Part shown: in pieces, positions 1 through 64,000 of the stretch | Layout of the letters: each line of letters opens with the position of its first letter | How positions within the stretch are numbered: position 1 is the stretch's first letter | Assembly (NCBI GenBank): GCA_017857235.1 | Contig: JAFMDN010000003.1 | Span: 2,005-66,004, forward strand | Direction of reading: 5' to 3' | From: Methanobacteriota archaeon | GTDB lineage: Archaea > Thermoplasmatota > Thermoplasmata > Thermoplasmatales > GCA-001856825 | Length of the DNA stretch: 64,000 bases | Notes under the pieces: model-generated | The model's database searches: none | Seen by the model: only the letters and a program-made list of their open reading frames with translations | Told to the model about the DNA's origin: nothing | Position numbers and translations under genes: made by a program

Positions 1-1492
1 TTGTTCCATACAATAATGACATATTTACGGGTGGATAGTAAGTTATGTAATTCAATTGGTTATTGTCCATGGCCATTAATGGCGTGTATACCCCCATGCT
101 GCTGTTGTAGGTTAGCTTAACAAATTGACCATTCATAGAGGAAAGGTTTCCACTTACTGGATTGTAATTAGACAGCATTACAGTTGCATTGTAATTATTT
201 CCTGGGAGATAGAAATTATAGGAACCCTGCAAAGTTAAAGGTGCCCACTGTGCCAAACTTGAATTGAACTGATTTCCTGGCGTTACAAATAGGAATGAGT
301 TTGATGGCCATATGGAACCATGATAATTGTAGAAAGTTGTATTTCCCATACCCCATAGCCCATACACAAATGATGGGCCTGTGGTCAATATTGCAGTACC
401 TGCGGTCTTGTAATATACATTAACACCAGTTGATGTCTCACCTGTTTCAGATCCTATATCATAAGCAGATGGTACGTTTATGTATCCAGTAGAAGTCCAG
501 TATTTCAACGACATGGTTCCGTTTATATTAAGTACATCTGCCGTGGAGCCTCCGCCTGGTCCACCGATCATTATTTCTGCATCATATGGTATAAAACCGG
601 TAGGAGTAATTGTATTACCTGAAACAAGGTAAGTTGGTGCAGGAGCAGAGTAATTGATCAATCCGTAGGTTGAATTGAAAATTGCGTAATCGAAAGAACC
701 AGATATTGTTTTTCCGTTGCTTGTAAGAGAATAATTGAAGAATATTGCTGATCTCCCATTTAGCAAAGTAGAGTTAAGGTAAAGGGACAAACTGAATGGG
801 TATTGTACGGTGAATGTTGGACCAATTGCATAATAGAATGTAGGCGCAACCAAATTCCCATTTGGCCCGTGCTCATAAAATACATTCGGTGACATGTAGA
901 ATGCAGGGCTTGAGAAATTCCATATATTGTCCAGGAAGGTCAGTTCATGTGTCCTCGCTGAATAGAAAACTACGTTCTGAGTCCAGAAGTTATAGCTTGA
1001 ATTACCAAAAAGGGTAACATTGTGAAGAACTGCATTTAATTGGAATGTTACAGAATATGGTCCGTCGTCCACAAGGTTAAAATCTGAAAGATTGCTCAAT
1101 GAAACTGTTGCCTCATATGAAGGTGACGTATAATTGCTTCCTACAAGCATTCCGGATTGATTTACTATGCCATAGAAACCTAGACCCATTGGGGCAGGTG
1201 CGACAGCATAACCAGGATGAACCAAGGCACCTGGCTTATTCAGGTCTGTTGGATTGAAGTTCGGTAGCATGACATACTTCAAGGGTATCTTTGAATTTTT
1301 AATATTTGTAAGGATTTTGCTTTCAAGGCTCTTTAAATAACTTTGTGTTATTGTTATGTTGGATTGCTTATTTTCATTTAATAAATTAAAGGACTTTGCA
1401 GAATTCGAATCGTTGGGAATTGCGGCATATGCGTAAGAGACCAAGAATAAGAGAGCAAGCAAAATAGCTAATATAGCATATTTTTGGCTCAT
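1..1492 (-). CDS. Thermopsin-family (peptidase A5) secreted acid protease; C-terminus lies beyond the left window edge
   Basis: Absent from the ORF track because it runs off the edge. ATG at 1492-1490. Hand translation gives MSQKYAILAILLALLFLVSYAYA (signal peptide) ... APAPMGLGFYG ... HELTFLDNIWNFS ... PYDAEIMIGGPGGGS ... QLNYITYYPPVNMSLLYGT, reaching nt 2. The frame is consistent at the five stretches I translated (1492-1141, 949, 589, 58-2). These blocks parallel what I recall of Sulfolobus thermopsin (PAPAGIASFG, LTFIDNVWN, YDAELVWGGGGNG). Many N-x-S/T sequons. Confidence 0.7.
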   Translation of the reverse strand, partial: MSQKYAILAILLALLFLVSYAYAAIPNDSNSAKSFNLLNENKQSNITITQSYLKSLESKILTNIKNSKIPLKYVMLPNFNPTDLNKPGALVHPGYAVAPAPMGLGFYGIVNQSGMLVGSNYTSPSYEATVSLSNLSDFNLVDDGPYSVTFQLNAVLHNVTLFGNSSYNFWTQNVVFYSARTHELTFLDNIWNFSSPAFYMSPNVFYEHGPNGNLVAPTFYYAIGPTFTVQYPFSLSLYLNSTLLNGRSAIFFNYSLTSNGKTISGSFDYAIFNSTYGLINYSAPAPTYLVSGNTITPTGFIPYDAEIMIGGPGGGSTADVLNINGTMSLKYWTSTGYINVPSAYDIGSETGETSTGVNVYYKTAGTAILTTGPSFVYGLWGMGNTTFYNYHGSIWPSNSFLFVTPGNQFNSSLAQWAPLTLQGSYNFYLPGNNYNATVMLSNYNPVSGNLSSMNGQFVKLTYNSSMGVYTPLMAMDNNQLNYITYYPPVNMSLLYGT

Positions 1493-1827
1493 AAAATAGA
1501 TATCATAAAAACTATATTTAATGTTTTTTCTCATTTAATTCCATAATTTCAGATCATAATTGTAAAATTAAAAATATTCCTAAAAAATGGGGCTAGGCTA
1601 AAAAATAACCCGATGTTTTCTCTATCATGATAAATTATAGATTTCGTTTATTATGGATTATCACTCATTGTTCCTTAAATCATGCACCTTTTTTACCTGT
1701 TTAGATTGTTCCGTCTTCAAATAATATAATTAATTTCATCCTTAATCTTACATAATCAGTAACGTTAATAAAACGTAAAAATGTTCGTGGTGAAAGTTCT
1801 CAAAATTTAAGCAGGCAATATATGGGA

Positions 1828-1912
1828 TGCGGAGGGAGGGATTTGAACCCTCGGATCCCTACGGAACTAGACCCTCAATCTAGCACCTTTGACCTGGCTC
1901 GGTAACCTCCGC
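1828..1912 (-). tRNA. tRNA-Leu (anticodon GAG)
   Basis: 85 nt. Reverse complement reads GCGGAGG-TT-D arm-CTAGA-TTGAGGG-TCTAG-long variable arm-GAGGG-TTCAAAT-CCCTC-CCTCCGC-A. The 7-bp acceptor stem pairs perfectly, loop positions 34-36 are GAG, and there is a class II extra arm. CCA is not encoded and there is no intron. Confidence 0.9.
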
Positions 1913-2803
1913 TTACCAATTCTGCCCGGTTATTCTCTCAAACATTTTTACATATAGGTCCGATACTCTTAGCACCATGTCTGGTGGCAATGGGGGAATA
2001 TCAGGCTCCTTTAAACCTTTTGCTCTTGCCTCCATTAGTTTATCATAGTAACCGATGGATCTGTAATGCTGTCTAACAAATTCCTTACTCAGTTCCAATA
2101 TATTTCCCCTCTCAAAGTTTTCTGAATCCCACCATCTGTCCTCATCTGCTGTACCAAATGTATCTACCAAATAAGGAGACCTTTCATTGTCTAAAGCAAA
2201 TTCCTTTTTTCCGTCTACGTGGATTAATCCCCTTCTGGATACTTCCCTTTGAATCTCTTCATCCATCTTAGAGATAATATCAAAGATGACTTCTATCTCT
2301 CCCTTTTCCAAGCCCCCAATCTCCATAGCTTCCTCGTATGATATCAATCTGTCTGTTTTTTCAAATTTTGTTGTTATTTCATATAACGGCTGGGGAAGTT
2401 TTTCTCCATACTTTGGCATTGATTTAAATCCTAGGTCTCTGTAAGAGGTTTTTCCATTTTTAATCCTATCAAAAAGTGTTCCTGCAACATAATATCTTGA
2501 AACAAATTCTAACGGTATTAAGTAATTTTTTTCATTTTTAGATATTCTTCCACTGGGAATCTTAAATTTTTTAACAAACATATTAATTCCATTTTCTAAG
2601 GAAATGAAGTGATTTTTAATACCTAGTTTAGATGCTCTATTGAACCAAAATGCCGATGTTCTTGCTAGTGACTCACCCTTTTTTGGAATCAAAGAAGGAA
2701 TTATCTTGTCAAATACTGAAATTTGATTAGTAAAAATGAAGAGAAGTCTATCTTGGTCAAAGTCATAAACCTCCTTGACCTTTCCCTTCCTTATTAATTC
2801 CAT
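1913..2803 (-). CDS. purC: Phosphoribosylaminoimidazole-succinocarboxamide (SAICAR) synthase
   Basis: 296-aa ORF with N-terminal [11 protein letters not shown] and an overall SAICAR-synthetase-like sequence. The stop codon TAA (1913-1915) directly abuts tRNA-Leu. Confidence 0.85.
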
Positions 2804-2876
2804 GATGCAAAATCACCTTATATATATTAAAAATTTCCAACTCGCTCCGATTTTTATTGCTCAATATGTTGGAAAT

Positions 2877-2885
2877 CTATATTTT
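2877..2885 (+). promoter_or_regulatory. Candidate TATA box for a leaderless pdxS transcript
   Basis: CTATATTTT is centred ~26 nt upstream of ATG 2907. That is the archaeal TATA-to-TSS spacing if the mRNA is leaderless. The AT-rich background makes chance matches likely. Confidence 0.3.
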
Positions 2886-2906
2886 CCTGTTTTCGATATA
2901 AGGGAT

Positions 2907-3911
2907 ATGGTAGAATTAAACACCAAGTATGGAACTGACCTGCTCAAGAAAGGATTTGCAAAAATGACAAAAGGTGGTGTTATTATGGATGTAACTACTG
3001 CTGAGCAGGCAAGAATAGCTGAAAATGCAGGAGCCATCTCAGTTATGGCCCTCGAAAGAGTTCCTGCCGATATCAGGGCAGAAGGGGGAGTTGCGAGAAT
3101 GGCAGACCCATTGAAGATCAAAGAAATCATGGATGCTGTGACTATTCCTGTAATGGCTAAAGTTAGGATCGGACATCTTGCAGAGGCAAAAGCACTAGAA
3201 GCCCTAGGTGTTGATATGATTGATGAATCAGAGGTATTAACCCCTGCCGACCCATTTTTCCATATAAATAAAAAGGAAATCAAGGTGCCTTTTGTATGTG
3301 GTGCAAGGAATCTGGGGGAGGCAGTCAGGAGAATTTGGGAAGGGGCTGCAATGATAAGAACAAAAGGGGAAGCAGGTACCGGAGATATTATAGAGGCTGT
3401 GAGACATGTGAGGCTAATGAACCAGGGAATAGAAGAGGTAAAACAATCTGATGACCATGAACTTTGGGAAATGGCAACAAATATTGCTAAAAGCTATGAA
3501 ACACTTATGACCCAAACTAGAGAAATGCTTTTTGGAAAACCAGTGATAAGGGATGAAGATGTTCTATTTGGCAACTATACTTACTTAGAAATTAAGAAGG
3601 GATTATACGAAGTACTTTTAGAAATAAGAAGAATGGGAAGATTGCCTGTTGTCAACTTTGCTGCTGGTGGTGTATCTAGCCCAGCAGATGCTGTTCTGAT
3701 GATGGAGCACGGAGTTGATGGGATTTTTGTTGGGTCAGGAATATTCAAAAGCGCAGACCCCATGAAGATGGCAAGTGCCATTGTCCAAGCGACAGCTTCC
3801 TGGGATGATCCATCTGTATTAGTAGAAGTTTCAAAAGGACTTTCAGGTATGAAAGGAAGAAGCGTCGAAAAGATGCCTGAAATCGAAAAGATTCAGGGGA
3901 GAGGCTGGTAA
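2907..3911 (+). CDS. pdxS: Pyridoxal 5'-phosphate synthase lyase subunit PdxS
   Basis: [56 protein letters not shown] and [10 protein letters not shown] are classic PdxS/SNZ blocks. I moved the start from the track value 2775 to ATG 2907 (MVELNTKYG). The first 44 codons overlap the purC start and the divergent promoter region and are not PdxS-like. Confidence 0.9.
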
Positions 3912-3962
3912 TTTATTACTATTTTTTTAACTGTTGTTGGGCATTTTAATATTGATGTTATA

Positions 3963-4733
3963 TTGAAGGTTCATAAAATACCCACATCAGGCACGGTACC
4001 CGTGGAAAAAATTGAAATTAAACCAGGGGGGACTGCAGGAAATATAGCTAGAATAGCAGGTCTTTTAGGTGTAGAGACTACGCTAATTTCAAGGATTTCA
4101 AAAAATTTTCCACCTGAATATATAAAATTAATGAAAGACTCTGGTGTAAACACCGATTTTGAGGTATTGGATGATTATGGCCCCGTATGTTACATTGTAG
4201 AATCAAATGAAGACAGTGTTGCCTTCATGTATCAGGGACCCATGGACTCTCAGGGAGATTTAAAAAGAATAGATTCTAAATATGTTCATTTTGCTACCGG
4301 CAACCCTGACTGGATTTTGAATTTGATGAAAATGGCCAACGGCTTTAAGGTATTTGATCCAGGACAAGAATTGTCTTATAGATGGTCTCATGATAAACTT
4401 TTAGAAGCATCAAAAATTGCTGATCTCGTTATAGTAAATCAGAGTGAAAACGCTATTCTGGATTATTATAAATTCAGAGAAAAAATAGTTACTTTGGGAG
4501 AAAAGGGATGCGAATACAATGGAAAGATTATAGAAGGATTTAAATCAAAAGTTATTTCAACAGTAGGTGCAGGGGATGCATTCAGGGCAGGTCTTTATTA
4601 TGGCCTAAGTTTGGGGTATGATATGAATGAGGCATGTAGATGCGGAAATATAGTTGCAGCGTTATACATAAGCGGTGAAACCCATAAGTTAAGTATTTTA
4701 AAAAGTAAGAAATCCTGTAGGGAATTCCCATGA
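3963..4733 (+). CDS. PfkB-family carbohydrate/nucleoside kinase (start codon uncertain)
   Basis: GGTAGNIA near the N-terminus and GAGDAFRAG near the C-terminus are PfkB signatures. In-frame codons 3933-3962 upstream of the called TTG encode VVGHFNIDVI, the usual first strand of the fold, but no canonical start precedes it (see findings). Confidence 0.7.
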   Translation: MKVHKIPTSGTVPVEKIEIKPGGTAGNIARIAGLLGVETTLISRISKNFPPEYIKLMKDSGVNTDFEVLDDYGPVCYIVESNEDSVAFMYQGPMDSQGDLKRIDSKYVHFATGNPDWILNLMKMANGFKVFDPGQELSYRWSHDKLLEASKIADLVIVNQSENAILDYYKFREKIVTLGEKGCEYNGKIIEGFKSKVISTVGAGDAFRAGLYYGLSLGYDMNEACRCGNIVAALYISGETHKLSILKSKKSCREFP

Positions 4734-5929
4734 TAGAAAATTACAGAAATGAATTTATTGAACTTTATAAGAAAATGCTAAGTATAAAAGCTGTAAACCC
4801 ATCAGGCGGAGGGAATGGTGAATATGAAAGGGCAAATTTCCTAAAAAACGTTATTTTGTCCTGGTCAAAGGATTTAAAGTTCGAAGAATATATTGCTGAA
4901 TCAAATGGTTTAAAGAGGCCAAATTTGCTATTTCTTCTTGACAGCGGAAAACGAAATAATATTTGGTTTGTAGGGCATATGGATACTGTTAGCGAAGGGG
5001 ACTTAAGTTTATGGAAATATCCACCCTTTGAGGGAACTGTAGTTGGAGACCAAATTTACGGAAGAGGATCCTGCGATAATGGTCAAGGCATTATGTCTTC
5101 TCTTCTTGCATTAAGATACTTTATAGACCATCCCAAGGAGATGGAAAATAACATTGGAGTTATTCTCGTCTCTGATGAAGAAGCAGGAAGCAAATTTGGC
5201 ATTCAGTTTGTATTAAGCAAAAGGAAATTTGGAGAAAATGACTTTTTTGTGGTACCGGATTTCGGAACCCCTGATGGATCTGAAATTGAGGTTGCGGAAA
5301 AGGGAATTATGTGGATCAAATTTAATGTTGAAGGAATTCAATGCCATGGTTCAACACCAAACAAAGGAAAAAACGCTCATAGGCTTGCAAGGGAATTAGA
5401 GAGAAGAATAGATGTAACTCTTCATAAAAAATTTAATGATATTGATAAACTTTTTACTGTTCCCTATAGTACATTTGAGCCAACTAAAGTTGAACCAGGA
5501 ACCAGTTCTATAAATATTATTCCTGGAAAAGAGGCTTTTTACTTTGATATGAGAATAATTCCGCGGTACAAAGTTTCTGAAGTATATGAGGAAATAAAAA
5601 GGGTTTGTGATGAATTTTCAAGAGAGTTTGATGCACCTACAAAAATAGAGATTGTACAAATGGAGGATCCATCCTTCAACGGTCCTCAAGGTAAAAAATT
5701 TGTAGAAACGTTGAAAATTATCATTAAAGAAAAGAGAGGTATAGAGCCTAAAGAGATAGGCATAGGTGGCGGAACCTGTGGAGCATTTTTCAGAAAAGCC
5801 GGTTACCCCACCATAGTCTGGGGAACTCTCGATGAAGTGGAACATATGCCTAACGAGTATGCTAAGATCACTAACATGGAGAAAGACGCCGAAGTCTTTA
5901 TTGAATTGGTAAAGAAATTTGATCATTAG
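4730..5929 (+). CDS. M20-family metallohydrolase (ArgE/DapE/LysK-like deacylase)
   Basis: 399 aa. FVGHMDTV, LVSDEEAGS and GIQCHGSTP metal-ligand blocks are typical of peptidase M20. There is a 4-nt ATGA overlap with the upstream kinase. Confidence 0.7.
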   Translation: MIENYRNEFIELYKKMLSIKAVNPSGGGNGEYERANFLKNVILSWSKDLKFEEYIAESNGLKRPNLLFLLDSGKRNNIWFVGHMDTVSEGDLSLWKYPPFEGTVVGDQIYGRGSCDNGQGIMSSLLALRYFIDHPKEMENNIGVILVSDEEAGSKFGIQFVLSKRKFGENDFFVVPDFGTPDGSEIEVAEKGIMWIKFNVEGIQCHGSTPNKGKNAHRLARELERRIDVTLHKKFNDIDKLFTVPYSTFEPTKVEPGTSSINIIPGKEAFYFDMRIIPRYKVSEVYEEIKRVCDEFSREFDAPTKIEIVQMEDPSFNGPQGKKFVETLKIIIKEKRGIEPKEIGIGGGTCGAFFRKAGYPTIVWGTLDEVEHMPNEYAKITNMEKDAEVFIELVKKFDH

Positions 5930-7174
5930 ATGGATAAAAAAGTACCCCGCGATAAATGGTTTCTAGCCTACTTACCTGTAAATTCCGCTAATGGCCTCGT
6001 AAGCCCATTAGCCCCCTTATTTATAACAGAAATACTATTGGGAGGAGTTGTTGAATACTCTCTATTTACTATAGTATCTTCAATATCAACCATAATAGGA
6101 TTATTTCTCTGGGGTTATCTATCAGATAAACTGAAAAAGAGGAAAATCTTTGTAGTGCTGGGATTTATTTCACTTGGAATAACTAGCGTACTCTTTGGAT
6201 TGAGTCCAAATGTATTATTCTTCCTGGGTGTATCATTTCTATCTGGATTCCTTGGAAGTGCTGCTGCTCCTATTGCTTCTGTATTAATAATGGAACTATC
6301 AGACAGGAAAGACTGGTCTAATAAAATATCAAAATTTTCTCTATACGCTTCGCTTGGACAGATAATCGGTGTTCTTTTAGCAGCAGGTCTCTCTTTAATC
6401 TTCCTCCAAAGCTCATCTCTAAGGATGCTTTATTATATAGCATCCATTCTTTATATAACATCAGGGGTTGTAGCTTGGTTACTTATTCCCGAATCTAAAT
6501 CAATGATTGATAGAAATAAAGTTGACATCCGTTCCTTCAGGGTTTTTGAAAAGATAAGATATTTTCCAAGTCATATTATACATTGGAATTTTAAATTTAC
6601 TAATATAGATAAAAATCTTAGAATTACTTTAATTTCCTTTATGATCATGATGATGGGATTCCAACTATTCTTTGTCGCTTTTCCAATACTGCTTAAAGAA
6701 ATAGGAGTTAACAACACTGTATTCTTTCTAATATATTTAGGTAACTATATATTTGCAGCAATTACATTCACATTTTCTGGGCAGATAGCCACTAAAATAG
6801 GATATAAGAAAGTAACATCCCTTGCAGTAATAACAAGGCTTATCATCTTTCCAAGTACAACTTTTTTAATAATCCTACTGCATAACGATAAGGCTATTCT
6901 ATTCGATTCACTTCTTTTAGTTTATTCTTTGCTTGGAGCATTATGGTCTTTTATATCAGTTGGTACTGCAACACTATCCTCCAATCTATCAAAGCCAGAA
7001 CAAAGAGGAGTTGTTGCTGGAACCTATAATGCAGTACAAAGTATTGGCGTAATAGTTGGATCTTCATTAACTGGACTAATCGTAACGAGGTATGGATTCA
7101 GTATAGATTTTTTCATGGCAGATCTCGTTGTACTGATTGGACTTTTATTATTCTTTAGGGTTAATGATAAATGA
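5930..7174 (+). CDS. MFS-type transporter
   Basis: 414 aa with about 12 hydrophobic segments in two halves separated by a charged loop (ESKSMIDRNKVDIRSFR). It starts immediately after the M20 stop. Confidence 0.65.
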   Translation: MDKKVPRDKWFLAYLPVNSANGLVSPLAPLFITEILLGGVVEYSLFTIVSSISTIIGLFLWGYLSDKLKKRKIFVVLGFISLGITSVLFGLSPNVLFFLGVSFLSGFLGSAAAPIASVLIMELSDRKDWSNKISKFSLYASLGQIIGVLLAAGLSLIFLQSSSLRMLYYIASILYITSGVVAWLLIPESKSMIDRNKVDIRSFRVFEKIRYFPSHIIHWNFKFTNIDKNLRITLISFMIMMMGFQLFFVAFPILLKEIGVNNTVFFLIYLGNYIFAAITFTFSGQIATKIGYKKVTSLAVITRLIIFPSTTFLIILLHNDKAILFDSLLLVYSLLGALWSFISVGTATLSSNLSKPEQRGVVAGTYNAVQSIGVIVGSSLTGLIVTRYGFSIDFFMADLVVLIGLLLFFRVNDK

Positions 7175-7176
7175 GT

Positions 7177-7812
7177 TTAAATGGAATTGATTATTTTACC
7201 CTGTTTATATACGGGTATAATTTCAGTTACATCTACCCTTAGACATGTTTCGATATCCTTCTCGAATCCCTTATTTTTAAGGCGAACAGCTCCACTCCCG
7301 TTTCTTGATTTTTCGATGTGCACATTTATGTCTGCATTTGGATCTAAGATTCTTTTAGCTAATGCATAAGCAAATTCTGAATCCTCGGTTTGCACACCAT
7401 CTTTCGAATGAGCCAAAAATATATGCACTTCCTTATTTCTAAGATATCTCGCCACTGCATTTAAGTTTAAAAACGACGCAATGATTGTACCTTCACCTAA
7501 ATTTTTTATTAATTTGGTACCGTTGGATGTTAAAATAACAATTTTTTCACCCTTTAAATCAAGTTCTAGTGTTTCAGTAGGCGAATTACCGTAGTCGAAT
7601 TCCTTTATCTTTTCAGTATCCTTTTCGCCAAATGTGAGGTATCCCATTTTCTTATATTTTAATCCCTCTTCCACATTTAAAATTGGAATAACCTCTTCAG
7701 CTCCTTTCATAAACATTGTAACTATGTTAGTTGTAGCTCTAAAAATATCGACAGCTACTGGTATTCCAAATATTGATTGTAAATATCTTCCATCTGAAAT
7801 TCTTATCATCAT
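7177..7812 (-). CDS. 2-phosphosulfolactate phosphatase (ComB) family protein
   Basis: VAVDIFRATTNIVT, FDYGNSP and VILTSNGTK match the conserved ComB-family blocks (DVLRATTT / GNSP / TTNGT). Confidence 0.7.
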   Translation of the reverse strand: MMIRISDGRYLQSIFGIPVAVDIFRATTNIVTMFMKGAEEVIPILNVEEGLKYKKMGYLTFGEKDTEKIKEFDYGNSPTETLELDLKGEKIVILTSNGTKLIKNLGEGTIIASFLNLNAVARYLRNKEVHIFLAHSKDGVQTEDSEFAYALAKRILDPNADINVHIEKSRNGSGAVRLKNKGFEKDIETCLRVDVTEIIPVYKQGKIINSI

Positions 7813-8168
7813 ATCACCTCAATATTCATCTCCTTACCATCCTTTGAAAATGCTCTCCAGGATTCTATATTGAATGGATACCCCACAATTATATGAATAA
7901 TTCCAAAGTTGGAAAATAACCTTAAATCTTCATCACTGGGTATCAGAACTCCCGAAGGATGAGAATGTGCGGTCCCCACATAAGAATAATCTATGGGCAG
8001 GTTGAATAACTTAAATAAAGCGCTCCTTTCACCAGCCACAGTTCCAGGGACAATTGCAATTTCATATATCAGCTTGTTTTTAGCCCTCAATATAGCAGCG
8101 AATTCATTAGGTAGACTATCCTTTGCACTTTCCATTATTAATTGGAGTACCTCCCTCTTTATTCTCAT
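7809..8168 (-). CDS. JAB1/MPN/Mov34 (JAMM) metalloprotease, stand-alone
   Basis: 119 aa. Upstream Glu (PNEFAAIL) plus HSHPSGVLIPSDEDL, i.e. the H-x-H-x7-S-x2-D JAMM zinc motif. Confidence 0.75.
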   Translation of the reverse strand: MRIKREVLQLIMESAKDSLPNEFAAILRAKNKLIYEIAIVPGTVAGERSALFKLFNLPIDYSYVGTAHSHPSGVLIPSDEDLRLFSNFGIIHIIVGYPFNIESWRAFSKDGKEMNIEVI

Positions 8169-8998
8169 ATAAACTTCTCTCTCATATTCCTATAGAAATC
8201 TGATTCAAACCTAACGAATCTTGCGGGAGATTCGCTTTCTGTAATAAGAATTTCGTCATTGTAGCCTATTATTATTTCCTCCTGCCCATCGAGTGACATT
8301 ATCAGCCTCTTTCCCTTTTCAAGTATGGATATTCTTATAGTGCTTTCTGATGGAACTACTATACTCCTAACATTTAATTTGAAGGGAGCTATATGTGAAA
8401 TGATAAGCGCTTTTACCCTTGGATCCAATATAGGTCCACCCACACTTAGTGAATAAGATGTTGAACCGGTGGGAGATGCTACAATAATTCCATCAGCCCT
8501 CACATTGTGAATAAAATCATTATCTATGTAAATTCCAAACCACCTTATCTTAGTAATTTCAGCTGATTTAATAACAACTTCATTCACTGAATCTGACAAC
8601 CTTTTACCATTCAAAGTGGTTTTAATCCTTGGTCTCTCTTCTACTTTATACTCCCCTCTGGTAAGCTTACCCATAGCAGCAATCGCATTTGTTGGACCTA
8701 TTTCCGAAAGAAAACCGAATGATCCCATGTTTATGGGTAAGATTGCTGTATTGACTCTTTTCAACGTCCATAGAGCTGTACCGTCACCCCCAACGGTGAT
8801 TATGATTTCTGCATTCATCTCTTCCAATGGGACACCGTGGATTTTCATTTCACTGGCGGCTGATTGCTCTATCATTACTTCGTGTCCTTCATGCTTCAAA
8901 TATCTATACAGTATACCAATAAGATCTAAGCACCTAGGGCAATCAGGCCGTGAAATAAATCCTATCTTCAATTTATATGCACCTGTTCCTTTAATCAA
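8165..8998 (-). CDS. nadK: NAD kinase
   Basis: 277 aa. ITVGGDGT motif, NEVV, and ADGIIVASPTGSTSYSLSVGGPI, typical of NAD kinases. Confidence 0.85.
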   Translation of the reverse strand: MIKGTGAYKLKIGFISRPDCPRCLDLIGILYRYLKHEGHEVMIEQSAASEMKIHGVPLEEMNAEIIITVGGDGTALWTLKRVNTAILPINMGSFGFLSEIGPTNAIAAMGKLTRGEYKVEERPRIKTTLNGKRLSDSVNEVVIKSAEITKIRWFGIYIDNDFIHNVRADGIIVASPTGSTSYSLSVGGPILDPRVKALIISHIAPFKLNVRSIVVPSESTIRISILEKGKRLIMSLDGQEEIIIGYNDEILITESESPARFVRFESDFYRNMREKFI

Positions 8999-9048
8999 TA
9001 TTTATATCTTTTATTTAATGAATTCCAATTTCCTTTTATAGTCCCTCT

Positions 9049-11166
9049 TTGAATAAGGATCCTCTTAAATTAGTACCAAAAAATGAAAATATTATCATGA
9101 ATTATTTGAATGATATGAGAAGGGCCAACTTTATATACCCGTTAATCGTGGCAATAACAGGAATAGCAATTAGGTTGGCTCCAAATTTATTATATTATGC
9201 GTGGGGAAATGATTATGGAATTTATTACTATCTGAGCCAAGCTTTCCTCTCAGGAAAGGCGTTAGTATATCCACCCAATTCCCCTTGGGGGACTGACGGT
9301 TACCAATATTTCCCAGTGACTTATTGGATAGTTGATTTCACGCATATAGTTTTTAGAATTCCGATAAACGCTTCCCTTAATTATTCCATCCCTATTTTAG
9401 GGGGCCTCACACCCCTTTTATTGTACTTTATTTCGAGAGAAATGAAACTTTCTGAGGTGACTTCATTCATAGCGGGGATGCTTTTGGCTGTTGATCCTAT
9501 ACAAGCTTATCAAACTTCACAACCAAATTATCTAACCACCGGTCATTTTTTTCTCCTACTTTCCTTATTGTTCCTAATAAGGTCGCAAAGGGAATTAAAG
9601 CCCGGGAAATATTACTATCTAACTTACTTAATTACATTATTTTTAATTTTAAGTCACCAATTATCCACTTACTTTTATATCATAAGTGCTCTCGGAATTA
9701 TAATATTAGGAAGCTTTTTCGATGAAGTTTGGAAAAGGAACCTCATGAGAAATATTCTTTATTTGGAGGTTACAGGTGCTTTATTCATTTCATACATTGC
9801 AATCAGGCTACCAAATTCAAGAAATTTGTTAGATGGGGCGCTTCTAGGTACTGGCTATCATGGAATAATATTGGCGTTTTTTGGCTCATCCTTGATACTT
9901 TCAATTCTTTCTTACAATTCAGAATTAACCAGGAGTAAAGCCTTTCTAAGTAGGGTTATTCTTAACATGGGTTTAATAAAGAACTACATGAGGGATGTAT
10001 GGATAATAATATTCACCACTTTCTCAATAGTTTTAATTTTATCGATTTTGATTTTATTTAACTATATACCTAGTTTTGTAACTTACAGTGCCGTAATAAT
10101 TTCCATACCTTTCTTTATATTTATGTCACTTGGGATAATTGGAATAAAGTATGCTCTAGTCGATAGGCAAATTTTATTGTTAGGTTGGATTGCTCCTCTT
10201 GTAGGTTCTTTAATTTATTCATTAATTACCAGGAATACTGTTCTTTTGCCAGCTAGGCATATTGAATATATTGTCGAGCCAATGTCTATTTTTGCCGCAT
10301 ATGTTATATTTAATTGGCTGATACAAATCAGAGAACATAAGTTAGAATCTAGAGACAAAAGCTACAAAATTCCAATTGCATCTTCAATGAAAAGTGGAAA
10401 GAAGTATTTAGCGGAAAATATATTGGTTATTTCCGTTGTTCTTTTGGTGCTTGTACTAGGTATAATGTCATATGTTATTCCTTCCAATTTTGTTCCATCT
10501 CATAGTGAAGCAATAACATTCCAGGATGATGCTGTTATTCAATATCTAAATATTACAGGAAACAGATCCTTTTCAGTTGCTACCGATCATCAAATAGGCA
10601 TTTTATTAGCTTCATATGGGTTTGTTTCCCCTTTCAATAACTTGTCTTTATTCTGGAATAGTACTAATTGGACTCTAGCAATAGCCCAAATAACCGGTGA
10701 GAATGGAAGTTATCCTCCCATTGGCTATGTGATTTTAGATACAAATATGATACAGTATGGTGTTTGGGGGTACAATGGATCTAATAATCCCAATCAACCT
10801 ACAATTTCCCTCAACAATTCTTCACTATCCAAATTCTTCCATCAACCTTTTATTTTGGAATATGAAAATTCCTCTCTTACATCAAATTACACGAGTTATC
10901 TCTTTGAACTCAACTGGACTTACATTAACAATTATTTGATGAGTAGAGGAATGGGGAATTTGAGCTATTACATGAGCCTATATGAGATGAAAAATAAAGA
11001 TAGTCCTCAACCCACTTTCTCCCATTTTTCAAGCTTCTGGACTGATGACAATGTTGAGCCTCTCTTGATTTCCTCGCGTATTCTATTTTCCCTTTCCATA
11101 ACATCTATGGCTCTATTTGCTATTTCCAGCGCTTCTTCTTCCGGTATCACTACTACCCCTGAGTAA
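9049..11166 (+). CDS. GT-C-fold membrane glycosyltransferase candidate (PMT_2/ArnT-like) with sequon-rich extracytoplasmic C-terminal domain
   Basis: 705 aa and polytopic. The first loop is acidic/aromatic (WGNDYGIYYYLSQAFLSGK), followed by LGGLTPLLLYFISREM...AGMLLAVDPIQAY, as in PMT_2-type enzymes. The C-terminal ~230 aa is soluble with NIT, NRS, NLS, NST, NWT, NGS sequons. The called start is TTG; ATG at 9097 is an alternative. The last 160 nt overlap the convergent HPS gene. Confidence 0.5.
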   Translation: MNKDPLKLVPKNENIIMNYLNDMRRANFIYPLIVAITGIAIRLAPNLLYYAWGNDYGIYYYLSQAFLSGKALVYPPNSPWGTDGYQYFPVTYWIVDFTHIVFRIPINASLNYSIPILGGLTPLLLYFISREMKLSEVTSFIAGMLLAVDPIQAYQTSQPNYLTTGHFFLLLSLLFLIRSQRELKPGKYYYLTYLITLFLILSHQLSTYFYIISALGIIILGSFFDEVWKRNLMRNILYLEVTGALFISYIAIRLPNSRNLLDGALLGTGYHGIILAFFGSSLILSILSYNSELTRSKAFLSRVILNMGLIKNYMRDVWIIIFTTFSIVLILSILILFNYIPSFVTYSAVIISIPFFIFMSLGIIGIKYALVDRQILLLGWIAPLVGSLIYSLITRNTVLLPARHIEYIVEPMSIFAAYVIFNWLIQIREHKLESRDKSYKIPIASSMKSGKKYLAENILVISVVLLVLVLGIMSYVIPSNFVPSHSEAITFQDDAVIQYLNITGNRSFSVATDHQIGILLASYGFVSPFNNLSLFWNSTNWTLAIAQITGENGSYPPIGYVILDTNMIQYGVWGYNGSNNPNQPTISLNNSSLSKFFHQPFILEYENSSLTSNYTSYLFELNWTYINNYLMSRGMGNLSYYMSLYEMKNKDSPQPTFSHFSSFWTDDNVEPLLISSRILFSLSITSMALFAISSASSSGITTTPE

Positions 11167-12305
11167 TCGGCTATTATATAATCGCCTGTTCTAATTTTCC
11201 TACCATTTATTTCTATTTCTCCGCCAATTTCTCCATATCCCTTTGGATCACCGGCATTTGATGCAACATATCTTGAAAACACTGGGAATGGAATTTTCAT
11301 AATATCATCAAGATCCCTTACCGCTCCCCAAATAATTACTCCCTTTACCTTTCTCATTACTGCACTCCAGGAAGCCAGCTCTCCCCAAACTGCATCTTCA
11401 CCACCATCGGCGTCAATGACTATTATGTCCCCTGGTTTTGCACGATCTATGGCTTCTACTGGTTTTGCCCAATCACCATTAACAGTCTTAACCGTTAATG
11501 CCCTACCAACTATCTTTGTTCCAGGTTCAATATGCGGAATTAGACCATGAATTGCACCTCCCCTGTGCATTGCATCAGATACGTTTGGTGATGAAACCTT
11601 CATAAGAGCATCTACTATCTCATCCCTTGAGTACTTCTTATAGAGATTGGAAACTTCAGGTATAAGAGTTTTCATTACATTCTTTATTGCTTTCGTTTCT
11701 TCAGTTACATTTGGAGCCTTTATTATTGCACCCCCTACAATAATTATCGAAGCTCCTCTCTTGATAACCTCAGGAATTGTCTCTTTATTGAGCCCACCAG
11801 CTACTGCCACGGGCAGGTTCGTAGCTTTAACTACTTTCTCCAGTTCATCCAGCGGATTTTTTCCTATCATTTGCATATCTATTCCTACGTGAACACAAAA
11901 ATATTTAACTCCAAGCTTTTCGAGCTCTTTTGCCCGTTCTTCTACGTTATTTACCCTTAACAGGTCTATCATTATTTCGGCACCGTATTTTTTACCAGCC
12001 TTGACTGCCTCGGTTATAGTGGGATTATCACTGATTCCCAATATTGTAACTATCTGCGCCCCGCTCTTAGCTGCCAGTTCCGTTTCAAAACCTCCAACAT
12101 CCGCAGTTTTCATATCAGCAACTATCACCTTGTTTGGGAATGCCTTCTTGATTTCCCTTATGGCATTCATTCCTTCGCTTTTAATCAATGGTGTACCAAC
12201 TTCAATCCAATCTGCCCCACCTTCAACTGCTTCTTTTGCAACCTGCAGGGCCCTGTGCAAATTTTCGAAGTCTAATGCTACTTGAAGAATAGGTTCTTCT
12301 GGCAT
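11007..12305 (-). CDS. Bifunctional 3-hexulose-6-phosphate synthase (HUMPS/OMPDC family) / RraA-like domain protein
   Basis: The N-terminal half (ILQVALDF...ADWIEVGTPLIK...VADMKTADVG...VHVGIDMQ) is HPS-like. The C-terminal half (SDAMHRGG...GDIIVIDADGG...AVWGELASWSA...GAVRD) is RraA/demethylmenaquinone-methyltransferase-like. Confidence 0.8.
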   Translation of the reverse strand: MPEEPILQVALDFENLHRALQVAKEAVEGGADWIEVGTPLIKSEGMNAIREIKKAFPNKVIVADMKTADVGGFETELAAKSGAQIVTILGISDNPTITEAVKAGKKYGAEIMIDLLRVNNVEERAKELEKLGVKYFCVHVGIDMQMIGKNPLDELEKVVKATNLPVAVAGGLNKETIPEVIKRGASIIIVGGAIIKAPNVTEETKAIKNVMKTLIPEVSNLYKKYSRDEIVDALMKVSSPNVSDAMHRGGAIHGLIPHIEPGTKIVGRALTVKTVNGDWAKPVEAIDRAKPGDIIVIDADGGEDAVWGELASWSAVMRKVKGVIIWGAVRDLDDIMKIPFPVFSRYVASNAGDPKGYGEIGGEIEINGRKIRTGDYIIADYSGVVVIPEEEALEIANRAIDVMERENRIREEIKRGSTLSSVQKLEKWEKVG

Positions 12306-12328
12306 ATTTGATTAGTATAATTGCTGTA

Positions 12329-13171
12329 TTAACTTTTTTGAAATTCCAAATTCTTTAAGGTGTTATATAGCAGTTCATTCAATTGCATTTCAATTTTGTT
12401 AGAATTTGCATACTTCAATAATTCTCCTGTTATGGATTCAATTTCTGTCCTACTGCCCTTTAGAATGTCCTGAAGCATACTGCTGTAATTTCTCCTCGTA
12501 ACATTGGCAGTATATTCAACATCTTCCCATACGTTTATCTTAAGGCCCATTTTATTGTATAGCATTTGTATTTCCTCTGAAACTTTCTTGGATATGAAGT
12601 TAATATATTTATTTTCTATAATCGCACCATTTGGAATCCTGTAAATGGCCGTTATGGGATTTATCACTGCATTTATACCGGCTTTCCTGAATAATTCCAT
12701 TTTGATATCGTCAACCCATTCAGCATTTATGCCTGTATCTCTGAGAAAACTCAAATCAAGAAAACCATCTTCTGATCCCACTCTGAAATACCCTCTACCT
12801 GTCAATTCTGAAGTTTCTTCATCTATTTTTCTTGCAGCCCATGTTGTTACGCAATAAAAGTTTCTTTTACCTATTTTATATCTCAAATGTGTCAAGCCAT
12901 TTTGTATGAACATTACATCTCCAGCTATTTTAACATCTGATATATTTGGTAGATCGTATGATTTAACTGCTACTAATGTTAGATCTGCCTCATCCAATTT
13001 TTCTGAAATCTTTACATTTAATCTGTAGTAATGCCCATCGATTAAAACTTTAACATCTTTATATCTTTCCGATGTACCTTTTTTAACAACCAAAATGACT
13101 TCGTTTTTACTTGATAGAAAATGGGCAAGAACCAGGCCCATGGCTCCTGCCCCAATTATCTGGATTTTCAT
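12329..13171 (-). CDS. panE: 2-dehydropantoate 2-reductase (ketopantoate reductase)
   Basis: MKIQIIGAGAMG Rossmann N-terminus and SMLQDILKGSRTEIESITGELL, the ApbA/PanE C-terminal signature. Confidence 0.75.
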   Translation of the reverse strand: MKIQIIGAGAMGLVLAHFLSSKNEVILVVKKGTSERYKDVKVLIDGHYYRLNVKISEKLDEADLTLVAVKSYDLPNISDVKIAGDVMFIQNGLTHLRYKIGKRNFYCVTTWAARKIDEETSELTGRGYFRVGSEDGFLDLSFLRDTGINAEWVDDIKMELFRKAGINAVINPITAIYRIPNGAIIENKYINFISKKVSEEIQMLYNKMGLKINVWEDVEYTANVTRRNYSSMLQDILKGSRTEIESITGELLKYANSNKIEMQLNELLYNTLKNLEFQKS

Positions 13172-13758
13172 AGAACTTTTTCTTGATTCACAGCTGCAAC
13201 GCCAGCTTCAAATGCCTTAATATTTATCTCACTCACTCTTGGATTTCTAAAAGAAGCGCTTATGGTCTTCTTTAATGATTCTTCACTTATTTCTAATATA
13301 CCAACACCAAAAAGCGCACCTAGCATTACCATATTGACTGATCTTTTCTCTCCAAGCGACATGGCTATCTCGTCTGCATTCACATAATAATGATTGTATC
13401 TTGATATGATTTCTTCGCTTTCCCTTTCAGGATACTCTTGTGCTTTCATTATTAATGGCATGGGATGTATCATCCTCTTATTTGCTACTATAATTCCATC
13501 TTTCTTTAGTTTTACTGTGTTTCTCGCCGTCTCCATCAGTTCAAATCCTAGTATTGCATCCGCCGAACCGATAGGAATTATTGCACTTTGATAATCTCCT
13601 ATTCTTAAATCAACTGATATCCTCCCACCCCTCTGTGCCATTCCATGTATTTCAGTCATTAAAGATTTCTTTCCTTCTAGTATAGCGGCTTCACCTAGAA
13701 TTTTGCCAAGCGTGATTATACCTTGACCTCCCACGCCCGCCAGAACTATGGAAGTCAT
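13168..13758 (-). CDS. iorB: Indolepyruvate:ferredoxin oxidoreductase beta subunit
   Basis: 196 aa. IVLAGVGGQGIITLGKILGEAA and GMAQRGG are typical of the IorB/OFOR gamma-type domain. 4-nt overlap with iorA. Confidence 0.8.
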   Translation of the reverse strand: MTSIVLAGVGGQGIITLGKILGEAAILEGKKSLMTEIHGMAQRGGRISVDLRIGDYQSAIIPIGSADAILGFELMETARNTVKLKKDGIIVANKRMIHPMPLIMKAQEYPERESEEIISRYNHYYVNADEIAMSLGEKRSVNMVMLGALFGVGILEISEESLKKTISASFRNPRVSEINIKAFEAGVAAVNQEKVL

Positions 13759-15578
13759 TTTACCACCTCAATGGCACCAAATGGGCATACCAAAGGTTCA
13801 GAACAAACTGAACACCCGTCGCACAATTCAGGGTCTATATATACTCTTTTATCTTTTATATAAAACGCTGCGCAAGTGAAATTTCTTACACAATTGTAGC
13901 ATAATTTACATTTATCCTGATTAACCTGAAAAATTTTGAATTCATCCTTAGATTTCTTCCTATCAGCTTCCAGCGCGCATTCTCTTTCCGATATTATAAC
14001 CGAAACCCCTTCTTCATCCATTGCTCTCTTAAAGGTTTCAACTGTCATTTTTAAGTCATAAGGATCAGTTTTATGGATATTTTTGACACCGATGGATTTG
14101 AGAATGTCTTCAATTTTTACAATATTCCCCATGTTTTCCGGGGTTGGTTGACCACCCGTCATCGCAGTTGTACTATTATCTAGAATGACCACAATCATGG
14201 GATGATTGTTGTGTACTGCATTAATTATCGGCGGGATTCCTGCATGGAAAAATGTACTGTCACCGATGAACGTTATAACCTTTTTACCGTAGAAAATTGA
14301 ATATCCGTTAGATGTTCCTATAGATGATCCCATTGATAAAAGCATATCTCCAAATCCATAAGGATCATAATACCCCAAGGTATAGCATCCAATGTCGGTT
14401 GGTGATATGTAATCTTTCCAGCCCTTCTGTCTAAGCGCTATCTTAGCGGCATAATATGTAGCTCTGTGTGGACATCCAGGACAAAACTCCGGAGGTCTTG
14501 ATGGCAAATCAATGTTAACCACTTCAGTTTTATCTGGTATTCCATATATCTTTGCCAGAATTCCCTTTACGCGATCCACATTCATCTCATAGTTATATGG
14601 AACATCACCAGTGATTTTACCAAATACCTCCTTTCTTATCCCTTTACCTGCTATAATTGAATATATTTGCTCCTCTATGAATGGTCCACCTTCCTCAATT
14701 AGGATGATTCTGTTGTGATGCTTGATTTGGTTGTAAATGTATTCTACATCCAGTGGGTAAGAAATTCCGATTTTCATCACTTTTGCCTTTAGACCGCTAA
14801 TTTCTAAAGCCTCTTTAATGGAATTATAAGCTGAGCCTGATGTAATAATCAAATCTTCTCCTTCTCCTTCAATATTTATAAAATTCCTTGAAAAACCTTG
14901 CTCCACAACTTTTTTTAGTCTATCAAAGATTTGTGGTTGCAATCTGAAGGAATTTTCAGGTAGAAGCACAGTATTTTTCCTGTCTGGTTTTGATGAATTG
15001 TTAATCTCATTCCTCACAGGCCCATATTTTACAACAGATCTCATGTGTGAAACCCTAGTAACGCTCCTTATCAATACTGGTTGCCCTGTTGCCTCGGATA
15101 TATCAAATCCTTTTACAACAAAATCCTTTAATTCCTGGGGATTGGACGGTTCCATTACTATGTACTTTGCGAATTTTCCTAGGTACCTGTTATCCTGTTC
15201 ATTTTGCGACGAGTAAAGCGATGGATCGTCCGCACTTAATATGACGAATCCCCCCTTTACACCAGATACTCCCAGTGATACGAAAGAATCCATTGCAACA
15301 TTTAGGCCCACGTGCTTCATAAAAACAAAGGCTCTTTTACCTAAGGAAGATGCAGATGCCGCTACTTCAAATGCTACTTTTTCGTTAACTGAGTACTCAA
15401 AATATATGCCTAGGTCTCTATGAGTCTCGTATAACAAATCTCCAATTTCGGAACTCGGTGTGCCTGGGTAAGTTGCAGTAACTGAGACGCCTGCTTCGTA
15501 CAGACCTCTTACTACTGCCTCATTACCCAGAAGGAAATGTGCCCTTTCACTTTGCTCTAAAAGTTCAGAGCTCTTCAT
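13755..15578 (-). CDS. iorA: Indolepyruvate:ferredoxin oxidoreductase alpha subunit
   Basis: 607 aa. N-terminal OFOR core (GNEAVVRGLYEAGV, TYPGTPSSE), a TPP-binding block (GDSTFFHAG) and two C-terminal 4Fe-4S motifs (CKLCYNC...C, CDGCSVC...CP). Confidence 0.85.
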   Translation of the reverse strand: MKSSELLEQSERAHFLLGNEAVVRGLYEAGVSVTATYPGTPSSEIGDLLYETHRDLGIYFEYSVNEKVAFEVAASASSLGKRAFVFMKHVGLNVAMDSFVSLGVSGVKGGFVILSADDPSLYSSQNEQDNRYLGKFAKYIVMEPSNPQELKDFVVKGFDISEATGQPVLIRSVTRVSHMRSVVKYGPVRNEINNSSKPDRKNTVLLPENSFRLQPQIFDRLKKVVEQGFSRNFINIEGEGEDLIITSGSAYNSIKEALEISGLKAKVMKIGISYPLDVEYIYNQIKHHNRIILIEEGGPFIEEQIYSIIAGKGIRKEVFGKITGDVPYNYEMNVDRVKGILAKIYGIPDKTEVVNIDLPSRPPEFCPGCPHRATYYAAKIALRQKGWKDYISPTDIGCYTLGYYDPYGFGDMLLSMGSSIGTSNGYSIFYGKKVITFIGDSTFFHAGIPPIINAVHNNHPMIVVILDNSTTAMTGGQPTPENMGNIVKIEDILKSIGVKNIHKTDPYDLKMTVETFKRAMDEEGVSVIISERECALEADRKKSKDEFKIFQVNQDKCKLCYNCVRNFTCAAFYIKDKRVYIDPELCDGCSVCSEPLVCPFGAIEVVK

Positions 15579-16468
15579 GGGATCACTTTACCCTTTTCCC
15601 TTTCTAATAATTCCTCCCATCTTCTGTTTACGTTTTCCTGAATCGTTCTTATTTCCTCCGGACTTAAATGGTTGAATCTTCCCTGAATTTCAAGATACTT
15701 CTCGACAGGCAGAGGGTTGGGATTTTTGTAGAGAACAAATTTCCCCTCCGCATATTCATACAATGGAAATATTCTGGTTTCAACCGCGAGCCTGGCTATT
15801 TTTACAGTATTTTCAGCATTGAAATACCAGCCAGGAGGGCATGGGGATAAAATCTGTATAAATTTTGGACCTTTGATTTTTTTAGCATTCTGTATTTTCC
15901 TTATTAAATCCTCAGGGAATGCTATTGATGCTGTTGCTACGTATGGCACTTTTTGTGCCATCATTAGGTCGGCAACCACTTTTTTATTTTCTCTTTTATA
16001 AACTCTATCCTTTCCAACAGGTGTTGTGGTTGTCCATGCACCAAAAGGAGTGCTGCTACTTCTCTGTATGCCGGTATTCATGTATGCTTCATTGTCGTAC
16101 ATGATATAGAATACGTTGTGCCCCCTTTCCATAGCGGCACTTAATGCTTGGAGACCTATATCGGCTGTGCCGCCATCTCCTGCAAACCCTACTACATTAT
16201 AGTCCTCCTTACCTTCTTCATCTAGCGCTTCCCTGATTCCAGATATAGTTGCCCCAGTGCTTGCAAATGGAGTATAAATGAAGGGCACTTTCAAAGCGGT
16301 GTTAGGATAGTTTCCGGGTATGACTGCCCAGCATGACGCTGGCACTGTAACCACTGTGTTTTCACCCATGGCTTTCATTACATACCTCATAGCTAAAGTA
16401 GCTCCGCATCCTGCACAGGCCGTATGACCTGACATCATATATTCTTCTTTTGGAATGGAAAATGGCAT
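15575..16468 (-). CDS. 2-oxoacid:ferredoxin oxidoreductase beta (TPP-binding) subunit; POR/VOR type not resolvable
   Basis: GHTACAGCG, FAGDGGTADIG and MYDNEAYMNTG are typical of PorB/VorB. Confidence 0.85.
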   Translation of the reverse strand: MPFSIPKEEYMMSGHTACAGCGATLAMRYVMKAMGENTVVTVPASCWAVIPGNYPNTALKVPFIYTPFASTGATISGIREALDEEGKEDYNVVGFAGDGGTADIGLQALSAAMERGHNVFYIMYDNEAYMNTGIQRSSSTPFGAWTTTTPVGKDRVYKRENKKVVADLMMAQKVPYVATASIAFPEDLIRKIQNAKKIKGPKFIQILSPCPPGWYFNAENTVKIARLAVETRIFPLYEYAEGKFVLYKNPNPLPVEKYLEIQGRFNHLSPEEIRTIQENVNRRWEELLEREKGKVIP

Positions 16469-17644
16469 TTACTTCACCCCCGCATTAATCCATATCTCAC
16501 CATCTTCCCCTTCCATTATCCTCATGAACATTTCCTCAAAGTCTACTACTCTTACATCACGTCCCCCCAAACCTGCTATGAAATTAGCTGCTGGAATATC
16601 CAGCTTTCCATAAATAGATGAAATTACATCCATATATAAGGAGCCAAAGGGTCCATAGGTTGAGCTCCTGTCAACAACACCGAATCCTTTTAAACCTCTA
16701 AGATAGTTTATTACTAGATCTTTTGGGAATGGCCTATAAAGCAATATCCTTAACAGTCCAACCTTTTTTCCCTGATTCCTTAAATTCCTGACAACATGCT
16801 TTGCCGTAGAAGATATGGAACCCAGAGTTATAAGGGCGTAATCTGCATCATCCATCATGAACCCTTCAACTGGTCCTGGAAAATTTGCATCGAATGTCTC
16901 ATTGAATTCCTTGGTTATTTCAATAAACTTGTTCACACCAGAGTACATGGATTTCTTCATATCCATCTTTAATTCCATGAAAGGTCCATCCGGTGGCATC
17001 AAAGAGCCATACCCCATGGGCTTATTTATATCGATTTTGAAGGGCAAATTAAATTCTCCTACGAATTCCCTTACTTTCTCTTCATCCCTGATTTCTACAG
17101 GTTCAGATGTGTGAGAGAGCGTGAATGCATCCTGCATTACCATTATGGGCAGGAGAATATCTTTATTTTCGGCAAGTTTATATCCTAAGATTATAGTATC
17201 CATGGCCTCCTGGTTTGATTCTCCGTATAGTTGCATCCAGCCTGTATCTCTCTGTGTCATGGTGTCTGAATGGTCTGCCCAAATGTTCCAGGGTGGTCCT
17301 ATGGACCTATTTACAACTGCCATTAAAATTGGAAGCCTCATTCCGGCAACCCAATTTAACATTTCATGCATATATAAAATTCCATGAGAACTTGATGCAG
17401 TAAAAGATCTTACTCCTGCCAATTCACTTCCCATTACTGAAGCCATTGCACTGTGCTCGCTCTCAACTTCAATAAATTTTGCATCCATCTTTTCATTCGC
17501 TACCATTTCAGCTATCTTTTCAACAATGGCAGTCTGAGGTGTTATTGGATATGCAGATACAAATTTGACACCAGCCAATTTAGTAGCTAAAGCTACTGCC
17601 TCGTTGCCTGTCATTATACTCCAATTTTTATTAATTGCTCTCAT
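16469..17644 (-). CDS. 2-oxoacid:ferredoxin oxidoreductase alpha subunit
   Basis: 391 aa. MTGNEAVALA...YPITPQT...ESEHSAM blocks are typical of PorA/VorA. Confidence 0.85.
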   Translation of the reverse strand: MRAINKNWSIMTGNEAVALATKLAGVKFVSAYPITPQTAIVEKIAEMVANEKMDAKFIEVESEHSAMASVMGSELAGVRSFTASSSHGILYMHEMLNWVAGMRLPILMAVVNRSIGPPWNIWADHSDTMTQRDTGWMQLYGESNQEAMDTIILGYKLAENKDILLPIMVMQDAFTLSHTSEPVEIRDEEKVREFVGEFNLPFKIDINKPMGYGSLMPPDGPFMELKMDMKKSMYSGVNKFIEITKEFNETFDANFPGPVEGFMMDDADYALITLGSISSTAKHVVRNLRNQGKKVGLLRILLYRPFPKDLVINYLRGLKGFGVVDRSSTYGPFGSLYMDVISSIYGKLDIPAANFIAGLGGRDVRVVDFEEMFMRIMEGEDGEIWINAGVK

Positions 17645-17937
17645 TACATTTCACTCTCCTGCACCATATCTATGGCATCAAAAGGGCATTCGCTGGCACA
17701 AATACCGCAACCCTTACAGTAATCATAATTTATGAATGGGGCTTCTAGTTTGGAAAACCTTTCATTGGGATAATCAAGTTTCTCTCCAAAGGTCACTCCG
17801 ATTGCAACATCTGGGCAGAACTTCCAGCAAATCATACATCTTGTACATTTGCTGTAATCAATTACAGGCCTCGTAGTTCTCCAAGAAGATGTTTTGTTGT
17901 TACTTGAAGGTGCATATGCAGTTGGAACTAGCACCAT
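17644..17937 (-). CDS. 2-oxoacid:ferredoxin oxidoreductase delta subunit (2x[4Fe-4S] ferredoxin)
   Basis: 97 aa with CTRCMICWKFCP and CKGCGICASECP cluster motifs. Confidence 0.85.
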   Translation of the reverse strand: MVLVPTAYAPSSNNKTSSWRTTRPVIDYSKCTRCMICWKFCPDVAIGVTFGEKLDYPNERFSKLEAPFINYDYCKGCGICASECPFDAIDMVQESEM

Positions 17938-18492
17938 TCAAATCACCTCAACTTCTTCATAAGCTTCCTTTACTGCATTTATATTTTCGTTTATCTTACT
18001 TGGAGATAGTTCCTTCGTTGCATCAATGATTGATTCAAGCTTCACAATTCCTGATACCTTAGCATATGCTCCTAAAATAGCTGTATTGACTATAGGATGT
18101 GCTGGATCTCCTAATTTATTGCGTACGGCTATTGATGTGGCATCAACAACGGCAACTTTAAATTTTTTCAATTCGGGATGGCTTAATACATCATTTTTCT
18201 TCGAATTAATGAGTATTAAACCATTTTCCTTAAGTCCATCTGTTACATTTATTATATTCATTAAAGATTTATCCAAGAGTATTACGGAGTCGGGATTATA
18301 AATCTGCGTCCTTAATTCAACTTTGTTGTTATCTATCCTAGTAAAAGCTGCTACTGGAGCACCTCTGCGTTCTGTTCCATAGAAGGGAAAACTTGTAACC
18401 CACTTTCCCTCTTTAAAGGCGGCAGTGGCTAAAATTTTAGATGCAGTAACTGCACCTTGCCCACCTCTTCCATGAAAACGTATTTCATACAT
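17938..18492 (-). CDS. 2-oxoacid:ferredoxin oxidoreductase gamma subunit
   Basis: MYEIRFHGRGGQGAVTASKILA is the canonical PorG N-terminus. I trimmed the start from 18549 to ATG 18492; the extra 19 codons are hydrophobic junk upstream of the conserved start. Confidence 0.8.
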   Translation of the reverse strand: MYEIRFHGRGGQGAVTASKILATAAFKEGKWVTSFPFYGTERRGAPVAAFTRIDNNKVELRTQIYNPDSVILLDKSLMNIINVTDGLKENGLILINSKKNDVLSHPELKKFKVAVVDATSIAVRNKLGDPAHPIVNTAILGAYAKVSGIVKLESIIDATKELSPSKINENINAVKEAYEEVEVI

Positions 18493-18664
18493 CCTATTAC
18501 CCAAACAGGAAATTGAAAAAATAGATAAATAAATAACCAAAATTATCATTTTGGAACAAACAAAAAGAATTAATTTTAATTTGCGATAAGGTGAGCAAGC
18601 TCGAATGATATTTCTTAAAATCTGGAGAAAACTGTTTAATCCATGATGAAATTAATATTAAAAC

Positions 18665-19549
18665 ATGAACTTAAGATCAATTTTAGAAGAAATCATTTCT
18701 GCTTCCGGAGGAAGAACTTATCCAGGTTACCCAGACAAGTATTTATGGGTTGAATACCAAGATGGTTACAACGAGGTCATAATGCTACTTACGGAGAATA
18801 AAATAGACCTCGTAAGAGATTTCAATTCTGCTACAAACGATTTTCCAGGGGAGAGGTATGTTTTCGCACTGATTGATATAGACCAGGAAATTTATTCTTA
18901 TTGTATCTCAAAAAAAATAAATTGCATAAAGAGGGATGAATTGATAAACATTATTGGAAGAAGTGTGATTGATCTTAGCCTTAAACCTACTAAAAACATT
19001 AAGGATGTTGAATATAAAGAGGATGATTCAATCTACATTAGACTCGAAACTGGAGAAACCCCTAAATTCATTAAACCTCAATTATCAAAGGATGAAATAG
19101 CTGATTCGGTTGGAGTAAAATCCGAGCTCTATTTTATTCCATTCCATTTCTATTCATATAAATGTGATGTGGACATGGAAGGTAAGATAGTTGCAAGGAC
19201 TGGAGCATTGATGATCAATTCATTAAACGGACTGCCAGATGAGGCAGTTTCTGGGTTTGAACTTGTAGATAGGTGGCCCTTCCCCCATAAGGAGATGGAT
19301 ATTAAATGGGAGCCGGACATTGCTATCCATGGTGCCAAGAAATGGATTTCCGAGCATAATATTGGATATACAGTAGAAGAGAAGGAAACCAAATATTTTT
19401 TAATATTTTTGAGGAAGAAGGTTGAACCGTTGGAAGACAGTATCAAAATAAAATTTGAGGGGACATATTTTTATCCATTTTTTATAAGCGGGGGAATAGC
19501 ATTAGATGGTATTAGGGGTCTTATCTATAACGTACAGGACATTTTCTAA
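18665..19549 (+). CDS. Uncharacterised protein (294 aa)
   Basis: Long ORF with coding-like composition, a clean ATG and its own upstream AT-rich region. I recognise no motif. Confidence 0.55.
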   Translation: MNLRSILEEIISASGGRTYPGYPDKYLWVEYQDGYNEVIMLLTENKIDLVRDFNSATNDFPGERYVFALIDIDQEIYSYCISKKINCIKRDELINIIGRSVIDLSLKPTKNIKDVEYKEDDSIYIRLETGETPKFIKPQLSKDEIADSVGVKSELYFIPFHFYSYKCDVDMEGKIVARTGALMINSLNGLPDEAVSGFELVDRWPFPHKEMDIKWEPDIAIHGAKKWISEHNIGYTVEEKETKYFLIFLRKKVEPLEDSIKIKFEGTYFYPFFISGGIALDGIRGLIYNVQDIF

Positions 19550-19605
19550 TTGAAAAACCAAGAAAAATATTTTAAATTGAAAAATATATTGAAATTCGAT
19601 ATAAT

Positions 19606-20163
19606 ATGGAAGAAGCAAGTGGCTCCGATTTAAAATTCTTCATTAATTACCTAAAGCAGAAAAGGGGGATGCAGGGAATAAAACAAATGTTAAAGGAATT
19701 AAATTCCAACGGGGTTGTTATAAGCAATCTTGATGATATAGGGACATTATCAAGTTATCCTGAAGATGTTTATGCTAAAGTGATAATAGCGGTAGCAAAA
19801 GCATTGGGTGGGGACTTCAATGAAAGAATGAATCAATTGGGTTATGCCCTTGGAGATAGGGCAAATCTTCTTAAGTTAATCACGAAGCTATCGACTCCGA
19901 GACAAGTTATAAAAACCATTGAGGACAATATATTGTTTTCAATCCCGTATCTAAAGTCTAGCAGCTCTGATATTTCAAAGCATGTTGTTTTGTTGAGAGT
20001 TACGCCTAGAAAAAATGGCGAACCCTTCCTAAGTATGGCAGAAGGTTATATTAAAGCTATTATTGACCTTTCGAATAAAAATATAAATATAGAGGAAAAG
20101 AAAAAAGATGGGGATTCATTGGTATTCAAATTGAAGCTAGGGGAGATGGCTCAGGGTGTCTGA
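19606..20163 (+). CDS. Uncharacterised small soluble protein (185 aa)
   Basis: The ORF overlaps the downstream crotonase GTG start by 8 nt. Faint resemblance to small ligand-binding alpha/beta domains (DUF2378/V4R-like), not verifiable here. Confidence 0.5.
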   Translation: MEEASGSDLKFFINYLKQKRGMQGIKQMLKELNSNGVVISNLDDIGTLSSYPEDVYAKVIIAVAKALGGDFNERMNQLGYALGDRANLLKLITKLSTPRQVIKTIEDNILFSIPYLKSSSSDISKHVVLLRVTPRKNGEPFLSMAEGYIKAIIDLSNKNINIEEKKKDGDSLVFKLKLGEMAQGV

Positions 20164-20881
20164 TGTAGATTATAAATTCGAGGATGGGGTTTCAATAATT
20201 TCCATAAATCGCCCAGAGAAAAAAAATTCAATTAATATAGAAGTGATGAATGGTATTCAGTTATCTTTAGAAAATGCCTTGAAAGATAGGGCGAAAGTTT
20301 TGATATTCAAAGGAAATGGTGGATTCTTTTCAGCAGGCGCCGATATTAATCAATTTTTTGACATGGATGAAAATAAAGCATTTGAATTTTCATTATGGGG
20401 AAACAATCTAATGGATAGAATCGAAAGATATCCCGGGGTAACATTATCTGCAATTAATGGAGGAGCACTTGGCGGAGGCCTGGAATTAGCCCTTAGTACT
20501 GATATTAGAATTTCTACTAAGAATGCAAAAATTGGACTTCCTGAAGTAACATTAGGAATATTTCCTGGCTGGGGTGGTATAAAGAGAATAACAAGGATCC
20601 TTGGAAATGGAATAGGTAAATATTTACTCATTACAGGAAAATATATTACTGGTGAGGAGGCCTACAACCTTGGCCTAATTAATTTCTTGGATGAAGATCC
20701 TGAAAACTATGCTATGACAATTGCACAGAATTTGAAGAACCATTCATCCGAAGCCATTGAAAAAATAAAACTTCTACTTCTTCAAGATGTATATTCAGAA
20801 CAACTTGAGGCGGCTTATTTCGGTAAAATAGTCACCTCGCCAATTGCAAAAGAATATCTCCAAAAATTCAAAAAGAAATAG
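20156..20881 (+). CDS. Enoyl-CoA hydratase/isomerase (crotonase) family protein
   Basis: 241 aa. FSAGADINQF, INGGALGGGLELAL and GLPEVTLGIFPGWGG are oxyanion-hole/crotonase signatures. GTG start. Confidence 0.8.
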   Translation: MSDVDYKFEDGVSIISINRPEKKNSINIEVMNGIQLSLENALKDRAKVLIFKGNGGFFSAGADINQFFDMDENKAFEFSLWGNNLMDRIERYPGVTLSAINGGALGGGLELALSTDIRISTKNAKIGLPEVTLGIFPGWGGIKRITRILGNGIGKYLLITGKYITGEEAYNLGLINFLDEDPENYAMTIAQNLKNHSSEAIEKIKLLLLQDVYSEQLEAAYFGKIVTSPIAKEYLQKFKKK

Positions 20882-20998
20882 TTAACAATTTGTATTTCCC
20901 AATTTTATTATTTTCTAATTCTGAATTGCTAAGAGTTTAATTTATCATTAACTATTTAATTGAGATTTGAGATAGGTCTTTTTAATTCATGCAAAACT

Positions 20999-23716
20999 TC
21001 ATTCCAAAATTATTGCTGGCTTTCCAGGCAATGCTTTTTTCGATTTTTCATCTTTAGCTGTTTTCATAATTTCAATTTTAATCTTGAGATAGTTTTCCAA
21101 ATCTTCCTTATACATCTCGAGAACTTTTAATTCGTCCACATTTATCCTTAAGTTTTTTGCATCCTTCCTCTTTATAACGGACAAAATAAATTCTCTCTGT
21201 TCCGGGGTAGCTGATTTCATAAAATCCTTTAACCCTAATTTATTGAATTCTAGTAGCACTTCTTTTTTCCAGTCTTCAGCCAGATATATTTTCATTTTAT
21301 TTGGCTTATTTGGATAAATTTTTGTTATGTTTTTGAAGTCTTCTAGAAGGTCCTCTACATATTCCCAATCTTCCAGTATGCTCTTGTAATTATCGTTGTA
21401 GTTCGGATAGGGTGACAAGGATGCATAACTAGAACCACCGTAGATTTCATTAACTTCTTCTGAAATGAATGGAATGATGGGGGATAATGACAGGGCCCAT
21501 TCTTTCCCGAACTTTCTAATTGCCCTCATTGTCCTATCTCTCCCTGCAATTGATTCCAATTCTTGAACATCATTCAACATGTTATAGAATAATTCTACAG
21601 CCGCCTCCCTTATTCTCATTTCTTTGAACGCATCATCAGCGCGTTTCAATCTTTCATTAAATTTACCTATTATCCATAGATCCCTTTCTTCTGGCTCATC
21701 TTTATAATTCGTTGCGTTTGTTAAATACTCATAGAACTTCTCCAACTTCTTTTGCATCATGTTAACTTCCGATGATCTCCAGTCCACATCATACCATACA
21801 TCTGCATTAGTGGCAAAGTACAATCTAAAGAGGTCAGCTCCATATTTTCTCTTTACTGTGAGTAGTGGAACTACATTGCCCTTGCTCTTTGCCATCTTTT
21901 GGCCTTCCGAAAGTACTATTCCTCCAGTTGAAATCCCCTTTGGCCAATAATTTTCAGGGAATATTGCAACGTGATTGAAAAGGTAGAATGTTAAATGATT
22001 TGATATGTGTGGGTACCCAGTATGCCTCCAATCAACTGGATACCAGAATTCAAATTCCTTTCTTGCTTTCTTGCTTAATTCTACCGTCCTATCTGATTTC
22101 CCCTTTAATTCACCATTACCAAAGAAAATGTAATCAAAAATTTCATCGTCAATTTCATCAAAATCCATCTCCCTCAATTCTCTGATAATAGTATATAGTG
22201 CAGGATATATGGTAGAATCACTTAAACTTTCAATAACCCAGTTTCTATCCATGGGTAATCTCGTACCGAGCCCCCTTTTCCTGGCACAAGGCCTCTCCCT
22301 TATCCAGTCAACTACCTGCATGAATTGATTCCTTAAAGATTCTGGTTTTAATTCCATTTTCTCCAGAAGTTTCCTCACCTTTTCCTTCCACTGCACATTG
22401 GAATAATCAAGGAACCACTGATTTTTGATAATGGCAACTATAACTTTATCACCATCCCTGGTAACGGCCTTCCTGCTGGTTTCATAGAATATAAAAGCTA
22501 TGCCCTCCCTTATGTAATCATTTTTAATTTCTTCCTTTATATCTCTGATCCACTTACCGGCATACTTACCCTTATTTATTATACCATGATAAAATTCCAT
22601 CTCATAGAGGTATTTAGTGGCCTCATCAATTTTTTCAGTTTCATCTATGGATGAAATTTTGAATTTCCTGATAACTTCTTCCACATTTTCATTTATACCA
22701 CCTATTACTTGAATAGGATTTATTTCGATTCCTAAATCTTTTAAAGCCAGAAAGTCCTGAATAGAATGCGCCGGAACAGAGTAAACTATCCCTGTTGCAT
22801 TGTCAGTATCCACAAATTTCGCACCAAAAATCGGAATGGACCTCCCATGAAGTGGTTCTGCTGCTTCTTTACCGATCAACTCCTTTGCATCTATTTCTTC
22901 CAAGATTTTAATTTCTCCCTGATACTGTAATTTTTCCGCTGCTCCCTTTGACACCACCACTTTCTTTCCTTGTAGCTCTATTATTACATATTTGCGATCT
23001 GGATTTACAAATAAATTAGTTACACCTTCCAAGGTTTCTGGTCTGAGAGTTGATGCACCTAAATATTTATCCCCAAATTTAAATAATACAGTTACAAATT
23101 CAAGTATTGATACCTTATCTACATCACCATCTGCAATATCATCTTCTCCAACTGGATTTCCTTCAACTATGGAATATAGAATTGGATAATCGCCTTGTTT
23201 TATTAAACCCATTGAAAAAAGTTTTCTGAATTGCCATTCTATAAATTTATTGTATATAGGCTCGCCAGTATTGAATACCCTTGACCAATCAATAGAAAAG
23301 CCCATGTTACTGAAATCACTTATTATTTTATTGGCAAAATAATTGGCAATATTTTCTGGTTTACTAAATTCTTTAATTAAATCGGGATTGTCTCCATACA
23401 GTTCTAGGTAAGATTTGTATAATTCGATGGTCCCTCTGTCACCTTTTTCTATTTTCTTTGCAAAACCCAATATTGGAGTTCCCGAGATATGAAAACCCAT
23501 GGGGTAAAGGACGTTGTATCCTTTCATCCGCAGATATCTGGCCATTATATCCCCAATGGTATATGTCCTGCCGTGTCCAATATGAAGAGCTCCATTGGCA
23601 TAAGGATAGGGAACTGTCAGTAGATACTTTTTTCCAGTTTCGGTGGGCTGAAAGATTTTATCTTTTTCCCATCTTTGAAGCCATTTTGATTCTATGGTAC
23701 CAAAATCGTATGGCAT
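20999..23716 (-). CDS. leuS: Leucyl-tRNA synthetase, archaeal type
   Basis: PYPYANGALHIGHGRTY (HIGH motif), KMAKSKGN (KMSKS motif), large editing insertion. Start set at ATG 23716 (MPYDFGTIESKW) rather than the track GTG at 23725. Confidence 0.9.
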   Translation of the reverse strand: MPYDFGTIESKWLQRWEKDKIFQPTETGKKYLLTVPYPYANGALHIGHGRTYTIGDIMARYLRMKGYNVLYPMGFHISGTPILGFAKKIEKGDRGTIELYKSYLELYGDNPDLIKEFSKPENIANYFANKIISDFSNMGFSIDWSRVFNTGEPIYNKFIEWQFRKLFSMGLIKQGDYPILYSIVEGNPVGEDDIADGDVDKVSILEFVTVLFKFGDKYLGASTLRPETLEGVTNLFVNPDRKYVIIELQGKKVVVSKGAAEKLQYQGEIKILEEIDAKELIGKEAAEPLHGRSIPIFGAKFVDTDNATGIVYSVPAHSIQDFLALKDLGIEINPIQVIGGINENVEEVIRKFKISSIDETEKIDEATKYLYEMEFYHGIINKGKYAGKWIRDIKEEIKNDYIREGIAFIFYETSRKAVTRDGDKVIVAIIKNQWFLDYSNVQWKEKVRKLLEKMELKPESLRNQFMQVVDWIRERPCARKRGLGTRLPMDRNWVIESLSDSTIYPALYTIIRELREMDFDEIDDEIFDYIFFGNGELKGKSDRTVELSKKARKEFEFWYPVDWRHTGYPHISNHLTFYLFNHVAIFPENYWPKGISTGGIVLSEGQKMAKSKGNVVPLLTVKRKYGADLFRLYFATNADVWYDVDWRSSEVNMMQKKLEKFYEYLTNATNYKDEPEERDLWIIGKFNERLKRADDAFKEMRIREAAVELFYNMLNDVQELESIAGRDRTMRAIRKFGKEWALSLSPIIPFISEEVNEIYGGSSYASLSPYPNYNDNYKSILEDWEYVEDLLEDFKNITKIYPNKPNKMKIYLAEDWKKEVLLEFNKLGLKDFMKSATPEQREFILSVIKRKDAKNLRINVDELKVLEMYKEDLENYLKIKIEIMKTAKDEKSKKALPGKPAIILE

Positions 23717-23726
23717 AAAAAACACC

Positions 23727-24290
23727 CTAAATTATCATAACGGCAGCAGCTACCACTGTAGTCCATTCATTTTCTTTTTCAACTACGGCTGATGAAGTTA
23801 CATTGCTAGTTAACAGTATAGCATCGTTTAACCTGAATCTTCCTGTATTTTCATCCTTAATTAAATAATTGTCCAGACCCAAAGTTGAAGATAACATTTC
23901 AGCTGCTAGGCTTTCGGCAAATGCCCCTGCTTTTTCTGGTGGTTCACCGTAAGTATGATATTCAGAAAGATAACCATAATTTTCCCTATTTCTTGGTATC
24001 GCAAGACCTATTGATGCAGTAATTAATCTATTTAGTTCATTTGAGCTGTTTCTAGCAAGCACCAGAAAAAGGATTTGCCCCGATTTTAATTCCTTTAGGC
24101 CTTCCTCTCTGTCCACAATCTCTGCATATGGTGGAAAAATAGAGCTTACCTCCACCAAATTAAATCTTGCAATACCTGCATCTCTTAAAGCATTCTCAAA
24201 TGAACCCAATTGACTCTTATGGCGACCTATTCCTTTTGTAAAGAAAATTTTCTTAGGGACCATATTCTGCATTTTTGTTCCACTCTGCAT
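23727..24290 (-). CDS. pdaD: Pyruvoyl-dependent arginine decarboxylase
   Basis: VPKKIFFTKGIGRHKSQLGSFENALRDAGIARFNLVEVSSIFPP is strongly PdaD-like, including the self-cleavage Ser-Ser region. The true start may be one of the internal Met codons (MQNMVPKK). Confidence 0.85.
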   Translation of the reverse strand: MQSGTKMQNMVPKKIFFTKGIGRHKSQLGSFENALRDAGIARFNLVEVSSIFPPYAEIVDREEGLKELKSGQILFLVLARNSSNELNRLITASIGLAIPRNRENYGYLSEYHTYGEPPEKAGAFAESLAAEMLSSTLGLDNYLIKDENTGRFRLNDAILLTSNVTSSAVVEKENEWTTVVAAAVMII

Positions 24291-24418
24291 TAAAACCCAT
24301 GATTAAATTTTTTGGGAAAATTTTCATTGATTTATTTTGTAAGCATTGAACCTGTAAAAAAAATATATGATGATATTAGTTTAAATTATTCAACGCCATC
24401 TCCGTGATTGCCGTTAGC

Positions 24419-24431
24419 AAAAAATAAATAT
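24419..24431 (+). promoter_or_regulatory. Candidate TATA box for a leaderless GTPase-endA transcript
   Basis: AAAAAATAAATAT is centred ~27 nt upstream of ATG 24452, in the divergent intergenic region shared with pdaD. Confidence 0.3.
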
Positions 24432-24451
24432 GCGGTGATATTGAAACTTGA

Positions 24452-24919
24452 ATGCCCGTCCAATCCAAAATTATAAAGGTACTGGTGGCAGGAACCAGGG
24501 GTTCCGGAAAAAGTTCCATTATATGTAGATTCATATATGATAACATGGACGGGTGCTCACAGAATGAGGGTACTTTTTACAGAAGTGGTTTAATCAACAT
24601 TGACGATTCGAAATTCACATTCATATTGAAGGAAATAAGAAACCTTCCCACCTCTGAAAACACTGCAGGTTTTATCGTTGTAATTGACCCTACAAGGGAA
24701 ACAGATTTGAAAGAAATCCCATATATACTTGAAAACATAGGAAACAAGAAAGTTATAATTGCCCTCAATAAAATAGATATGAAATACCTTGCCAATTTCT
24801 GGATTGAAGACGTCAAAGAATTAGTTAACGGAAATATAAAGATAATTCCAGTTTCTGCCAAGACCGGAGAAAATATAAATGAATTATTTTTTGAAACGGC
24901 ACGAATGGTGAGCAAATGA
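24452..24919 (+). CDS. Ras-superfamily-like small GTP-binding protein with degenerate switch II
   Basis: 155 aa. G1 is GTRGSGKS, G4 is NKID, G5 is SAKTG. The position expected for DxxGQ reads LKEIRN and the following segment is short (see findings). Confidence 0.7.
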   Translation: MPVQSKIIKVLVAGTRGSGKSSIICRFIYDNMDGCSQNEGTFYRSGLINIDDSKFTFILKEIRNLPTSENTAGFIVVIDPTRETDLKEIPYILENIGNKKVIIALNKIDMKYLANFWIEDVKELVNGNIKIIPVSAKTGENINELFFETARMVSK

Positions 24920-24920
24920 T

Positions 24921-25631
24921 ATGATTTCCGCTAGGCTGCTACCCGATTTATCAACATTAATCGGGGAGGCAGACGCCTCGCGACTTAGAAACAAGGGATA
25001 TAAAATAATAAAGAAGAAAAATGGATATATTCTTGATAGACTTTCCTCCCTTTATCTTTTAGAAAAAGGTAGATTTGAAATTTTCATTGATGGTGAAAAA
25101 AAAGGCTTTGATTTTTTGTGGAGAAAACTTACAGAAGAAGAAAAATGGAAATACGTTGCCTACAAAGGATTGAGGGATTTGGGTTATAAGCCCTATTTAA
25201 ATAACGATAACATATTTCTGAACAGGAAAAGGGTTAATGTAAGATATTATAAAGACATAATTAACCTTTCAGAGTTATCTGTTGGTTATTTTGCAGTTGT
25301 GGATTCAGACTATGAACCCATATTTTATCAAATCAAAAGAAGAAATCCATTACTGCTAGAGATTGTTAGAAAAACCTATTCGGAAATAGGCCAATCTGAG
25401 AATAAACATAATAAGTTAGTTGTAAAAAGTGGTTCAAAATTTGGATGTGATTACAGAATTTATAGGAACAATGAATTACATTCTAGTTTACTCGTAAACA
25501 TTGCAAAAGAAGACGATTGCAAATCCATCGTTGCGAGAGCCCGTATCGCTCATTCCGTAAGGAAGATCTTAATCTATTGCTTTGAGCATGGGGGTAAGAA
25601 TAAATGTATATCAATTGAATGGATTAGATAA
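24921..25631 (+). CDS. endA: tRNA-splicing (intron) endonuclease
   Basis: 236 aa. The C-terminal catalytic unit SGSKFGCDYRIYRNNELHSSLLV...RIAHSVRKIL carries the Tyr/His/Lys triad context of EndA. The N-terminal half is a degenerate repeat, as in fused (alpha2-type) enzymes. Confidence 0.75.
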   Translation: MISARLLPDLSTLIGEADASRLRNKGYKIIKKKNGYILDRLSSLYLLEKGRFEIFIDGEKKGFDFLWRKLTEEEKWKYVAYKGLRDLGYKPYLNNDNIFLNRKRVNVRYYKDIINLSELSVGYFAVVDSDYEPIFYQIKRRNPLLLEIVRKTYSEIGQSENKHNKLVVKSGSKFGCDYRIYRNNELHSSLLVNIAKEDDCKSIVARARIAHSVRKILIYCFEHGGKNKCISIEWIR

Positions 25632-25743
25632 TATTTATCAACCGACGATTTGTATTGCGAAGCCATCTATTTTCTTAACTTTACAGAAGGAAATGCTATA
25701 TTTAAAATAAATTAATCGAAAATTTCCAAATAGCTATTATAAT

Positions 25744-26247
25744 TCATTTCTTCTTCTGATTTTTACTTATTAAGGAGTTTTTCTTTACTGGAAATTTCTT
25801 CACTTGATTTCCGCAATTAGGACATATTTCTATAAATTTATTATAAACCTTCTTACAACCTGTACATCTATATTTCCAAATGATAAAATCCTTTATATTT
25901 TTCGAATTAAATTCAATAAATCTGATATCCAGGGCATGTGCGATATTTTGCATTGATAGATCATTTGTTAATAAAACTGCCCCCTCCTGCATGGAAAGTG
26001 CTAAAAGCTTTAAATCGTTTTCACTTAGCTGATAGAAGTCCCCTGTTTCTTTGCTTTTTGCAATTACCTTATCCAGAAACTCTTGAGATGGCTCTTTTAT
26101 CTCAATGAATATTAAAGTTCTTTCGATAGTATCTCTAAATTTCTTGCTTTTAATTTCTGAAATGGAATCAATTGTGGTAATGTATTCATTCGAACCCTCG
26201 GGAGTAAAACCTGCGAATATTGCTGATGCATCAACTACGATTTTCAT
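25744..26247 (-). CDS. Nob1-like PIN-domain endonuclease with C-terminal zinc ribbon
   Basis: 167 aa. PIN N-terminus MKIVVDASAI, LTNDLSMQN, then CTGCKKVY...CPNCGNQV. This is the archaeal Nob1 architecture. Confidence 0.7.
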   Translation of the reverse strand: MKIVVDASAIFAGFTPEGSNEYITTIDSISEIKSKKFRDTIERTLIFIEIKEPSQEFLDKVIAKSKETGDFYQLSENDLKLLALSMQEGAVLLTNDLSMQNIAHALDIRFIEFNSKNIKDFIIWKYRCTGCKKVYNKFIEICPNCGNQVKKFPVKKNSLISKNQKKK

Positions 26248-26857
26248 AATACTTGCACCATTTTTTTAAAGGGCATTCATTGCATTTTGGTCCAATTGGT
26301 TTACAAATGTTCTTTCCGAATTCAACCCCATAAGAGTTTATGTGTTTCCAATATACTTTGGGTATCTTTTTCATAAGCATTTTCTCAGTTTCTTCTGGGT
26401 CTTTGGTATTTATGACTCCTAGCCTATTGAATATTCTGTGGACGTGTGTATCAACTGCAATATAATCTTTATTGAAACCAAATGTAAGAACAATGTTAGC
26501 CACTTTTGGACCGACTCCTGGCAATCTCATTAAATCATCCCTATTGTCAGGGACTGATCCATTAAAATCTTCAACTATCATTCTGGCAGTTTCTTTAACT
26601 TTTTTAGCCTTTTCTCTATAGAAACCAACCCCTTTTATCAATTGTGATATTTCATTTATATTGCATTTAGCAAGACTATATGGATCAGAACATTTGCAAA
26701 ATAGTCTCAAAGATGCCCTATCTGTGATTTCATCTCTTGTTCTGGTTGAAAGTATGGTAGTGATTAAAATGTGAAATGGATCATCCCATAACCCCACATG
26801 AGGCTTCACGGATGTCATCATTTCATTGATTAATTTAGCATAACCCTCCTTTTTCAA
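26231..26857 (-). CDS. nth: Endonuclease III (DNA glycosylase/AP lyase)
   Basis: HhH-GPD block LMRLPGVGPKVANIV...VDTHV and a C-terminal 4Fe-4S loop CKPIGPKCNECPLKKWC. Confidence 0.85.
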   Translation of the reverse strand: MKKEGYAKLINEMMTSVKPHVGLWDDPFHILITTILSTRTRDEITDRASLRLFCKCSDPYSLAKCNINEISQLIKGVGFYREKAKKVKETARMIVEDFNGSVPDNRDDLMRLPGVGPKVANIVLTFGFNKDYIAVDTHVHRIFNRLGVINTKDPEETEKMLMKKIPKVYWKHINSYGVEFGKNICKPIGPKCNECPLKKWCKYYENRS

Positions 26858-26944
26858 TGCTGAACACTATTGATCATGAATAAATGATTTTTTCTATACT
26901 TTTATTTTCACAAAATTTTAATAGCAATTATTACATTTAATATT

Positions 26945-27415
26945 ATGGAAAAGAAGGAGAGAGGTATTTTACCAATTGAAAGGATTCTTGTTGCGGTTGA
27001 TGGTTCTAAGCCCTCCATGCGAGCTCTGGATATGGCAATATCTCTCTCCAAATTAAATAAAAATATGAAATTATATATAGTAATGGCAATACCTTATCCA
27101 GTTCAATATGTGACCGGAGAAAATCCAACTGGGGATATAACCCTTTTAGATAGGATGAACACTCTAAAGGAGAAAGGAGAACAAATACTTGAAAATTCGA
27201 AAAATTACGCCATTTCAAATGGAGTAATGAATGTAGAAACATTCCTGAAACAGGGTGATCCTGCAAAGGAGATATTAAATGTTTCCAAAACTGTTAAGCC
27301 TGACTTAATCGTTATAGGAAATAGAAGAAGGGGATTTCTAAAGGGAGTATTCCTAGGCTCTGTGTCTCAAAGAGTTGCTGCTAATTCGGATGTTTCTGTA
27401 TTAGTAGTAAAATAA
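26945..27415 (+). CDS. Universal stress protein (UspA family)
   Basis: 156 aa. ILVAVDGS... and the C-terminal GNRRRGFLKGVFLGSVSQRVAANSDVSVLVV motif. Confidence 0.8.
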   Translation: MEKKERGILPIERILVAVDGSKPSMRALDMAISLSKLNKNMKLYIVMAIPYPVQYVTGENPTGDITLLDRMNTLKEKGEQILENSKNYAISNGVMNVETFLKQGDPAKEILNVSKTVKPDLIVIGNRRRGFLKGVFLGSVSQRVAANSDVSVLVVK

Positions 27416-27457
27416 ATTCGATCAGAAATTTGTTTTCTAATTGCAAAAAATTTTTAA

Positions 27458-28048
27458 TTGATAATTTTAATAATCTCATCAGTGCGGGTTGGCGTAATAA
27501 CTTCAGACTTTCGAGTATATTATAGACTGGTAAAAATCTTAAAAGGGATGAAAATTAACTTTCATTCTTTGGTAAGCATGGAAGGAATTAGTGAATACGA
27601 CGTGGTTTTCTCTGACATGGATTTAAATTTTAGCAACTGCTACAGAACCAATGGAAAAAATGAATATTGGATAAGGCAAATGCTACTTTCAGGCCATGCC
27701 AGAGAGCTTGTAATAGGTATAGATCCTGGACCCAACCCTGGAGTTGCAACCATTTCAGATGGTCGCGTTTTGGATTCAAGGAATCTCTATGAATTAGAAG
27801 ATGTTTTAAAATACGTAGAGAATGTTACACAGCAGTGCGATTACGATAGGTTGAAGATAAAAATAGGAAATGGGGATAGAATAAACAGGGAGAAGATAAT
27901 AACTTCGCTGAGAAATTACGATTTAGAAATAATAAGGGAAGACGGATCTTCAAGATCTCTTAAAAGGGGTAGGGATTGGGAAGCTGCTATTAAAATAGCT
28001 ACAAGCAATGATATAATTGAAAAGAGAAATAAGAAGATTAAATTATAG
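27458..28048 (+). CDS. RNase-H-fold (YqgF/RuvX-like) nuclease candidate with extra N-terminal domain
   Basis: 196 aa. ELVIGIDPGPNPGVATISDG resembles the first strand/acidic site of YqgF/RuvC-type folds. IIREDGSSRSLKRGRDWEAAIKIA resembles the DER-x-SS...AA block of RuvX. TTG start; GTG 9 codons downstream is an alternative. Motif-level call only. Confidence 0.4.
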   Translation: MIILIISSVRVGVITSDFRVYYRLVKILKGMKINFHSLVSMEGISEYDVVFSDMDLNFSNCYRTNGKNEYWIRQMLLSGHARELVIGIDPGPNPGVATISDGRVLDSRNLYELEDVLKYVENVTQQCDYDRLKIKIGNGDRINREKIITSLRNYDLEIIREDGSSRSLKRGRDWEAAIKIATSNDIIEKRNKKIKL

Positions 28049-28049
28049 A

Positions 28050-28790
28050 TTATTTTTTCCATTTTGGCTTATTCCTTCTGTTGTATATTGCTGTAATCAC
28101 CACAATTACTAATATCATTGCAAGAATTATTGCGATTATTATATAGATATATTCTAAGAATGGGTTCCCTACTTGTATATCAATGTTGTATTTTCCACCT
28201 ATTATCTTAACAACAGTGCTATTGACCTTTGCCTGAATGTTGTATATGCCAGGAGATAGGGTTCCAGACAACCACTTGTAAGTTACATTTTCAGTTGTAT
28301 TTCCTGAAATATTAATCTCCGAGCTTCCGACGTATTTTCCATTTACATAGAAAGAGACATTTAGATCCTTGAAAATAAAATTGGTAGGATTATAAACCTT
28401 TACCTTTAGTATTGTATAGTTAAGAACCTGAACAGTTTCGGTTATGTTATAATAGAAAATCTGATTATTTAAATAAGCAATAACCTGGAAGAATAGGTAT
28501 AATGTGGTCTGGACTGAGGGTGCTGTTATGGTAAAATTCTGGGGGGAAAAAGTTCCATTAAGATACTGCGGAGAAATTGGAGATGCACCGGTTAAATTAT
28601 ACCCGCTGAGGACAAATACTATTTTATAATGGTTAAAAATTTGTTGTACGTTAACAGTATAATTAAAGGTCTCTCCTATGGCAACCTTATCAGGCCCTGT
28701 TATAGTTACAGGCCCATATGTATATGTTTCTGCAAGGGCAAGTACAGGTACCAATAAAATAAAAGCAAGTAAAAATGGAATTACCCTCAT
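28050..28790 (-). CDS. Exported, C-terminally anchored, sequon-rich surface protein
   Basis: 246 aa. Signal peptide MRVIPFLLAFILLVPVLALA, about 11 N-x-S/T sequons by hand count, beta-sandwich-type strand LSPGIYNIQAKV, C-terminal TM YIYIIIAIILAMILVIVVITAIY followed by NRRNKPKWKK. Its ATG overlaps the aglB stop (ATGA). Confidence 0.65.
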   Translation of the reverse strand: MRVIPFLLAFILLVPVLALAETYTYGPVTITGPDKVAIGETFNYTVNVQQIFNHYKIVFVLSGYNLTGASPISPQYLNGTFSPQNFTITAPSVQTTLYLFFQVIAYLNNQIFYYNITETVQVLNYTILKVKVYNPTNFIFKDLNVSFYVNGKYVGSSEINISGNTTENVTYKWLSGTLSPGIYNIQAKVNSTVVKIIGGKYNIDIQVGNPFLEYIYIIIAIILAMILVIVVITAIYNRRNKPKWKK

Positions 28791-31700
28791 GCTCTATTCC
28801 TCCTTCTTACTGATATCATTATGGCTACTATAAGAACAACAACGAATATTATTACACCGGCCATATAGCTATATTGTATGAGCGCACTGTAATTCTGAAT
28901 TCCATACCCTTTGGCCTGGATAGTTTTGAACTCAAGCCCAGGTATTGACGGATACAGATTGTATAACAAACTCTGATTTCCATATTTTATTTCGATTACA
29001 ATGGGTGTATTGATATTAAATACTCCGCTTTGGAATGATAAACCGATGTTGGATTGATTGAATTGATTTGGATATAGAGATATGTTGGAATAAGGACGAT
29101 TATTTACGGAGACGTTAATGCCCTCCTGCTTCAGACTGACATTATTCAGAACTAATATAGTTACATTTAATTTTGAATTACCTGTATTTTTAATGTTCAG
29201 TTCATAATATATGGTATTTCCTAAAACACTTCCAGTATTGTTGTTAACCGTTATATTTAGAGATATTATATTCGGAACAGTAACATTGACACTTATGTAA
29301 TGGTAAATTCCGAGATATTGTAGATTCATTCCGATCTGATATGTTCCAGCAGGTTGCCCTTTTGGAACTCCGATAGTTGCATTTATGATTCCCATTGAAT
29401 AGGGGGTCAAATTAAGGTACTGATTGTAAACATTAAAAGTAGATGAATTAGTTAAGGTAAATGAAATAGGTATATTGGAATTACTAATTATCTGGATTGG
29501 AAAACTCACATTGTGTCCGGGCAGGCCAGTCAATTGACCTCCCATAGGGAATATTTTTACTGCCACGTTCTTTACGATTTGGAATTCTAGGGTAGTGTAT
29601 GTAGGACCGCTCACATTAACCTCCTGCTTGAGAACATAGTTATTTGGCCTACCATAATTCATCAGTATGGTTGATCCCTGGAACAAATATGAACCATTTG
29701 GGAGATTAATGGTACCAAATGCTTTTACATAGAATCTGGTGCCCATATCAATGTATATTTCATTAGTGTAGGCGCTGCTTCCAATGAATGTGCCGTAGGT
29801 TAAAGAATAGGCTCTGGCCATGTTCAATGTAATATTTTCCCACTTCGTATTAACACTAATTGTCCCAATGTACGCGTATTTGCCTGAGACTGCATAAATG
29901 CTATAGTTTCCATAAGGAAGTTCCACGTATGAATTAAATGGAACAGTATAATTCAAAGGCTGTATCTGCACGAATCCAGAATTAAATGTTGAGTTTATAG
30001 AATTAAATTTAACATTACCCATAAGTTTTACCAAACTTGAATTTAGGTAAACTGTTTGCTGGGATGGTATATTTACTGAAGCACTTCCAAAGTACTCATA
30101 AGAGGTGTTTATTCTATTGAATGAATATATGTAATAATAACCTGCAGGAAGATAAATTCCTGTCGATGTACTTATAATATTTGTCCCATTAGATATGTAG
30201 GTAATACCTGAAACCCTATTTACAATATTCAGGAAGTATGATTGAACTAGATTTGGTGTGAAAGTTGAATTTCTCGTTATATTCATTGTGGTTATATTTG
30301 ATGTGTAATAATAATTTGAATAGATAGAATAGGTACCTGGTGTAAGGGTTGAATTAAGTAACTCGCTAACCAATTGGCCATTCCTGAATATCTCAACATT
30401 TCCTTTCGTATTTACCTCAAATTTTACATAAACATTAACGGGCAATTTAATAACCTGCCCGTTATAAACAGGCAATATACTGATTGAAGTGACATTTGAT
30501 ACTGGGATTATGCCATCACCGGTTAGATAAACTTCATAGCTTCCTGGTTGTATATAGGTTTGAACCTCTGACTTTGATGCTGTTATGTTGTAATTTTCTG
30601 GACCTTTCAAATGAATGTAATAAACATAGTTATAATTAGACTGTATTAAGAAGGTTACATTTACTGGTGATGAACTTGTAGATATATTTAAACCCTCCAC
30701 TTCATAGTTCATGCCCAATGACCTAAATGTTACCGTGTTAACGTTAGTTCCATTTGGAAGGTAAATTATATACTTTTGTCCCCTTGTCAGAACATCATAA
30801 TATACAGGAATTCCGCTTGAGTAAGCTAAGATAATCCCTGAATTTTGGCTCGTAATGTGTCCTGTGACTGTGTGGCCTGGACCCGGGAATATCTGTAGAT
30901 TATAATTGGGACTAAATATAGAGTATAATCCATTGGAAACATAGATACTGGAATTATAATTGAAATATGCTGTTACTGAATATGTGCCATATGGTAGATA
31001 TGCCTTGAATTGCCCTGTAGAATTAGTGGTAAATTGTAACATTATACCGTTACCCATGAATTCCACAGGCACACCTGGCTGTGTTCTATTGCCATTGAAT
31101 ACTGTCACAGTTACCATTGATGCTTCGGTGAACCTTGGTTTTATGGACAAAGAATTGTTTAGATTTACCGTTGTCTCATTAATGTAATAAATGCCTGATC
31201 TTATTGAAGTCAATGAAACCAAGTATATGGATGGTGGTAAATAAGCTGAAAAAGTATTATTCATTAAATTAAATTCTCCTGAATATGAATTGTTCAAAAT
31301 GTCTTGATAGCTGGCAGAAACTATTTTGTAATTTCCCCCCTGTGTTATGTTCAGGTAATAATATTTCTCATAGGTTACATTTAATGTAAGGTTACCCTTG
31401 TTCTCCAAATTTAAAATTGTACTGAATCTGTAAGGACCGTTCTCTGCGGATATATTAAAGATTCCTATTGGTAAAATGATCTTATAATTAGACCCGGATA
31501 TATTTAAAAATTGGGTGAAGTTTCCTCTCGTTATTTGAAGATGATTTAATCCATTGGCTTGGAATTTGTTTATAAAATTTATATTGATTTTTGAATAAGG
31601 AATAGCAATATCCTTGGATGTTGAATTTGAATTAATAGATACATTTGCTACATTATAGTACCAATGGCCATCTACATTTGCAGATACGTTGTATTCATAA

Positions 31701-34700
31701 GGAGGAATATCAGGTATGTAATAAGACCCGTTCAGGCCTGTTTCAACAGTTAATGTGTAGTTTTCACTGGAATTGAAGAATCTTAATGTTGCATTCGCTG
31801 GTACATCTGTGTTTGGAACGAAAGAACTTATTCCGGCAAGATTGTAAAAAACTGTTCCGGCTAAAGAATGCGAACTTATCTGGAAATTTTTATTTACAAT
31901 CCACAGAGGCTCCCCAGTGTTGGAGTAGGCAGTTCTATCAGCTTGAGATTGGGAGATTGTAATATTGTATTTTTCTAAAATATTGTTGCCAACCATAAAT
32001 AAACTATTATAAGATCCCGTGGATACAACTATGGTGTCATTGCCAGCTACAGCATATAATTGATAATAGCCTGAAGAATTAGTTAAAACTGTTTCATGAG
32101 GGATACCATATTGATCATCTATTGTAACCCTGATACCTGCAATAGGCATACCTGATGAATCTGTTACCCTTCCCTGTATAATGGCACCAGGATAATATTC
32201 AACAAAGACAACATCGCTGGGGAGGACACTTGAGGCTGGTGGATTTAAATCAACGGTACCTATATGATGGGTCAGATAGTAATAACCCTGTTGCAGTGAT
32301 ACGGGTTGCCATGCATTGGAATGATTCTGATAATCCGTATAGGGGTTCCAGAAGACCGTTTTATAAACCAATTCAAAATTGGGCATGCCCCATGCTTGCA
32401 TTGGATAATAATACCTAAGGTTGGATGATATTCCCGGAATAGAGTTATTAGCTCCTACCACAGATGGAGGATATCCTATAAAAACTCTATAAATAGTAGA
32501 ATTATAGAACATTGGCTGGTAGTTTATGTTATAACTAACTGCAGTATCTCCAGGTGGGAAATCCTGCAAAGGATAAGTATTTCCGTTAATATCTGTTACT
32601 GTTATATTATAGAAATCAATTGGAACTATCTCCCCTTGAACATTTATGTATTGGAAGTCACCTAAATAAGCAGGAGCGTAGAATATTCCTGTATCAATTC
32701 CAGAAAATGGGAACAACCTGTAATCCACAGCGATATAGCTCATATAAAATCCTGTTTGCTGTTCAAGACTTTGATATGCGTTAATAAGTGTAGATAGATT
32801 GAATGTATTAGTAAGATAGTGCTCAATTAGTATGTATTTTGCATCCCCCGGCTGTATATCCTCATATGGACCGTAATATGATTTGTTGGCATATATATCT
32901 GGGATGTAATTAGGGCCGTTCAATTCATAATTGATAATCTTTTGATAGCCCTGGACACCAAAATATTGGACTAGGATGGATTTAAGCGTAGAATTATTCA
33001 ATTGATTAAATTGATTGAAATAATCAATTATCCTTGCGATCATGACTGAAATAATTTCGCTTTCATTCTGTGCCATCAAAATTTGAGCAGCTGGGTATAT
33101 TCCATCTTGGAAGTTGTCAGCCATTACAGGGTGCTGGCCTTGTTCTAATGTTTGGAAACCGTAATCCCACCATGATATAAAGGCCGGCCTTTCATTGGGA
33201 GGATATTGGGCATCTTGGTTTTTGAACCAATCCAATGCTCTCACCCACGGGGAATTTGGTAAATCCAATGATACTCCAAATGCACCTAGATAATATGGAG
33301 GTGTATAGTTCTGGGGCCTTAAGAATGAAGGTGTGGCGTTATATATTTCCCTATCATATTGCGTCTTATTGTTATAAGGTATTCCTGAATCAAGGGCATA
33401 AAAAGTTGCAGGTACGATCAGCAGGAAAATAACCATTAAAATTACAACAATTTGAGAGAATCTCAGCTCTTTAAGAGAAGCTTTGGAAGTACCGCGCCCC
33501 TTAACCTTATCCAATGATTCTTGCCAACCCAATCTCCTAAAGCCTTCCACGATGATGTATGCAGTTAATATTCCTGTTGCAGAAGCTCCGAAATACAAGA
33601 ACTTCGAAGCAATCATAGAAATAAATATAATACCCGCTGAATAAAACAATATCAACGTGGTCTTGAAATCCTTACTCTTTAACCATTTATATATCAATAC
33701 GCCTATCGCTACCAGGGATGCAAAGAACATAAACGGATCAAATTCCATTATATCTTCTCCGAGTGGAAGTGCTTGAGCTTCTGCAATTGTGTCATAAATT
33801 TTGTTTTTTATGAAATAGTGTTGTCCTGAAATAATGTTCTGCAGTAAGGTATTATCCTTGAAGTAGATGATTACAATTGCTGCAGCCAAAAGTAAAGCAT
33901 AGCTTCCTATTGTTACTATCCAAGTCCTTCTTTCCATTATTATTACGAATAGGGATGTTATAATGAGCAATAACCAAACCAAAAATACTGGTGTCCATCT
34001 GAAAAGGAACCCGGTCTCGTAATACCATGGGAGAGCCAAAATGAATCCTACTGAATAGAACAATGAAGATATCAAGAATGATAAGTTGGATTTCCTCCTG
34101 ATGGTATTAATTATTAATTGAATTATACCAACTCCAACTATTATCAGTGCTACGGAGATAGTTCCTACCCATGTAAGCATAGAAGCAGTTAAACTGACCC
34201 CCCCAAGTATCGAATATAAAATCGATATCCTATTTGCTTTTACTGAATTAACAATCCTCGCCCTAAGATTAGAACCCTCAACTTCTTTGAAAGTATCTAC
34301 AGATTTTAGGAAGAAATAAATCATCATTATGGCAAACAAAGCTGTAAAGATATCAAAGAGTCCTATGGAAGCTATAGATTTCATTAGTGTTAGAGGGCTA
34401 AGTGCTGCCAAAAATGCCCCAATTAAACCTACCTTTTTATTGAATACTTCTTTACCAAGAAGATACGTAGGGAAAACAATAAATGCTCCGCCGATAGCGG
34501 TCTCTAATAAAAACATGGTCATTGTTGATTTATAAACTCCTCCTAAGAACGGGGAGAAAGCATATCCTAATAATACGGCCAGCCAGTGAAAGAATGGTGG
34601 CCTTGGATTTTCTAATCCGATTGGATAATTTAATAGAGGATCGTAAAGAAGTTGGTGGTGTGTTGCCAGAATATATTGTATAATCCTCATATTGTAATAT

Positions 34701-34888
34701 GCGTCTGAACCTCCTGAAACTGCAAAATTCCCCTTTACTGCTACCCCTATTATGTAAAATGAACTGAGGAATAGGGATAAAAAGAATGACAGTAAGAGGG
34801 TGATTCCAATATAATTCTTGGTTAAGTACGATTTTATTCTTGTAAAGCTTGTTGTATTAGTTGCTTCTGCACCACCCATTAAATCCAC
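28787..34888 (-). CDS. aglB: Archaeal oligosaccharyltransferase AglB (STT3 family) with ~1100-aa C-terminal beta-sandwich extension and second membrane anchor
   Basis: 2033 aa. Polytopic N-terminus, GGSDAYYNMR (EL1 acidic motif), DTIAEAQ (TIXE-type), ISWWDYGFQ (WWDYG, nt 33158-33172). Then a CarboxypepD_reg-like GRVTDSSGMPIAGIRVTIDD...NSSGYYQL, repeated P-x-G-x-Y strands, and a terminal TM plus RRRNRA. Confidence 0.8.
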   Translation of the reverse strand: MDLMGGAEATNTTSFTRIKSYLTKNYIGITLLLSFFLSLFLSSFYIIGVAVKGNFAVSGGSDAYYNMRIIQYILATHHQLLYDPLLNYPIGLENPRPPFFHWLAVLLGYAFSPFLGGVYKSTMTMFLLETAIGGAFIVFPTYLLGKEVFNKKVGLIGAFLAALSPLTLMKSIASIGLFDIFTALFAIMMIYFFLKSVDTFKEVEGSNLRARIVNSVKANRISILYSILGGVSLTASMLTWVGTISVALIIVGVGIIQLIINTIRRKSNLSFLISSLFYSVGFILALPWYYETGFLFRWTPVFLVWLLLIITSLFVIIMERRTWIVTIGSYALLLAAAIVIIYFKDNTLLQNIISGQHYFIKNKIYDTIAEAQALPLGEDIMEFDPFMFFASLVAIGVLIYKWLKSKDFKTTLILFYSAGIIFISMIASKFLYFGASATGILTAYIIVEGFRRLGWQESLDKVKGRGTSKASLKELRFSQIVVILMVIFLLIVPATFYALDSGIPYNNKTQYDREIYNATPSFLRPQNYTPPYYLGAFGVSLDLPNSPWVRALDWFKNQDAQYPPNERPAFISWWDYGFQTLEQGQHPVMADNFQDGIYPAAQILMAQNESEIISVMIARIIDYFNQFNQLNNSTLKSILVQYFGVQGYQKIINYELNGPNYIPDIYANKSYYGPYEDIQPGDAKYILIEHYLTNTFNLSTLINAYQSLEQQTGFYMSYIAVDYRLFPFSGIDTGIFYAPAYLGDFQYINVQGEIVPIDFYNITVTDINGNTYPLQDFPPGDTAVSYNINYQPMFYNSTIYRVFIGYPPSVVGANNSIPGISSNLRYYYPMQAWGMPNFELVYKTVFWNPYTDYQNHSNAWQPVSLQQGYYYLTHHIGTVDLNPPASSVLPSDVVFVEYYPGAIIQGRVTDSSGMPIAGIRVTIDDQYGIPHETVLTNSSGYYQLYAVAGNDTIVVSTGSYNSLFMVGNNILEKYNITISQSQADRTAYSNTGEPLWIVNKNFQISSHSLAGTVFYNLAGISSFVPNTDVPANATLRFFNSSENYTLTVETGLNGSYYIPDIPPYEYNVSANVDGHWYYNVANVSINSNSTSKDIAIPYSKININFINKFQANGLNHLQITRGNFTQFLNISGSNYKIILPIGIFNISAENGPYRFSTILNLENKGNLTLNVTYEKYYYLNITQGGNYKIVSASYQDILNNSYSGEFNLMNNTFSAYLPPSIYLVSLTSIRSGIYYINETTVNLNNSLSIKPRFTEASMVTVTVFNGNRTQPGVPVEFMGNGIMLQFTTNSTGQFKAYLPYGTYSVTAYFNYNSSIYVSNGLYSIFSPNYNLQIFPGPGHTVTGHITSQNSGIILAYSSGIPVYYDVLTRGQKYIIYLPNGTNVNTVTFRSLGMNYEVEGLNISTSSSPVNVTFLIQSNYNYVYYIHLKGPENYNITASKSEVQTYIQPGSYEVYLTGDGIIPVSNVTSISILPVYNGQVIKLPVNVYVKFEVNTKGNVEIFRNGQLVSELLNSTLTPGTYSIYSNYYYTSNITTMNITRNSTFTPNLVQSYFLNIVNRVSGITYISNGTNIISTSTGIYLPAGYYYIYSFNRINTSYEYFGSASVNIPSQQTVYLNSSLVKLMGNVKFNSINSTFNSGFVQIQPLNYTVPFNSYVELPYGNYSIYAVSGKYAYIGTISVNTKWENITLNMARAYSLTYGTFIGSSAYTNEIYIDMGTRFYVKAFGTINLPNGSYLFQGSTILMNYGRPNNYVLKQEVNVSGPTYTTLEFQIVKNVAVKIFPMGGQLTGLPGHNVSFPIQIISNSNIPISFTLTNSSTFNVYNQYLNLTPYSMGIINATIGVPKGQPAGTYQIGMNLQYLGIYHYISVNVTVPNIISLNITVNNNTGSVLGNTIYYELNIKNTGNSKLNVTILVLNNVSLKQEGINVSVNNRPYSNISLYPNQFNQSNIGLSFQSGVFNINTPIVIEIKYGNQSLLYNLYPSIPGLEFKTIQAKGYGIQNYSALIQYSYMAGVIIFVVVLIVAIMISVRRRNRA

Positions 34889-34938
34889 CTAAATATCAAG
34901 GTGTAAAGAAACTACCATTAAAATCTTTACTGATAAAT

Positions 34939-36810
34939 TCAATATATTATTTGGTATTTATAATTAAGAATCATTTCTGGTTTTTCCACTATTTGACACT
35001 TGCCATCTCCACAAATTGAAAGTTCAGAATCCTCATCGTAGAACGCAATAAAGTTTAATGGATATCTTAATATTTGCAATGATTTTTTAACTTGATCATC
35101 CTTACCCCTTAATTGATAAATTTTACTTGAGAGAAGGGTATATTCAATCTTAGAAATATTGCCTATGGGATTCCTGCTTATGGATTTACTGAACCTGTCC
35201 TTTATACCTGTTATATAAGGATCATAATCATTAGTTTCCAATAACATTTTCAATCTTTCCAGGTTCCATATCATCATTGCATTACCGGATGGGTAAACAC
35301 TATCATACTCATCATGAATTTTCTGTGGTAATTTTCCTTCTCCGTCCTCACTCAGAAAATAGCCTCCTTTTTTATAATCGTAAAATTTTGAATTTATATA
35401 ATTAGATATCTTTATGGCCTTCGTTAATAGCTCCTTATCCCCTAGGTAATTGTATGAGCTGATTAGAAGATCAAGCATGAATGCATAGTCTTCTAGAACA
35501 CCTTTTCCTTGTCTTTTACCATTTCTTATGTATCTATACAATCCCCCACCGCCGGAGTCAAAATAACTTAAAAATTTCATAATTTCTTCTCTACTGATAT
35601 TATTTGGTGAAAGCTCCAACTTCATCTTCAACAAAAGGGAATTGAATCCTAATAAGATTTTATCATCTTTTGTTAATGGTTCCTTTCTATCTCTGTAATT
35701 TTTAAGTTCTGAAATCAATTTTAACATATTCTCATCAGATAGATTTATCCCTGGGGCAGGAACTAATAAAGTTCCCTCTCCGACCTCGACAAAATTAAAA
35801 TAATTTTTTAGAAGATCCTTCTTATCCCCTAAAGCTTCATTTAACTCTTTTGAAGTCCATAAATAATAACCCCCCTCCTTTCCGAGCCAATCAGCATCCA
35901 ATGCAGAATAATACAAACCGGTCTCTGAATCTTTCATACTGGAGTCAAGAAAATTTTGTATTTCTTTAATGATCATTGTGTAGAAATTGTTGTTTTTGAT
36001 CTTGTTTAATCTCGATAATGTCCATAAAAGCATGGCTTGGTCGTATAGCATCTTTTCAAAATGGGGGATTTGCCATCTCCTATCAATTGCATATCTAAAT
36101 AAGCCATAACCAATCTGATCATAAATACCTCCGTACCTGATGTTTCTTATTGTCCTATCAACCATAAAAGTATAATCATTTCCAAGCTGAGAATATGTTA
36201 TCAGGTAATTTAAAATTGGATAGGAAGGAAACTTTGGTTCCTGCCCGAATCCACCGTACTCCCTATCATAAACATTAGATATTAATTCAATTGTATCAGA
36301 ATATATATCTTCGGTTGGAACTTCTCTGTCTTCCAGGTTCAGATAACTCATGGCTTTTTCAGCAGATTGTATAAGTCCGTATTTATCCTTCTCCCACATA
36401 TCCCTAAGGTATGAAATAACATCTATAAACCCTGGGAAATTATCTCTCCTAAATGGTGGGAGATAAGATGAAATGAATACCGGCTCACCGGTTGGAATTG
36501 CAATTATATTTAGTGGCCACCCTCCTCCCCCGTTCATGATTTGGGCCATTTTCATATAAAATGCATCAACGTCTGGCCTATCTTCCCTATCTACTAGAAT
36601 CGGGACATAACTTGTATTCAGAATATCAGCTACTTCAGGATTCATGAAATTCTCTTCTTGAAATACATGACACCAGTGGCAAGTTGCATAGCCTATTGTT
36701 ATAAAAAGTAGCTTACCGCTTTCTTTTGCTATTCTCAACGATTCATCATTCCAGTATTTCCATTTTACCATGTCCTTTGAATGTATCTCATAATATTTGC
36801 TGGCATTCAT
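34939..36810 (-). CDS. DUF255 thioredoxin-domain protein (YyaL/SSP411-like, with six-hairpin glycosidase-like C-terminal domain)
   Basis: 623 aa. The N-terminus W..W..E.L..AK...K.LF..IGY..CHWCHV...E.F..PEVA..LN..YV.I.VDREERPD-type block (GYATCHWCHVFQEENFMNPEVADILN...VDREDRPDVD) is diagnostic of this family. Confidence 0.8.
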   Translation of the reverse strand: MNASKYYEIHSKDMVKWKYWNDESLRIAKESGKLLFITIGYATCHWCHVFQEENFMNPEVADILNTSYVPILVDREDRPDVDAFYMKMAQIMNGGGGWPLNIIAIPTGEPVFISSYLPPFRRDNFPGFIDVISYLRDMWEKDKYGLIQSAEKAMSYLNLEDREVPTEDIYSDTIELISNVYDREYGGFGQEPKFPSYPILNYLITYSQLGNDYTFMVDRTIRNIRYGGIYDQIGYGLFRYAIDRRWQIPHFEKMLYDQAMLLWTLSRLNKIKNNNFYTMIIKEIQNFLDSSMKDSETGLYYSALDADWLGKEGGYYLWTSKELNEALGDKKDLLKNYFNFVEVGEGTLLVPAPGINLSDENMLKLISELKNYRDRKEPLTKDDKILLGFNSLLLKMKLELSPNNISREEIMKFLSYFDSGGGGLYRYIRNGKRQGKGVLEDYAFMLDLLISSYNYLGDKELLTKAIKISNYINSKFYDYKKGGYFLSEDGEGKLPQKIHDEYDSVYPSGNAMMIWNLERLKMLLETNDYDPYITGIKDRFSKSISRNPIGNISKIEYTLLSSKIYQLRGKDDQVKKSLQILRYPLNFIAFYDEDSELSICGDGKCQIVEKPEMILNYKYQIIY

Positions 36811-36868
36811 TGGCTGTGAAAAAAGTATGAATTAATAAATTATTAGTAGCGTTTAAAAATCTTTTAGA

Positions 36869-38800
36869 CTATTTCCCCTGGAAATCATTTTTTTCCAAGG
36901 TTGAGAGTGTGAATGATCTTTGACCTCCAAATGGTTTGAACTCTTTACCATTACCTTTGTAAAATTTGCTGAAGAATTCAACATAAATCAACCTCGCTCC
37001 CTGGATACCTGGTTCGAATATTGCTATCACTATATTCAATAGCTGACCTATTAGTAGGATGATTATTCCGAAAATGATCATTATACCGTGCCCAATTGTT
37101 CCTTCAAATATACTGTCAAAAACAAGAGCTAAAGTTACTGATGCCAAAAGTATACCCACAAGCCTAGTATAGGATAAAATGTGGCTTATTATGGTGGTTA
37201 CTTCCATTAGGGCTTGTAACTTTTCTGCATAGACTACAATACCCAAACCTGCAATTACCATAATTAGTGAAGCAATTGATGAAACATTAGTGGTAGAAAA
37301 TTGATGTCTCAATATCTGAAGACCTAAAATAACTATACCCATGGCAATCAAAAGCCATCCTATCTTTCCAAGAGCCTCCCTCATATGACCATTTCTGAAA
37401 TTCACTATAAAGCCGAATATTAATCCAAGATCAACCATTGCGACTCCTACATACCCCGAGATAAGTAATAATTTAATCAAACCGAATGAACTCAGGACTT
37501 CGAAATGTGGATAATTTAATTGGAAACCAAAATAATTGTCGAAGATTATCCCCAAAGCAATTGATATTATTGCACCAGGAAGCATAGCTTTTCCTAGTAT
37601 CTTAAGGCTTCTCCTACTCATTATGCTTAAAACAAACCTTGATATGGGTTTTGGAATATGTGATTTTTTAGGTGGATGATCTACCCTGTGAATTAGCCAT
37701 AAAGAGAGAGCTAAGATTATGATACCGTATCCAGCATCACCTATCATAAAACCGAAAAATATAGGGAAAACAAAGGCAAATATTACAGTGGGATCAATCT
37801 CATTAGCCTGAGGTAATGAATAAAATCTTATGAAAAATTCAAAAAATGATATTCTTTTAGGGTTATTTAATAAAGTTGGCGGCGTTTCATTGGTATCCAC
37901 AGGGAATATTACCAAAGAACCATCCGTTATTTTATTCAATACATCCTCTATTTTTTTAATGTTATTTTCTGTTGTCCAGCCCTCTATGATTGCAATTGTA
38001 CTTGTACCAAGGAGTTTTGAAACGACTTCCAATTTCTTCAATTCAATCTCCAATTGTTCCCTTATTGCGGCCACCAGATTATAATAATCTTCCGAAATTT
38101 TTCGTATCTCATTTTTTATATCCCTCAATTGTGATTCAATCTCGTTTGTTTCTTCTTTGATTTTTCTTATATTATTTGTGACTGTGCCCTCTAATTTTAT
38201 GATTTCGTAAGATTCGACCTTATACTTCTTTAGCAAATCACCCAATTGTGATTCCTTGCCTGATGGGATTACCACAATAGAATAATCCTCTCCTTGGATG
38301 ATTGATGCCTCTATCTTTCTAACTTCGCTTAAAAATGTATCGTCATTTTTCACGATAATGCTATAAACATTTTTACCCCACAAATAGGATAGATCGTCTT
38401 TATAAAAGGATAATTTATTCAAAATATCCAATCTGTCGTTGAGAAATTTCAATTTAGATTTTAAATTTTGTTCCGTCTGTGCAAGCCTTGTTACCGTCTC
38501 ATAAATGGTCAAATTCTTAGCCTTATCAAGAAGTTCATTTAGGTTTGCAAAATTTATCCTGTTCTTTCTTTCCACAGGGATTAAAATTGATTCCAGGCCC
38601 TTTATTCTCCTGTAATATTCGTTTACGGTATTATATAACTGTGAAGCCTCAACATTTTTTAGGCCTTCAACACTAAGAGTTATTGGCTCAATTTGAAGAA
38701 CTCCAAGATCATGTAAGGCTTCCAATGCCTGAGGAAGCTTTGATTTTGGAACGAATATCCTTATTTTCTTCATTTTGGCTGGAAGTATTATTTTACTCAC
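36869..38800 (-). CDS. atpI: A-type ATP synthase subunit I (a-subunit, stator/proton channel)
   Basis: 643 aa. N-terminal cytoplasmic coiled-coil half, C-terminal polytopic half with SHILSYTRLVGILLAS (conserved Arg region). Confidence 0.85.
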   Translation of the reverse strand: MSKIILPAKMKKIRIFVPKSKLPQALEALHDLGVLQIEPITLSVEGLKNVEASQLYNTVNEYYRRIKGLESILIPVERKNRINFANLNELLDKAKNLTIYETVTRLAQTEQNLKSKLKFLNDRLDILNKLSFYKDDLSYLWGKNVYSIIVKNDDTFLSEVRKIEASIIQGEDYSIVVIPSGKESQLGDLLKKYKVESYEIIKLEGTVTNNIRKIKEETNEIESQLRDIKNEIRKISEDYYNLVAAIREQLEIELKKLEVVSKLLGTSTIAIIEGWTTENNIKKIEDVLNKITDGSLVIFPVDTNETPPTLLNNPKRISFFEFFIRFYSLPQANEIDPTVIFAFVFPIFFGFMIGDAGYGIIILALSLWLIHRVDHPPKKSHIPKPISRFVLSIMSRRSLKILGKAMLPGAIISIALGIIFDNYFGFQLNYPHFEVLSSFGLIKLLLISGYVGVAMVDLGLIFGFIVNFRNGHMREALGKIGWLLIAMGIVILGLQILRHQFSTTNVSSIASLIMVIAGLGIVVYAEKLQALMEVTTIISHILSYTRLVGILLASVTLALVFDSIFEGTIGHGIMIIFGIIILLIGQLLNIVIAIFEPGIQGARLIYVEFFSKFYKGNGKEFKPFGGQRSFTLSTLEKNDFQGK

Positions 38801-39105
38801 CCCAGAATTATTTTAATTAGTTCTTCCAACAGCTTCGGCTCTATATTTCTCCTGAGCTTAGATAATTTCTCGTTATTTTCTAAATTTATTTTCTTGATTT
38901 CCTCTTCTACCTCTTTTCTGATATTATTTATATATTCATCGTAATAAACCTTGGATTCCTTCTCTGCGTTCTTAATAATTGACTCAGCCTTTTGACTTGC
39001 TTCTTCAATAATGTAAGAAGCTTTTTGCCTTGCTTCATTTAACCTTCTCTCAGATTCCTGTTCCTTCAACTTTATGGCTTTTAATGTGTCAATATCACTT
39101 CCCAA
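38797..39105 (-). CDS. atpH: A-type ATP synthase subunit H (peripheral stalk, G-like)
   Basis: 102 aa, E/K-rich coiled coil (KEQESERRLNEARQKASYIIEEASQKAESIIKNAEKE). TTG start immediately after an in-frame TAA, with GGGGGTGG 5-12 nt upstream (SD-like). 4-nt overlap with atpI. Confidence 0.6.
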   Translation of the reverse strand: MGSDIDTLKAIKLKEQESERRLNEARQKASYIIEEASQKAESIIKNAEKESKVYYDEYINNIRKEVEEEIKKINLENNEKLSKLRRNIEPKLLEELIKIILG

Positions 39106-39197
39106 TTAACCACCCCCAAATCAATATCATTGCCACTAAAAAAGTAGCAATATTAATTCCCATTATTATATAATACAAAGCAATAAACTTTGAAACA

Positions 39198-39842
39198 CTA
39201 TTCAATGCCCTCCCCCCGTTCCTCAATCTTTCCTTTTATCAACTTCAAAGTTATGAACATCTCCCTATCCATTTCATCAAGCCTCATTTTTATATAATTT
39301 GAAGTTGATACCAGCCTCGGTATGAGGACGTTTTCTATGGAATTCGTTCTCCTCTTTGTCTTATCAATTTCTAATAGGAGTTTTCTCATGGCTATTTCTT
39401 TTTCGGCAATTAATATTAATTCTTCTAAGAGTTTTTCAAATTGCCTTCTTGTCTCTAACAAGGATGAAGGCAATGATACATTCTCATAGAACTTTGTAAT
39501 AAATGTTTCACCATATTTTACTGAAACCTCTGGTATTCTAACACCCATAACATTCTTGATACCCACATTGACATTGGTTGGCTTTTGAAGTAAGACTAAA
39601 CTTTCAATTAATACTGTGCTTGACATTATTTCTGCTAGCCTTTCGCTTTTAATCGCTTTCACAACATCGTTGTGCAGATCCAATCTTAGACCCTTAACAT
39701 CCCTTACTATTTTAAAAAATTCCATTATTAGTGAAGATCTTTTAAGCTTTAATAATTCCAGTCCCCTCCTGGCTAATCTAATTCTTGATTTCGTTCTCAG
39801 TAACTCCATTCTGGTGGGTCTAATACTGGAAAGTTCCATCAT
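39198..39842 (-). CDS. atpD: A-type ATP synthase subunit D (central stalk)
   Basis: 214 aa. [30 protein letters not shown] is the canonical V/A-ATPase D N-terminus. Confidence 0.85.
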
Positions 39843-41218
39843 TTCACCGGTTTTCCGTACTTTTCAATGTACTCCTTCTTTACCCTCTTGAGTTCTCTCT
39901 CCGGGAACATCGAAAGGAGTTCCCAACCTATCTCTAGAGTTCTTTCTATACTTCTATCTTCATCATATCCCTGGGAAACGAACATCTCTTCAAACTTGTT
40001 GGCGAATTCCAAGTAAAGCCTATCATCTTTACCCAAGGCTTCTTGGCCCACTATTGCTGCCAAGCTTCTTAGGTCTACTCCCCTTCCATATGATGAATAA
40101 AGCTGATCTGCCACACCCCTATGATCTTCCCTAGTCCTTCCTTTTCCTATACCTTGATTCATTAACCTTGACAGTGATGGAAGAACATTAACTGGTGGAT
40201 ATATTCCTCTCCTATGTAAATCCCTGGAAAGCACTATTTGACCTTCAGTAATATAACCGGTTAAATCTGGTATTGGGTGAGTCATGTCATCTGATGGCAT
40301 TGAAAGGATAGGAAGCTGAGTGATAGATCCATTCCTACCCCTTATTTTTCCAGCCCTTTCGTAAATGGTGGATAGATCAGTGTACATATAACCTGGATAA
40401 CCTCTTCTGCCTGGAACTTCCTCTCTGGCAGCGGATATTTCTCTCAATGCTTCGCAGTAGTTTGTCATATCGCTTAAAATTACAAGAACGTGCATATCCT
40501 TCTCATATGCGAGATATTCTGCAGTTGTTAAGGCAACCCTTGGCAGGATAATCCTCTCCATGGAAGGATCTGAAGCTAGATTTAAAAATAGAACTGATCT
40601 GTTTAGTGCTCCTGTATTTCTAAACTCTTCTATAAAGAAATTAGCCTCTTCGGATGTTATACCCATGGCACCGAATACCACAGAGAAGCCCTCACTTGAA
40701 GACAGGACTTTTGCTTGCCTAGCTATTTGTGCTGCTAGCCTATTATGGGGTAGTCCTGATCCAGAGAAAATAGGTAACTTTTGTCCCCTAACCAGAGTAT
40801 TCATTCCGTCAATAGTAGATATTCCGGTTTCTATAAATTCCGATGGTTCTTCCCTTGAATAAGGATTTATTGCCTCTCCTACAATTTCTCTTTTTTCAGA
40901 GGCAATTATAGGCCCTAGGTTGTCTCTTGGTTCCCCTATACCATTAAATATTCTTCCTAGCATTTCGTCAGAAACTGGAACTCTTGCTGTTTCTCCCAGG
41001 AATTTGACGGATGTATTCCCTACATCAAGACCAGTAGTTTGACCAAAAACCTGAACTATAGCTAATCCCCTTCTTGATTCAAGAACCTGTCCTGTTCTCC
41101 TTTCCCCATTCTGAAGTCTTATTTCCACAAGTTCGTTGTAACCTACAGAACCTACACCTTCCACAAATAATAAAGGACCTGAAATTCTTGTAACACTCTT
41201 ATAAATTATATCGCTCAT
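39839..41218 (-). CDS. atpB: A-type ATP synthase subunit B
   Basis: 459 aa. [47 protein letters not shown]. Confidence 0.95.
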
Positions 41219-42969
41219 TTCTGCTCAACCCTCCCCGTTATCTCCTTTTGCATTTCATTGATTAGCGAATTGTAGTAATCTTCCACTTGATCATATTTTA
41301 CTTCTTTAAATCTTGATAGCTTTTCTCTAAATGGCAATGATTGAAGTTCTGATATTGTGATTCCTTTGCTTACTGCATATTTTTCCAGTTCATCCATCTT
41401 AATTATTGCGTCGAGCATGAGATATTGTTTCCTTAGTGGGCAATATGTATCAACTTCATCAAAAGCACTCTGCTGCAAGAAATCTTCCCTGATTGACCTT
41501 GCAATATCGAGAACTTCTTTTTCGTTCTCGGGAAGCGCATCATAACCAACCAATTGCGCCACTTCTTGTAATTCGCTTTCCTTTTGTAATATTTCCATAC
41601 TCTTTGCATAAACTTCATACCATCTCGGAGATACTTTTTCTGCAAACCAATTCCTTAATTCTGTTAAATAGAGAGAATAACTTGTGAGCCAATTAATTGA
41701 TGGGAAGTGCCTTCTTTGTGCCAGGCTTGCATCTAGTCCCCAAAATACCCTTGTAACTCTGAGGGTATTCTGAGATACTGGTTCAGAAATATCACCGCCA
41801 GGCGGAGAAACTGCCCCTATTATTGTAACAGATCCCCTCCTCTCCTGACTTGACTGGATTATTGAATTTCCAGCCCTTTCATAGAATTCTGCAAGCTTTC
41901 TGCCAAGATAGGCAGGATAGCCCTCTTCACCAGGCATTTCTTCAAGTCTCCCAGATATCTCTCTTAGTGCTTCTGCCCATCTTGATGTGCTGTCTGCCAT
42001 TAGGGCCACATCATACCCCATATCTCTGAAATATTCGGCTATAGTTACACCTGTATAAATTGATGCTTCCCTCGCAGCAACTGGCATATTTGATGTATTT
42101 GCAATCAAGACCGTTCTCTCCATTAATGGCCTTCCGGACTTTGGATCAGTTAGTTCAGGGAAGGTTGTAAGTATCTCGGTCATCTCGTTACCCCTCTCAC
42201 CGCAACCTACGTAAACCACAACATCTGAATCAGCCCATTTTGCCAATTGATGCTGTACAACTGTTTTTCCGGATCCAAAAGGACCTGGAACAGCAACAGT
42301 ACCTCCTTTAGCAACTGGGAAAAACGTATCGATTACCCTTTGTCCGGTAATCAGTGGTATATTTGGAGGCAATTTCCCTTTAACAGGCCTTGGCTGTCTA
42401 ACTGGCCAATAATGGGATAGTTTCAGCTCTACCAATCCGTTCTTCGTTGAAATATATCCTATTGTATCTAAAGCCTTGAATTTCCCCTCCTCTATACTGA
42501 CAATATCTCCCTCAATTCCAGGAGGAACCATAACTCTATTTTCAATAAGGGACGTTTCCTGAACCTTACCTACGATATCACCACCTAATAGGTGCTGACC
42601 CTTTTTAACTGTGGGAACAAATTCCCAGTACTTGTTCATGTCTACTGGATCTGGATATAGACCCCTTCGTATGAAATCACCACCAGAGGATCTTATAACA
42701 TCTAGAGGCCTCTGAATTCCGTCGTATATGGATTTCATAATACCCGGTCCAAGCAATACTGAAAGTGGCCTGCCTGTAGTATCAACTTTTTCATTAGGCC
42801 TCAATCCACTGGTATCCTCATAAACCTGGATTGTGGACTTGTTTCCCTCTATCCTTATAATTTCTCCAACCAAACCTAATTCTCCAACTCTCACAACGTC
42901 ATACATCTTGGCTCCCTGTATGTCTTCTGCAGTTACAACTGGACCAGCAATTCTAACAATCTTTCCCAT
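41215..42969 (-). CDS. atpA: A-type ATP synthase catalytic subunit A (no intein)
   Basis: 584 aa. P-loop [40 protein letters not shown]. Contiguous and of normal length. Confidence 0.95.
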
Positions 42970-42971
42970 TT

Positions 42972-43307
42972 TTAAATACCCCCTATATTCAATTTCAATC
43001 CCAAAACTTTTCTTGCTAAATCTGAAATAGTCTCTTCCTCCTTTAATACATTGACAGGAACAAAAATAACAAGCGGAGATACGCTCGTTTCTATTAAACT
43101 TAAAAATCGCTTATCTAAGGAATTGATAAATGAATTTGAAGCAAGTATAAGCCCGTATTCACCACTTCCATATATCATCTTTAGAGTTTCCTGGAAATCC
43201 TTTTCGCCAACGGGAAAAACATCCTCTATACCTACTAGTTTAAATCCTATAGCCAATTCCCTTTCGCCTATGAACGCGATTTTACCAAATTTTTGTTTCA
43301 CATCCAA
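42972..43307 (-). CDS. atpF: A-type ATP synthase subunit F
   Basis: 111 aa. IAFIGERELAIGFKLVGI is typical of V/A-ATPase F. Positioned between C and A. Confidence 0.8.
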   Translation of the reverse strand: MDVKQKFGKIAFIGERELAIGFKLVGIEDVFPVGEKDFQETLKMIYGSGEYGLILASNSFINSLDKRFLSLIETSVSPLVIFVPVNVLKEEETISDLARKVLGLKLNIGGI

Positions 43308-44375
43308 TTAAATCACCTTATTAATCAATAACATGGAAATTTCCTCTTCTGATAGGTTATAAAATTTTCCAGAAGCGATTTTTTTAATGTCTTTCCATTG
43401 AGCTTCTGCTCTCATCAGGAAAGCGATTACGTTATTTATGGAGAGTGAGCTCATTTCGAAAATTTCCAAAAATTCCCAATATATATTTCTCTCTATTTCA
43501 CTCTCAATTCCTACCAGAGAACTTGTATTCTTGTAATAATCTAGACCTGTTGTTATATTAAATATGCTCTTAACTTTCTGAATAACTTCTTCGACTGAAT
43601 TGCTTTTAATTAAATCGTCTATCTGTTGATCCGTCAATCCCCCTCCTTTAATAATGAAATCCTTTATATCTTCTACATTACCGTATTCTATTCCCTTTAA
43701 GATTGTCATCAGGTTTTTGGAGTCAATTATCCTTTTTATATACCTGTAAATAGGACCTTCGGAACCGTTGAAGAACCTAAATTTCTCTCTCATCATTTCA
43801 TAATAGTATAAGTCAAGGGATAACAAAAGCGATGTAACGTTATTATTCTTCTTATAATCGTCAATAAATGAAAGTAAAGCTTTACCATAACCGTATCTCA
43901 GGGTATAAGAAACTATATCCTCAATATTATCCATAGATAAAATGTTCCTATAATCCTCATAGCTTAAAAGTCCTGCATACATTCCTACAGGGAGGTTTTT
44001 AGAAGTAATCAAATAAATTTGGGTTTGTTCTATTTTATTATTGGCAGATTTAGCAGCGATTATGGTTTTTAAATTTAGCAGGTCCCATTTACTAAGGTAT
44101 GAGACAATTAGATCTTTTCCATTATATGGCGTAACACTCAAGGCATACCTATTTAATCTAGCAAAATATGAATTATTTGATATTTCAATTAAATCTAAGC
44201 CGGAGTATTGATTGGAATATTGACTTAGATCATCCTTTAGCCCTTTTTCGCTTAGGAGTGAAATAATGTCATTCACGCTGCTTGCCTTAATTAAATCTTC
44301 GTAATCCTTCTTTGACAACAGATTTAGCTTTTCAACCTTGAGTGTTCCATAAGGGAGGCCATATAATGATCTCAA
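43308..44375 (-). CDS. atpC: A-type ATP synthase subunit C (d-like)
   Basis: 355 aa, all-helical, repeated LK.I....N/E..L pattern. Operon position between E and F. Confidence 0.75.
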   Translation of the reverse strand: MRSLYGLPYGTLKVEKLNLLSKKDYEDLIKASSVNDIISLLSEKGLKDDLSQYSNQYSGLDLIEISNNSYFARLNRYALSVTPYNGKDLIVSYLSKWDLLNLKTIIAAKSANNKIEQTQIYLITSKNLPVGMYAGLLSYEDYRNILSMDNIEDIVSYTLRYGYGKALLSFIDDYKKNNNVTSLLLSLDLYYYEMMREKFRFFNGSEGPIYRYIKRIIDSKNLMTILKGIEYGNVEDIKDFIIKGGGLTDQQIDDLIKSNSVEEVIQKVKSIFNITTGLDYYKNTSSLVGIESEIERNIYWEFLEIFEMSSLSINNVIAFLMRAEAQWKDIKKIASGKFYNLSEEEISMLLINKVI

Positions 44376-44379
44376 TTTA

Positions 44380-44949
44380 TCACCCTAAAATATAATCCCT
44401 CATAACTTTCCTTAAACTTTCCATCCTGTTCCTAATTATTTCCTCTAGGGTATAATCTATCTCCATTTTTCCATCAGCACTTGTTATTATTACACCACCC
44501 AATGGATCAACTTCCTTTTGCACTACATTAAGGGGGAACGAAAATTTATTTATTTTTTCAATATCCCTTTGATTTGCATAAATTATAGCTCCCGGACCAA
44601 GTTTCTCCCAACCTTTCTGTATTCTATCATGGAGGAATTTCTCGTATTCTGGTGAATTAACAAACTCCTGAAGTTTTCTATTTAAGTTCTGCAAAATGTT
44701 TTCCTGAATTGATTCGATCTCCTTTTCAAACTTATTTCTGTTTTCTAGCAATGCTGCTGAGATTATTTGTCTTTTTAATTTATCTCCATCCATCTTGGCC
44801 TTTTTCTTCGAATTTTCGATAATCTGTTGGGCTTTAACCTCTGCGTCTTTTAACAACTGCTGGGCCTTGGAATTCGCTTCTTTCAGTATTTCTTCTTCTT
44901 GTCTATTTGTTTCTTCTTCAATCTCTTTTAGTATCTCTTCGAGTGGCAT
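44380..44949 (-). CDS. atpE: A-type ATP synthase subunit E (peripheral stalk)
   Basis: 189 aa. N-terminal E/K/Q-rich helix (EILKEIEEETNRQEEEILKEANSKAQQLLKDAE) plus a globular C-terminal domain. Confidence 0.8.
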   Translation of the reverse strand: MPLEEILKEIEEETNRQEEEILKEANSKAQQLLKDAEVKAQQIIENSKKKAKMDGDKLKRQIISAALLENRNKFEKEIESIQENILQNLNRKLQEFVNSPEYEKFLHDRIQKGWEKLGPGAIIYANQRDIEKINKFSFPLNVVQKEVDPLGGVIITSADGKMEIDYTLEEIIRNRMESLRKVMRDYILG

Positions 44950-44953
44950 AAGC

Positions 44954-45190
44954 TCACAGTATGTGCAGCAAGAGAATTAATCCCAGAACGAATCCGATTA
45001 TCCATAGTGTCTCAGGTATAACGAAGAAGAAAAGCACGGTTCCAAATTTCTCCGGTTTCTCAGCTATAACCCCCATACCAGAAGCACCAATTCCACTCTG
45101 CGCCATACCAGTTCCTACTAATCCACCAGCCATGGCGATAGATGCCGCAATGGCATATAATGCATCAACTTGAGTATACATGGGTATCAA
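44954..45190 (-). CDS. atpK: A-type ATP synthase subunit K (proteolipid c, single hairpin)
   Basis: 78 aa, two TM helices, Gly-rich helix 1 (GTGMAQSGIGASGMG), and an ion-binding Glu in helix 2 (VIPETLWIIG). Confidence 0.85.
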   Translation of the reverse strand: MIPMYTQVDALYAIAASIAMAGGLVGTGMAQSGIGASGMGVIAEKPEKFGTVLFFFVIPETLWIIGFVLGLILLLHIL

Positions 45191-45412
45191 TGGTGTATAA
45201 ATACTATCTTAAAAGTATTTCTCGATATTGATTTATATCCAATTTTTAATTATATCTAATTAAAACAAAAATTTGATGAAATTACCTCTATCTGTACGTT
45301 ATTTTAACCTTCTCAAAGATTACTGCAATTTTCAAATCGAAATTTTGATTCGTAAATAGGATGAAGCATTAATTGGTAAAATTAATGTAGTGCAAATTTA
45401 TGGCTGTTTTGC

Positions 45413-45483
45413 GCGAGTGTAGTGTAGCGGTAGCACAGAAGCTTCCCAAGCTTCTAACCCGGGTTCGAATCCCGGCACTCGCA
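45413..45483 (+). tRNA. tRNA-Gly (anticodon CCC)
   Basis: 71 nt: GCGAGTG-TA-GTGT-AGCGGTA-GCAC-A-GAAGC-TTCCCAA-GCTTC-TAAC-CCGGG-TTCGAAT-CCCGG-CACTCGC-A. All stems pair, CCA is not encoded, and a TTTT run follows. Confidence 0.9.
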
Positions 45484-45496
45484 TTTTAGGAAATAT

Positions 45497-45877
45497 TTAC
45501 TCTACATGGGTTATCTCAGAAATTATTGATTCAAACACATTGTCTAATAAAATGCCCAGATCAAATTCTTCCCACTTTTTTAATACATCCGATGGTCTAT
45601 AATATTCCACAAATGTCATATTATCTTTTTCAAAGATATAAATCCTTAAGGGCGGATCAATACCAGACGCTAGATTTCTAGAAAACATTTGGAATGCAAA
45701 ATCAGGTCTAAAGATTTCAAATATATAACTGCCAGGAATGTTAAATCCAGCCTTTCTCAAATTTTCTTGAGCATTGATTCTAGAAACAATTATCAAATTT
45801 GCCCTAGATATAGCTTCTTCCATATTTTTCAATGTTTCTTGGAAATTATATTTAGACCTCAACGTAATCGGTTTCAT
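45497..45877 (-). CDS. DUF302-domain protein
   Basis: 126 aa. Pattern ...IIVSRINAQENL...YIFEIFRPDFA...PPLRIYIFEKDN matches the DUF302 topology (H..A...G...ILE.CNP...LPCRI.V.E). Confidence 0.6.
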   Translation of the reverse strand: MKPITLRSKYNFQETLKNMEEAISRANLIIVSRINAQENLRKAGFNIPGSYIFEIFRPDFAFQMFSRNLASGIDPPLRIYIFEKDNMTFVEYYRPSDVLKKWEEFDLGILLDNVFESIISEITHVE

Positions 45878-45976
45878 TTATGGTGGTATTCAAATCTCGC
45901 ATAAATGAATTATTTTATATAGTTACAGATATATTAGTAAGAAAATCTAAAAAAGATTTAAATTTAAGCTTTCTAA

Positions 45977-46672
45977 ATGATATTTATGTCATTTAATTCA
46001 GAAAATTTTTACACACAACTGTATAGCTTTGTTAAGCAGCATCCGGCCACAAATAATGATTTCATAAATAGGTTTTCTAAGGGACAAGTCAGCCCCAGTG
46101 AATTCAATAGATTTTCTATTGAATTTTACCACTTTACACGGGAGTGGCCTTCAATCCTCGCAATACTCCTGGTTAATGAACCAAACGAATCTGATGCTTA
46201 CAATTTAACTAAAATATTGGTTTCTGAACTTGGTGATGATGACCCTAACAAAAGGCATGAATTATTATATAGAAGGTTTCTTAGATCTGTAGGGTTGAAT
46301 CCTTCTGAATTAATATTCAGGAAGAAACTTGATACAACAAGGGATTGGCTAGATGCCATGAGAAGGCTTTTCTCATCAAGTCATTTCAGGGCTTTAGGTG
46401 CTGAATTTGGCTTAGAAAACATGGCAATCCCAATGTGGGACAAATTGATCCCCGGATTAAATTACATCAAATCAAATTGGAAAGGATATGAGAAAATGGA
46501 TATTGAATACTTCACATTCCACAGGGAGCTGGAGATACATCATGAAGAAGCTATGGAAAATGTCCTTGGTGAACATATTGATGACGTATCTGCAAGGGAG
46601 GAATTTTACAACGGTGCTAAAGAGATTTTGGATTACGAAGAAAAATTCTGGTTAGGACTATCTGATAGGTGA
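45977..46672 (+). CDS. Heme-oxygenase-like iron-containing redox enzyme family protein (tentative)
   Basis: 231 aa, all-helical. Candidate metal-ligand motifs SELGDDDPNKRHELLY, GLENMAI and FHRELEIHHEEAM resemble the E..H pairs of the Haem_oxygenas_2/CADD-type family. ATG 45986 is an alternative start. Confidence 0.5.
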   Translation: MIFMSFNSENFYTQLYSFVKQHPATNNDFINRFSKGQVSPSEFNRFSIEFYHFTREWPSILAILLVNEPNESDAYNLTKILVSELGDDDPNKRHELLYRRFLRSVGLNPSELIFRKKLDTTRDWLDAMRRLFSSSHFRALGAEFGLENMAIPMWDKLIPGLNYIKSNWKGYEKMDIEYFTFHRELEIHHEEAMENVLGEHIDDVSAREEFYNGAKEILDYEEKFWLGLSDR

Positions 46673-47760
46673 ACTTCATGGAGAGGGATATTTACGATTC
46701 CATAGATTATATTGAATTTTATGTTGGTTCAGCTTTTCAATGGGCATATTTCCATCAAAAGGCAATGGGTTTTAAGCTTGATGCTTATTCAGGTCCCGAA
46801 ACAGGAATTAAGGATAGAGTTTCATATGCACTTTCACAAGGCAATGTAAAATTAATATTTACAAGTGCATTGACACCGGCTTCAGAGGTGGCAGAGCATA
46901 ATTATGTTCATGGAGATGGGGTTAAAGATATTGTTTTGAAAACAGATGATATAGAAGAAGTTAATTTAGATTTAAAAGAAAGGGGAGTAACATCCCTTAA
47001 TAATCTGGAAAATATAAAGACTGAATTTGGAATTTTAAAGAAAGCCTATATTAATACTTATGGTGTAACTAAACATTCTGTACTCGATTATTCAGAATAT
47101 GAAAATAAAACATTGCCGGGTTTTCAAGAGATAGATGAAGGAGAATCCTGGGGTTTAATAAATGCAGTTGACCATGTTGTGGGCAATGTGGAAATGAATA
47201 TGATGGATCGATGGGTTGACTATTATATAAGGGGAATGGGTTTTAGGCAGCTCATCTCGTTTGATGATAAAGATATATCCACTGAATATTCAGCCCTAAA
47301 ATCAAAGGTAGTTAAATATAAGAACAGAGACATTACATTCCCGATAAATGAACCAGCCTATGGAAAGAAGAAATCTCAGATACAGGAATATCTTGATTAT
47401 TATAAGACACCTGGGGTTCAGCATATTGCTTTGCGAACAGATAATATAATAGAGACAGTAGAAAAAATGAGGAAAAATGGGGTAAGATTTCTAGAAACTC
47501 CAAAGTCTTATTATGACAATCTTGAGGAAAGGGTTGGTAAAATAGACGAGGATATAGAAAAATTAAAAGAATTAAACATATTGGTGGATAGAGACGATAG
47601 GGGTTATCTTTTACAAATATTTACCAAGCCAATTGGAGACAGACCAACTTTCTTTTATGAGATAATACAAAGAAAAGGGGCTGAATCCTTCGGAAAAGGA
47701 AACTTTAAAGCACTGTTTGAGGCTATAGAGCGAGAACAGGCCAAAAGAGGAAATTTGTAA
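46669..47760 (+). CDS. hppD: 4-hydroxyphenylpyruvate dioxygenase
   Basis: 363 aa. IDYIEFYVG, VDHVVGNV, GVQHIALRTDNI, YLLQIFTKP, FFYEIIQRKGAESFGKGNFKALFEAIEREQ. Confidence 0.9.
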   Translation: MNFMERDIYDSIDYIEFYVGSAFQWAYFHQKAMGFKLDAYSGPETGIKDRVSYALSQGNVKLIFTSALTPASEVAEHNYVHGDGVKDIVLKTDDIEEVNLDLKERGVTSLNNLENIKTEFGILKKAYINTYGVTKHSVLDYSEYENKTLPGFQEIDEGESWGLINAVDHVVGNVEMNMMDRWVDYYIRGMGFRQLISFDDKDISTEYSALKSKVVKYKNRDITFPINEPAYGKKKSQIQEYLDYYKTPGVQHIALRTDNIIETVEKMRKNGVRFLETPKSYYDNLEERVGKIDEDIEKLKELNILVDRDDRGYLLQIFTKPIGDRPTFFYEIIQRKGAESFGKGNFKALFEAIEREQAKRGNL

Positions 47761-48593
47761 TGAAGTTGGGTACTGCAATAGTCGGAAATGATAGAAAGTT
47801 TATTAGGAAAATTAATAGATGGGAATTTACCGATGTCCCCCCCAACAATACTATGTTAATTGACTATAATTATGAGTTCCGTGAGTTAAATGGCGATATA
47901 ATTTTTGATATACCGGTGCCTGAAATTCAAAATGTAAGAGATTTTTATTCATTTGAAAGCCATGTTAAAAATTCTAGAAAACGCAGAGGCTTGGATATGG
48001 AACCCGAGTGGTATAATATACCTGCATATTATTATCAAAACAGGAGCAGTGTTTTACCAACGGAGCGTGAAATAAAATATCCGTCATTTACAAAACAATT
48101 GGATTTGGAAGTGGAATTGGCGTTTGTAATAGGAAAATCTGGTATTAATTTATCTCGAGAAAATGCTATTGATAATGTCCTAGGTTTTATGCTGGCAAAT
48201 GATTGGACGGCCAGAGACATTCAGAAGTCCGAAATGAAGATTGGCTTGGGCCCATCCAAGTCAAAAGATTTCGCTACCTCACTTGGCCCATATATCACTA
48301 CAATTGATGAACTCTCACATAAAATAGAAAGGGGGAGAATTTACCTTGAAATAGAACTTTTCATAAATGGAGTAAAAATTAGGACCCTCAGCACCGATGA
48401 TATGTACTGGACAATAAATGATCTTGTTAGTTATGCTTCAAAGGATTGTGAAATTAAATTGGGGGATGTTTTTATGACAGGTACGTTAGCAGGGGGGTCT
48501 CAAGCAGAGTTAGACGAAGATTTTCTGAAGAAAGGTGATTTGGTTGAGATCAGGTCTAAAGAACTTGGAATTTTGAAAAATAGGGTGGTATAA
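47760..48593 (+). CDS. Fumarylacetoacetate hydrolase (FAH) family protein, short form
   Basis: 277 aa. LDLEVELAFVIGK, ANDWTARDIQ, GPSKSKDF, GDVFMTGTLAG. 1-nt TAATG overlaps on both sides. Confidence 0.8.
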   Translation: MKLGTAIVGNDRKFIRKINRWEFTDVPPNNTMLIDYNYEFRELNGDIIFDIPVPEIQNVRDFYSFESHVKNSRKRRGLDMEPEWYNIPAYYYQNRSSVLPTEREIKYPSFTKQLDLEVELAFVIGKSGINLSRENAIDNVLGFMLANDWTARDIQKSEMKIGLGPSKSKDFATSLGPYITTIDELSHKIERGRIYLEIELFINGVKIRTLSTDDMYWTINDLVSYASKDCEIKLGDVFMTGTLAGGSQAELDEDFLKKGDLVEIRSKELGILKNRVV

Positions 48594-49726
48594 TGCCTTT
48601 TTATGTTAAGATTGGGAATTTACCAAAATACAGGCATACTTTCGATAAAGATGTCTATTTTGAAGAAGTTATAAGTTCGGAAAGTTTCGATGGGCCATAT
48701 AGCATATTATACCATAATAAGGAGCCAACCAACTTTTTGGAATATGAAATAAGGAACAAAGATGCAAAAATGGAGGAGAAATATATAAGCCAGCATTCCC
48801 ACATTCTAACTCAAAAAATTAAGGGGAATGGTGACTTTGCATATTCCAGGAAATATTTATTTGGTAATGATTATCTTTCAATAGGAATCTCTAGGGTAAA
48901 TAAGACAGGAGATTATCTAATGAGGTTCGGTAATAGGCATCTTCTTGCATTCGTACATCAGGGAGATGGACTACTGGAAACAAATATGGGGTCCTTGAAT
49001 TATTTTGAGCATGATTATATCTTAATTCCAAAAGGCGTACTGTTTAGGTTTATTCCTAAGGGTGAAACGTTTCTCTTTTTTGTAGAATCAGGAGATTCTA
49101 TTAATTTTCCACAGAGGTATGTTAACGGTTTAGGACAATTAAAGCTTCAATCCCCAATTAGCGATCGTAACATAAGGATCCCAGAATTAAGATATAGTGA
49201 TTTACCTGTGAAGAAAATTATTGTTGATTCGGGGAATGAATATTTGGAATATATTCCTTCCAGTGATCCTAGAGATCTTGTTGGTTGGGATGGCACATAC
49301 TACCCATTTGCATTAAATGCTTTGGATCAGATGCCGTGGGTTGGTAAGATACACCTTCCTCCTCCCGTTCATCAGACTTTTGATAGCAAACACTTCATGG
49401 TGGCTACATTTCTTCCAAGACCATTTGATTTCCATGAAAGGGCTATACCTATATCCTTCTATCATTCTAACGTTGATGTTGAGGAAATTCTTTTTTATTC
49501 CTCTGGAAACTTCATGAGTAGGAAAGGAATAAAAAAGGGATCGATTACCATACATGTTAGGAATCTGACTCACGGACCGCATCCCGGAAAATACAAAGAA
49601 TCTATAGGTAAAGAATGGACTGACGAACTTGCTGTTATGCTAGAGGTATATGACAGGATAAAATTCTACAAAGGTACAGATGAACTCCTTGACAAAAATT
49701 ATATGTCTAGCTGGAGGGAAGAATGA
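48593..49726 (+). CDS. hmgA: Homogentisate 1,2-dioxygenase (short archaeal-type)
   Basis: 377 aa. Cupin core with SFYHSNVDVEEILFY...ITIHVRNLTHGPHPG, resembling the HGD metal-ligand region (FHRN..SE...HGP). Pathway context with hppD and FAH. Confidence 0.7.
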   Translation: MPFYVKIGNLPKYRHTFDKDVYFEEVISSESFDGPYSILYHNKEPTNFLEYEIRNKDAKMEEKYISQHSHILTQKIKGNGDFAYSRKYLFGNDYLSIGISRVNKTGDYLMRFGNRHLLAFVHQGDGLLETNMGSLNYFEHDYILIPKGVLFRFIPKGETFLFFVESGDSINFPQRYVNGLGQLKLQSPISDRNIRIPELRYSDLPVKKIIVDSGNEYLEYIPSSDPRDLVGWDGTYYPFALNALDQMPWVGKIHLPPPVHQTFDSKHFMVATFLPRPFDFHERAIPISFYHSNVDVEEILFYSSGNFMSRKGIKKGSITIHVRNLTHGPHPGKYKESIGKEWTDELAVMLEVYDRIKFYKGTDELLDKNYMSSWREE

Positions 49727-50733
49727 AAGTATTCACTTATTTACCTATAAAAAAGGTGTATTATGGAGAAGATGCCAATGAGCACATCATGGATTTTATT
49801 CGTGTGAATTCCAAACTTTATATAGTTACAGGAAGAAGAACCTCGGAATCAAATGAATTTAAAAATATTCTTAAAAAATTAGAAAGTAAAAGAATAAATT
49901 ACGAGATTCTAAATTTCATATCTCAACACTCCCCAGACAATGAAATTGAAATCGCCCTCCAACAAATCGATGACCACCATGAGCATGATATACTAGGATA
50001 TGGAGGAGGCTCAGTTATAGATGCTTCTAAGATATTAAAATTGAAGTCAAACGCTCAAACACTTATTGCTGTGCCAACTACATTGAGTGCTTCCGAATTT
50101 TCACATATTGCTGGTTATTCGGAAAATGGGGAGAAGAAGGGGATAAGGGACATAAATATTACTCCAGATTATATTGTGCTTGACCCAAGAAATACTATTT
50201 CTACTCCAAGAGAACTTTATATGGCTTCTGGTATAAGGGCTATTGACCATGCGATTGAATCTGCCCTGGATCTAGGATTGTCTGATCCCAGGCTTTATAC
50301 CTCAGTAATATCCTATAAGCTTTTAAGGGATAATTTAAGGGGATCAAGTTTGGAGGAAAGAATGCTTTCCCAAATAGGCTCATGGTTCTCATATTTTAAT
50401 GTCTTTGATTCTCCAATGGGGCTAAGCCATGCCATTGGTAAAATAATTGGAGCAAAATATGGGATACCTCATGGATTCACATCTTGCATAACATTACCCG
50501 TGATAATTGACTACTACGAAAAAACTGGAAGGCTGGATAACTTTTTAAATCTCTTATTCCAAAAAGTTGATTACAAGGAACTAAAGAATGAAGTTGTTGA
50601 TTTGATTAAGTCTATCCCGGCCAAGACTAAGTTGTCCGAATATGGTCTAGGAAAGGAAGATATAGATATTATAATGGAAAAATTGAATGTTAATCATATA
50701 GGCATTGAGAATTACTTGGAGCAAATGCTATGA
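49723..50733 (+). CDS. Iron-containing alcohol dehydrogenase family protein (maleylacetate-reductase-like)
   Basis: 336 aa. GYGGGSVIDASK, VPTTLSASE and a His-rich C-terminal half (DHAIES, HAIGK, PHG) are typical of the Fe-ADH superfamily. Confidence 0.7.
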   Translation: MKVFTYLPIKKVYYGEDANEHIMDFIRVNSKLYIVTGRRTSESNEFKNILKKLESKRINYEILNFISQHSPDNEIEIALQQIDDHHEHDILGYGGGSVIDASKILKLKSNAQTLIAVPTTLSASEFSHIAGYSENGEKKGIRDINITPDYIVLDPRNTISTPRELYMASGIRAIDHAIESALDLGLSDPRLYTSVISYKLLRDNLRGSSLEERMLSQIGSWFSYFNVFDSPMGLSHAIGKIIGAKYGIPHGFTSCITLPVIIDYYEKTGRLDNFLNLLFQKVDYKELKNEVVDLIKSIPAKTKLSEYGLGKEDIDIIMEKLNVNHIGIENYLEQML

Positions 50734-51338
50734 TATATAATATAAATAATGAATTCTTAAAATGCATTGGATTAGAAGATTATACTGAAATCTTCCATAA
50801 ATTCAAAAAATCGGTATATCCGGCAATAGAAAGGATTAAAGGACAAGAACTATGGCAAATTTCTGAATGTGAGGCATTTTCATTGTTTGCTACGGTTTTT
50901 ATCATTAAACCAAGAATTATAATAGAAACTGGCGTGGGAGCTGGATTGTCAAGCTTATCTATACTTTCTGCGCTTGAGAATGGTAGATTGATAAGTATAG
51001 ATCCTCTAATAAGCTATGGGAATCCTCCAAGAAAGGATTTTGGTTTTCTTGTTCCTGATTATTTAAGAAAGAATTGGAATATTAGAAGAGGGCTATCAAG
51101 AGATATAATGCCTAAATTACTTGATGAAATTGGTTTTATAGATATTTTCCTTCATGATTCAGAGCATTCTTATGATAATATGTATTTCGAATTAAAAACA
51201 TCTTATTCACACATGAAGAACGGGATTATATTTGTTGATAATTATAACTGGAATAATGCTGCTATTGATTTTGCCAATGAAATGAACCTTAAGCTTTTAG
51301 ATGTATGCGACGATATGTGTGCCATATTAATTTATTAA
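50730..51338 (+). CDS. Class I SAM-dependent methyltransferase (Methyltransf_24/CmcI-like)
   Basis: 202 aa. IIETGVGAGLSSLSIL (motif I) and IFLHDSEHSYDNMYFEL, as in CmcI-type sugar/small-molecule O-methyltransferases. Confidence 0.6.
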   Translation: MIYNINNEFLKCIGLEDYTEIFHKFKKSVYPAIERIKGQELWQISECEAFSLFATVFIIKPRIIIETGVGAGLSSLSILSALENGRLISIDPLISYGNPPRKDFGFLVPDYLRKNWNIRRGLSRDIMPKLLDEIGFIDIFLHDSEHSYDNMYFELKTSYSHMKNGIIFVDNYNWNNAAIDFANEMNLKLLDVCDDMCAILIY

Positions 51339-51682
51339 AATGTAATGTGTTTGACGGAAATTTTAAATCCCTAACAATAGTGAGAAGATAAATAAACTTC
51401 TCTCAATAGATAGATTAAAAAAATGAAAAGTTTACACTATATTGACCGCAGCTGATATTAAAATTTACTACTAATCATTCCTGAGGAGACAACGTTTGAA
51501 TATAGGCGAACTATCAACAGTTAGGGTTCGGTGGCTCATTATCTATGAAAAGATTCAACCGGTCAATCATTGCCATTCAATGAAACCCTATTTTATCTGT
51601 GTTTTGAGATACCCGAAGAAACTTTTAAGTTTTAGTGAAGAAGGGTTGACATAGATTCGTAACTACAAAAATTTTTTTAGGT

Positions 51683-52159
51683 ATGATTAAAATAATTATT
51701 GAGAAAATGGAACAATCTTCAAAATTTTCAAGTAAACTTGTATTCACATCAGTATTATTATTTATAATAACGGTCATCGCCCTAATTATTCTAATCACCG
51801 ACAAGAATTTGCAAACGGATTTTGGAGCTGTCAAGCCCTATTACTATCACTGGTATGGTCTTCTATTTTTAGCCATATTTACATTTGTGTGTGGGATATT
51901 AACCCTCTCAAAGAATAGCAGACTTTCTAGATATTCATCCATATTGGGAGGTGTTATTCCATTAATTTTTATAATCATAGATGTGTTCATTCTTTACAAA
52001 TCAGTTGGATTTTACAGTTACATACAATTTGCACAATATCTCTTTGGCATTTCAAGATACCCCTATTCTCTTCCATACATCCCAGGACTCTTCGATGTAT
52101 ACACTGCCCTATTATTCTTGGAATTAATATTAGCATTGATGATTAAATCTGCTGAATAG
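51683..52159 (+). CDS. Small integral membrane protein (about 4 TM)
   Basis: 158 aa with four long hydrophobic segments. No recognisable motif. Confidence 0.45.
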   Translation: MIKIIIEKMEQSSKFSSKLVFTSVLLFIITVIALIILITDKNLQTDFGAVKPYYYHWYGLLFLAIFTFVCGILTLSKNSRLSRYSSILGGVIPLIFIIIDVFILYKSVGFYSYIQFAQYLFGISRYPYSLPYIPGLFDVYTALLFLELILALMIKSAE

Positions 52160-52240
52160 TAAAGCTTATTCAAATTGAATCAGAATGTTGACAAAGGTGA
52201 AATCGGGCAATTGATTAAATAACTTTCTTCACCTTAAAAA

Positions 52241-52978
52241 TCATTTTATTTTCGTTATGTGAAAGAGAATAAAATTATAGAAGGGTGTCAGTATTCTTTT
52301 CTCTGTTTCGCTTATAATATAACTATTGTAAAATTTATTGAATCTGGTTTCTATGAAATTTTCCAATTTCCTTCTATGCATTAGACCGTAATTTATGGTT
52401 TCCACTGTTATCTTTTTATTTTCTATTTCTTCCTTAAGCAATTTGTAGATTAATTTTTCATTATGGAAACATATCCTTAACCCATTATCCACCAGGCAAT
52501 ACTTCATACGTGAAGGCGGAATTTCAAATTTATCTTTATTTTTGATGATATCATAAATAATTGTGATATTCATTAAATTGTCGATGTTGAATAATAATCT
52601 TCCACCGGGCTTTAAGTAATTTATCCATTCCTTTATAAATACTGGGTTATCATAATGGTGCACAGTCCTGAAACTTATTATTACATCAATAGAATTGTTT
52701 TTGAAAAGAGGTTTAGTGAAGTCTGCCCTAATTGCACATGTTGATTTCCCTTTTTTCATTTTCTGGAACTTCGTCAGGTTAGCTTTTGAATAATCAACAA
52801 GATAGACTTTATCAAAATCATTATTTATTATAGAACTAAGCCTACCATAACCCCCACCCAGATCAGCAAGGATCTCTCCTTTTAGTTTTAGGGATCTTAG
52901 TATCCTAATTTCAATTTGCTCCAGGCTTTCATCCTGGTTTTCAAAAATATAATTTTCAAACACCAGGATTAATATCAA
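52241..52978 (-). CDS. Class I SAM-dependent methyltransferase
   Basis: 245 aa. ILADLGGGYGRLS (motif I), VYLVDYS, IDVIISFRTVHH, LKPGGRLLF. Confidence 0.65.
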   Translation of the reverse strand: MILILVFENYIFENQDESLEQIEIRILRSLKLKGEILADLGGGYGRLSSIINNDFDKVYLVDYSKANLTKFQKMKKGKSTCAIRADFTKPLFKNNSIDVIISFRTVHHYDNPVFIKEWINYLKPGGRLLFNIDNLMNITIIYDIIKNKDKFEIPPSRMKYCLVDNGLRICFHNEKLIYKLLKEEIENKKITVETINYGLMHRRKLENFIETRFNKFYNSYIISETEKRILTPFYNFILFHITKIK

Positions 52979-53013
52979 TTAAATTTTTAAACTTACTTAA
53001 ATTATTATTAGCA

Positions 53014-53817
53014 ATGAAAGATTACTTTGAAGTATCTGACATATTTTCAAAAGCCTCTCCAGTTTATGATGATAAAATATCCCAAAATAAAACAAACCTC
53101 ATAATAAGGGATATAGAAGTGAATACCCTAGAACATTATATCAAAGAATTCAACGGGAATTTAGATAGGATATTGGAAATAGGTTGCGGAACTGGACAGG
53201 AAGCACTAAGAATTATGAAAAAATTTGACATTGGAGTTGATTGCATAGACATATCAAATGGAATGCTAAAAATTTCAGTGAATAAGATAAAAAATCATGG
53301 TCTATCTGATAAATTTAGACCTATGAGGTTAGCCGCATCTAACTTGGATGTACTAAAGAGAAGGTATAAAATAGTATACAGCTTCAACGGGGCTCTGAAT
53401 ACTGAACCACAATTTAAAAAATTCATAAAATCCATTGAAAGTGTGCTTGATGATGAAGGTGTACTTATTTTTAGCATTAGGAACAGGTACTGTATTAGTG
53501 ATTTTATATACTCAATGCTCAAATTTAATGGAAGAAGGATAAAGGAAAGGATTAAGGGAGATGTCCAAGTACCGGTAGCTGAATTTTTTGTAGAATCCAG
53601 ATATTTCTCATATAATGAAATTCTCAATCTATTTAATTCGGATTTTAAATTAATTAGAGCCTATGGATTAGGAATAATAATATTTCCTTATATTTCAAAT
53701 TTCTTTCCAAATGGGTTTTTCGATAATTTTATGGGAAAATTGGAAAAAAGCCTTTCTAAAGTATTTCCATTTAACATGTTGGGGGATGAAATTTTATATG
53801 TTTTTAAGAAACGCTAA
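53014..53817 (+). CDS. Class I SAM-dependent methyltransferase
   Basis: 267 aa. ILEIGCGTGQEA (motif I), CIDISNGML, LDDEGVLIFS. Confidence 0.7.
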   Translation: MKDYFEVSDIFSKASPVYDDKISQNKTNLIIRDIEVNTLEHYIKEFNGNLDRILEIGCGTGQEALRIMKKFDIGVDCIDISNGMLKISVNKIKNHGLSDKFRPMRLAASNLDVLKRRYKIVYSFNGALNTEPQFKKFIKSIESVLDDEGVLIFSIRNRYCISDFIYSMLKFNGRRIKERIKGDVQVPVAEFFVESRYFSYNEILNLFNSDFKLIRAYGLGIIIFPYISNFFPNGFFDNFMGKLEKSLSKVFPFNMLGDEILYVFKKR

Positions 53818-54817
53818 TTTTGAATATGTTAAGATTCCCCCTCCTTTCTTAAGGAAAGAAAGGGTAATATTATTGAAAAATGATTCAATAATGTTATTAT
53901 TAGCAAACAGGAAACAGGCTGAAATTTTTAATTTATTACCTTATGTGATTTACAAGAAATCGTATTTTAAGCTTCAAAAATACGAACATGGACAGCTCTA
54001 TGAGAACAACTTATCTTTAATCAAGGGCGACGTTTTTATTATGAATCTCGTCGAGGATATTGATTATAACTTGGAAGAAATTCTTGCAGAAGTTTTTAAC
54101 ACAGAGAATAAATATTACTTACAAAGCTTGAAGAATAATAAGGTCCAGGTTTATATGAGAGACTTTACTAGGAGATTAATTCTAAAATATGTAAAAAAGG
54201 GATCCGATGTTCTAGACCTTGGATCTGGGCCTGAACCAGAGACTTTGGTTTTAGAAGATACCTGCAATTTATATTGCTACGACATATCAGAAATAGCTTT
54301 GGAAAATTTAAGGAGAAATCACCCAAAAGTAAAACCAATTAACAGGGCTATCTTGGATTCTTTAGAAATTAAGTTCGATTCAATTTTTACGAGCTTCGGA
54401 TTTTTAGAACTTGCTGATTTAGATCTGGTAAAGAATATAATCGACAAAAATTTAAAAGATGGAGGAACATTTATTGCATGTTATCTTAACAAATTAGCAA
54501 TTTCAGACTTGTTACTTAACATTCTCCAGCTAAGATTTGGATATGCAATGCAGAGGCTTTCAGGAATGATTGACGGTAATCATTCAAGATATAGACTAGC
54601 GGTGAGATTAATAAATGATGACCTAATCGAGAAATTTGGAATAGAGATCAAAGAAAGCTATTCTATATGCAGCATACTGCCACCATATTATTTTACAAAC
54701 CTTATAGGTAAATTGGATATCAATAAACTCATACAAATGGATTACTCCTTATCAAATGTGAAGCTTCTTAGGAGCTTAGGAGATTTTAAGTGTATAGTAG
54801 GTGTAAAAAATGCATAG
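53798..54817 (+). CDS. Class I SAM-dependent methyltransferase with ~130-aa N-terminal extra domain
   Basis: VLDLGSGPEPETL (motif I), CYDISEIAL, LKDGGTFIA. Start trimmed from the track value 53711 to ATG 53798 (MFLRNANFEY). The earlier codons lie inside the preceding methyltransferase gene. Confidence 0.6.
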   Translation: MFLRNANFEYVKIPPPFLRKERVILLKNDSIMLLLANRKQAEIFNLLPYVIYKKSYFKLQKYEHGQLYENNLSLIKGDVFIMNLVEDIDYNLEEILAEVFNTENKYYLQSLKNNKVQVYMRDFTRRLILKYVKKGSDVLDLGSGPEPETLVLEDTCNLYCYDISEIALENLRRNHPKVKPINRAILDSLEIKFDSIFTSFGFLELADLDLVKNIIDKNLKDGGTFIACYLNKLAISDLLLNILQLRFGYAMQRLSGMIDGNHSRYRLAVRLINDDLIEKFGIEIKESYSICSILPPYYFTNLIGKLDINKLIQMDYSLSNVKLLRSLGDFKCIVGVKNA

Positions 54818-56552
54818 TCTCAAAAATTGGAGGGTATTTCTGTTTATTAGTATTCTTTTGCTGATAATAACTTATCTTCTATCCTTGGCACCCTATGGCT
54901 ATAACACATTTACCATCAATAATGGAAATTTTTCAATTGAAGTATCACCAATAAATTTCACACCCATAGGAAATTTTTTTGGATTTCAATCCATTAAGAT
55001 AATAATTATAAACAATGGATATGAAAATCTTAGCTCTTCCATTAGTTACGCCAATCATTTATTGAATTTATCTTTAAAACCGCATTCTGGAACTATTCAA
55101 TACATACAACCCAAGTCTAGCTTTAATCTATTATATATTAATATTACCACGTTAAATTACACGAAAGACATTACAATTAAGATAAATTTCAATTCGCCTC
55201 TACTTACCCTTTTATCTGAAATAACTATGCTCTTCTCATTCTATTTTTATTATCTATTCTTGAAATTTTATAATTCTAATTTCAAACTTACATGGTTAAT
55301 AATACTGCTTGGCTACCTAATATTGGCTCCATTTTTCGGGCAAAGATATGATATGTATTTTGTGCTCACTTCTCCCCTTAGGATTATTAAGCACATAAAT
55401 CCCTTTATAGGCAATGAAATGATGCCAGGCGGGTTAAAATGGGCCTATCCTCCTTTGTTTCTAATTTATGGTATACTATTTTATACGGTTTTGCATTATT
55501 TTGGTTTAAATTTCGATCCATCATTCACATATCTTGTTACATCTGGATATGAATATAGTGCTTGGAGAGGTTTTTACAATCCTGAGCTCCCTTTACTTTT
55601 CTTCCTTGAGAAATTACCCCTGATAATTTCAACTTTCATAATTTATTGGTTATTTCTTAAAAAATTTAATTTCCAATATTCAAAGATTGAACTGGAAAAA
55701 TTCTGGTTACTCAATCCGCTGATTATTCTCATAGGCACCGTTTGGGGTCAGTTTGATATGCTCTCTTTATTAAGTATGATTCTCTCTATCTACTTCTTCC
55801 TAAAGAACAGAACCGACTTAGCATCTATATTTGCCACAATCGGTGCTTTTATTAAGATATTTCCAGTCATCTTAATACCTTACATAATATTGAATAGCCA
55901 AAGGAAAATAAGAGATATATCTTATGTAATCCTATTTAGCGTTATTTCATTGATTCCTTATTTTATTGCCGGTAATTTTTATATGGACTTAGAGGTTCTA
56001 ATTTACTCAAGATCGGTTCCTACTGTCAATGGATACTTTTTTGCCAACGGAATGACATGGCAAATATTACCTTTGTACCTTGGAATCAAAAATTTTCCTG
56101 GAATATTTCCTTACATTTTAATTCCAATTTATCTGACCTTGCTTATTATGTCAAAAAGGTTGAAAATAAGTATTATAGAGTTTTCTCTGATCTTTATAAT
56201 TTCTTTCTTTATATTTTTCAACTTTGTGAATCCACAGTATTTTATCATACCTGTTGCGCTTTTTATATTAATGAGGAATAAGCCTTATCTAATTCTATAT
56301 TCTCTCATTCCAATATTGTATGTTTTCCTAAATTATTCATTCCCTTATTTCGTCAATTACTATTATTCTTACAATTATTTCTCATCAACTCTTGGCTTGG
56401 GTGAAAGCTTTAGGCTCTTCTTTACTAATAGCGCCATTACCTTAGGAACCTATGTAGTAATTTGCACTATAATTTACATAATGACGTTATTAGCTATAAT
56501 AAGAGATATCCTATCTCGAAATAAGTCTCCAGATTCCATACTCCCGTCCTAG
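54810..56552 (+). CDS. GT-C-fold polytopic glycosyltransferase candidate (DUF2029/PIG-V-like mannosyltransferase type)
   Basis: 580 aa. N-terminal TM plus a ~100-aa sequon-bearing external domain, then more than 10 TM segments with FGQRYDMYF (first-loop Asp) and WGQFDMLSLLSMILSIYFFLKNRTDLASIFATIGAFIKIFPVILIPY, a pattern typical of polyprenol-P-sugar-dependent GT-C enzymes. Confidence 0.5.
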   Translation: MHSLKNWRVFLFISILLLIITYLLSLAPYGYNTFTINNGNFSIEVSPINFTPIGNFFGFQSIKIIIINNGYENLSSSISYANHLLNLSLKPHSGTIQYIQPKSSFNLLYINITTLNYTKDITIKINFNSPLLTLLSEITMLFSFYFYYLFLKFYNSNFKLTWLIILLGYLILAPFFGQRYDMYFVLTSPLRIIKHINPFIGNEMMPGGLKWAYPPLFLIYGILFYTVLHYFGLNFDPSFTYLVTSGYEYSAWRGFYNPELPLLFFLEKLPLIISTFIIYWLFLKKFNFQYSKIELEKFWLLNPLIILIGTVWGQFDMLSLLSMILSIYFFLKNRTDLASIFATIGAFIKIFPVILIPYIILNSQRKIRDISYVILFSVISLIPYFIAGNFYMDLEVLIYSRSVPTVNGYFFANGMTWQILPLYLGIKNFPGIFPYILIPIYLTLLIMSKRLKISIIEFSLIFIISFFIFFNFVNPQYFIIPVALFILMRNKPYLILYSLIPILYVFLNYSFPYFVNYYYSYNYFSSTLGLGESFRLFFTNSAITLGTYVVICTIIYIMTLLAIIRDILSRNKSPDSILPS

Positions 56553-57386
56553 CCAGAGGTCTATCCTCGCGAGCAAGCTAGACAATCCCTCCATGAAAAT
56601 CAACAGAATTAAGCTTGGCAATACGTTAGGATCATCCTTAATAACAAATAGAAGTATGTTGAATGAATGCCTAATATTGGCAAGAGAAATGGTTGACAGA
56701 GAGTATGGATCATTACCTTCCAATTTAAGTTCCCAGTGTCCATAGTTTATCCTTCTCCTTTGATTAAGATAATCATTAAGATTTCTTGGTGGGATGCATC
56801 TTATTTTGACTTCGTTTGAGTATTTTATCTTGTAACCCATCTTATAGGCAATGTTGCAGAAAAAAGCATCTTCATTTATTTCTCCCTTATAACCAAATAG
56901 TAATTCCTTTCTTACAAATAGAATTTCACCTGCATGAGCAGGTAGACCTTTAGATAACTTATACCTTATCTGGTAATCATTAACTATCCATAGCACTCTG
57001 AAAATTTTATTGAATAATCCAGTGTCTTTAATAGGTTCTATTCTTGCAAACACAACTCCTGTATCTTCACTGAACTTCGAGGCTAGATAATCCAAGATAT
57101 CATCATTATCTATTAAGATATCACCGGACACCATGGCAACAACATCTTCCCTTACTATTGAAATTGCTTCTATAACAGATTTTGGTTTACCTAGGCGACT
57201 GTTCTGTTTTATAAATTGAAACCTATCATCTTTGATGCCGAATATATAGTCATATGGTAATTTTCCCCCTCCAATAAGTGTAATTCTTCTAGCATTACTG
57301 TGTAGGGCGCTATTTAGAACACCTTTTAATAGGTCGGAATCATCGTAACTAAAAATAACAATTTCATAATTCATTTTCGGTCCCAT
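56511..57386 (-). CDS. Family 2 glycosyltransferase with C-terminal membrane segment
   Basis: 291 aa. YEIVIFSYDDSDLL (GT-A N-terminus), MVSGDILIDNDD (DxD-like), NQRRRINYGHW (QxxRW-like), hydrophobic tail PSLILLIFMEGLSSLL. Confidence 0.55.
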   Translation of the reverse strand: MGPKMNYEIVIFSYDDSDLLKGVLNSALHSNARRITLIGGGKLPYDYIFGIKDDRFQFIKQNSRLGKPKSVIEAISIVREDVVAMVSGDILIDNDDILDYLASKFSEDTGVVFARIEPIKDTGLFNKIFRVLWIVNDYQIRYKLSKGLPAHAGEILFVRKELLFGYKGEINEDAFFCNIAYKMGYKIKYSNEVKIRCIPPRNLNDYLNQRRRINYGHWELKLEGNDPYSLSTISLANIRHSFNILLFVIKDDPNVLPSLILLIFMEGLSSLLARIDLWLGREYGIWRLISR

Positions 57387-58050
57387 TTACTTTTTTTCTA
57401 AGTTCTCCATATTTTCTCGAATCAAAATAAAATTTTCTCCACCCATAGACAATTTTGAAATCTCCTTTTGACTTTTCCAATTTCTTTGATGCGATCATTC
57501 CCTTTATTAATACAGGAGGCAAAACGACTATCATGGATATGAGATTTAATAATAAATTTTTGATATGTCTAATTTTAAATTTCTCATTTTTAATCTTATT
57601 TGTAGGTACCTTTGGCTCTGTTTCCCTGTTGTTTATTTTTTCTAATAAGGATTCATAAAAATTTTGTCCGAAAATAACAATTGCATGTTTGGCATCAGAT
57701 ATTATCAACTTATCATCTAGTCTTTGAAAATAGTCTACCGAGAAACGCTCGTCCATAAATAGCGACAAACAAATTCTATCATATCGATACAGTTTTCTAA
57801 CAATGAGAGATTTAAGAAAAACAAACCATAAAAGATCCTTTTTCGTTATAAGGAAAATATCTATATCATCTTCAGGAGATGGTTCATATGAAGTAGATCC
57901 TACAATAGCACTTACTCTTATCCCCTTTTCCCCTAGCTCTCTAAGAAATTTTGTGCCTATTTCTATGAACTCTGCTTTAATGGATTTTTGCTCTGTCAAC
58001 AGCGAATTATTATTTTTTCCATCATTCCAATTGTATGGGGAAAACTTCAT
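57364..58050 (-). CDS. Pol-beta-superfamily nucleotidyltransferase-domain protein with hydrophobic C-terminal segment
   Basis: 228 aa. IVGSTSYEPSPEDDIDIFLI fits the minimal NTase G-S...D-x-D motif. Later LLLNLISMIVVLPPVLIKGMIA is TM-like. 23-nt overlap with the downstream GT2. Confidence 0.5.
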   Translation of the reverse strand: MKFSPYNWNDGKNNNSLLTEQKSIKAEFIEIGTKFLRELGEKGIRVSAIVGSTSYEPSPEDDIDIFLITKKDLLWFVFLKSLIVRKLYRYDRICLSLFMDERFSVDYFQRLDDKLIISDAKHAIVIFGQNFYESLLEKINNRETEPKVPTNKIKNEKFKIRHIKNLLLNLISMIVVLPPVLIKGMIASKKLEKSKGDFKIVYGWRKFYFDSRKYGELRKKVNGTENEL

Positions 58051-58306
58051 TTACATTTCATTAAAAATAAATTTCGAATAATAACTTAACGTTAATTAAA
58101 AGTTTTAGGTTTTCCTCATAAGCTACAAAAAGATTAAACATTGAATTTAAAAATTATAATTGAATTAAAAATGTTAGGAGTTAACCCAACCTATTATAAT
58201 GAAAATTGTAACACATGCTATAGTATGTATTATTTAAATTCATCCCTCTTAATTCTAATTGCTACAGATCATTCGGGTGGTGCAATTATTGCAGGGATGA
58301 GGGAAA

Positions 58307-59164
58307 GTGCCAATGGTTTTTAATAATTCAAAAGACCATCACCTTATTGATTCACTCCAAAGTTATGCTAATCTGGAGATCAATTTGGCATCACAAAGAA
58401 GTCCCTCTGAATATTTAAGACCGTTTTCCCTAATTCTTCCTTGTAAAAATGATGCTTACCTATTGGAGAAATTGCTTCATATAATAGAAAATTTAGATAA
58501 TGAATTTTTTTCAAAAAAATTCGAAGTAATAATAATTGACGAATCCACAGATCAAAAAAGTATAGAAATTATAGATAAACTTCCCTTAATTTTCTCTAAT
58601 TTAAATATGAAAATCACTAGAGTGCCGCCGGGTACTGGGCTTCTGACATCAGAATTGATAGGGCTTAAAGCGGCAATGTATCCATGGAAAGTCGTTATGG
58701 ATTGCGATCTCCAGCATTCTCCAAAAGATATCTTTAAATTATTGGAAAAACTTAATTCTCAGGCAGACTTGGTTGTGGGGTCAAGATTCCTGGATGGTAG
58801 TGATTTCCAACTATCCATATTCCGCAGGGTTGTAAGTATATTGGCCAACGCATATGTAAAGATCATTCTTCCCTTTGCTATTTATTTAACAGATACCACT
58901 TCTGGCTTTTTTGCGATTTCCGAAAAAGTTTCCGTTGAAAATGTCCAAATTAAAGGTAGTAAGACTCTACTGTTCATAATTTCTAAAAATCCAGGCCTAA
59001 AAATTGCAGAAGTACCGATCACTTTCAATAGAAGGATTTATGGAAAAAGCAAACTTTTCAATCCTTTATATTTAATGAGATTTCCTTTGGAAATATACGA
59101 ATATAGGAAGTATTATTTGAAATGCAAAAAAGGTGATTCTAAGAAATCCCTTGATAATCCCTGA
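58307..59164 (+). CDS. Dolichyl/polyprenyl-phosphate hexosyltransferase-like GT2 (Dpm1/AglD/AglJ type)
   Basis: 285 aa. SLILPCKNDAYLL, VIIIDESTD, MDCDLQHSPKD (the D-x-D-L-Q-H block of Dol-P-sugar synthases), VGSRF. GTG 58307 or ATG 58313 start. Confidence 0.7.
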   Translation: MPMVFNNSKDHHLIDSLQSYANLEINLASQRSPSEYLRPFSLILPCKNDAYLLEKLLHIIENLDNEFFSKKFEVIIIDESTDQKSIEIIDKLPLIFSNLNMKITRVPPGTGLLTSELIGLKAAMYPWKVVMDCDLQHSPKDIFKLLEKLNSQADLVVGSRFLDGSDFQLSIFRRVVSILANAYVKIILPFAIYLTDTTSGFFAISEKVSVENVQIKGSKTLLFIISKNPGLKIAEVPITFNRRIYGKSKLFNPLYLMRFPLEIYEYRKYYLKCKKGDSKKSLDNP

Positions 59165-59861
59165 TTGCTTGAATGGCAATTTTAGCATCAGATGGAGCCG
59201 CACCGCCGTAATCATTGTTGAAATAAATAAATAATTTTTCAAATCCATCGCGATAACTAAAAAACTCCCTTATATAATCAATTATTTTTTCTCCATATTC
59301 TCCTTTGTATCTCCCATTGGCACCGTGGAGTCTAACATATAATTTTCCATTACTTGGTCTCAATACTCTATTGAGTTTGTCATAGTCTGAGTATACTATA
59401 TTAACCTCGTTACCGATTTCTTCCAATACTTCTGATTTTAGCCAGGAATTGTCCCTGAATTCTATAGATATTTTATCTATATCTCGAATATTTGATATTT
59501 CCAAAAGATTTTCCTTAGAATATTTAAAGCTCGGCGGGAACTGTAATAGATAAAACTCTATCCTATCGTCTATTAATTCAAAATTCGATATGAAGTTTAG
59601 CAATTTTTCTCTACTGAATTTTCCAGAATGTGTTACCTCTCTATTAACTTTTATTGAAAATACAAAATCACTACCTACGTTTCTAATCCAATTCTTAATT
59701 GTCGTTTGTTTAGGGATTCTATAAAATGTGCTATTAATTTCAACAGTGTTAAAATGCGAAGAATAGAATTTTAAGTATTCTCCCGATGTCATTTTATTTG
59801 GATAAAATTTACCTATCCAATGGAAATAGAACCAACCGGAGGTCCCTATATAAACCTTCAT
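59139..59861 (-). CDS. DUF72-family protein
   Basis: 240 aa. MKVYIGTSGWFYFHWIGKFYP...YLKFYSSHFNTVEINSTFYRIP is the diagnostic DUF72 N-terminus. Confidence 0.8.
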   Translation of the reverse strand: MKVYIGTSGWFYFHWIGKFYPNKMTSGEYLKFYSSHFNTVEINSTFYRIPKQTTIKNWIRNVGSDFVFSIKVNREVTHSGKFSREKLLNFISNFELIDDRIEFYLLQFPPSFKYSKENLLEISNIRDIDKISIEFRDNSWLKSEVLEEIGNEVNIVYSDYDKLNRVLRPSNGKLYVRLHGANGRYKGEYGEKIIDYIREFFSYRDGFEKLFIYFNNDYGGAAPSDAKIAIQAIRDYQGIS

Positions 59862-59998
59862 CCAATAATTTATATTTTGAGGAAATATTTATTCCATTCG
59901 TATGAGTAAAGGAAGAATTTATTGGATATTCTTTAAGACTTTATACCCGCCATATGTTAAAAATTAAATATTAGTTAGTCATATTTTCCTGATTCAAT

Positions 59999-60253
59999 AT
60001 GGAAACCGATGTTACAAATTTAATTGGCCTTGAAATCTATACTGACAAAGGATATAAACTAGGTGTAGTGGATGATGTGATGCTTGATACAGAATCACAA
60101 TCAATATATGGTCTTTATGTTGAAAGAACTAACGAAGGATTGGTTGAGGATGGAGTGGCCGTACTCGTACCCTACAGATGGGTAAGGGCAGTGGGTGATG
60201 TAATACTCTTAAAAAGGTTCCCAGCATTTGTATCTGTTTCAACCTCTGAGTAA
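59999..60253 (+). CDS. PRC-barrel domain protein
   Basis: 84 aa. LIGLEIYTDKGYKLGVVDDVMLDTESQSIYGLYV fits the PRC-barrel pattern. Confidence 0.6.
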   Translation: METDVTNLIGLEIYTDKGYKLGVVDDVMLDTESQSIYGLYVERTNEGLVEDGVAVLVPYRWVRAVGDVILLKRFPAFVSVSTSE

Positions 60254-60254
60254 A

Positions 60255-61910
60255 TTAGGGATGGGTATAATACCCTAATTTTTCATTTATTAAATTTGCG
60301 TATCCATACCTTTCTAATTGATTTACTTTACCCAAATAATTTAATGCGTTTTTTTCAAGGATTCCTTTGTCGGTAGCCCCATCAGGTTTAATGATCTGAT
60401 AATCAACAAAATCGCTTTGGATCCAGTGAATAATAGGTATTCCTTGCTTAATCTTTGAAAGGTCGTTGTCAATAAATTTAAGTTTGTCCCTTTCGAGCTT
60501 AAAGTTACCGAGATCTTTAAGTCTAACTTCCTGCCCCATGAATTTATTGTAGTCATCTTGCGCTATGAAGATTTCACCTTTTTTGATTTCATATTCTCTG
60601 AATAAACCGTTTTCTTTCTTTGGAAAAATAGGCATTTTTACTTTAACAACCTCATCTAATAATAATTCTAATCTAATAGGATTAACGACGAAGAAGTGCC
60701 TTGGTGATTCTGAGTCTATAATATGTTTGTTAAAGGCATATAAATTCTCCCATGAGAATTTTATGTCTACGTCTCCTATACCTGTTTCAACCCAATACCT
60801 TCTTATTGCTCTTGGGTTGATTCCCCTCATCTTCATTGCAAGCAATGTGCCAAGTCGCGGGTCATCCCAGCCAGTGAAATCCCCATTGGCAATACCTTTC
60901 TTGATTATTGATGTCTTCAAGATAGAATTTTCTATTGAAACTTTACCGTAGTGAAGATAAAATGGTAAAGGCCATCTAAAATAGTTAAAAATATACTTCT
61001 GCTTTTCCGTGTTAGCCAGATGATCTTTACCCCTAATCACATGAGTCAAACCTAAAAAATGATCGTCTACAGCAACTGAGAAGTTCATCATTGGATAGAC
61101 TCTATATTTCTTCCCCTTCAATGGGTGCGGAATTTCAATGATTCTGAACGCTATGAAGTCCCTTATGGCAGGATTTGGGTGAGTTAAATCTGTTTTAATT
61201 ACAGCATATGCCTCTCCCTTCTTAAAATCTCCATTTAGCATCTTTTCCCATCTTCTTAAATTTGCTTCTGATGAATCATTTCTCTCATCAATTGGGATGG
61301 ATTGTTGTCTTTTAGCTTTAAAAACCTCAGTTGGTGTGGTTGCAACATATGCTTTCTCCATCGAAATCAGTTTTTCCATGGTGTCGTAATACAGTTCAAA
61401 CCGGTCTGATTGAATTACAACTTCGTGGTAATCAACTTCCAACCATTTTAGGTCATCTTCTATCATTTTATATGCTTCAGGCATTATATTTGCAGGATTT
61501 GTATCTTCAATTCTTAAAATTAATTTTCCTTTATATCTCTTCACATATTCATCATTTAATATAGCCATTCTTGCATGACCTATATGGAGTGGACCTGAAG
61601 GCGAAGGAGCAAGCCTCATTACTACCTTACCGATTTCTACATTTGGAAGGTCGGGGAGTTTTTTATCTTCTACCACCTTCTTCTTCTCAAGCCATTCAGG
61701 GAAAACACTCTGCACAATTTTCAATTGCTCATCCTTGCTTAGTTTATTTATCTCCTCTACTGCACCCTTTATTAATGGCATTAATTCTGATAAACTTGCC
61801 TTCTTATCGGGAAATAATCCTAAAAACCTTGAAACTACTGCTTTTAATTCTGCTTTCCCTTCATGTTCATATGCGTTATATGCCGCTATTGCCCTTATTT
61901 TTTCCATCAT
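60255..61910 (-). CDS. gltX: Glutamyl-tRNA synthetase, archaeal type
   Basis: 551 aa. RLAPSPSGPLHIGHARMAILN (HIGH), LRIEDTNP, VIRGKDHL. Confidence 0.9.
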   Translation of the reverse strand: MMEKIRAIAAYNAYEHEGKAELKAVVSRFLGLFPDKKASLSELMPLIKGAVEEINKLSKDEQLKIVQSVFPEWLEKKKVVEDKKLPDLPNVEIGKVVMRLAPSPSGPLHIGHARMAILNDEYVKRYKGKLILRIEDTNPANIMPEAYKMIEDDLKWLEVDYHEVVIQSDRFELYYDTMEKLISMEKAYVATTPTEVFKAKRQQSIPIDERNDSSEANLRRWEKMLNGDFKKGEAYAVIKTDLTHPNPAIRDFIAFRIIEIPHPLKGKKYRVYPMMNFSVAVDDHFLGLTHVIRGKDHLANTEKQKYIFNYFRWPLPFYLHYGKVSIENSILKTSIIKKGIANGDFTGWDDPRLGTLLAMKMRGINPRAIRRYWVETGIGDVDIKFSWENLYAFNKHIIDSESPRHFFVVNPIRLELLLDEVVKVKMPIFPKKENGLFREYEIKKGEIFIAQDDYNKFMGQEVRLKDLGNFKLERDKLKFIDNDLSKIKQGIPIIHWIQSDFVDYQIIKPDGATDKGILEKNALNYLGKVNQLERYGYANLINEKLGYYTHP

Positions 61911-62850
61911 TTATTTCATCACCTACCAATTTTACCAATTGATCGATTCCTTCTCCAGTTAGAGCTGAAATTTTAAGTCTGTGGTTATCTCTCTTAAGTA
62001 TATCTGATTTATTTTCCACCTCTATGACTTTTTTGCCAATACCCTTTATTTCTGTAAGTAATTTCTCTTGTTCTTCAACCGGATACCCACATGTCTCCGT
62101 TGGGTCTATAACGAAAATAACCAAATTTGCAACTTTCTCTATAGCAATTAAAGCTTTTTTTTCTATCACATTTCTTTTTTTCCTGTTAAGTATTCCAGGG
62201 ACATCTAAAACCTGTATCTTGCCAAATTCAGATTCAAGAATTCCAAGATTAATTCTCTTGGTGGTGAAAGGATAACTTGCTATTTCAGGCTTGAGATTTG
62301 TAATTCTAGAAATTAACATTGATTTTCCCACATTTGGAAAACCAGCAATTACGACTACTGGTAATTTTTCATCTATATAAGGAATTTCTCTTAATTTTAG
62401 CCTTATCTCCCGTAGGCTATCCAAATATTCTTCCAGATCTTCAATGTAAGAAGAGAACCTTCCATAAAATGACTTTCTAAGAGAATCTACCTTATCAACT
62501 TCATTTGCTGATTTGATCTTTCTTATATATTCTGTCGCTAGTTCTGATATTTTAACCATGGTCCATTTCAATCTTCTTAATGTTCTCTCATAACTTTCAA
62601 AATCAAACAGTAGGTAAGCCAAGTTCCTTTCGAATCCTGTTAAATCAGTGTTTTGAGGGTAGCCTTGAACTATCCTCTTAAGGGTTGCTCTTGCTACAGC
62701 TTCTATAACCTGAATTTTCTGTATGGACTTTATTTTGTCTTTTTCTAGGTAATCTTTCTTATAAAAATCCTGTATTCTATTACTCTGTCTGAAAGCTCTA
62801 TCTATGATCTCTTGTGATCGTGGGATGGTTGGCAGTCTTGAAGGTATCAT
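61876..62850 (-). CDS. NOG1-family GTP-binding protein
   Basis: 324 aa. NOG1-type helical N-terminal domain, then VVIAGFPNVGKSMLISRITN (G1), DVPGIL (G3), NKSD (G4). Confidence 0.8.
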   Translation of the reverse strand: MIPSRLPTIPRSQEIIDRAFRQSNRIQDFYKKDYLEKDKIKSIQKIQVIEAVARATLKRIVQGYPQNTDLTGFERNLAYLLFDFESYERTLRRLKWTMVKISELATEYIRKIKSANEVDKVDSLRKSFYGRFSSYIEDLEEYLDSLREIRLKLREIPYIDEKLPVVVIAGFPNVGKSMLISRITNLKPEIASYPFTTKRINLGILESEFGKIQVLDVPGILNRKKRNVIEKKALIAIEKVANLVIFVIDPTETCGYPVEEQEKLLTEIKGIGKKVIEVENKSDILKRDNHRLKISALTGEGIDQLVKLVGDEINDGKNKGNSGI

Positions 62851-64000
62851 AATATTCCACCCGTAATATCTATTTCACCTATTGCAAGTGGCATTTTAAG
62901 ACCTATTTGTTTCAAAATTTTTGGATGAACTTCACCAAAGAATCCTACCTGTTTTCCCTTAATAAGTATTTTTGCAGCCCGTCCATCAATAAATAATTCG
63001 TGCTCAAATTTATCCATTTCATATTCCAATCCTAAATCTTCCAGCAATCCTATAAAGATACCTTTTATTTCGGAAAATGATGCTTGACGGTGACAACTTG
63101 CTATACCTAAGCTTTCGTATTGTATTCCATTCCTTAAAACTGTACCAATTTCAAATATTCTTTGTGGATATGGGTTTCTTGTATTATTTAGAAGTGATTG
63201 AATTAGCGATATGGAAATCCTTGGCCTTATAACATCTTGCTCAAGTGTCACAGGGTTTAATATCTTTATATATTCGTTGGAAAAACCGAAAATTCTGTTG
63301 TAAGACCCGTTTATTAACGCAAAATTTGAAGTTTCCACATAACCATATCCAACCATAAGTTCTCTTAGTTTATATTGTATATCCCTTAATTCGTGCCCCT
63401 TTCCGATTGTCGTGAAATCTTCTTTTGATTCCTTTAAATTTTCATATCCGTACCCTTTTAAAACATCTTCTATAAAGTCTATCTCCCCAAAAATATCTAT
63501 TCTATACTCGGGAGCATAAGCGATTTTATTTTTAACCTCATAACCCATTTTTAACAAGGATCTTTCAATTTCTTCATAGGGTATTTCCATACCACTTATC
63601 TCTTTTACCTTCTTTTCATCTATTTTCCAACTTTCTTTAGTTAAAATAGGATATTTGATGCCAGAAACATTAACTTCATAAACTTCACCAGTAGGGTATG
63701 ATAATGAGCCTATTAAGAGGTTTAATACCTTTTGAACTGTAGACAAGTCAGTTCCTGTCACATCTATGAAGAAATCTTTCACCCCATCTTTCAATGCTGT
63801 TATGTTTGAGTTCAAAATTGGTGGAAGTGATATAATATTACCTTCTATATCCAGAATTGCTGTAATATTCTCTCCTACTAGATTTCCATATTCTTTAGCC
63901 TTATCATTCGTCTGCATGAATTCTTTAAGACTAATTGCTTGAGTTTCGCCTAAAGGTGTGAATTCGTAATTTCTTGGTACTTCAGTGTAAGTAAGCGGGA
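62847..64000 (-). CDS. pheT: Phenylalanyl-tRNA synthetase beta subunit, archaeal type; N-terminus beyond the right window edge
   Basis: ISLPPILNSNITALKDGVKDFFIDVTGTD (B3/4 domain) and the C-terminal catalytic-like fold. Hand translation upstream of the track Met (…PLTYTEVPRNYEFTPLGETQAISLKEFMQTND) stays open to nt 64000, so the gene is 5'-truncated by the window. Confidence 0.8.
   Translation of the reverse strand, partial: PLTYTEVPRNYEFTPLGETQAISLKEFMQTNDKAKEYGNLVGENITAILDIEGNIISLPPILNSNITALKDGVKDFFIDVTGTDLSTVQKVLNLLIGSLSYPTGEVYEVNVSGIKYPILTKESWKIDEKKVKEISGMEIPYEEIERSLLKMGYEVKNKIAYAPEYRIDIFGEIDFIEDVLKGYGYENLKESKEDFTTIGKGHELRDIQYKLRELMVGYGYVETSNFALINGSYNRIFGFSNEYIKILNPVTLEQDVIRPRISISLIQSLLNNTRNPYPQRIFEIGTVLRNGIQYESLGIASCHRQASFSEIKGIFIGLLEDLGLEYEMDKFEHELFIDGRAAKILIKGKQVGFFGEVHPKILKQIGLKMPLAIGEIDITGGIL

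Follow-up and report, generated by a model that had tools for sequence, protein, structure and literature searches.

A heme-oxygenase-like protein linked to an isomerase-less homogentisate operon in Thermoplasmatales, and to homogentisate genes in Nitrospirales and cyanobacteria

In a 64,000-nt stretch of the genome of a thermoacidophilic archaeon (Thermoplasmatales) from hot-spring metagenomes (hereafter the window), six co-directional ORFs on the + strand (45977-51338) are joined without spacers. Judged from the sequences, the locus as one unit appears best explained by tyrosine catabolism via homogentisate, without the isomerase and with a linked heme-oxygenase-like dimetal protein (HDO); we give this reading as a whole a probability of about 0.6. 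The HDO family encoded by the first ORF is small and repeatedly linked to hppD/hmgA. The recurrence of this linkage across archaea, Nitrospirales and cyanobacteria is new here, and our literature search found no paper covering both heme-oxygenase-like enzymes and homogentisate. Since the HDO also lies beside homogentisate genes in the two bacterial groups, it probably takes part in the pathway as a hitherto unrecognised component, and a functional tie to it is considerably easier to credit than a chance neighbourhood.

The six chained ORFs described in an earlier sequence-only reading were all found on the + strand at these positions. TAATG junctions (47758-47762 and 48591-48595) and ATGA junctions (49723-49726 and 50730-50733) were present as claimed. 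The GTGA at 46669-46672 is also present, but the overlap claimed there is ambiguous: the ATG at 46678 is shared by L007, the nearest relative, and public gene calls begin ORF2 there (360 aa), so that the first junction could be a gap of 5 nt instead of an overlap of 4 nt. In the window, 22 of the 41 pairs of adjacent co-directional genes overlap, 14 by 4 nt; the gene chain is thus real but not unusual, overlaps being the norm in this genome. Upstream of ORF1, about 25 nt before the ATG at 45986, the AT-rich block AAAGATTTAAATTTAAG (45952-45968, + strand) is invariant in three genomes (the window, L007 and L008) whose flanking intergenic sequences diverge. We infer that this block may be the archaeal BRE/TATA promoter of the whole operon. 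This promoter reading would imply a leaderless or near-leaderless mRNA beginning near ATG 45986, and ORF1 may start at this second ATG.

ORF2 (46669-47760, + strand; likely start ATG 46678) matched the TIGR01263 equivalog model of 4-hydroxyphenylpyruvate dioxygenase (HPPD) over its full length (400.5 bits, cut-off 277), which bears out the earlier HppD label. ORF3 (47760-48593, + strand) encodes a short FAH-family C-C hydrolase of 277 aa (PF01557, 178 bits); it consists of the catalytic FAA_hydrolase domain alone, the N-terminal domain of eukaryotic-type FAH being missing. Against the TIGR01266 fumarylacetoacetase model it scored 79 bits, under the cut-off of 375, with residues 56-186 aligned to model positions 122-271, and the FAH structures 1qqj/1hyo are among its PDB matches in that stretch. 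ORF4 (48593-49726, + strand) encodes a short-type homogentisate 1,2-dioxygenase (HGD) of 377 aa with predicted Fe ligands H291, E298 and H327. The single sequence matched TIGR01015 (HmgA) weakly (30 bits), and the family profile matched human HGO (1ey2) with E=8.3e-16. In this alignment, the yyH, dE and hGP motifs fall on H335, E341 and H371, and the columns are invariant. A total of 3,669 homologues were found, named homogentisate 1,2-dioxygenase by NCBI. On the profile match and the aligned ligands, ORF4 is a divergent HGD retaining the Fe triad, in keeping with its earlier label.

A domain search of the window ORFs of at least 100 aa found no GST, DinB or MDMPI domain, in agreement with the earlier remark that a GST-like isomerase gene is lacking. 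In a survey of 80 loci picked out by HGD alone, 53 contained HPPD and 45 FAH, and no GST occurred among the annotated recurrent neighbour families, which represent a subset of the neighbours. The isomerase-less HPPD/short FAH/short HGD operon is a widespread type. The report on B. anthracis describes the same gene order, in which FAH overlaps HmgA, and treats the isomerase, for which it could identify no gene, as an open problem; ORF3 occupies the operon position of BAS0227 (PMC4457819). Isomerase absence is therefore a general property of the operon type and not special to the window. Acetoacetate-CoA ligase (TIGR01217, 786 bits, cut-off 521) occurs in eight HGD loci, and a 45%-identical orthologue adjoins HPPD in Ferroplasma-type loci; thiolase, BCKDH complex and methylcitrate-cycle genes and AsnC/Lrp regulators also flank related clusters. 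In 14 marine-type loci an aminotransferase is the operon head, and none of these 14 contains the HDO.

ORF5 (49723-50733, + strand; PF00465, PF25137) is a predicted Fe-ADH-fold NAD(P)H enzyme. Its best match in a single-sequence PDB search was 9ph0, labelled 'MAR1' (1e-33), followed by 3w5s, 3hl0 and 3iv7; with the family profile, 9ph0 scored 228 bits and the next entry 137 bits, and three maleylacetate reductases were in the top seven. Bacterial maleylacetate reductases (124-128 bits) were level with ordinary alcohol dehydrogenases (121-137 bits). The earlier Fe-ADH family assignment thus stood, but the suggested likeness to maleylacetate reductases shrank to a position barely closer to them than to ordinary alcohol dehydrogenases; among solved structures, 9ph0, of putative identity, is the closest to the subfamily of ORF5. 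The gene overlaps the HGD gene in the window and in other Thermoplasmatales and always follows it immediately. It was found in 3 of the 80 HGD-sampled loci, and the clusters of Picrophilus, Ferroplasma, Nitrospirales and cyanobacteria lack it; marine-type loci have a different reductase-type gene, Flavin_Reduct, in the position following HGD (35/80). ORF6 (50730-51338, + strand) is a class I SAM-dependent methyltransferase (PF13578, Methyltransf_24, 43.7 bits), in the PDB weakly like O-methyltransferase family 3 (E=0.02); the 'CmcI-like' label given to it earlier could not be upheld, the match being weak (E=0.005) and below cut-off. A methyltransferase within the operon occurs in the window and L007 only, which form their own small clade, and ORF6 is probably lineage-specific and not a core pathway member. 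With Fe-ADH confined to Thermoplasmatales and the methyltransferase to this clade, neither is a core member. Downstream of ORF6, more methyltransferase and glycosyltransferase genes form a block.

ORF1 (45977-46672, + strand) encodes 231 aa, or 228 aa from a start at 45986. It matched PF14518 (Haem_oxygenas_2; 94 bits, cut-off 28.9), as expected from its description as heme-oxygenase-like. In Foldseek searches with its AF2 model (pLDDT 91), the top matches were BesC, CADD, HrmI and FlcD (TM 0.77-0.83), with TenA behind (0.65-0.69). The putative ligands E84, H94, E147, H182, E186 and H189 do not vary among 15 orthologues, and five of the six are constant across the archaeal, Nitrospirales and cyanobacterial members. 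Many arginines are also invariant in the family (R32, R55, R93, R99 and R183), and its 15-orthologue alignment contains no conserved Cys. ORF1 is therefore predicted to be a diiron-type, two-metal oxygenase-like protein of the HDO superfamily. TenA and a metal-free helical protein, which the sequence-only reading had named as outcomes that would count against it, were rejected on the TM ranking and the invariant six-ligand set. PqqC, BesC and CADD were rejected as identities as well, the BesC and CADD family models scoring far below their cut-offs.

The HDO lies within 10 kb of the homogentisate cluster in 41 of the 73 informative Thermoplasmatales species loci, in three architectures. Against the linkage, the HDO was not within this distance in the other 32, and in most Thermoplasmatales it is convergent with the cluster rather than co-transcribed. 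Picrophilus, Ferroplasma and Acidiplasma have HPPD-FAH-HGD plus a convergent HDO, the stop codons of HDO and cluster being 10 bp apart in Picrophilus. In Cuniculiplasma-type genomes the cluster is elsewhere. The HDO stays put where the cluster is missing nearby, in the 32 loci and in L034-L040 vs L178/L179. The association, which had been proposed for checking in Thermoplasmatales and Sulfolobales, proved conserved in the former and extended further than guessed, to Nitrospirales and cyanobacteria; for Sulfolobales no ORF1 orthologue appeared among the 80 listed genome loci of 115 confirmed. The Nitrospirales orthologue (44% identity by tblastn) is divergent to VOC-HGD-FAH, with a PRTase-like gene after FAH, and in cyanobacteria a distant HDO-like subfamily sits in a conserved HPPD-HGD-HDO operon with unrelated flanks. 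Across all three phyla the HDO has just two partners in common, an HPPD-type VOC enzyme and HGD; FAH is not among them. More distant relatives (P0245, P0257) adjoin Liv-type amino-acid ABC transporter genes.

We propose that the genes are transcribed as a single unit and serve aerobic, glutathione-independent catabolism of tyrosine, and probably phenylalanine, through homogentisate. ORF2 would convert 4-hydroxyphenylpyruvate to homogentisate, ORF4 would open the ring to maleylacetoacetate, and ORF3, as a 1,3-diketone hydrolase, would release acetoacetate, three steps supported by sequence; in related loci the neighbouring acetoacetate-CoA ligase would activate the acetoacetate. GST-type cis-trans isomerisation would not take part. 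For Thermoplasmatales we tentatively suggest, at rather less than even odds, a bypass in which ORF5 saturates the maleyl double bond with NAD(P)H and ORF3 cleaves succinylacetoacetate to succinate and acetoacetate. Given the clusters that lack ORF5, this bypass is not general; in Picrophilus, Ferroplasma and Bacillus the short FAH may cleave the cis compound directly, as is reportedly the case in Bacillus according to an old report. ORF6 would be a recent passenger.

The role that we prefer for the HDO, itself somewhat doubtful, is an O2-dependent reaction at pathway entry that uses an aromatic amino acid or an aryl acid as substrate and feeds HPPD and HGD. ORF1 stands at the operon head, the slot of the aminotransferase in marine relatives, and is a predicted O2-activating two-metal enzyme; related characterised HDOs act on free amino acids, SktA/AetD on tryptophan (PMC11869266), and the amino-acid-acting BesC and HrmI are among its relatives; the Liv-type transporter genes beside P0245 and P0257 fit this role too. 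The cyanobacterial HDO-like gene directly after HGD, in the slot of Flavin_Reduct or Fe-ADH in other lineages, favours a role after ring cleavage over entry. It fits the rather unlikely alternative that the HDO is the missing fourth enzyme, processing maleylacetoacetate without glutathione, HPPD+HGD+FAH+HDO replacing HPPD+HGD+GST-zeta+FAH. The dimetal site might then isomerise the substrate from cis to trans, by transient electron transfer or as a Lewis acid, or the HDO might carry out another conversion. The minimal sets of Picrophilus and its like and of Nitrospirales, the lack of GST in the window and the annotated neighbour families, and the invariant arginines, which would suit a dicarboxylate substrate, agree with this alternative. 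However, we know of no HDO that is an isomerase, Thermoplasmatales often have both Fe-ADH and HDO, which speaks against either standing in for the other at a single step, and cyanobacteria possess glutathione and thus have no obvious need for a substitute. Moreover, the HDO is not within reach in 74 of the 80 short-HGD loci, and Bacillus copes with HPPD-FAH-HGD alone (PMC4457819).

That an HPPD-type enzyme and HGD are the sole partners common to the three phyla would also suit a maintenance protein for these labile Fe(II) dioxygenases, outside the carbon pathway, which delivers or re-reduces iron or removes oxidised homogentisate or peroxide. HDO scaffolds hold weakly bound, exchangeable metal, and flavin-reductase-like proteins, such as those encoded after HGD in the marine-type loci, can serve as ferric reductases. 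Nevertheless, we consider such a role improbable: to our knowledge no HDO is a metallochaperone, the complete ligand set and 54-78% identity across the order resemble an enzyme under strong active-site selection, and the amino-acid transporter genes beside HDO relatives point to a small-molecule substrate. That identity exceeds that of HGD and FAH (about 38-51%), which, with the 32 loci where the HDO persists away from the cluster, speaks for unrelated housekeeping, such as cofactor synthesis (cf. CADD/p-aminobenzoate), whose adjacency was inherited and which an inversion made operon head in the window lineage. The genes most often found co-directional with the HDO encode a His_Phos_1 protein and a HerA-like ATPase (37 loci each); as the unrelated ATPase is as frequent a neighbour as the cluster, some archaeal adjacency may be inherited synteny. 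Yet the linkage recurs in Nitrospirales and cyanobacteria in different gene orders at an HDO identity of just 26-48%, which inherited synteny cannot explain, and in Picrophilus, Ferroplasma and the window the HDO/cluster pair persists although all surroundings have changed. The weak match to the CADD-family model TIGR04305 (49.6 against a cut-off of 200) is countered by the replacement of the sacrificial Tyr27 and Lys152 of CADD by I30 and L157. In L008, the closest relative without the HPPD-to-methyltransferase block, the HDO reading frame is lost too, by a 1-nt frameshift that could alternatively be an assembly error in this metagenome-assembled genome; housekeeping is about as improbable as maintenance. 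A biosynthetic cluster for a modified homogentisate-derived or ring-cleaved product, with HDO and methyltransferase as tailoring enzymes, is very unlikely. Most characterised HDOs do belong to natural-product pathways (PMC11869266, PMC11363339), the 3'-terminal gene, for the SAM methyltransferase, is translationally coupled to the operon, and one cyanobacterium has a UbiA prenyltransferase gene next after the HDO-like gene. However, HGD plus FAH destroy the aromatic ring, catabolic and regulatory genes from acetoacetate-CoA ligase to AsnC/Lrp surround related clusters, the methyltransferase is limited to two closely related genomes, and the cluster spans many Thermoplasmatales lineages, as primary metabolism would.

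The operon comprises six chained ORFs on the + strand, and the ORF listing reproduced the coordinates proposed in the sequence-only reading: ORF1, encoding a predicted heme-oxygenase-like dimetal protein (HDO), at 45977-46672, ORF2 at 46669-47760, ORF3 at 47760-48593, ORF4 at 48593-49726, ORF5 at 49723-50733 and ORF6 at 50730-51338. The junction strings of that reading (GTGA, TAATG, TAATG, ATGA and ATGA) were all present, but the first overlap is not certain: because ORF2 can also start at ATG 46678, a start that is kept in the nearest relative and used in public gene calls, junction 1 either overlaps by 4 nt or leaves a gap of 5 nt. For ORF1, the start may be the second ATG (45986), from which a 17-nt AT-rich block (45952-45968), invariant in three genomes, lies at promoter distance. 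The chaining fits a single transcription unit and is statistically unremarkable in the window, where overlaps occur in 22 of the 41 co-directional neighbour pairs, 14 of them of 4 nt. Upstream, the operon is flanked by a 99-bp AT-rich spacer and a DUF302 gene of divergent orientation; downstream, by a 344-bp spacer. The scan for bacterial promoters and terminators gave 25 matches against 30 expected, with no terminators, and is uninformative since the model is bacterial and the host archaeal. Exact-sequence look-ups placed the locus in hot-spring metagenome contigs, adjoining an archaeal A/V-type ATPase operon, and its relatives are Thermoplasmatales.

ORF2 scored 400.5 bits against the HPPD equivalog model TIGR01263 (cut-off 277), with residues 11-363 aligned to model positions 2-353, and is predicted to be an equivalog-level HPPD. 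As a single sequence, ORF4 reached 30.5 bits against TIGR01015, far below the equivalog cut-off of 510.75; its Pfam HgmA_N match also lay under the cut-off, and it is about 60 residues shorter than the canonical homogentisate dioxygenase (HGD). Using the ORF4 family profile, we found homology to the human HGO structure 1ey2 (E=8.3e-16) and to 3zds (E=3e-12). H291, E298 and H327 of ORF4 align in invariant columns to the HGO iron ligands H335, E341 and H371, showing that the His-Glu-His ligand set of HGD structures is kept. ORF3 is a 277-aa catalytic domain of the FAH family (FAA_hydrolase, 178 bits). It scored 79.4 bits against the fumarylacetoacetase model TIGR01266 (EC 3.7.1.2; cut-off 375.3) and consists of the catalytic domain only, whereas canonical fumarylacetoacetase has two domains and ~420 aa including an N-terminal domain; the N-terminal part of ORF3 aligns to the core of the true enzyme.

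The missing maleylacetoacetate isomerase noted from the sequence proved to be a real absence, as Pfam searches found no GST, DinB or MDMPI domain in any ORF of ≥100 aa in the 64-kb window. His_Phos_1, PCC, Cld-like and acetoacetate-CoA ligase partner genes were not found in the window either. Using nothing but the HGD profile, we drew a sample of 80 metagenome loci, which is unbiased as to other genes. HPPD stood beside HGD in 53 of the 80 and FAH in 45, HPPD-FAH-HGD being the prevailing order; a class I/II aminotransferase headed the operon in 14, and no GST occurred among the recurrent neighbour families that were annotated. From the report on B. anthracis, BAS0226 encodes HPPD, BAS0227 FAH and BAS0228 HmgA, the FAH and HmgA genes overlap, and no maleylacetoacetate isomerase is identifiable in the genome; an older report of a Bacillus maleylacetoacetate hydrolase is cited there (PMC4457819). 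The absence is a trait of the operon type, not of this locus.

The operon thus belongs to the known homogentisate pathway and represents its Bacillus-like form without an isomerase. It shares with hppD-hmgB-hmgA of the Bacillus cereus group (BAS0226-0228; PMC4457819) the order HPPD, short FAH, HGD, the FAH/HGD overlap and the lack of an isomerase, whereas the B. anthracis operon has three genes as described, without HDO, Fe-ADH or methyltransferase; the operon of the window is extended on both sides and its host is a thermoacidophilic archaeon. With the canonical pathway (Pseudomonas hmgABC; human HPD, HGD, GSTZ1 and FAH) it has in common the HPPD equivalog, the HGD fold with its iron site, and acetoacetate as the end product implied by acetoacetate-CoA ligase genes in related loci, and it differs in having no GST-zeta gene and in its extra reductase-type and HDO genes. 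New in combination are a conserved HDO of primary metabolism, attached to hppD/hmgA in three phyla, and a reductase-type gene after HGD. Literature searches on homogentisate in Thermoplasmatales found nothing relevant.

The HGD-sampled loci also contained further recurrent partners. A Flavin_Reduct (PF01613) gene directly follows the short-type HGD in 35 of the 80 (e.g. L128:9763-10392), and this slot is the one taken by the Fe-ADH gene in Thermoplasmatales, which hints at a redox reaction, or at re-reduction of iron, once the ring has been cleaved. Acetoacetate-CoA ligase was found in eight (TIGR01217, 786 bits; cut-off 521). Its orthologue in Ferroplasma-type loci lies divergently beside HPPD (L043:6555-8495, L056:13929-15869, L059:5378-7312 and L070:13995-15944) and is 45% identical to the TIGR01217-level protein of marine loci, which supports acetoacetate as the pathway product. 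A 312-aa family without assigned function, with no Pfam, NCBIfam or PDB sequence match, occurs in 7 of the 80 loci, after HGD or beside an AsnC-type regulator (e.g. L129:4108-5046 and L172:1657-2631), and upstream of HPPD in the cyanobacterial-type loci L116 and L126.

The first gene had been read as a heme-oxygenase-like iron enzyme, and our searches agreed with this. ORF1 scored 94 bits against Pfam Haem_oxygenas_2 (PF14518; cut-off 28.9), and an AlphaFold (AF2) model built with 15 orthologues was all-helical, with pLDDT 91.2 and pTM 0.88. Foldseek searches with this model returned BesC, CADD, HrmI, FlcD, SznF and UndA at probability 1.00 and TM up to 0.83; the best PDB matches were the dimetal HDOs BesC, CADD, HrmI and FlcD (TM 0.77-0.83), followed by TenA thiaminases (0.65-0.69). 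The modelled chain has the seven-helix heme-oxygenase-like fold of the HDO superfamily. E84, H94, E147, H182, E186 and H189 are invariant in the 15 orthologues and align to the corresponding E/H positions of BesC, and E147 and H94 also to the CADD ligands E142 and H88, giving a putative dimetal site of three His and three carboxylates. Because the model scores, the fold ranking, the invariant ligands and the missing CADD residues agree, ORF1 is a predicted dimetal HDO that falls in none of the characterised families of the superfamily.

Several more specific names were tried and rejected. As a TenA/thiaminase II, ORF1 gave 36 bits against TENA_THI-4 over part of its length (residues 28-140), the family has no invariant Cys, and TenA structures rank below the dimetal HDOs. 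No PqqC model was among the NCBIfam matches at E<=0.01, PqqC structures rank 39th or lower, and the gene tables and annotated neighbours of the examined loci contained no pqq genes. The labels 'PqqC' and 'TenA family transcriptional regulator' that public records give the ORF1 protein are therefore not supported. For the self-sacrificing p-aminobenzoate synthase CADD/CT610, the fold agrees (TM 0.77-0.79), whereas TIGR04305 gave 49.6 bits (cut-off 200), I30 and L157 stand in place of the sacrificial Tyr27 and Lys152, and no folate genes lie nearby; CADD chemistry is reported to begin at a tyrosine side chain (PMC9522330). BesC (4-chloro-allylglycine synthase) is the best match of ORF1 in both sequence and structure (7twa, E=9.5e-17, TM 0.80), yet the curated BesC model gave 66.7 bits against a cut-off of 500. 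ORF1 shares the seven-helix fold and the three His and three carboxylates with BesC and the other amino-acid-acting HDOs (HrmI, SznF, AetD and SktA), at 22-23% identity, and lies in primary catabolic clusters rather than biosynthetic gene clusters. The ORF1 family is small: of 1.84 billion representative proteins, 329 matched at E<=1e-3 and 10 at E<=1e-30.

To determine how widely the HDO accompanies homogentisate genes, we compared 80 species-level genome loci and the window; eight had too little downstream sequence, which left 73 informative loci. The HDO lies within 10 kb of homogentisate genes in 41 of these. In Ferroplasma, Acidiplasma and Picrophilus it stands tail-to-tail with HGD, with stop codons 3-37 bp apart (10 bp in Picrophilus). 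In Cuniculiplasmataceae, E-plasma and Oxyplasma, HDO, His_Phos_1 and PCC genes run in this order towards a converging cluster of HPPD, FAH, HGD and Fe-ADH. In the window and its nearest relative, L007, the HDO is co-directional and fused to the operon head. Seven further loci have the HDO 5-8.4 kb from the cluster, and the remaining neighbours differ between the architecture groups. The association suspected from the sequence was found conserved in Thermoplasmatales, Nitrospirales and cyanobacteria, but its proposed extension to Sulfolobales was not borne out, all 80 genome loci listed (of 115 confirmed) being Thermoplasmatales-type. In one close relative (L008:10001-10720, compared with window 45977-46700 and 51683-52159) the HPPD-to-methyltransferase block is absent, the gap falling exactly between the HDO stop codon and the homologue of the 158-aa membrane protein of the window. 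The HDO of this single metagenome-assembled genome is 89% identical to that of the window and, as assembled, goes out of frame from about residue 40 through a 1-nt deletion.

The Nitrospirales orthologue is 44% identical to ORF1 (tblastn) and lies divergently beside a short HGD, an FAH and an HPPD C-domain protein that stands alone; running in its own direction are genes for an acyl-CoA ligase, a branched-chain oxoacid dehydrogenase complex, a thiolase and a hydroxyacyl-CoA dehydrogenase. The stand-alone protein is the 183-aa C-terminal catalytic half of HPPD (L090:9135-9686, - strand; TIGR01263, 91 bits), which replaces the full-length enzyme. In cyanobacteria, a 306-aa relative without any Pfam match was linked to the family by hhalign (probability 99%, E=8e-18, 30% identity). 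In four metagenome loci its gene comes directly after HGD, forming an HPPD-HGD-HDO-like operon, and the same operon recurs in Chlorogloeopsis and Leptothermofonsia genomes, where the flanks are unrelated (304-309-aa 'hypothetical proteins' at L109:3652-4575, L116:11213-12133, L122:2850-3779, L126:6777-7700, L176:7001-7915 and L177:7001-7921). Of the 4,701 database homologues of this subfamily, nearly all bear the name 'hypothetical protein', and the cyanobacterial proteins carry an insertion of ~45 aa. Across the archaeal, Nitrospirales and cyanobacterial HDOs, five of the six ligand columns are invariant, and the second His lies inside the cyanobacterial insertion. Our literature search found no paper joining 'heme oxygenase-like' and 'homogentisate'. 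Separately, a gene for a 138-aa PCC/DUF296-domain protein lies convergent to the Fe-ADH gene in 28 of 81 HDO-centred loci, all of them from Thermoplasmatales, as well as in L087, L178 and L179 (e.g. L024:11300-11713, L069:14279-14692, L087:10167-10583 and L178:11183-11599); it persists where the HDO is unlinked and is absent from the window.

ORF5 encodes an Fe-ADH-fold protein. Its family profile matched PDB 9ph0, named only 'MAR1', at 228 bits, with the next match at 137 bits; the maleylacetate reductases 3jzd, 3w5s and 3hl0 followed at 124-128 bits, interleaved with methanol and aldehyde-alcohol dehydrogenases (121-137), so that bacterial maleylacetate reductases scored no higher than some alcohol dehydrogenases. 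ORF5 has the fold and the GGGS nucleotide motif of these reductases (GraC 3w5s, 3hl0, 3jzd and 3iv7) and of 9ph0, and shares an RA(I/V)DHA(I/V)E motif with 9ph0. As we read it, the iron-binding Asp that true Fe-ADHs have at position -4 from the His is missing from this motif. Maleylacetate reductases act on a maleyl-ketone, a substructure also present in maleylacetoacetate, and ORF5 differs from them in being encoded after a homogentisate dioxygenase, not a hydroxyquinol dioxygenase. Most Thermoplasmatales clusters have the Fe-ADH gene after HGD, usually overlapping it (29 loci), and it is absent from the Picrophilus, Ferroplasma and Acidiplasma clusters; among the HGD-sampled loci it occurs in 3 of 80, all three Thermoplasmatales-type. 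Literature searches found nothing relevant on a maleylacetoacetate reductase or on MAR1 as a maleylacetate reductase.

ORF6, previously described as a CmcI-like methyltransferase, is a Methyltransf_24 class I methyltransferase with faint O-methyltransferase/CmcI similarity, so the enzyme class stood and the CmcI likeness was weakened. The gene occurs in the operon solely in the window and L007, and this narrow distribution led us to reject it as a core pathway enzyme and to regard it as a passenger. Immediately downstream of the operon (52241-59164) comes a series of genes for SAM-methyltransferases and GT2/GT87-like glycosyltransferases, of which ORF6 may be a member instead of a pathway enzyme. 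One strain variant carries an insertion of an IS200/IS605 Y1 transposase gene and a TnpB (OrfB_IS605/Cas12f-like) gene immediately behind the methyltransferase gene (L005:15364-16984), where the window has a membrane-protein gene.

The sequences support a route in which HPPD forms homogentisate, the short HGD opens the ring and the FAH-type hydrolase releases acetoacetate, to be activated by ligases of the kind encoded in related loci; probably no GST-type isomerisation takes place. For Thermoplasmatales we tentatively suggest that the maleyl C=C is saturated by the Fe-ADH-fold enzyme at the expense of NAD(P)H, after which the hydrolase would yield succinate and acetoacetate, and elsewhere the short FAH might cut the cis compound directly. 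A bolder reading, to which we give a probability of 0.45, makes the HDO family (ORF1 with its relatives in Nitrospirales and cyanobacteria) a catalytic partner in homogentisate metabolism that has so far gone unnoticed; it would be the first enzyme of the heme-oxygenase-like dimetal kind in central amino-acid catabolism, serving either a GSH-independent maleylacetoacetate step or a new O2-dependent aromatic entry, with the Thermoplasmatales Fe-ADH adding a bypass from maleylacetoacetate to succinylacetoacetate that gives succinate instead of fumarate.

That the HDO is functionally tied to the pathway is probable, given the recurrence of the pairing in separate phyla, but part of the evidence runs the other way. 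The HDO lies elsewhere in 32 of the 73 informative archaeal loci, none was found within 9 kb of the cluster on Cuniculiplasma-type contigs, and its convergent orientation does not imply co-transcription. Because a HerA-like ATPase gene, presumably unrelated, is its neighbour as often as the cluster (37 loci), part of the archaeal linkage may be inherited synteny. A function wholly outside the pathway is nevertheless improbable. Within the pathway, the leading candidate role, though less likely than not, is an O2-dependent entry reaction whose substrate would be an aromatic amino acid or aryl acid; characterised HDOs related to ORF1 act on amino acids, and more distant relatives (30-44% identity) adjoin Liv-type amino-acid ABC transporter genes. 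Processing of maleylacetoacetate by the HDO is only slightly less likely: the isomerase gap and the place directly after HGD in cyanobacteria are consistent with it, and the short FAH and the reductase-type gene are other candidates for the same step. A part in maintaining the iron or redox state of the two Fe(II) dioxygenases is as improbable as an unrelated function; the genes for both enzymes accompany the HDO, and its fold and ligand set are those of amino-acid-acting HDOs.

How maleylacetoacetate is disposed of without GST-zeta has been a question since early Bacillus work and was restated for B. anthracis in 2015 (PMC4457819). The locus and its relatives offer three candidates for this step, the short FAH, the reductase-type gene after HGD and the HDO, and so bear on both a long-standing gap in the textbook pathway and an expanding enzyme superfamily. 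Nearly all characterised HDOs come from natural-product pathways, and one in primary tyrosine catabolism would open a new functional branch. The protein is conserved, small and well-behaved (231 aa, thermostable), with representatives in archaea, Nitrospirales and thousands of cyanobacterial sequences, and such a finding would put right many database entries now annotated as 'PqqC', 'TenA regulator' or 'hypothetical protein'.

Elsewhere in the window, an IorB/IorA-like arylpyruvate:ferredoxin oxidoreductase pair (13168-15578 and 15575-18549, both - strand; a 196-aa POR-gamma and a 607-aa POR_N+TPP protein) adjoins a second 2-oxoacid:ferredoxin oxidoreductase set, and the genome would therefore also have an O2-independent arylpyruvate route. 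A 2,033-aa ORF (28787-34888, - strand) combines an N-terminal STT3 (AglB-type oligosaccharyltransferase) domain with a CarboxypepD_reg domain and is very large for an archaeal oligosaccharyltransferase. A fused 431-aa ORF (11007-12305, - strand) carries an OMPdecase/HUMPS-family domain followed by an RraA-like domain.

Follow-up and report, generated by a model that had tools for sequence, protein, structure and literature searches.

A conserved eight-gene cassette, probably for glycoconjugate assembly, in uncultured archaea

Analysis of a 64,000-nt stretch of archaeal DNA (hereafter, the window) leads us to propose, with moderate confidence, that positions 51683-59164 hold a vertically inherited cassette of eight genes for glycoconjugate assembly, organized in two linked modules, rather than a strain-specific island. 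The arrangement is far beyond chance because gene order and orientation recur in many genomes: all eight genes are colinear in at least 8 Thermoplasmata MAGs at 25-47% identity, loci L002/L007, L003, L004/L010, L009, L012, L013, L052 and L053 keep order and orientation at 25-59% identity, L008 matches the cassette except that GT2a was undetected, and in L046 the 3' part is preserved at the end of a contig. The cassette is common to uncultured acid- and heat-loving archaea, and its core, the trio of GT2a, X228 and a methyltransferase (MT), is undescribed. As to function, the cassette most likely assembles a dolichol-linked surface glycan by external addition of a hexose combined with cytoplasmic methylation, a reading that we favor without holding it to be secure.

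An earlier note on this DNA had described nine ORFs as an accessory-looking island. All nine were recovered where that note placed them (Table 1), together with the head-to-tail overlaps (53798/53817, 20 nt; 54810/54817, 8 nt; 57364/57386, 23 nt), the tail-to-tail overlaps (56511/56552, 42 nt; 59139/59164, 26 nt), the 344-bp gap between MT24 and TM158 (51339-51682) and the motifs QRRRINYGHW and DCDLQHSP. The domain calls (MTs, GT-C, two GT2 enzymes, Pol-beta-fold nucleotidyltransferase (NTase)) also hold when examined with Pfam and AlphaFold2/Foldseek.

Table 1. Features of the locus, numbered along the 64,000-nt window
Feature	Positions	Strand	Description
AglB (STT3/WWDYG protein)	28787-34888		2033 aa; ~16 kb upstream of the cassette, same window
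MT24 (Methyltransf_24/CmcI-like MT)	50730-51338	+	PF13578 E 5.7e-11
TM158	51683-52159	+	158 aa, 4 transmembrane segments, unannotated family
MTa	52241-52978	-	class I SAM methyltransferase, PF08241 E 2e-14
MTb	53014-53817	+	class I SAM methyltransferase, PF13649 E 2.5e-12
MTc	53798-54817	+	339 aa; class I MT core, Pfam sub-threshold in this copy
GT-C-fold glycosyltransferase	54810-56552	+	580 aa; weak GT87 match, GT-C fold by structural model
GT2a	56511-57386	-	291 aa, membrane-tailed inverting GT2, PF13632 E 1.3e-6
X228	57364-58050	-	228 aa, Pol-beta-fold nucleotidyltransferase, unannotated family
GT2b	58307-59164	+	Dpm1/AglD/GtrB type, PF00535 E 6.3e-15

The two putative modules

The first module would add a hexose at the outer face. 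GT2b is identified by homology as a polyprenyl/dolichyl-phosphate hexose synthase of the Dpm1/AglD/GtrB type (E 5e-25 to the P. furiosus Dol-P-Man synthase 5mlz over residues 40-266; sub-threshold NCBIfam matches to PgfS, the haloarchaeal Dol-P-hexose transferase, AglJ, ArnC and PpgS), and such an enzyme would work at the cytoplasmic face, charging dolichyl or polyprenyl phosphate with a hexose. The lipid-linked sugar would then move to the outer face, where the GT-C protein would pass the hexose on to a glycan, either lipid- or protein-linked, by way of the aspartate of its invariant GQRYD loop. Among 40 non-redundant GT-C loci, over which all co-occurrence counts were taken, GT2b is restricted to the 8 with the full cassette.

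The GT-C fold of the 580-aa protein is confirmed at the level of a predicted structure: the AlphaFold2 model (pLDDT 82, pTM 0.86) is matched by Foldseek, with probability ~1, to ALG6 at the top (TM 0.47/0.55) and to PIG-M, PIG-U, PimE, ALG3/9/12 and EmbB, and the solved entries of ALG6, GPI mannosyltransferase I and ALG3/9/12 contain Dol-P-Glc or Dol-P-Man ligands. The Pfam match to GT87 is weak (E 7e-5, 23 bits against a cut-off of 25). In this protein, TM1 is followed by an extracytoplasmic beta-sandwich (approximately residues 30-127) and then by a polytopic core, in which GQRYD (177-181) and WGQxD (312-316) are invariant. With ALG6, PIG-M, ALG3/9/12 and PimE it shares the fold (TM up to 0.55) and a conserved acidic residue in a loop that, by our reading of the topology, lies on the outer face here; the cognate Dol-P-hexose synthase encoded nearby is a further likeness to ALG6/PIG-M/PimE-type enzymes. 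Unlike these enzymes, to which it bears no relation at the sequence level, it has an extra N-terminal TM segment and the beta-sandwich domain, its two motifs are specific to its own family, and it has no sequence relative in the PDB.

TM158, with four to five hydrophobic segments, is co-conserved in 16 of the 40 loci, often immediately 5' of GT-C, at a mean column identity of 53% and with the invariant loop motifs TDxNLQTDFG, HWY, YLFG and YxPGL. It has no Pfam or PDB relative; an EamA match, seen in 1 of 15 members only, was set aside as due to chance. The positive-inside rule predicts an outward orientation of the conserved loops, and TM158 is a candidate outer-face partner of GT-C or, alternatively, a candidate translocator of the lipid-linked sugar. 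The claim that the region lacks a flippase thus cannot be asserted, given this co-conserved 4-TM protein, for which no relation to GtrA, Wzx or ArnE/F flippases is detectable.

The second module would be a triad working at the cytoplasmic face. GT2a is a minimal cellulose-synthase-like enzyme with a Q-R-R-R-I variant of the QxxRW motif, one predicted C-terminal hydrophobic helix and ten invariant residues (R64, G66, K67, D89, N171, Q209, R210, R212, G216 and H217), and could extend the lipid-linked glycan by a hexose taken from an NDP-sugar. The best solved match of its profile (E 1.3e-14) is the mannosyltransferase PcManGT of Pyrobaculum calidifontis (PDB 6YV7-9), likewise a membrane-anchored archaeal GT2 of minimal cellulose-synthase-like fold, which binds GDP-mannose and for which the title of the authors' report describes a role in N-glycan biosynthesis. 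GT2a differs from PcManGT in length (291 versus 355 aa), in having QRRRI in place of QxxRW, and in being paired in nearly all loci with, or fused to, an NTase.

That NTase, X228, has no sequence match in Pfam, NCBIfam, PADLOC or the PDB. Its AlphaFold2 model (pLDDT 86) retrieves MNT antitoxins, ANT(4'), AadA, HalB and Tam41 with Foldseek probabilities of 0.95-1.0, but at E>=2e-3 and TM 0.30-0.35. The family has 235 clusters at E<=1e-30. In its alignment, G51, S52, D62 and D64 do not vary and D100 is conserved to at least 90%, a pattern that is an intact NTase signature. X228 thus resembles MNT antitoxins, the ANT(4') kanamycin NTase and AadA in its Pol-beta NTase core with G-S, DxD and a third acid; it differs from them in sequence and in the low TM scores, in a C-terminal helix and beta-hairpin of its own (conserved F198, S211 and Y214), and in a context of glycan assembly rather than of toxin-antitoxin or resistance. 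Among these enzymes, the ANT proteins come nearest in chemistry to modifying a glycan, in that they attach NMP to the hydroxyl of a sugar; X228 might perform a nucleotide-dependent transfer on the same substrate as GT2a, placing NMP or a phospho-substituent on a hydroxyl. The weakness of the structural matches counts against such a role, as does the fact that we know of no glycan pathway that uses an MNT/ANT-like NTase. The hydrophobic segment ascribed to X228 in the earlier note is a charged amphipathic helix in thaumarchaeal homologues, so that the protein probably has no transmembrane anchor.

The X228 gene is translationally coupled to GT2a through their overlap, and GT2a adjoins X228 in nearly all loci. 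Moreover, GT2a-X228 fusion proteins form six protein clusters and an X228-MT fusion is found in protein P0136; the homology of the fused parts was ascertained with hhalign at probabilities of 99.8% and 100%, the latter for the MTc family in P0136. Because the three are fused in single proteins in some other archaea, we conclude from these sequences that GT2a, X228 and MT act together, on substrates that we infer. This obligate partnership of X228 with the other two, evident from the fusions, had been missed in the earlier note. The glycan would be methylated by the MTs, with MTc as the ancestral enzyme, MTb as its duplicate and MTa as a third.

The product would most likely be an N-glycan or another dolichol-linked surface glycan, which the AglB encoded 16 kb away could transfer; the presence of AglB, with its WWDYG motif, in the same window favors the proposal. 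Accordingly, the absence of an OST noted previously stands for the island itself and not for the window. Neither an initiating phosphoglycosyltransferase nor a nucleotide-sugar gene is found within 51683-59164, and hence the cassette must rely on genes elsewhere. A compact cluster of a glycosyltransferase with several SAM methyltransferases is reportedly also found in the mycobacterial methylmannose polysaccharide system, which is said to differ from the cassette in being cytoplasmic and in having no GT-C, lipid-phosphate sugar synthase or NTase. A precedent with the same logic is provided by AglD, AglR, AglS and AglP of Haloferax: in H. volcanii, a GT2 charges a separate dolichol phosphate with a hexose, as proposed for GT2b, the lipid-sugar is moved outward and a polytopic enzyme transfers the hexose outside, as proposed for GT-C, and a SAM methyltransferase modifies the glycan (PMC3871713). 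In Halobacterium, glycans are known to be methylated while still lipid-linked (PMC11407970). Unlike the H. volcanii Agl pathway, the cassette has no Wzx/AglR-type flippase and has three MTs instead of one; its GT-C, for which no curated family is matched at threshold, is likened to AglS by its proposed role in the pathway, and the GT2a-NTase-MT triad has no counterpart in that pathway as reviewed (PMC3871713).

Protein glycan or membrane lipid

Could the cassette instead serve a pathway for membrane-lipid head groups or lipoglycans? In such a scheme, GT2a would glycosylate an archaeol or tetraether lipid in the manner of GT21/ceramide-glucosyltransferase-type enzymes, X228 would activate or modify a lipid phosphate like Tam41, methylation of the lipid head group would fall to an MT with a split-barrel domain that binds hydrophobic ligands, and outside the cell GT-C would lengthen the glycolipid, much as PimE lengthens phosphatidylinositol mannosides. 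Many Thermoplasmata are wall-less and carry lipoglycans, and several observations are compatible with this scheme: the weak GT87/PimE Pfam match of GT-C and its structural matches to PimE, PIG-M and PIG-U; a GT21-like 517-aa GT2 that adjoins X228 in Thaumarchaeota-type loci; an N-terminal F420H2_quin_red (PF04075) split-barrel domain in 7 of 20 MTc homologues; phosphoethanolamine N-methyltransferases as the best solved relatives of MTa; and the recurrence in related loci of DSP-type phosphatases and of a gene of the PF04185 phosphoesterase family, presumably the phospholipase C/acid phosphatase family. Tam41 is among the fold matches of X228, but only at rank 26 with TM 0.33, the top fold match of GT-C is ALG6, and the cassette of the window has no phosphoesterase of its own. 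Furthermore, GT2a is closest to PcManGT, which the title of its authors' report ties to N-glycan biosynthesis, and in the Thaumarchaeota-type loci the core lies beside PF00953 Glycos_transf_4, DUF354, GFO/IDH/MocA and hexapeptide acetyltransferase genes. The PF00953 gene we take to be of the AglH/Alg7 type that initiates lipid-linked glycans, and this neighborhood, with its diacetamido-sugar-type genes typical of dolichol-linked oligosaccharides, is by its gene content a lipid-linked-oligosaccharide context. We therefore regard the lipid scheme as unlikely, albeit deserving of serious attention.

The proposal of a dolichol-linked glycan agrees with the earlier note in its main point, a partly extracytoplasmic pathway dependent on polyprenol-phosphate sugars and coupled to methylation, given the similarity of GT2b to 5mlz and the ALG6/PIG-M/PimE-like fold of GT-C. 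That note had also been unable to assign the region to a described archaeal Agl pathway, and indeed no curated family reaches threshold for GT-C, the NTase or the 4-TM protein, whose families also have no counterpart in a characterized Agl locus or in a cultured organism.

Distribution, composition and flanks

A search of 185,579 representative genomes yielded 43 GT-C loci, every one in uncultured archaea and none in a cultured species. Of the 40 non-redundant loci, 27 carry the core of GT-C, MT, GT2a and X228, Thaumarchaeota-type genomes included; in the other 13, some of them short contigs, the triad is absent within the available sequence, which weighs against the two-module proposal.

The view of the region as a recently acquired, strain-variable accessory island, by which the cell surface would be decorated differently between strains, appears to us distinctly improbable. 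It is true that the GC content of the region is lower than that of the window (0.30-0.33 versus a mean of 0.350, sd 0.030), that in relatives at 40% identity and below the cassette lies between unrelated flanks, and that its distribution across Thermoplasmata, Thaumarchaeota, Marsarchaeota and Thermoprotei is patchy, a pattern that suggests ancient lateral exchange between archaea living in acidic and hot environments. However, GC3 (0.23-0.33 versus 0.31, sd 0.033) and codon-usage likelihood do not set the region apart from the rest of the window, so that the low GC reflects amino-acid composition. The right flank, made up of housekeeping genes and with the junction GT2b-DUF72-PRC-GluRS-NOG1, is retained in L052, in which GT-C is 56% identical, and a 99% identical contig (L001) has flanks identical to those of the window. 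Neither edge of the region is marked by an integrase, a tRNA junction or a repeat (the closest tRNA lies at 45413), and Thermoplasmata MAGs share the gene order of the cassette.

The methyltransferases

MTb and MTc cluster in one family, which is present in 27 of the 40 loci and of which most genomes keep only one member; by sequence comparison, MTb is a short paralogue of MTc. MTc, whose start at 53798 is backed by an independent gene call in L001 and by orthologue N-termini, belongs to the ~385-aa MT family of the core triad and consists of a diverged N-terminal domain, the class I MT core and a conserved C-terminal region. This copy falls just under the Pfam cut-offs; all 20 of 20 family members match class I MT models and the family profile matches solved MTs at E 2.4e-17. 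In motif I (LDLGSGPE), another residue stands in place of the third glycine, and MTc may for this reason be non-catalytic; this counts against the proposal of glycan methylation, as does the generic nature of the MT similarities. MTa is present in 12 of the 40 loci and probably starts at the ATG at 52963, giving the 240-aa product of the L001 gene call. Among solved structures, its relatives at E<=1e-4 are confined to plant phospho(methyl)ethanolamine N-methyltransferases (5wp5, E 8e-11), a likeness that is suggestive without being diagnostic.

A LicD-like phospho-alcohol decoration, in which X228 would transfer a phosphoethanolamine-type group from a CDP-alcohol to the glycan and successive N-methylations by the MTs would bring it closer to a choline-like group, would fit the NTase fold and intact DxD motif of X228, the three MTs, the relatives of MTa (also among the MTc-profile matches) and the PF04185 phosphoesterases and phosphatases of related clusters, but is very improbable given that a Pfam scan of 20 X228 family members gave no LicD (PF04991) match at E<=1, that the top 50 X228 fold matches include no FKRP or LicD-type structure, that most genomes retain a single MT of the MTb/MTc family, that the cluster shows no gene for CDP-alcohol synthesis, and that the class I MT similarities are generic.

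The four SAM methyltransferases originally counted in the island are real, but only three belong to the cassette. MT24, which has no solved relative, adjoins the cassette in no other locus, its one homologue near a GT-C gene lying ~11 kb away in L025; it is separated from TM158 by the 344-bp gap, in which no ORF longer than 52 aa and no Rfam match was found, and is ATGA-coupled (50730-50733) to the Fe-ADH gene. The aromatic-catabolic operon upstream probably ends with MT24.

Gene layout and enzyme classes

An ORF scan recovers all the gene coordinates of the earlier note, along with the head-to-tail overlaps of 20, 8 and 23 nt and the tail-to-tail overlaps of 42 and 26 nt, and both sequence blocks read there, QRRRINYGHW and DCDLQHSP, are found in the translations. 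The domain assignments made by eye are likewise backed by a Pfam search of the ORFs, with MTa, MTb and MT24 exceeding the cut-offs for class I SAM-dependent methyltransferases (see the table), and the first gene past the cassette encodes a DUF72 protein. The gap upstream of the cassette is also present, with no gene seen in it: it contains no ORF longer than 52 aa, none that is convincing, and no Rfam match. One member probably does not belong to the cassette. The CmcI-like methyltransferase MT24 had been counted with the cassette, but its gene is joined to the Fe-ADH gene by an ATGA overlap at 50730-50733 and, like the Fe-ADH and DUF72 genes, is absent from the cassette in other loci. Given this translational coupling and the failure of the gene to travel with the cassette, we provisionally assign it to the upstream aromatic-catabolic operon, of which it appears to be the last gene; the operon also encodes a TENA/Haem_oxygenase_2-like protein, an HPPD-like dioxygenase, an FAH-family hydrolase, a 377-aa protein that has no Pfam match, and Fe-ADH.

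Features of the window and of related loci, with Pfam matches and the number of non-redundant GT-C loci (ORFs of 40 loci clustered) that encode each family
Feature	Position	Strand	Description	GT-C loci
705-aa ORF	9049-11166	+	no Pfam match at E<=1e-4	
AglB	28787-34888	-	2033 aa; N-terminal STT3 (PF02516), E 6e-10	
Thioredox_DsbH (DUF255)	34939-36810	-	622 aa; immediately downstream of AglB, same strand	
A/V-type ATPase operon	36869-44949	-	subunits I, A, B, others; housekeeping, between AglB area and catabolic operon	
Aromatic-catabolic operon	45977-50733	+	tightly coupled	
MT24	50730-51338		202 aa; Methyltransf_24, E 5.7e-11	
Gap	51339-51682		344 bp	
Cassette	51683-59164		eight genes, TM158 to GT2b	
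TM158 (four-TM protein)			158 aa; no credible Pfam match	16/40
MTa (methyltransferase)			245 aa; Methyltransf_11, E 2e-14	12/40
MTb (methyltransferase)			267 aa; Methyltransf_25, E 2.5e-12	27/40 (MTb/c family)
MTc (methyltransferase)			class I MT matches slightly under threshold	27/40 (MTb/c family)
GT-C			580 aa; GT87, E 7e-5, under threshold	
GT2a (membrane-tailed GT2)			291 aa; Glyco_trans_2_3, E 1.3e-6	27/40
X228 (nucleotidyltransferase)			228 aa; no credible Pfam match	27/40
GT2b (Dpm1/AglD/GtrB-type GT2)			Glycos_transf_2, E 6.3e-15	8/40
DSP-type PTP-like phosphatase, L005	7486-8004		directly upstream of GT-C; overlaps it by 4 nt	
DSP-type PTP-like phosphatase, L027	8975-9481		directly upstream of GT-C	
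DSP-type PTP-like phosphatase, L051	16018-16503		directly upstream of GT-C	
Stretch between GT-C and NTase gene, L008	~11341-12075		no detectable GT2a; cassette otherwise complete	

Among the cassette proteins, GT2b is clearly a predicted dolichyl/polyprenyl-phosphate hexose synthase of the Dpm1/AglD/GtrB type: its best solved relative is the dolichol-monophosphate mannose synthase of P. furiosus (5mlz, E 5e-25, residues 40-266), and it contains the DxD...QH motif as DCDLQH. The NCBIfam matches (PgfS, haloarchaeal Dol-P-hexose transferase, AglJ, ArnC and PpgS) all lie below the equivalog cut-offs, so we leave the sugar unassigned.

The 580-aa protein is predicted to adopt a polytopic GT-C fold. 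Its AlphaFold2 model (pLDDT 82, pTM 0.86) is matched by Foldseek at a probability of ~1 to ALG6 (TM 0.47/0.55), PIG-M (GPI mannosyltransferase I), PIG-U, PimE, ALG3/9/12 and EmbB, and carries in addition an N-terminal TM helix and a beta-sandwich (approximately residues 30-127). Two motifs are invariant, GQRYD (177-181) and WGQxD (312-316); D181 of the former, conserved in 15/15 sequences, follows helix 161-172 in a loop that the positive-inside rule would place on the extracytoplasmic side. The one pointer to the putative donor, a polyprenyl-phosphate-linked sugar, is the neighbouring Dol-P-hexose-synthase-like GT2b, itself called to enzyme class by homology. At the sequence level, the GT87/PimE family PF09594 scores 23.0 bits, under the cut-off of 25, and covers residues 310-388 only; a precomputed PF09594 match exists for one homologue (P0005), and a search of the PDB with the GT-C family profile yields no meaningful sequence relative. 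An oligosaccharyltransferase of the STT3/AglB type can be rejected, given that Pfam returns no STT3 match and the sequence contains no WWD motif.

The TM158 family is strikingly conserved (mean column identity 53%), with invariant loop motifs that probably face outward by the same positive-inside rule, and has no detectable relatives, its profile finding nothing meaningful in the PDB. An ArnE/F-like flippase was considered and rejected, the EamA match in one of 15 family members being at the level of chance. The cassette shares a GtrB-like and a GT-C component with the three-component Gtr system (GtrA/GtrB/Gtr-GT-C), but TM158 shows no similarity to GtrA (no PF04138 match at E<=1 among 15 members).

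The GT2a family profile has a match (E 1.3e-14) to PcManGT, a P. calidifontis membrane mannosyltransferase whose fold is of the minimal cellulose-synthase-like type, and one to BcsA (E 5e-5) that is confined to positions 162-216. D89, N171/D172 and Q209-R-R-R212 are invariant; the QxxRW block takes the form Q-R-R-R-I, with isoleucine in place of the expected tryptophan.

The MTc family (~385 aa), of which MTb is a shorter paralogue, matches class I methyltransferases in 20/20 members and has a nearly invariant D162. An F420H2_quin_red-type split barrel (PF04075) precedes the methyltransferase in 7/20 MTc homologues; core methyltransferases with this domain occur in L027, L030, L033, L036, L038, L043 and L051, and MTc of the window retains only a diverged remnant of it. 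In motif I of this protein, glutamate replaces the third glycine, which makes its activity uncertain.

X228 has no sequence match in Pfam, NCBIfam, PADLOC or the PDB, and among 20 family members Polbeta/NTP_transf_2 appears in three, at E 0.08-0.18. Residues G51, S52, D62 and D64 are invariant and D100 is at least 90% conserved, which fits the nucleotidyltransferase signature hG[GS]x9-13Dh[DE]h plus a third carboxylate; the predicted model (pLDDT 86) matches MNT antitoxins, ANT(4'), AadA, HalB and Tam41 with high Foldseek probabilities at TM scores of only 0.30-0.35. We therefore predict that X228 is a member of the Pol-beta nucleotidyltransferase superfamily. This much of the proposal of an NTase with a hydrophobic segment stands; the segment itself is charged in the thaumarchaeal homologues, which favours an amphipathic helix over a membrane anchor. 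A LicD/fukutin affiliation was not supported, with no PF04991 match at E<=1 in 20 members and neither LicD nor FKRP in the top 50 Foldseek matches. A role in a defence system was rejected: PADLOC gave only generic methyltransferase-domain matches to mad2, and none for X228, GT2a, GT-C or TM158.

Gene fusions and the proposed pathway

Searched exhaustively as a profile, the X228 alignment matches 235 representative clusters at E<=1e-30. GT2-X228 fusions form six clusters (663-713 aa), and in one 751-aa protein X228 precedes an F420H2_quin_red domain and a methyltransferase. Profile comparison places the GT2 of the fusions, QRRRI block included, in the GT2a family (probability 99.8%) and the methyltransferase of the 751-aa protein in the MTc family (probability 100%). 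The neighbours of the fusion gene in L054 encode haloarchaeal-type regulators, a PF04185 phosphoesterase, two methyltransferases and a GT4. The gene fusions of GT2a with X228 and of X228 with the methyltransferase show these three proteins to be parts of one functional unit, our principal finding, and the density of methyltransferases together with an NTase, which the earlier note could not place, is accordingly not an accident of neighbourhood.

A polyprenol-phosphate-sugar-dependent glycan pathway with methylation is of an already known kind. The GT2-NTase-MT triad is new, and so are three protein families (GT-C, NTase and 4-TM) without a curated match at threshold, found here only in uncultured organisms. 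In the pathway that we propose, GT2b would make a dolichyl-phosphate hexose that GT-C, possibly with TM158, would use on the outer face of the membrane. At the cytoplasmic face, GT2a would add a hexose to a lipid-linked intermediate, on which the methyltransferases would act as well and X228 would carry out a nucleotide-dependent transfer; AglB, encoded upstream, could pass the product to protein. The logic parallels that of Haloferax AglD/AglR/AglS/AglP (PMC3871713), and the proposed methylation step has a counterpart in Halobacterium, where methylation takes place at the lipid stage (PMC11407970).

The first alternative to a glycan destined for protein, a PimE-type pathway to a glycolipid or lipoglycan, is less likely. 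Decoration with a phospho-alcohol is a weaker possibility; the sole solved relatives of MTa are phosphoethanolamine N-methyltransferases, and phosphoesterases are encoded in related loci.

A further, tentative idea is that the triad is a new type of enzyme system, in which a Pol-beta-fold NTase, in physical association with a glycosyltransferase and a methyltransferase, would decorate a dolichol-linked glycan or a membrane glycolipid of archaea with a substituent that is derived from a nucleotide or linked through a phosphodiester. If so, the modification would be common to uncultured Thermoplasmata, Thaumarchaeota-type archaea and an archaeon with haloarchaeal-type neighbouring regulators; we know of no description of such a surface modification in archaea. 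Archaeal surface glycans are highly diverse and, to our knowledge, few of the respective pathways have been worked out, all of them in cultured model species. The cassette, with its NTase tied by fusion to a glycosyltransferase and a methyltransferase, is a testable candidate for glycan or glycolipid modification in the archaea dominant in acidic and hot habitats, and a solid lead for archaeal glycobiology.

Distribution and inheritance of the cassette

The two best-conserved GT-C motifs were searched for in 185,579 species, each represented by one genome; 43 loci were detected, every one from uncultured archaea, spanning Thermoplasmata, Marsarchaeota, Thaumarchaeota/Nitrososphaerales and Thermoprotei. 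The best GT-C among these representative genomes is only 40-42% identical to that of the window, so the species of the window is not among the representatives. An exact-protein look-up with the GT-C of the window returned no record, the nearest being a 99% identical metagenome contig (L001) with the same genes and flanks, and a literature search found no description of the cassette.

The Thaumarchaeota-type core adjoins genes for PF00953 Glycos_transf_4, presumably the AglH/Alg7-type initiation enzyme, DUF354, a GFO/IDH/MocA oxidoreductase, a hexapeptide acetyltransferase and a 517-aa GT21-like GT2; this neighbourhood is a context of dolichol-linked oligosaccharide assembly. There, a DSP-type phosphatase gene abuts GT-C and a PF04185 phosphoesterase gene is present at times, a sign that the pathway may involve phosphate chemistry. 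PF04185 phosphoesterases are encoded altogether in five GT-C loci and beside one GT2-NTase fusion.

The region had looked like an accessory, possibly strain-variable island, and its raw GC (0.30-0.33) is indeed below the mean of the window (0.350). In GC3, however, and in per-codon likelihood scored with the codon usage of the window itself, its genes lie within the range of the other 47, so that the low raw GC is due to amino-acid composition. Loci with cassette proteins only 25-47% identical retain all eight genes with their order and orientation unchanged, 4-TM / MT(-) / MT(+) / MT(+) / GT-C(+) / GT2(-) / 228-aa(-) / GT2, with the distal 4-TM and GT2b genes inverted in some; in L008, the GT2a gene may have been lost or degraded. 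The flanks are unrelated at this distance. L052 (GT-C 56% identical) retains the right junction of the window (GT2b, DUF72, PRC, GluRS, NOG1), so the cassette has been inherited in place within the lineage. A recent accessory island is unlikely, and the cassette shows that a module may be conserved and passed on vertically even where raw GC suggests an island.

The oligosaccharyltransferase of the window

The ORF 16 kb upstream of the cassette encodes a bona fide AglB oligosaccharyltransferase, with WWDYG at approximately residues 583-587, a CarboxypepD_reg domain and 68 N-x-S/T sequons. At roughly double the length usual in archaea, the protein has ~1400 additional residues at its C-terminal end.
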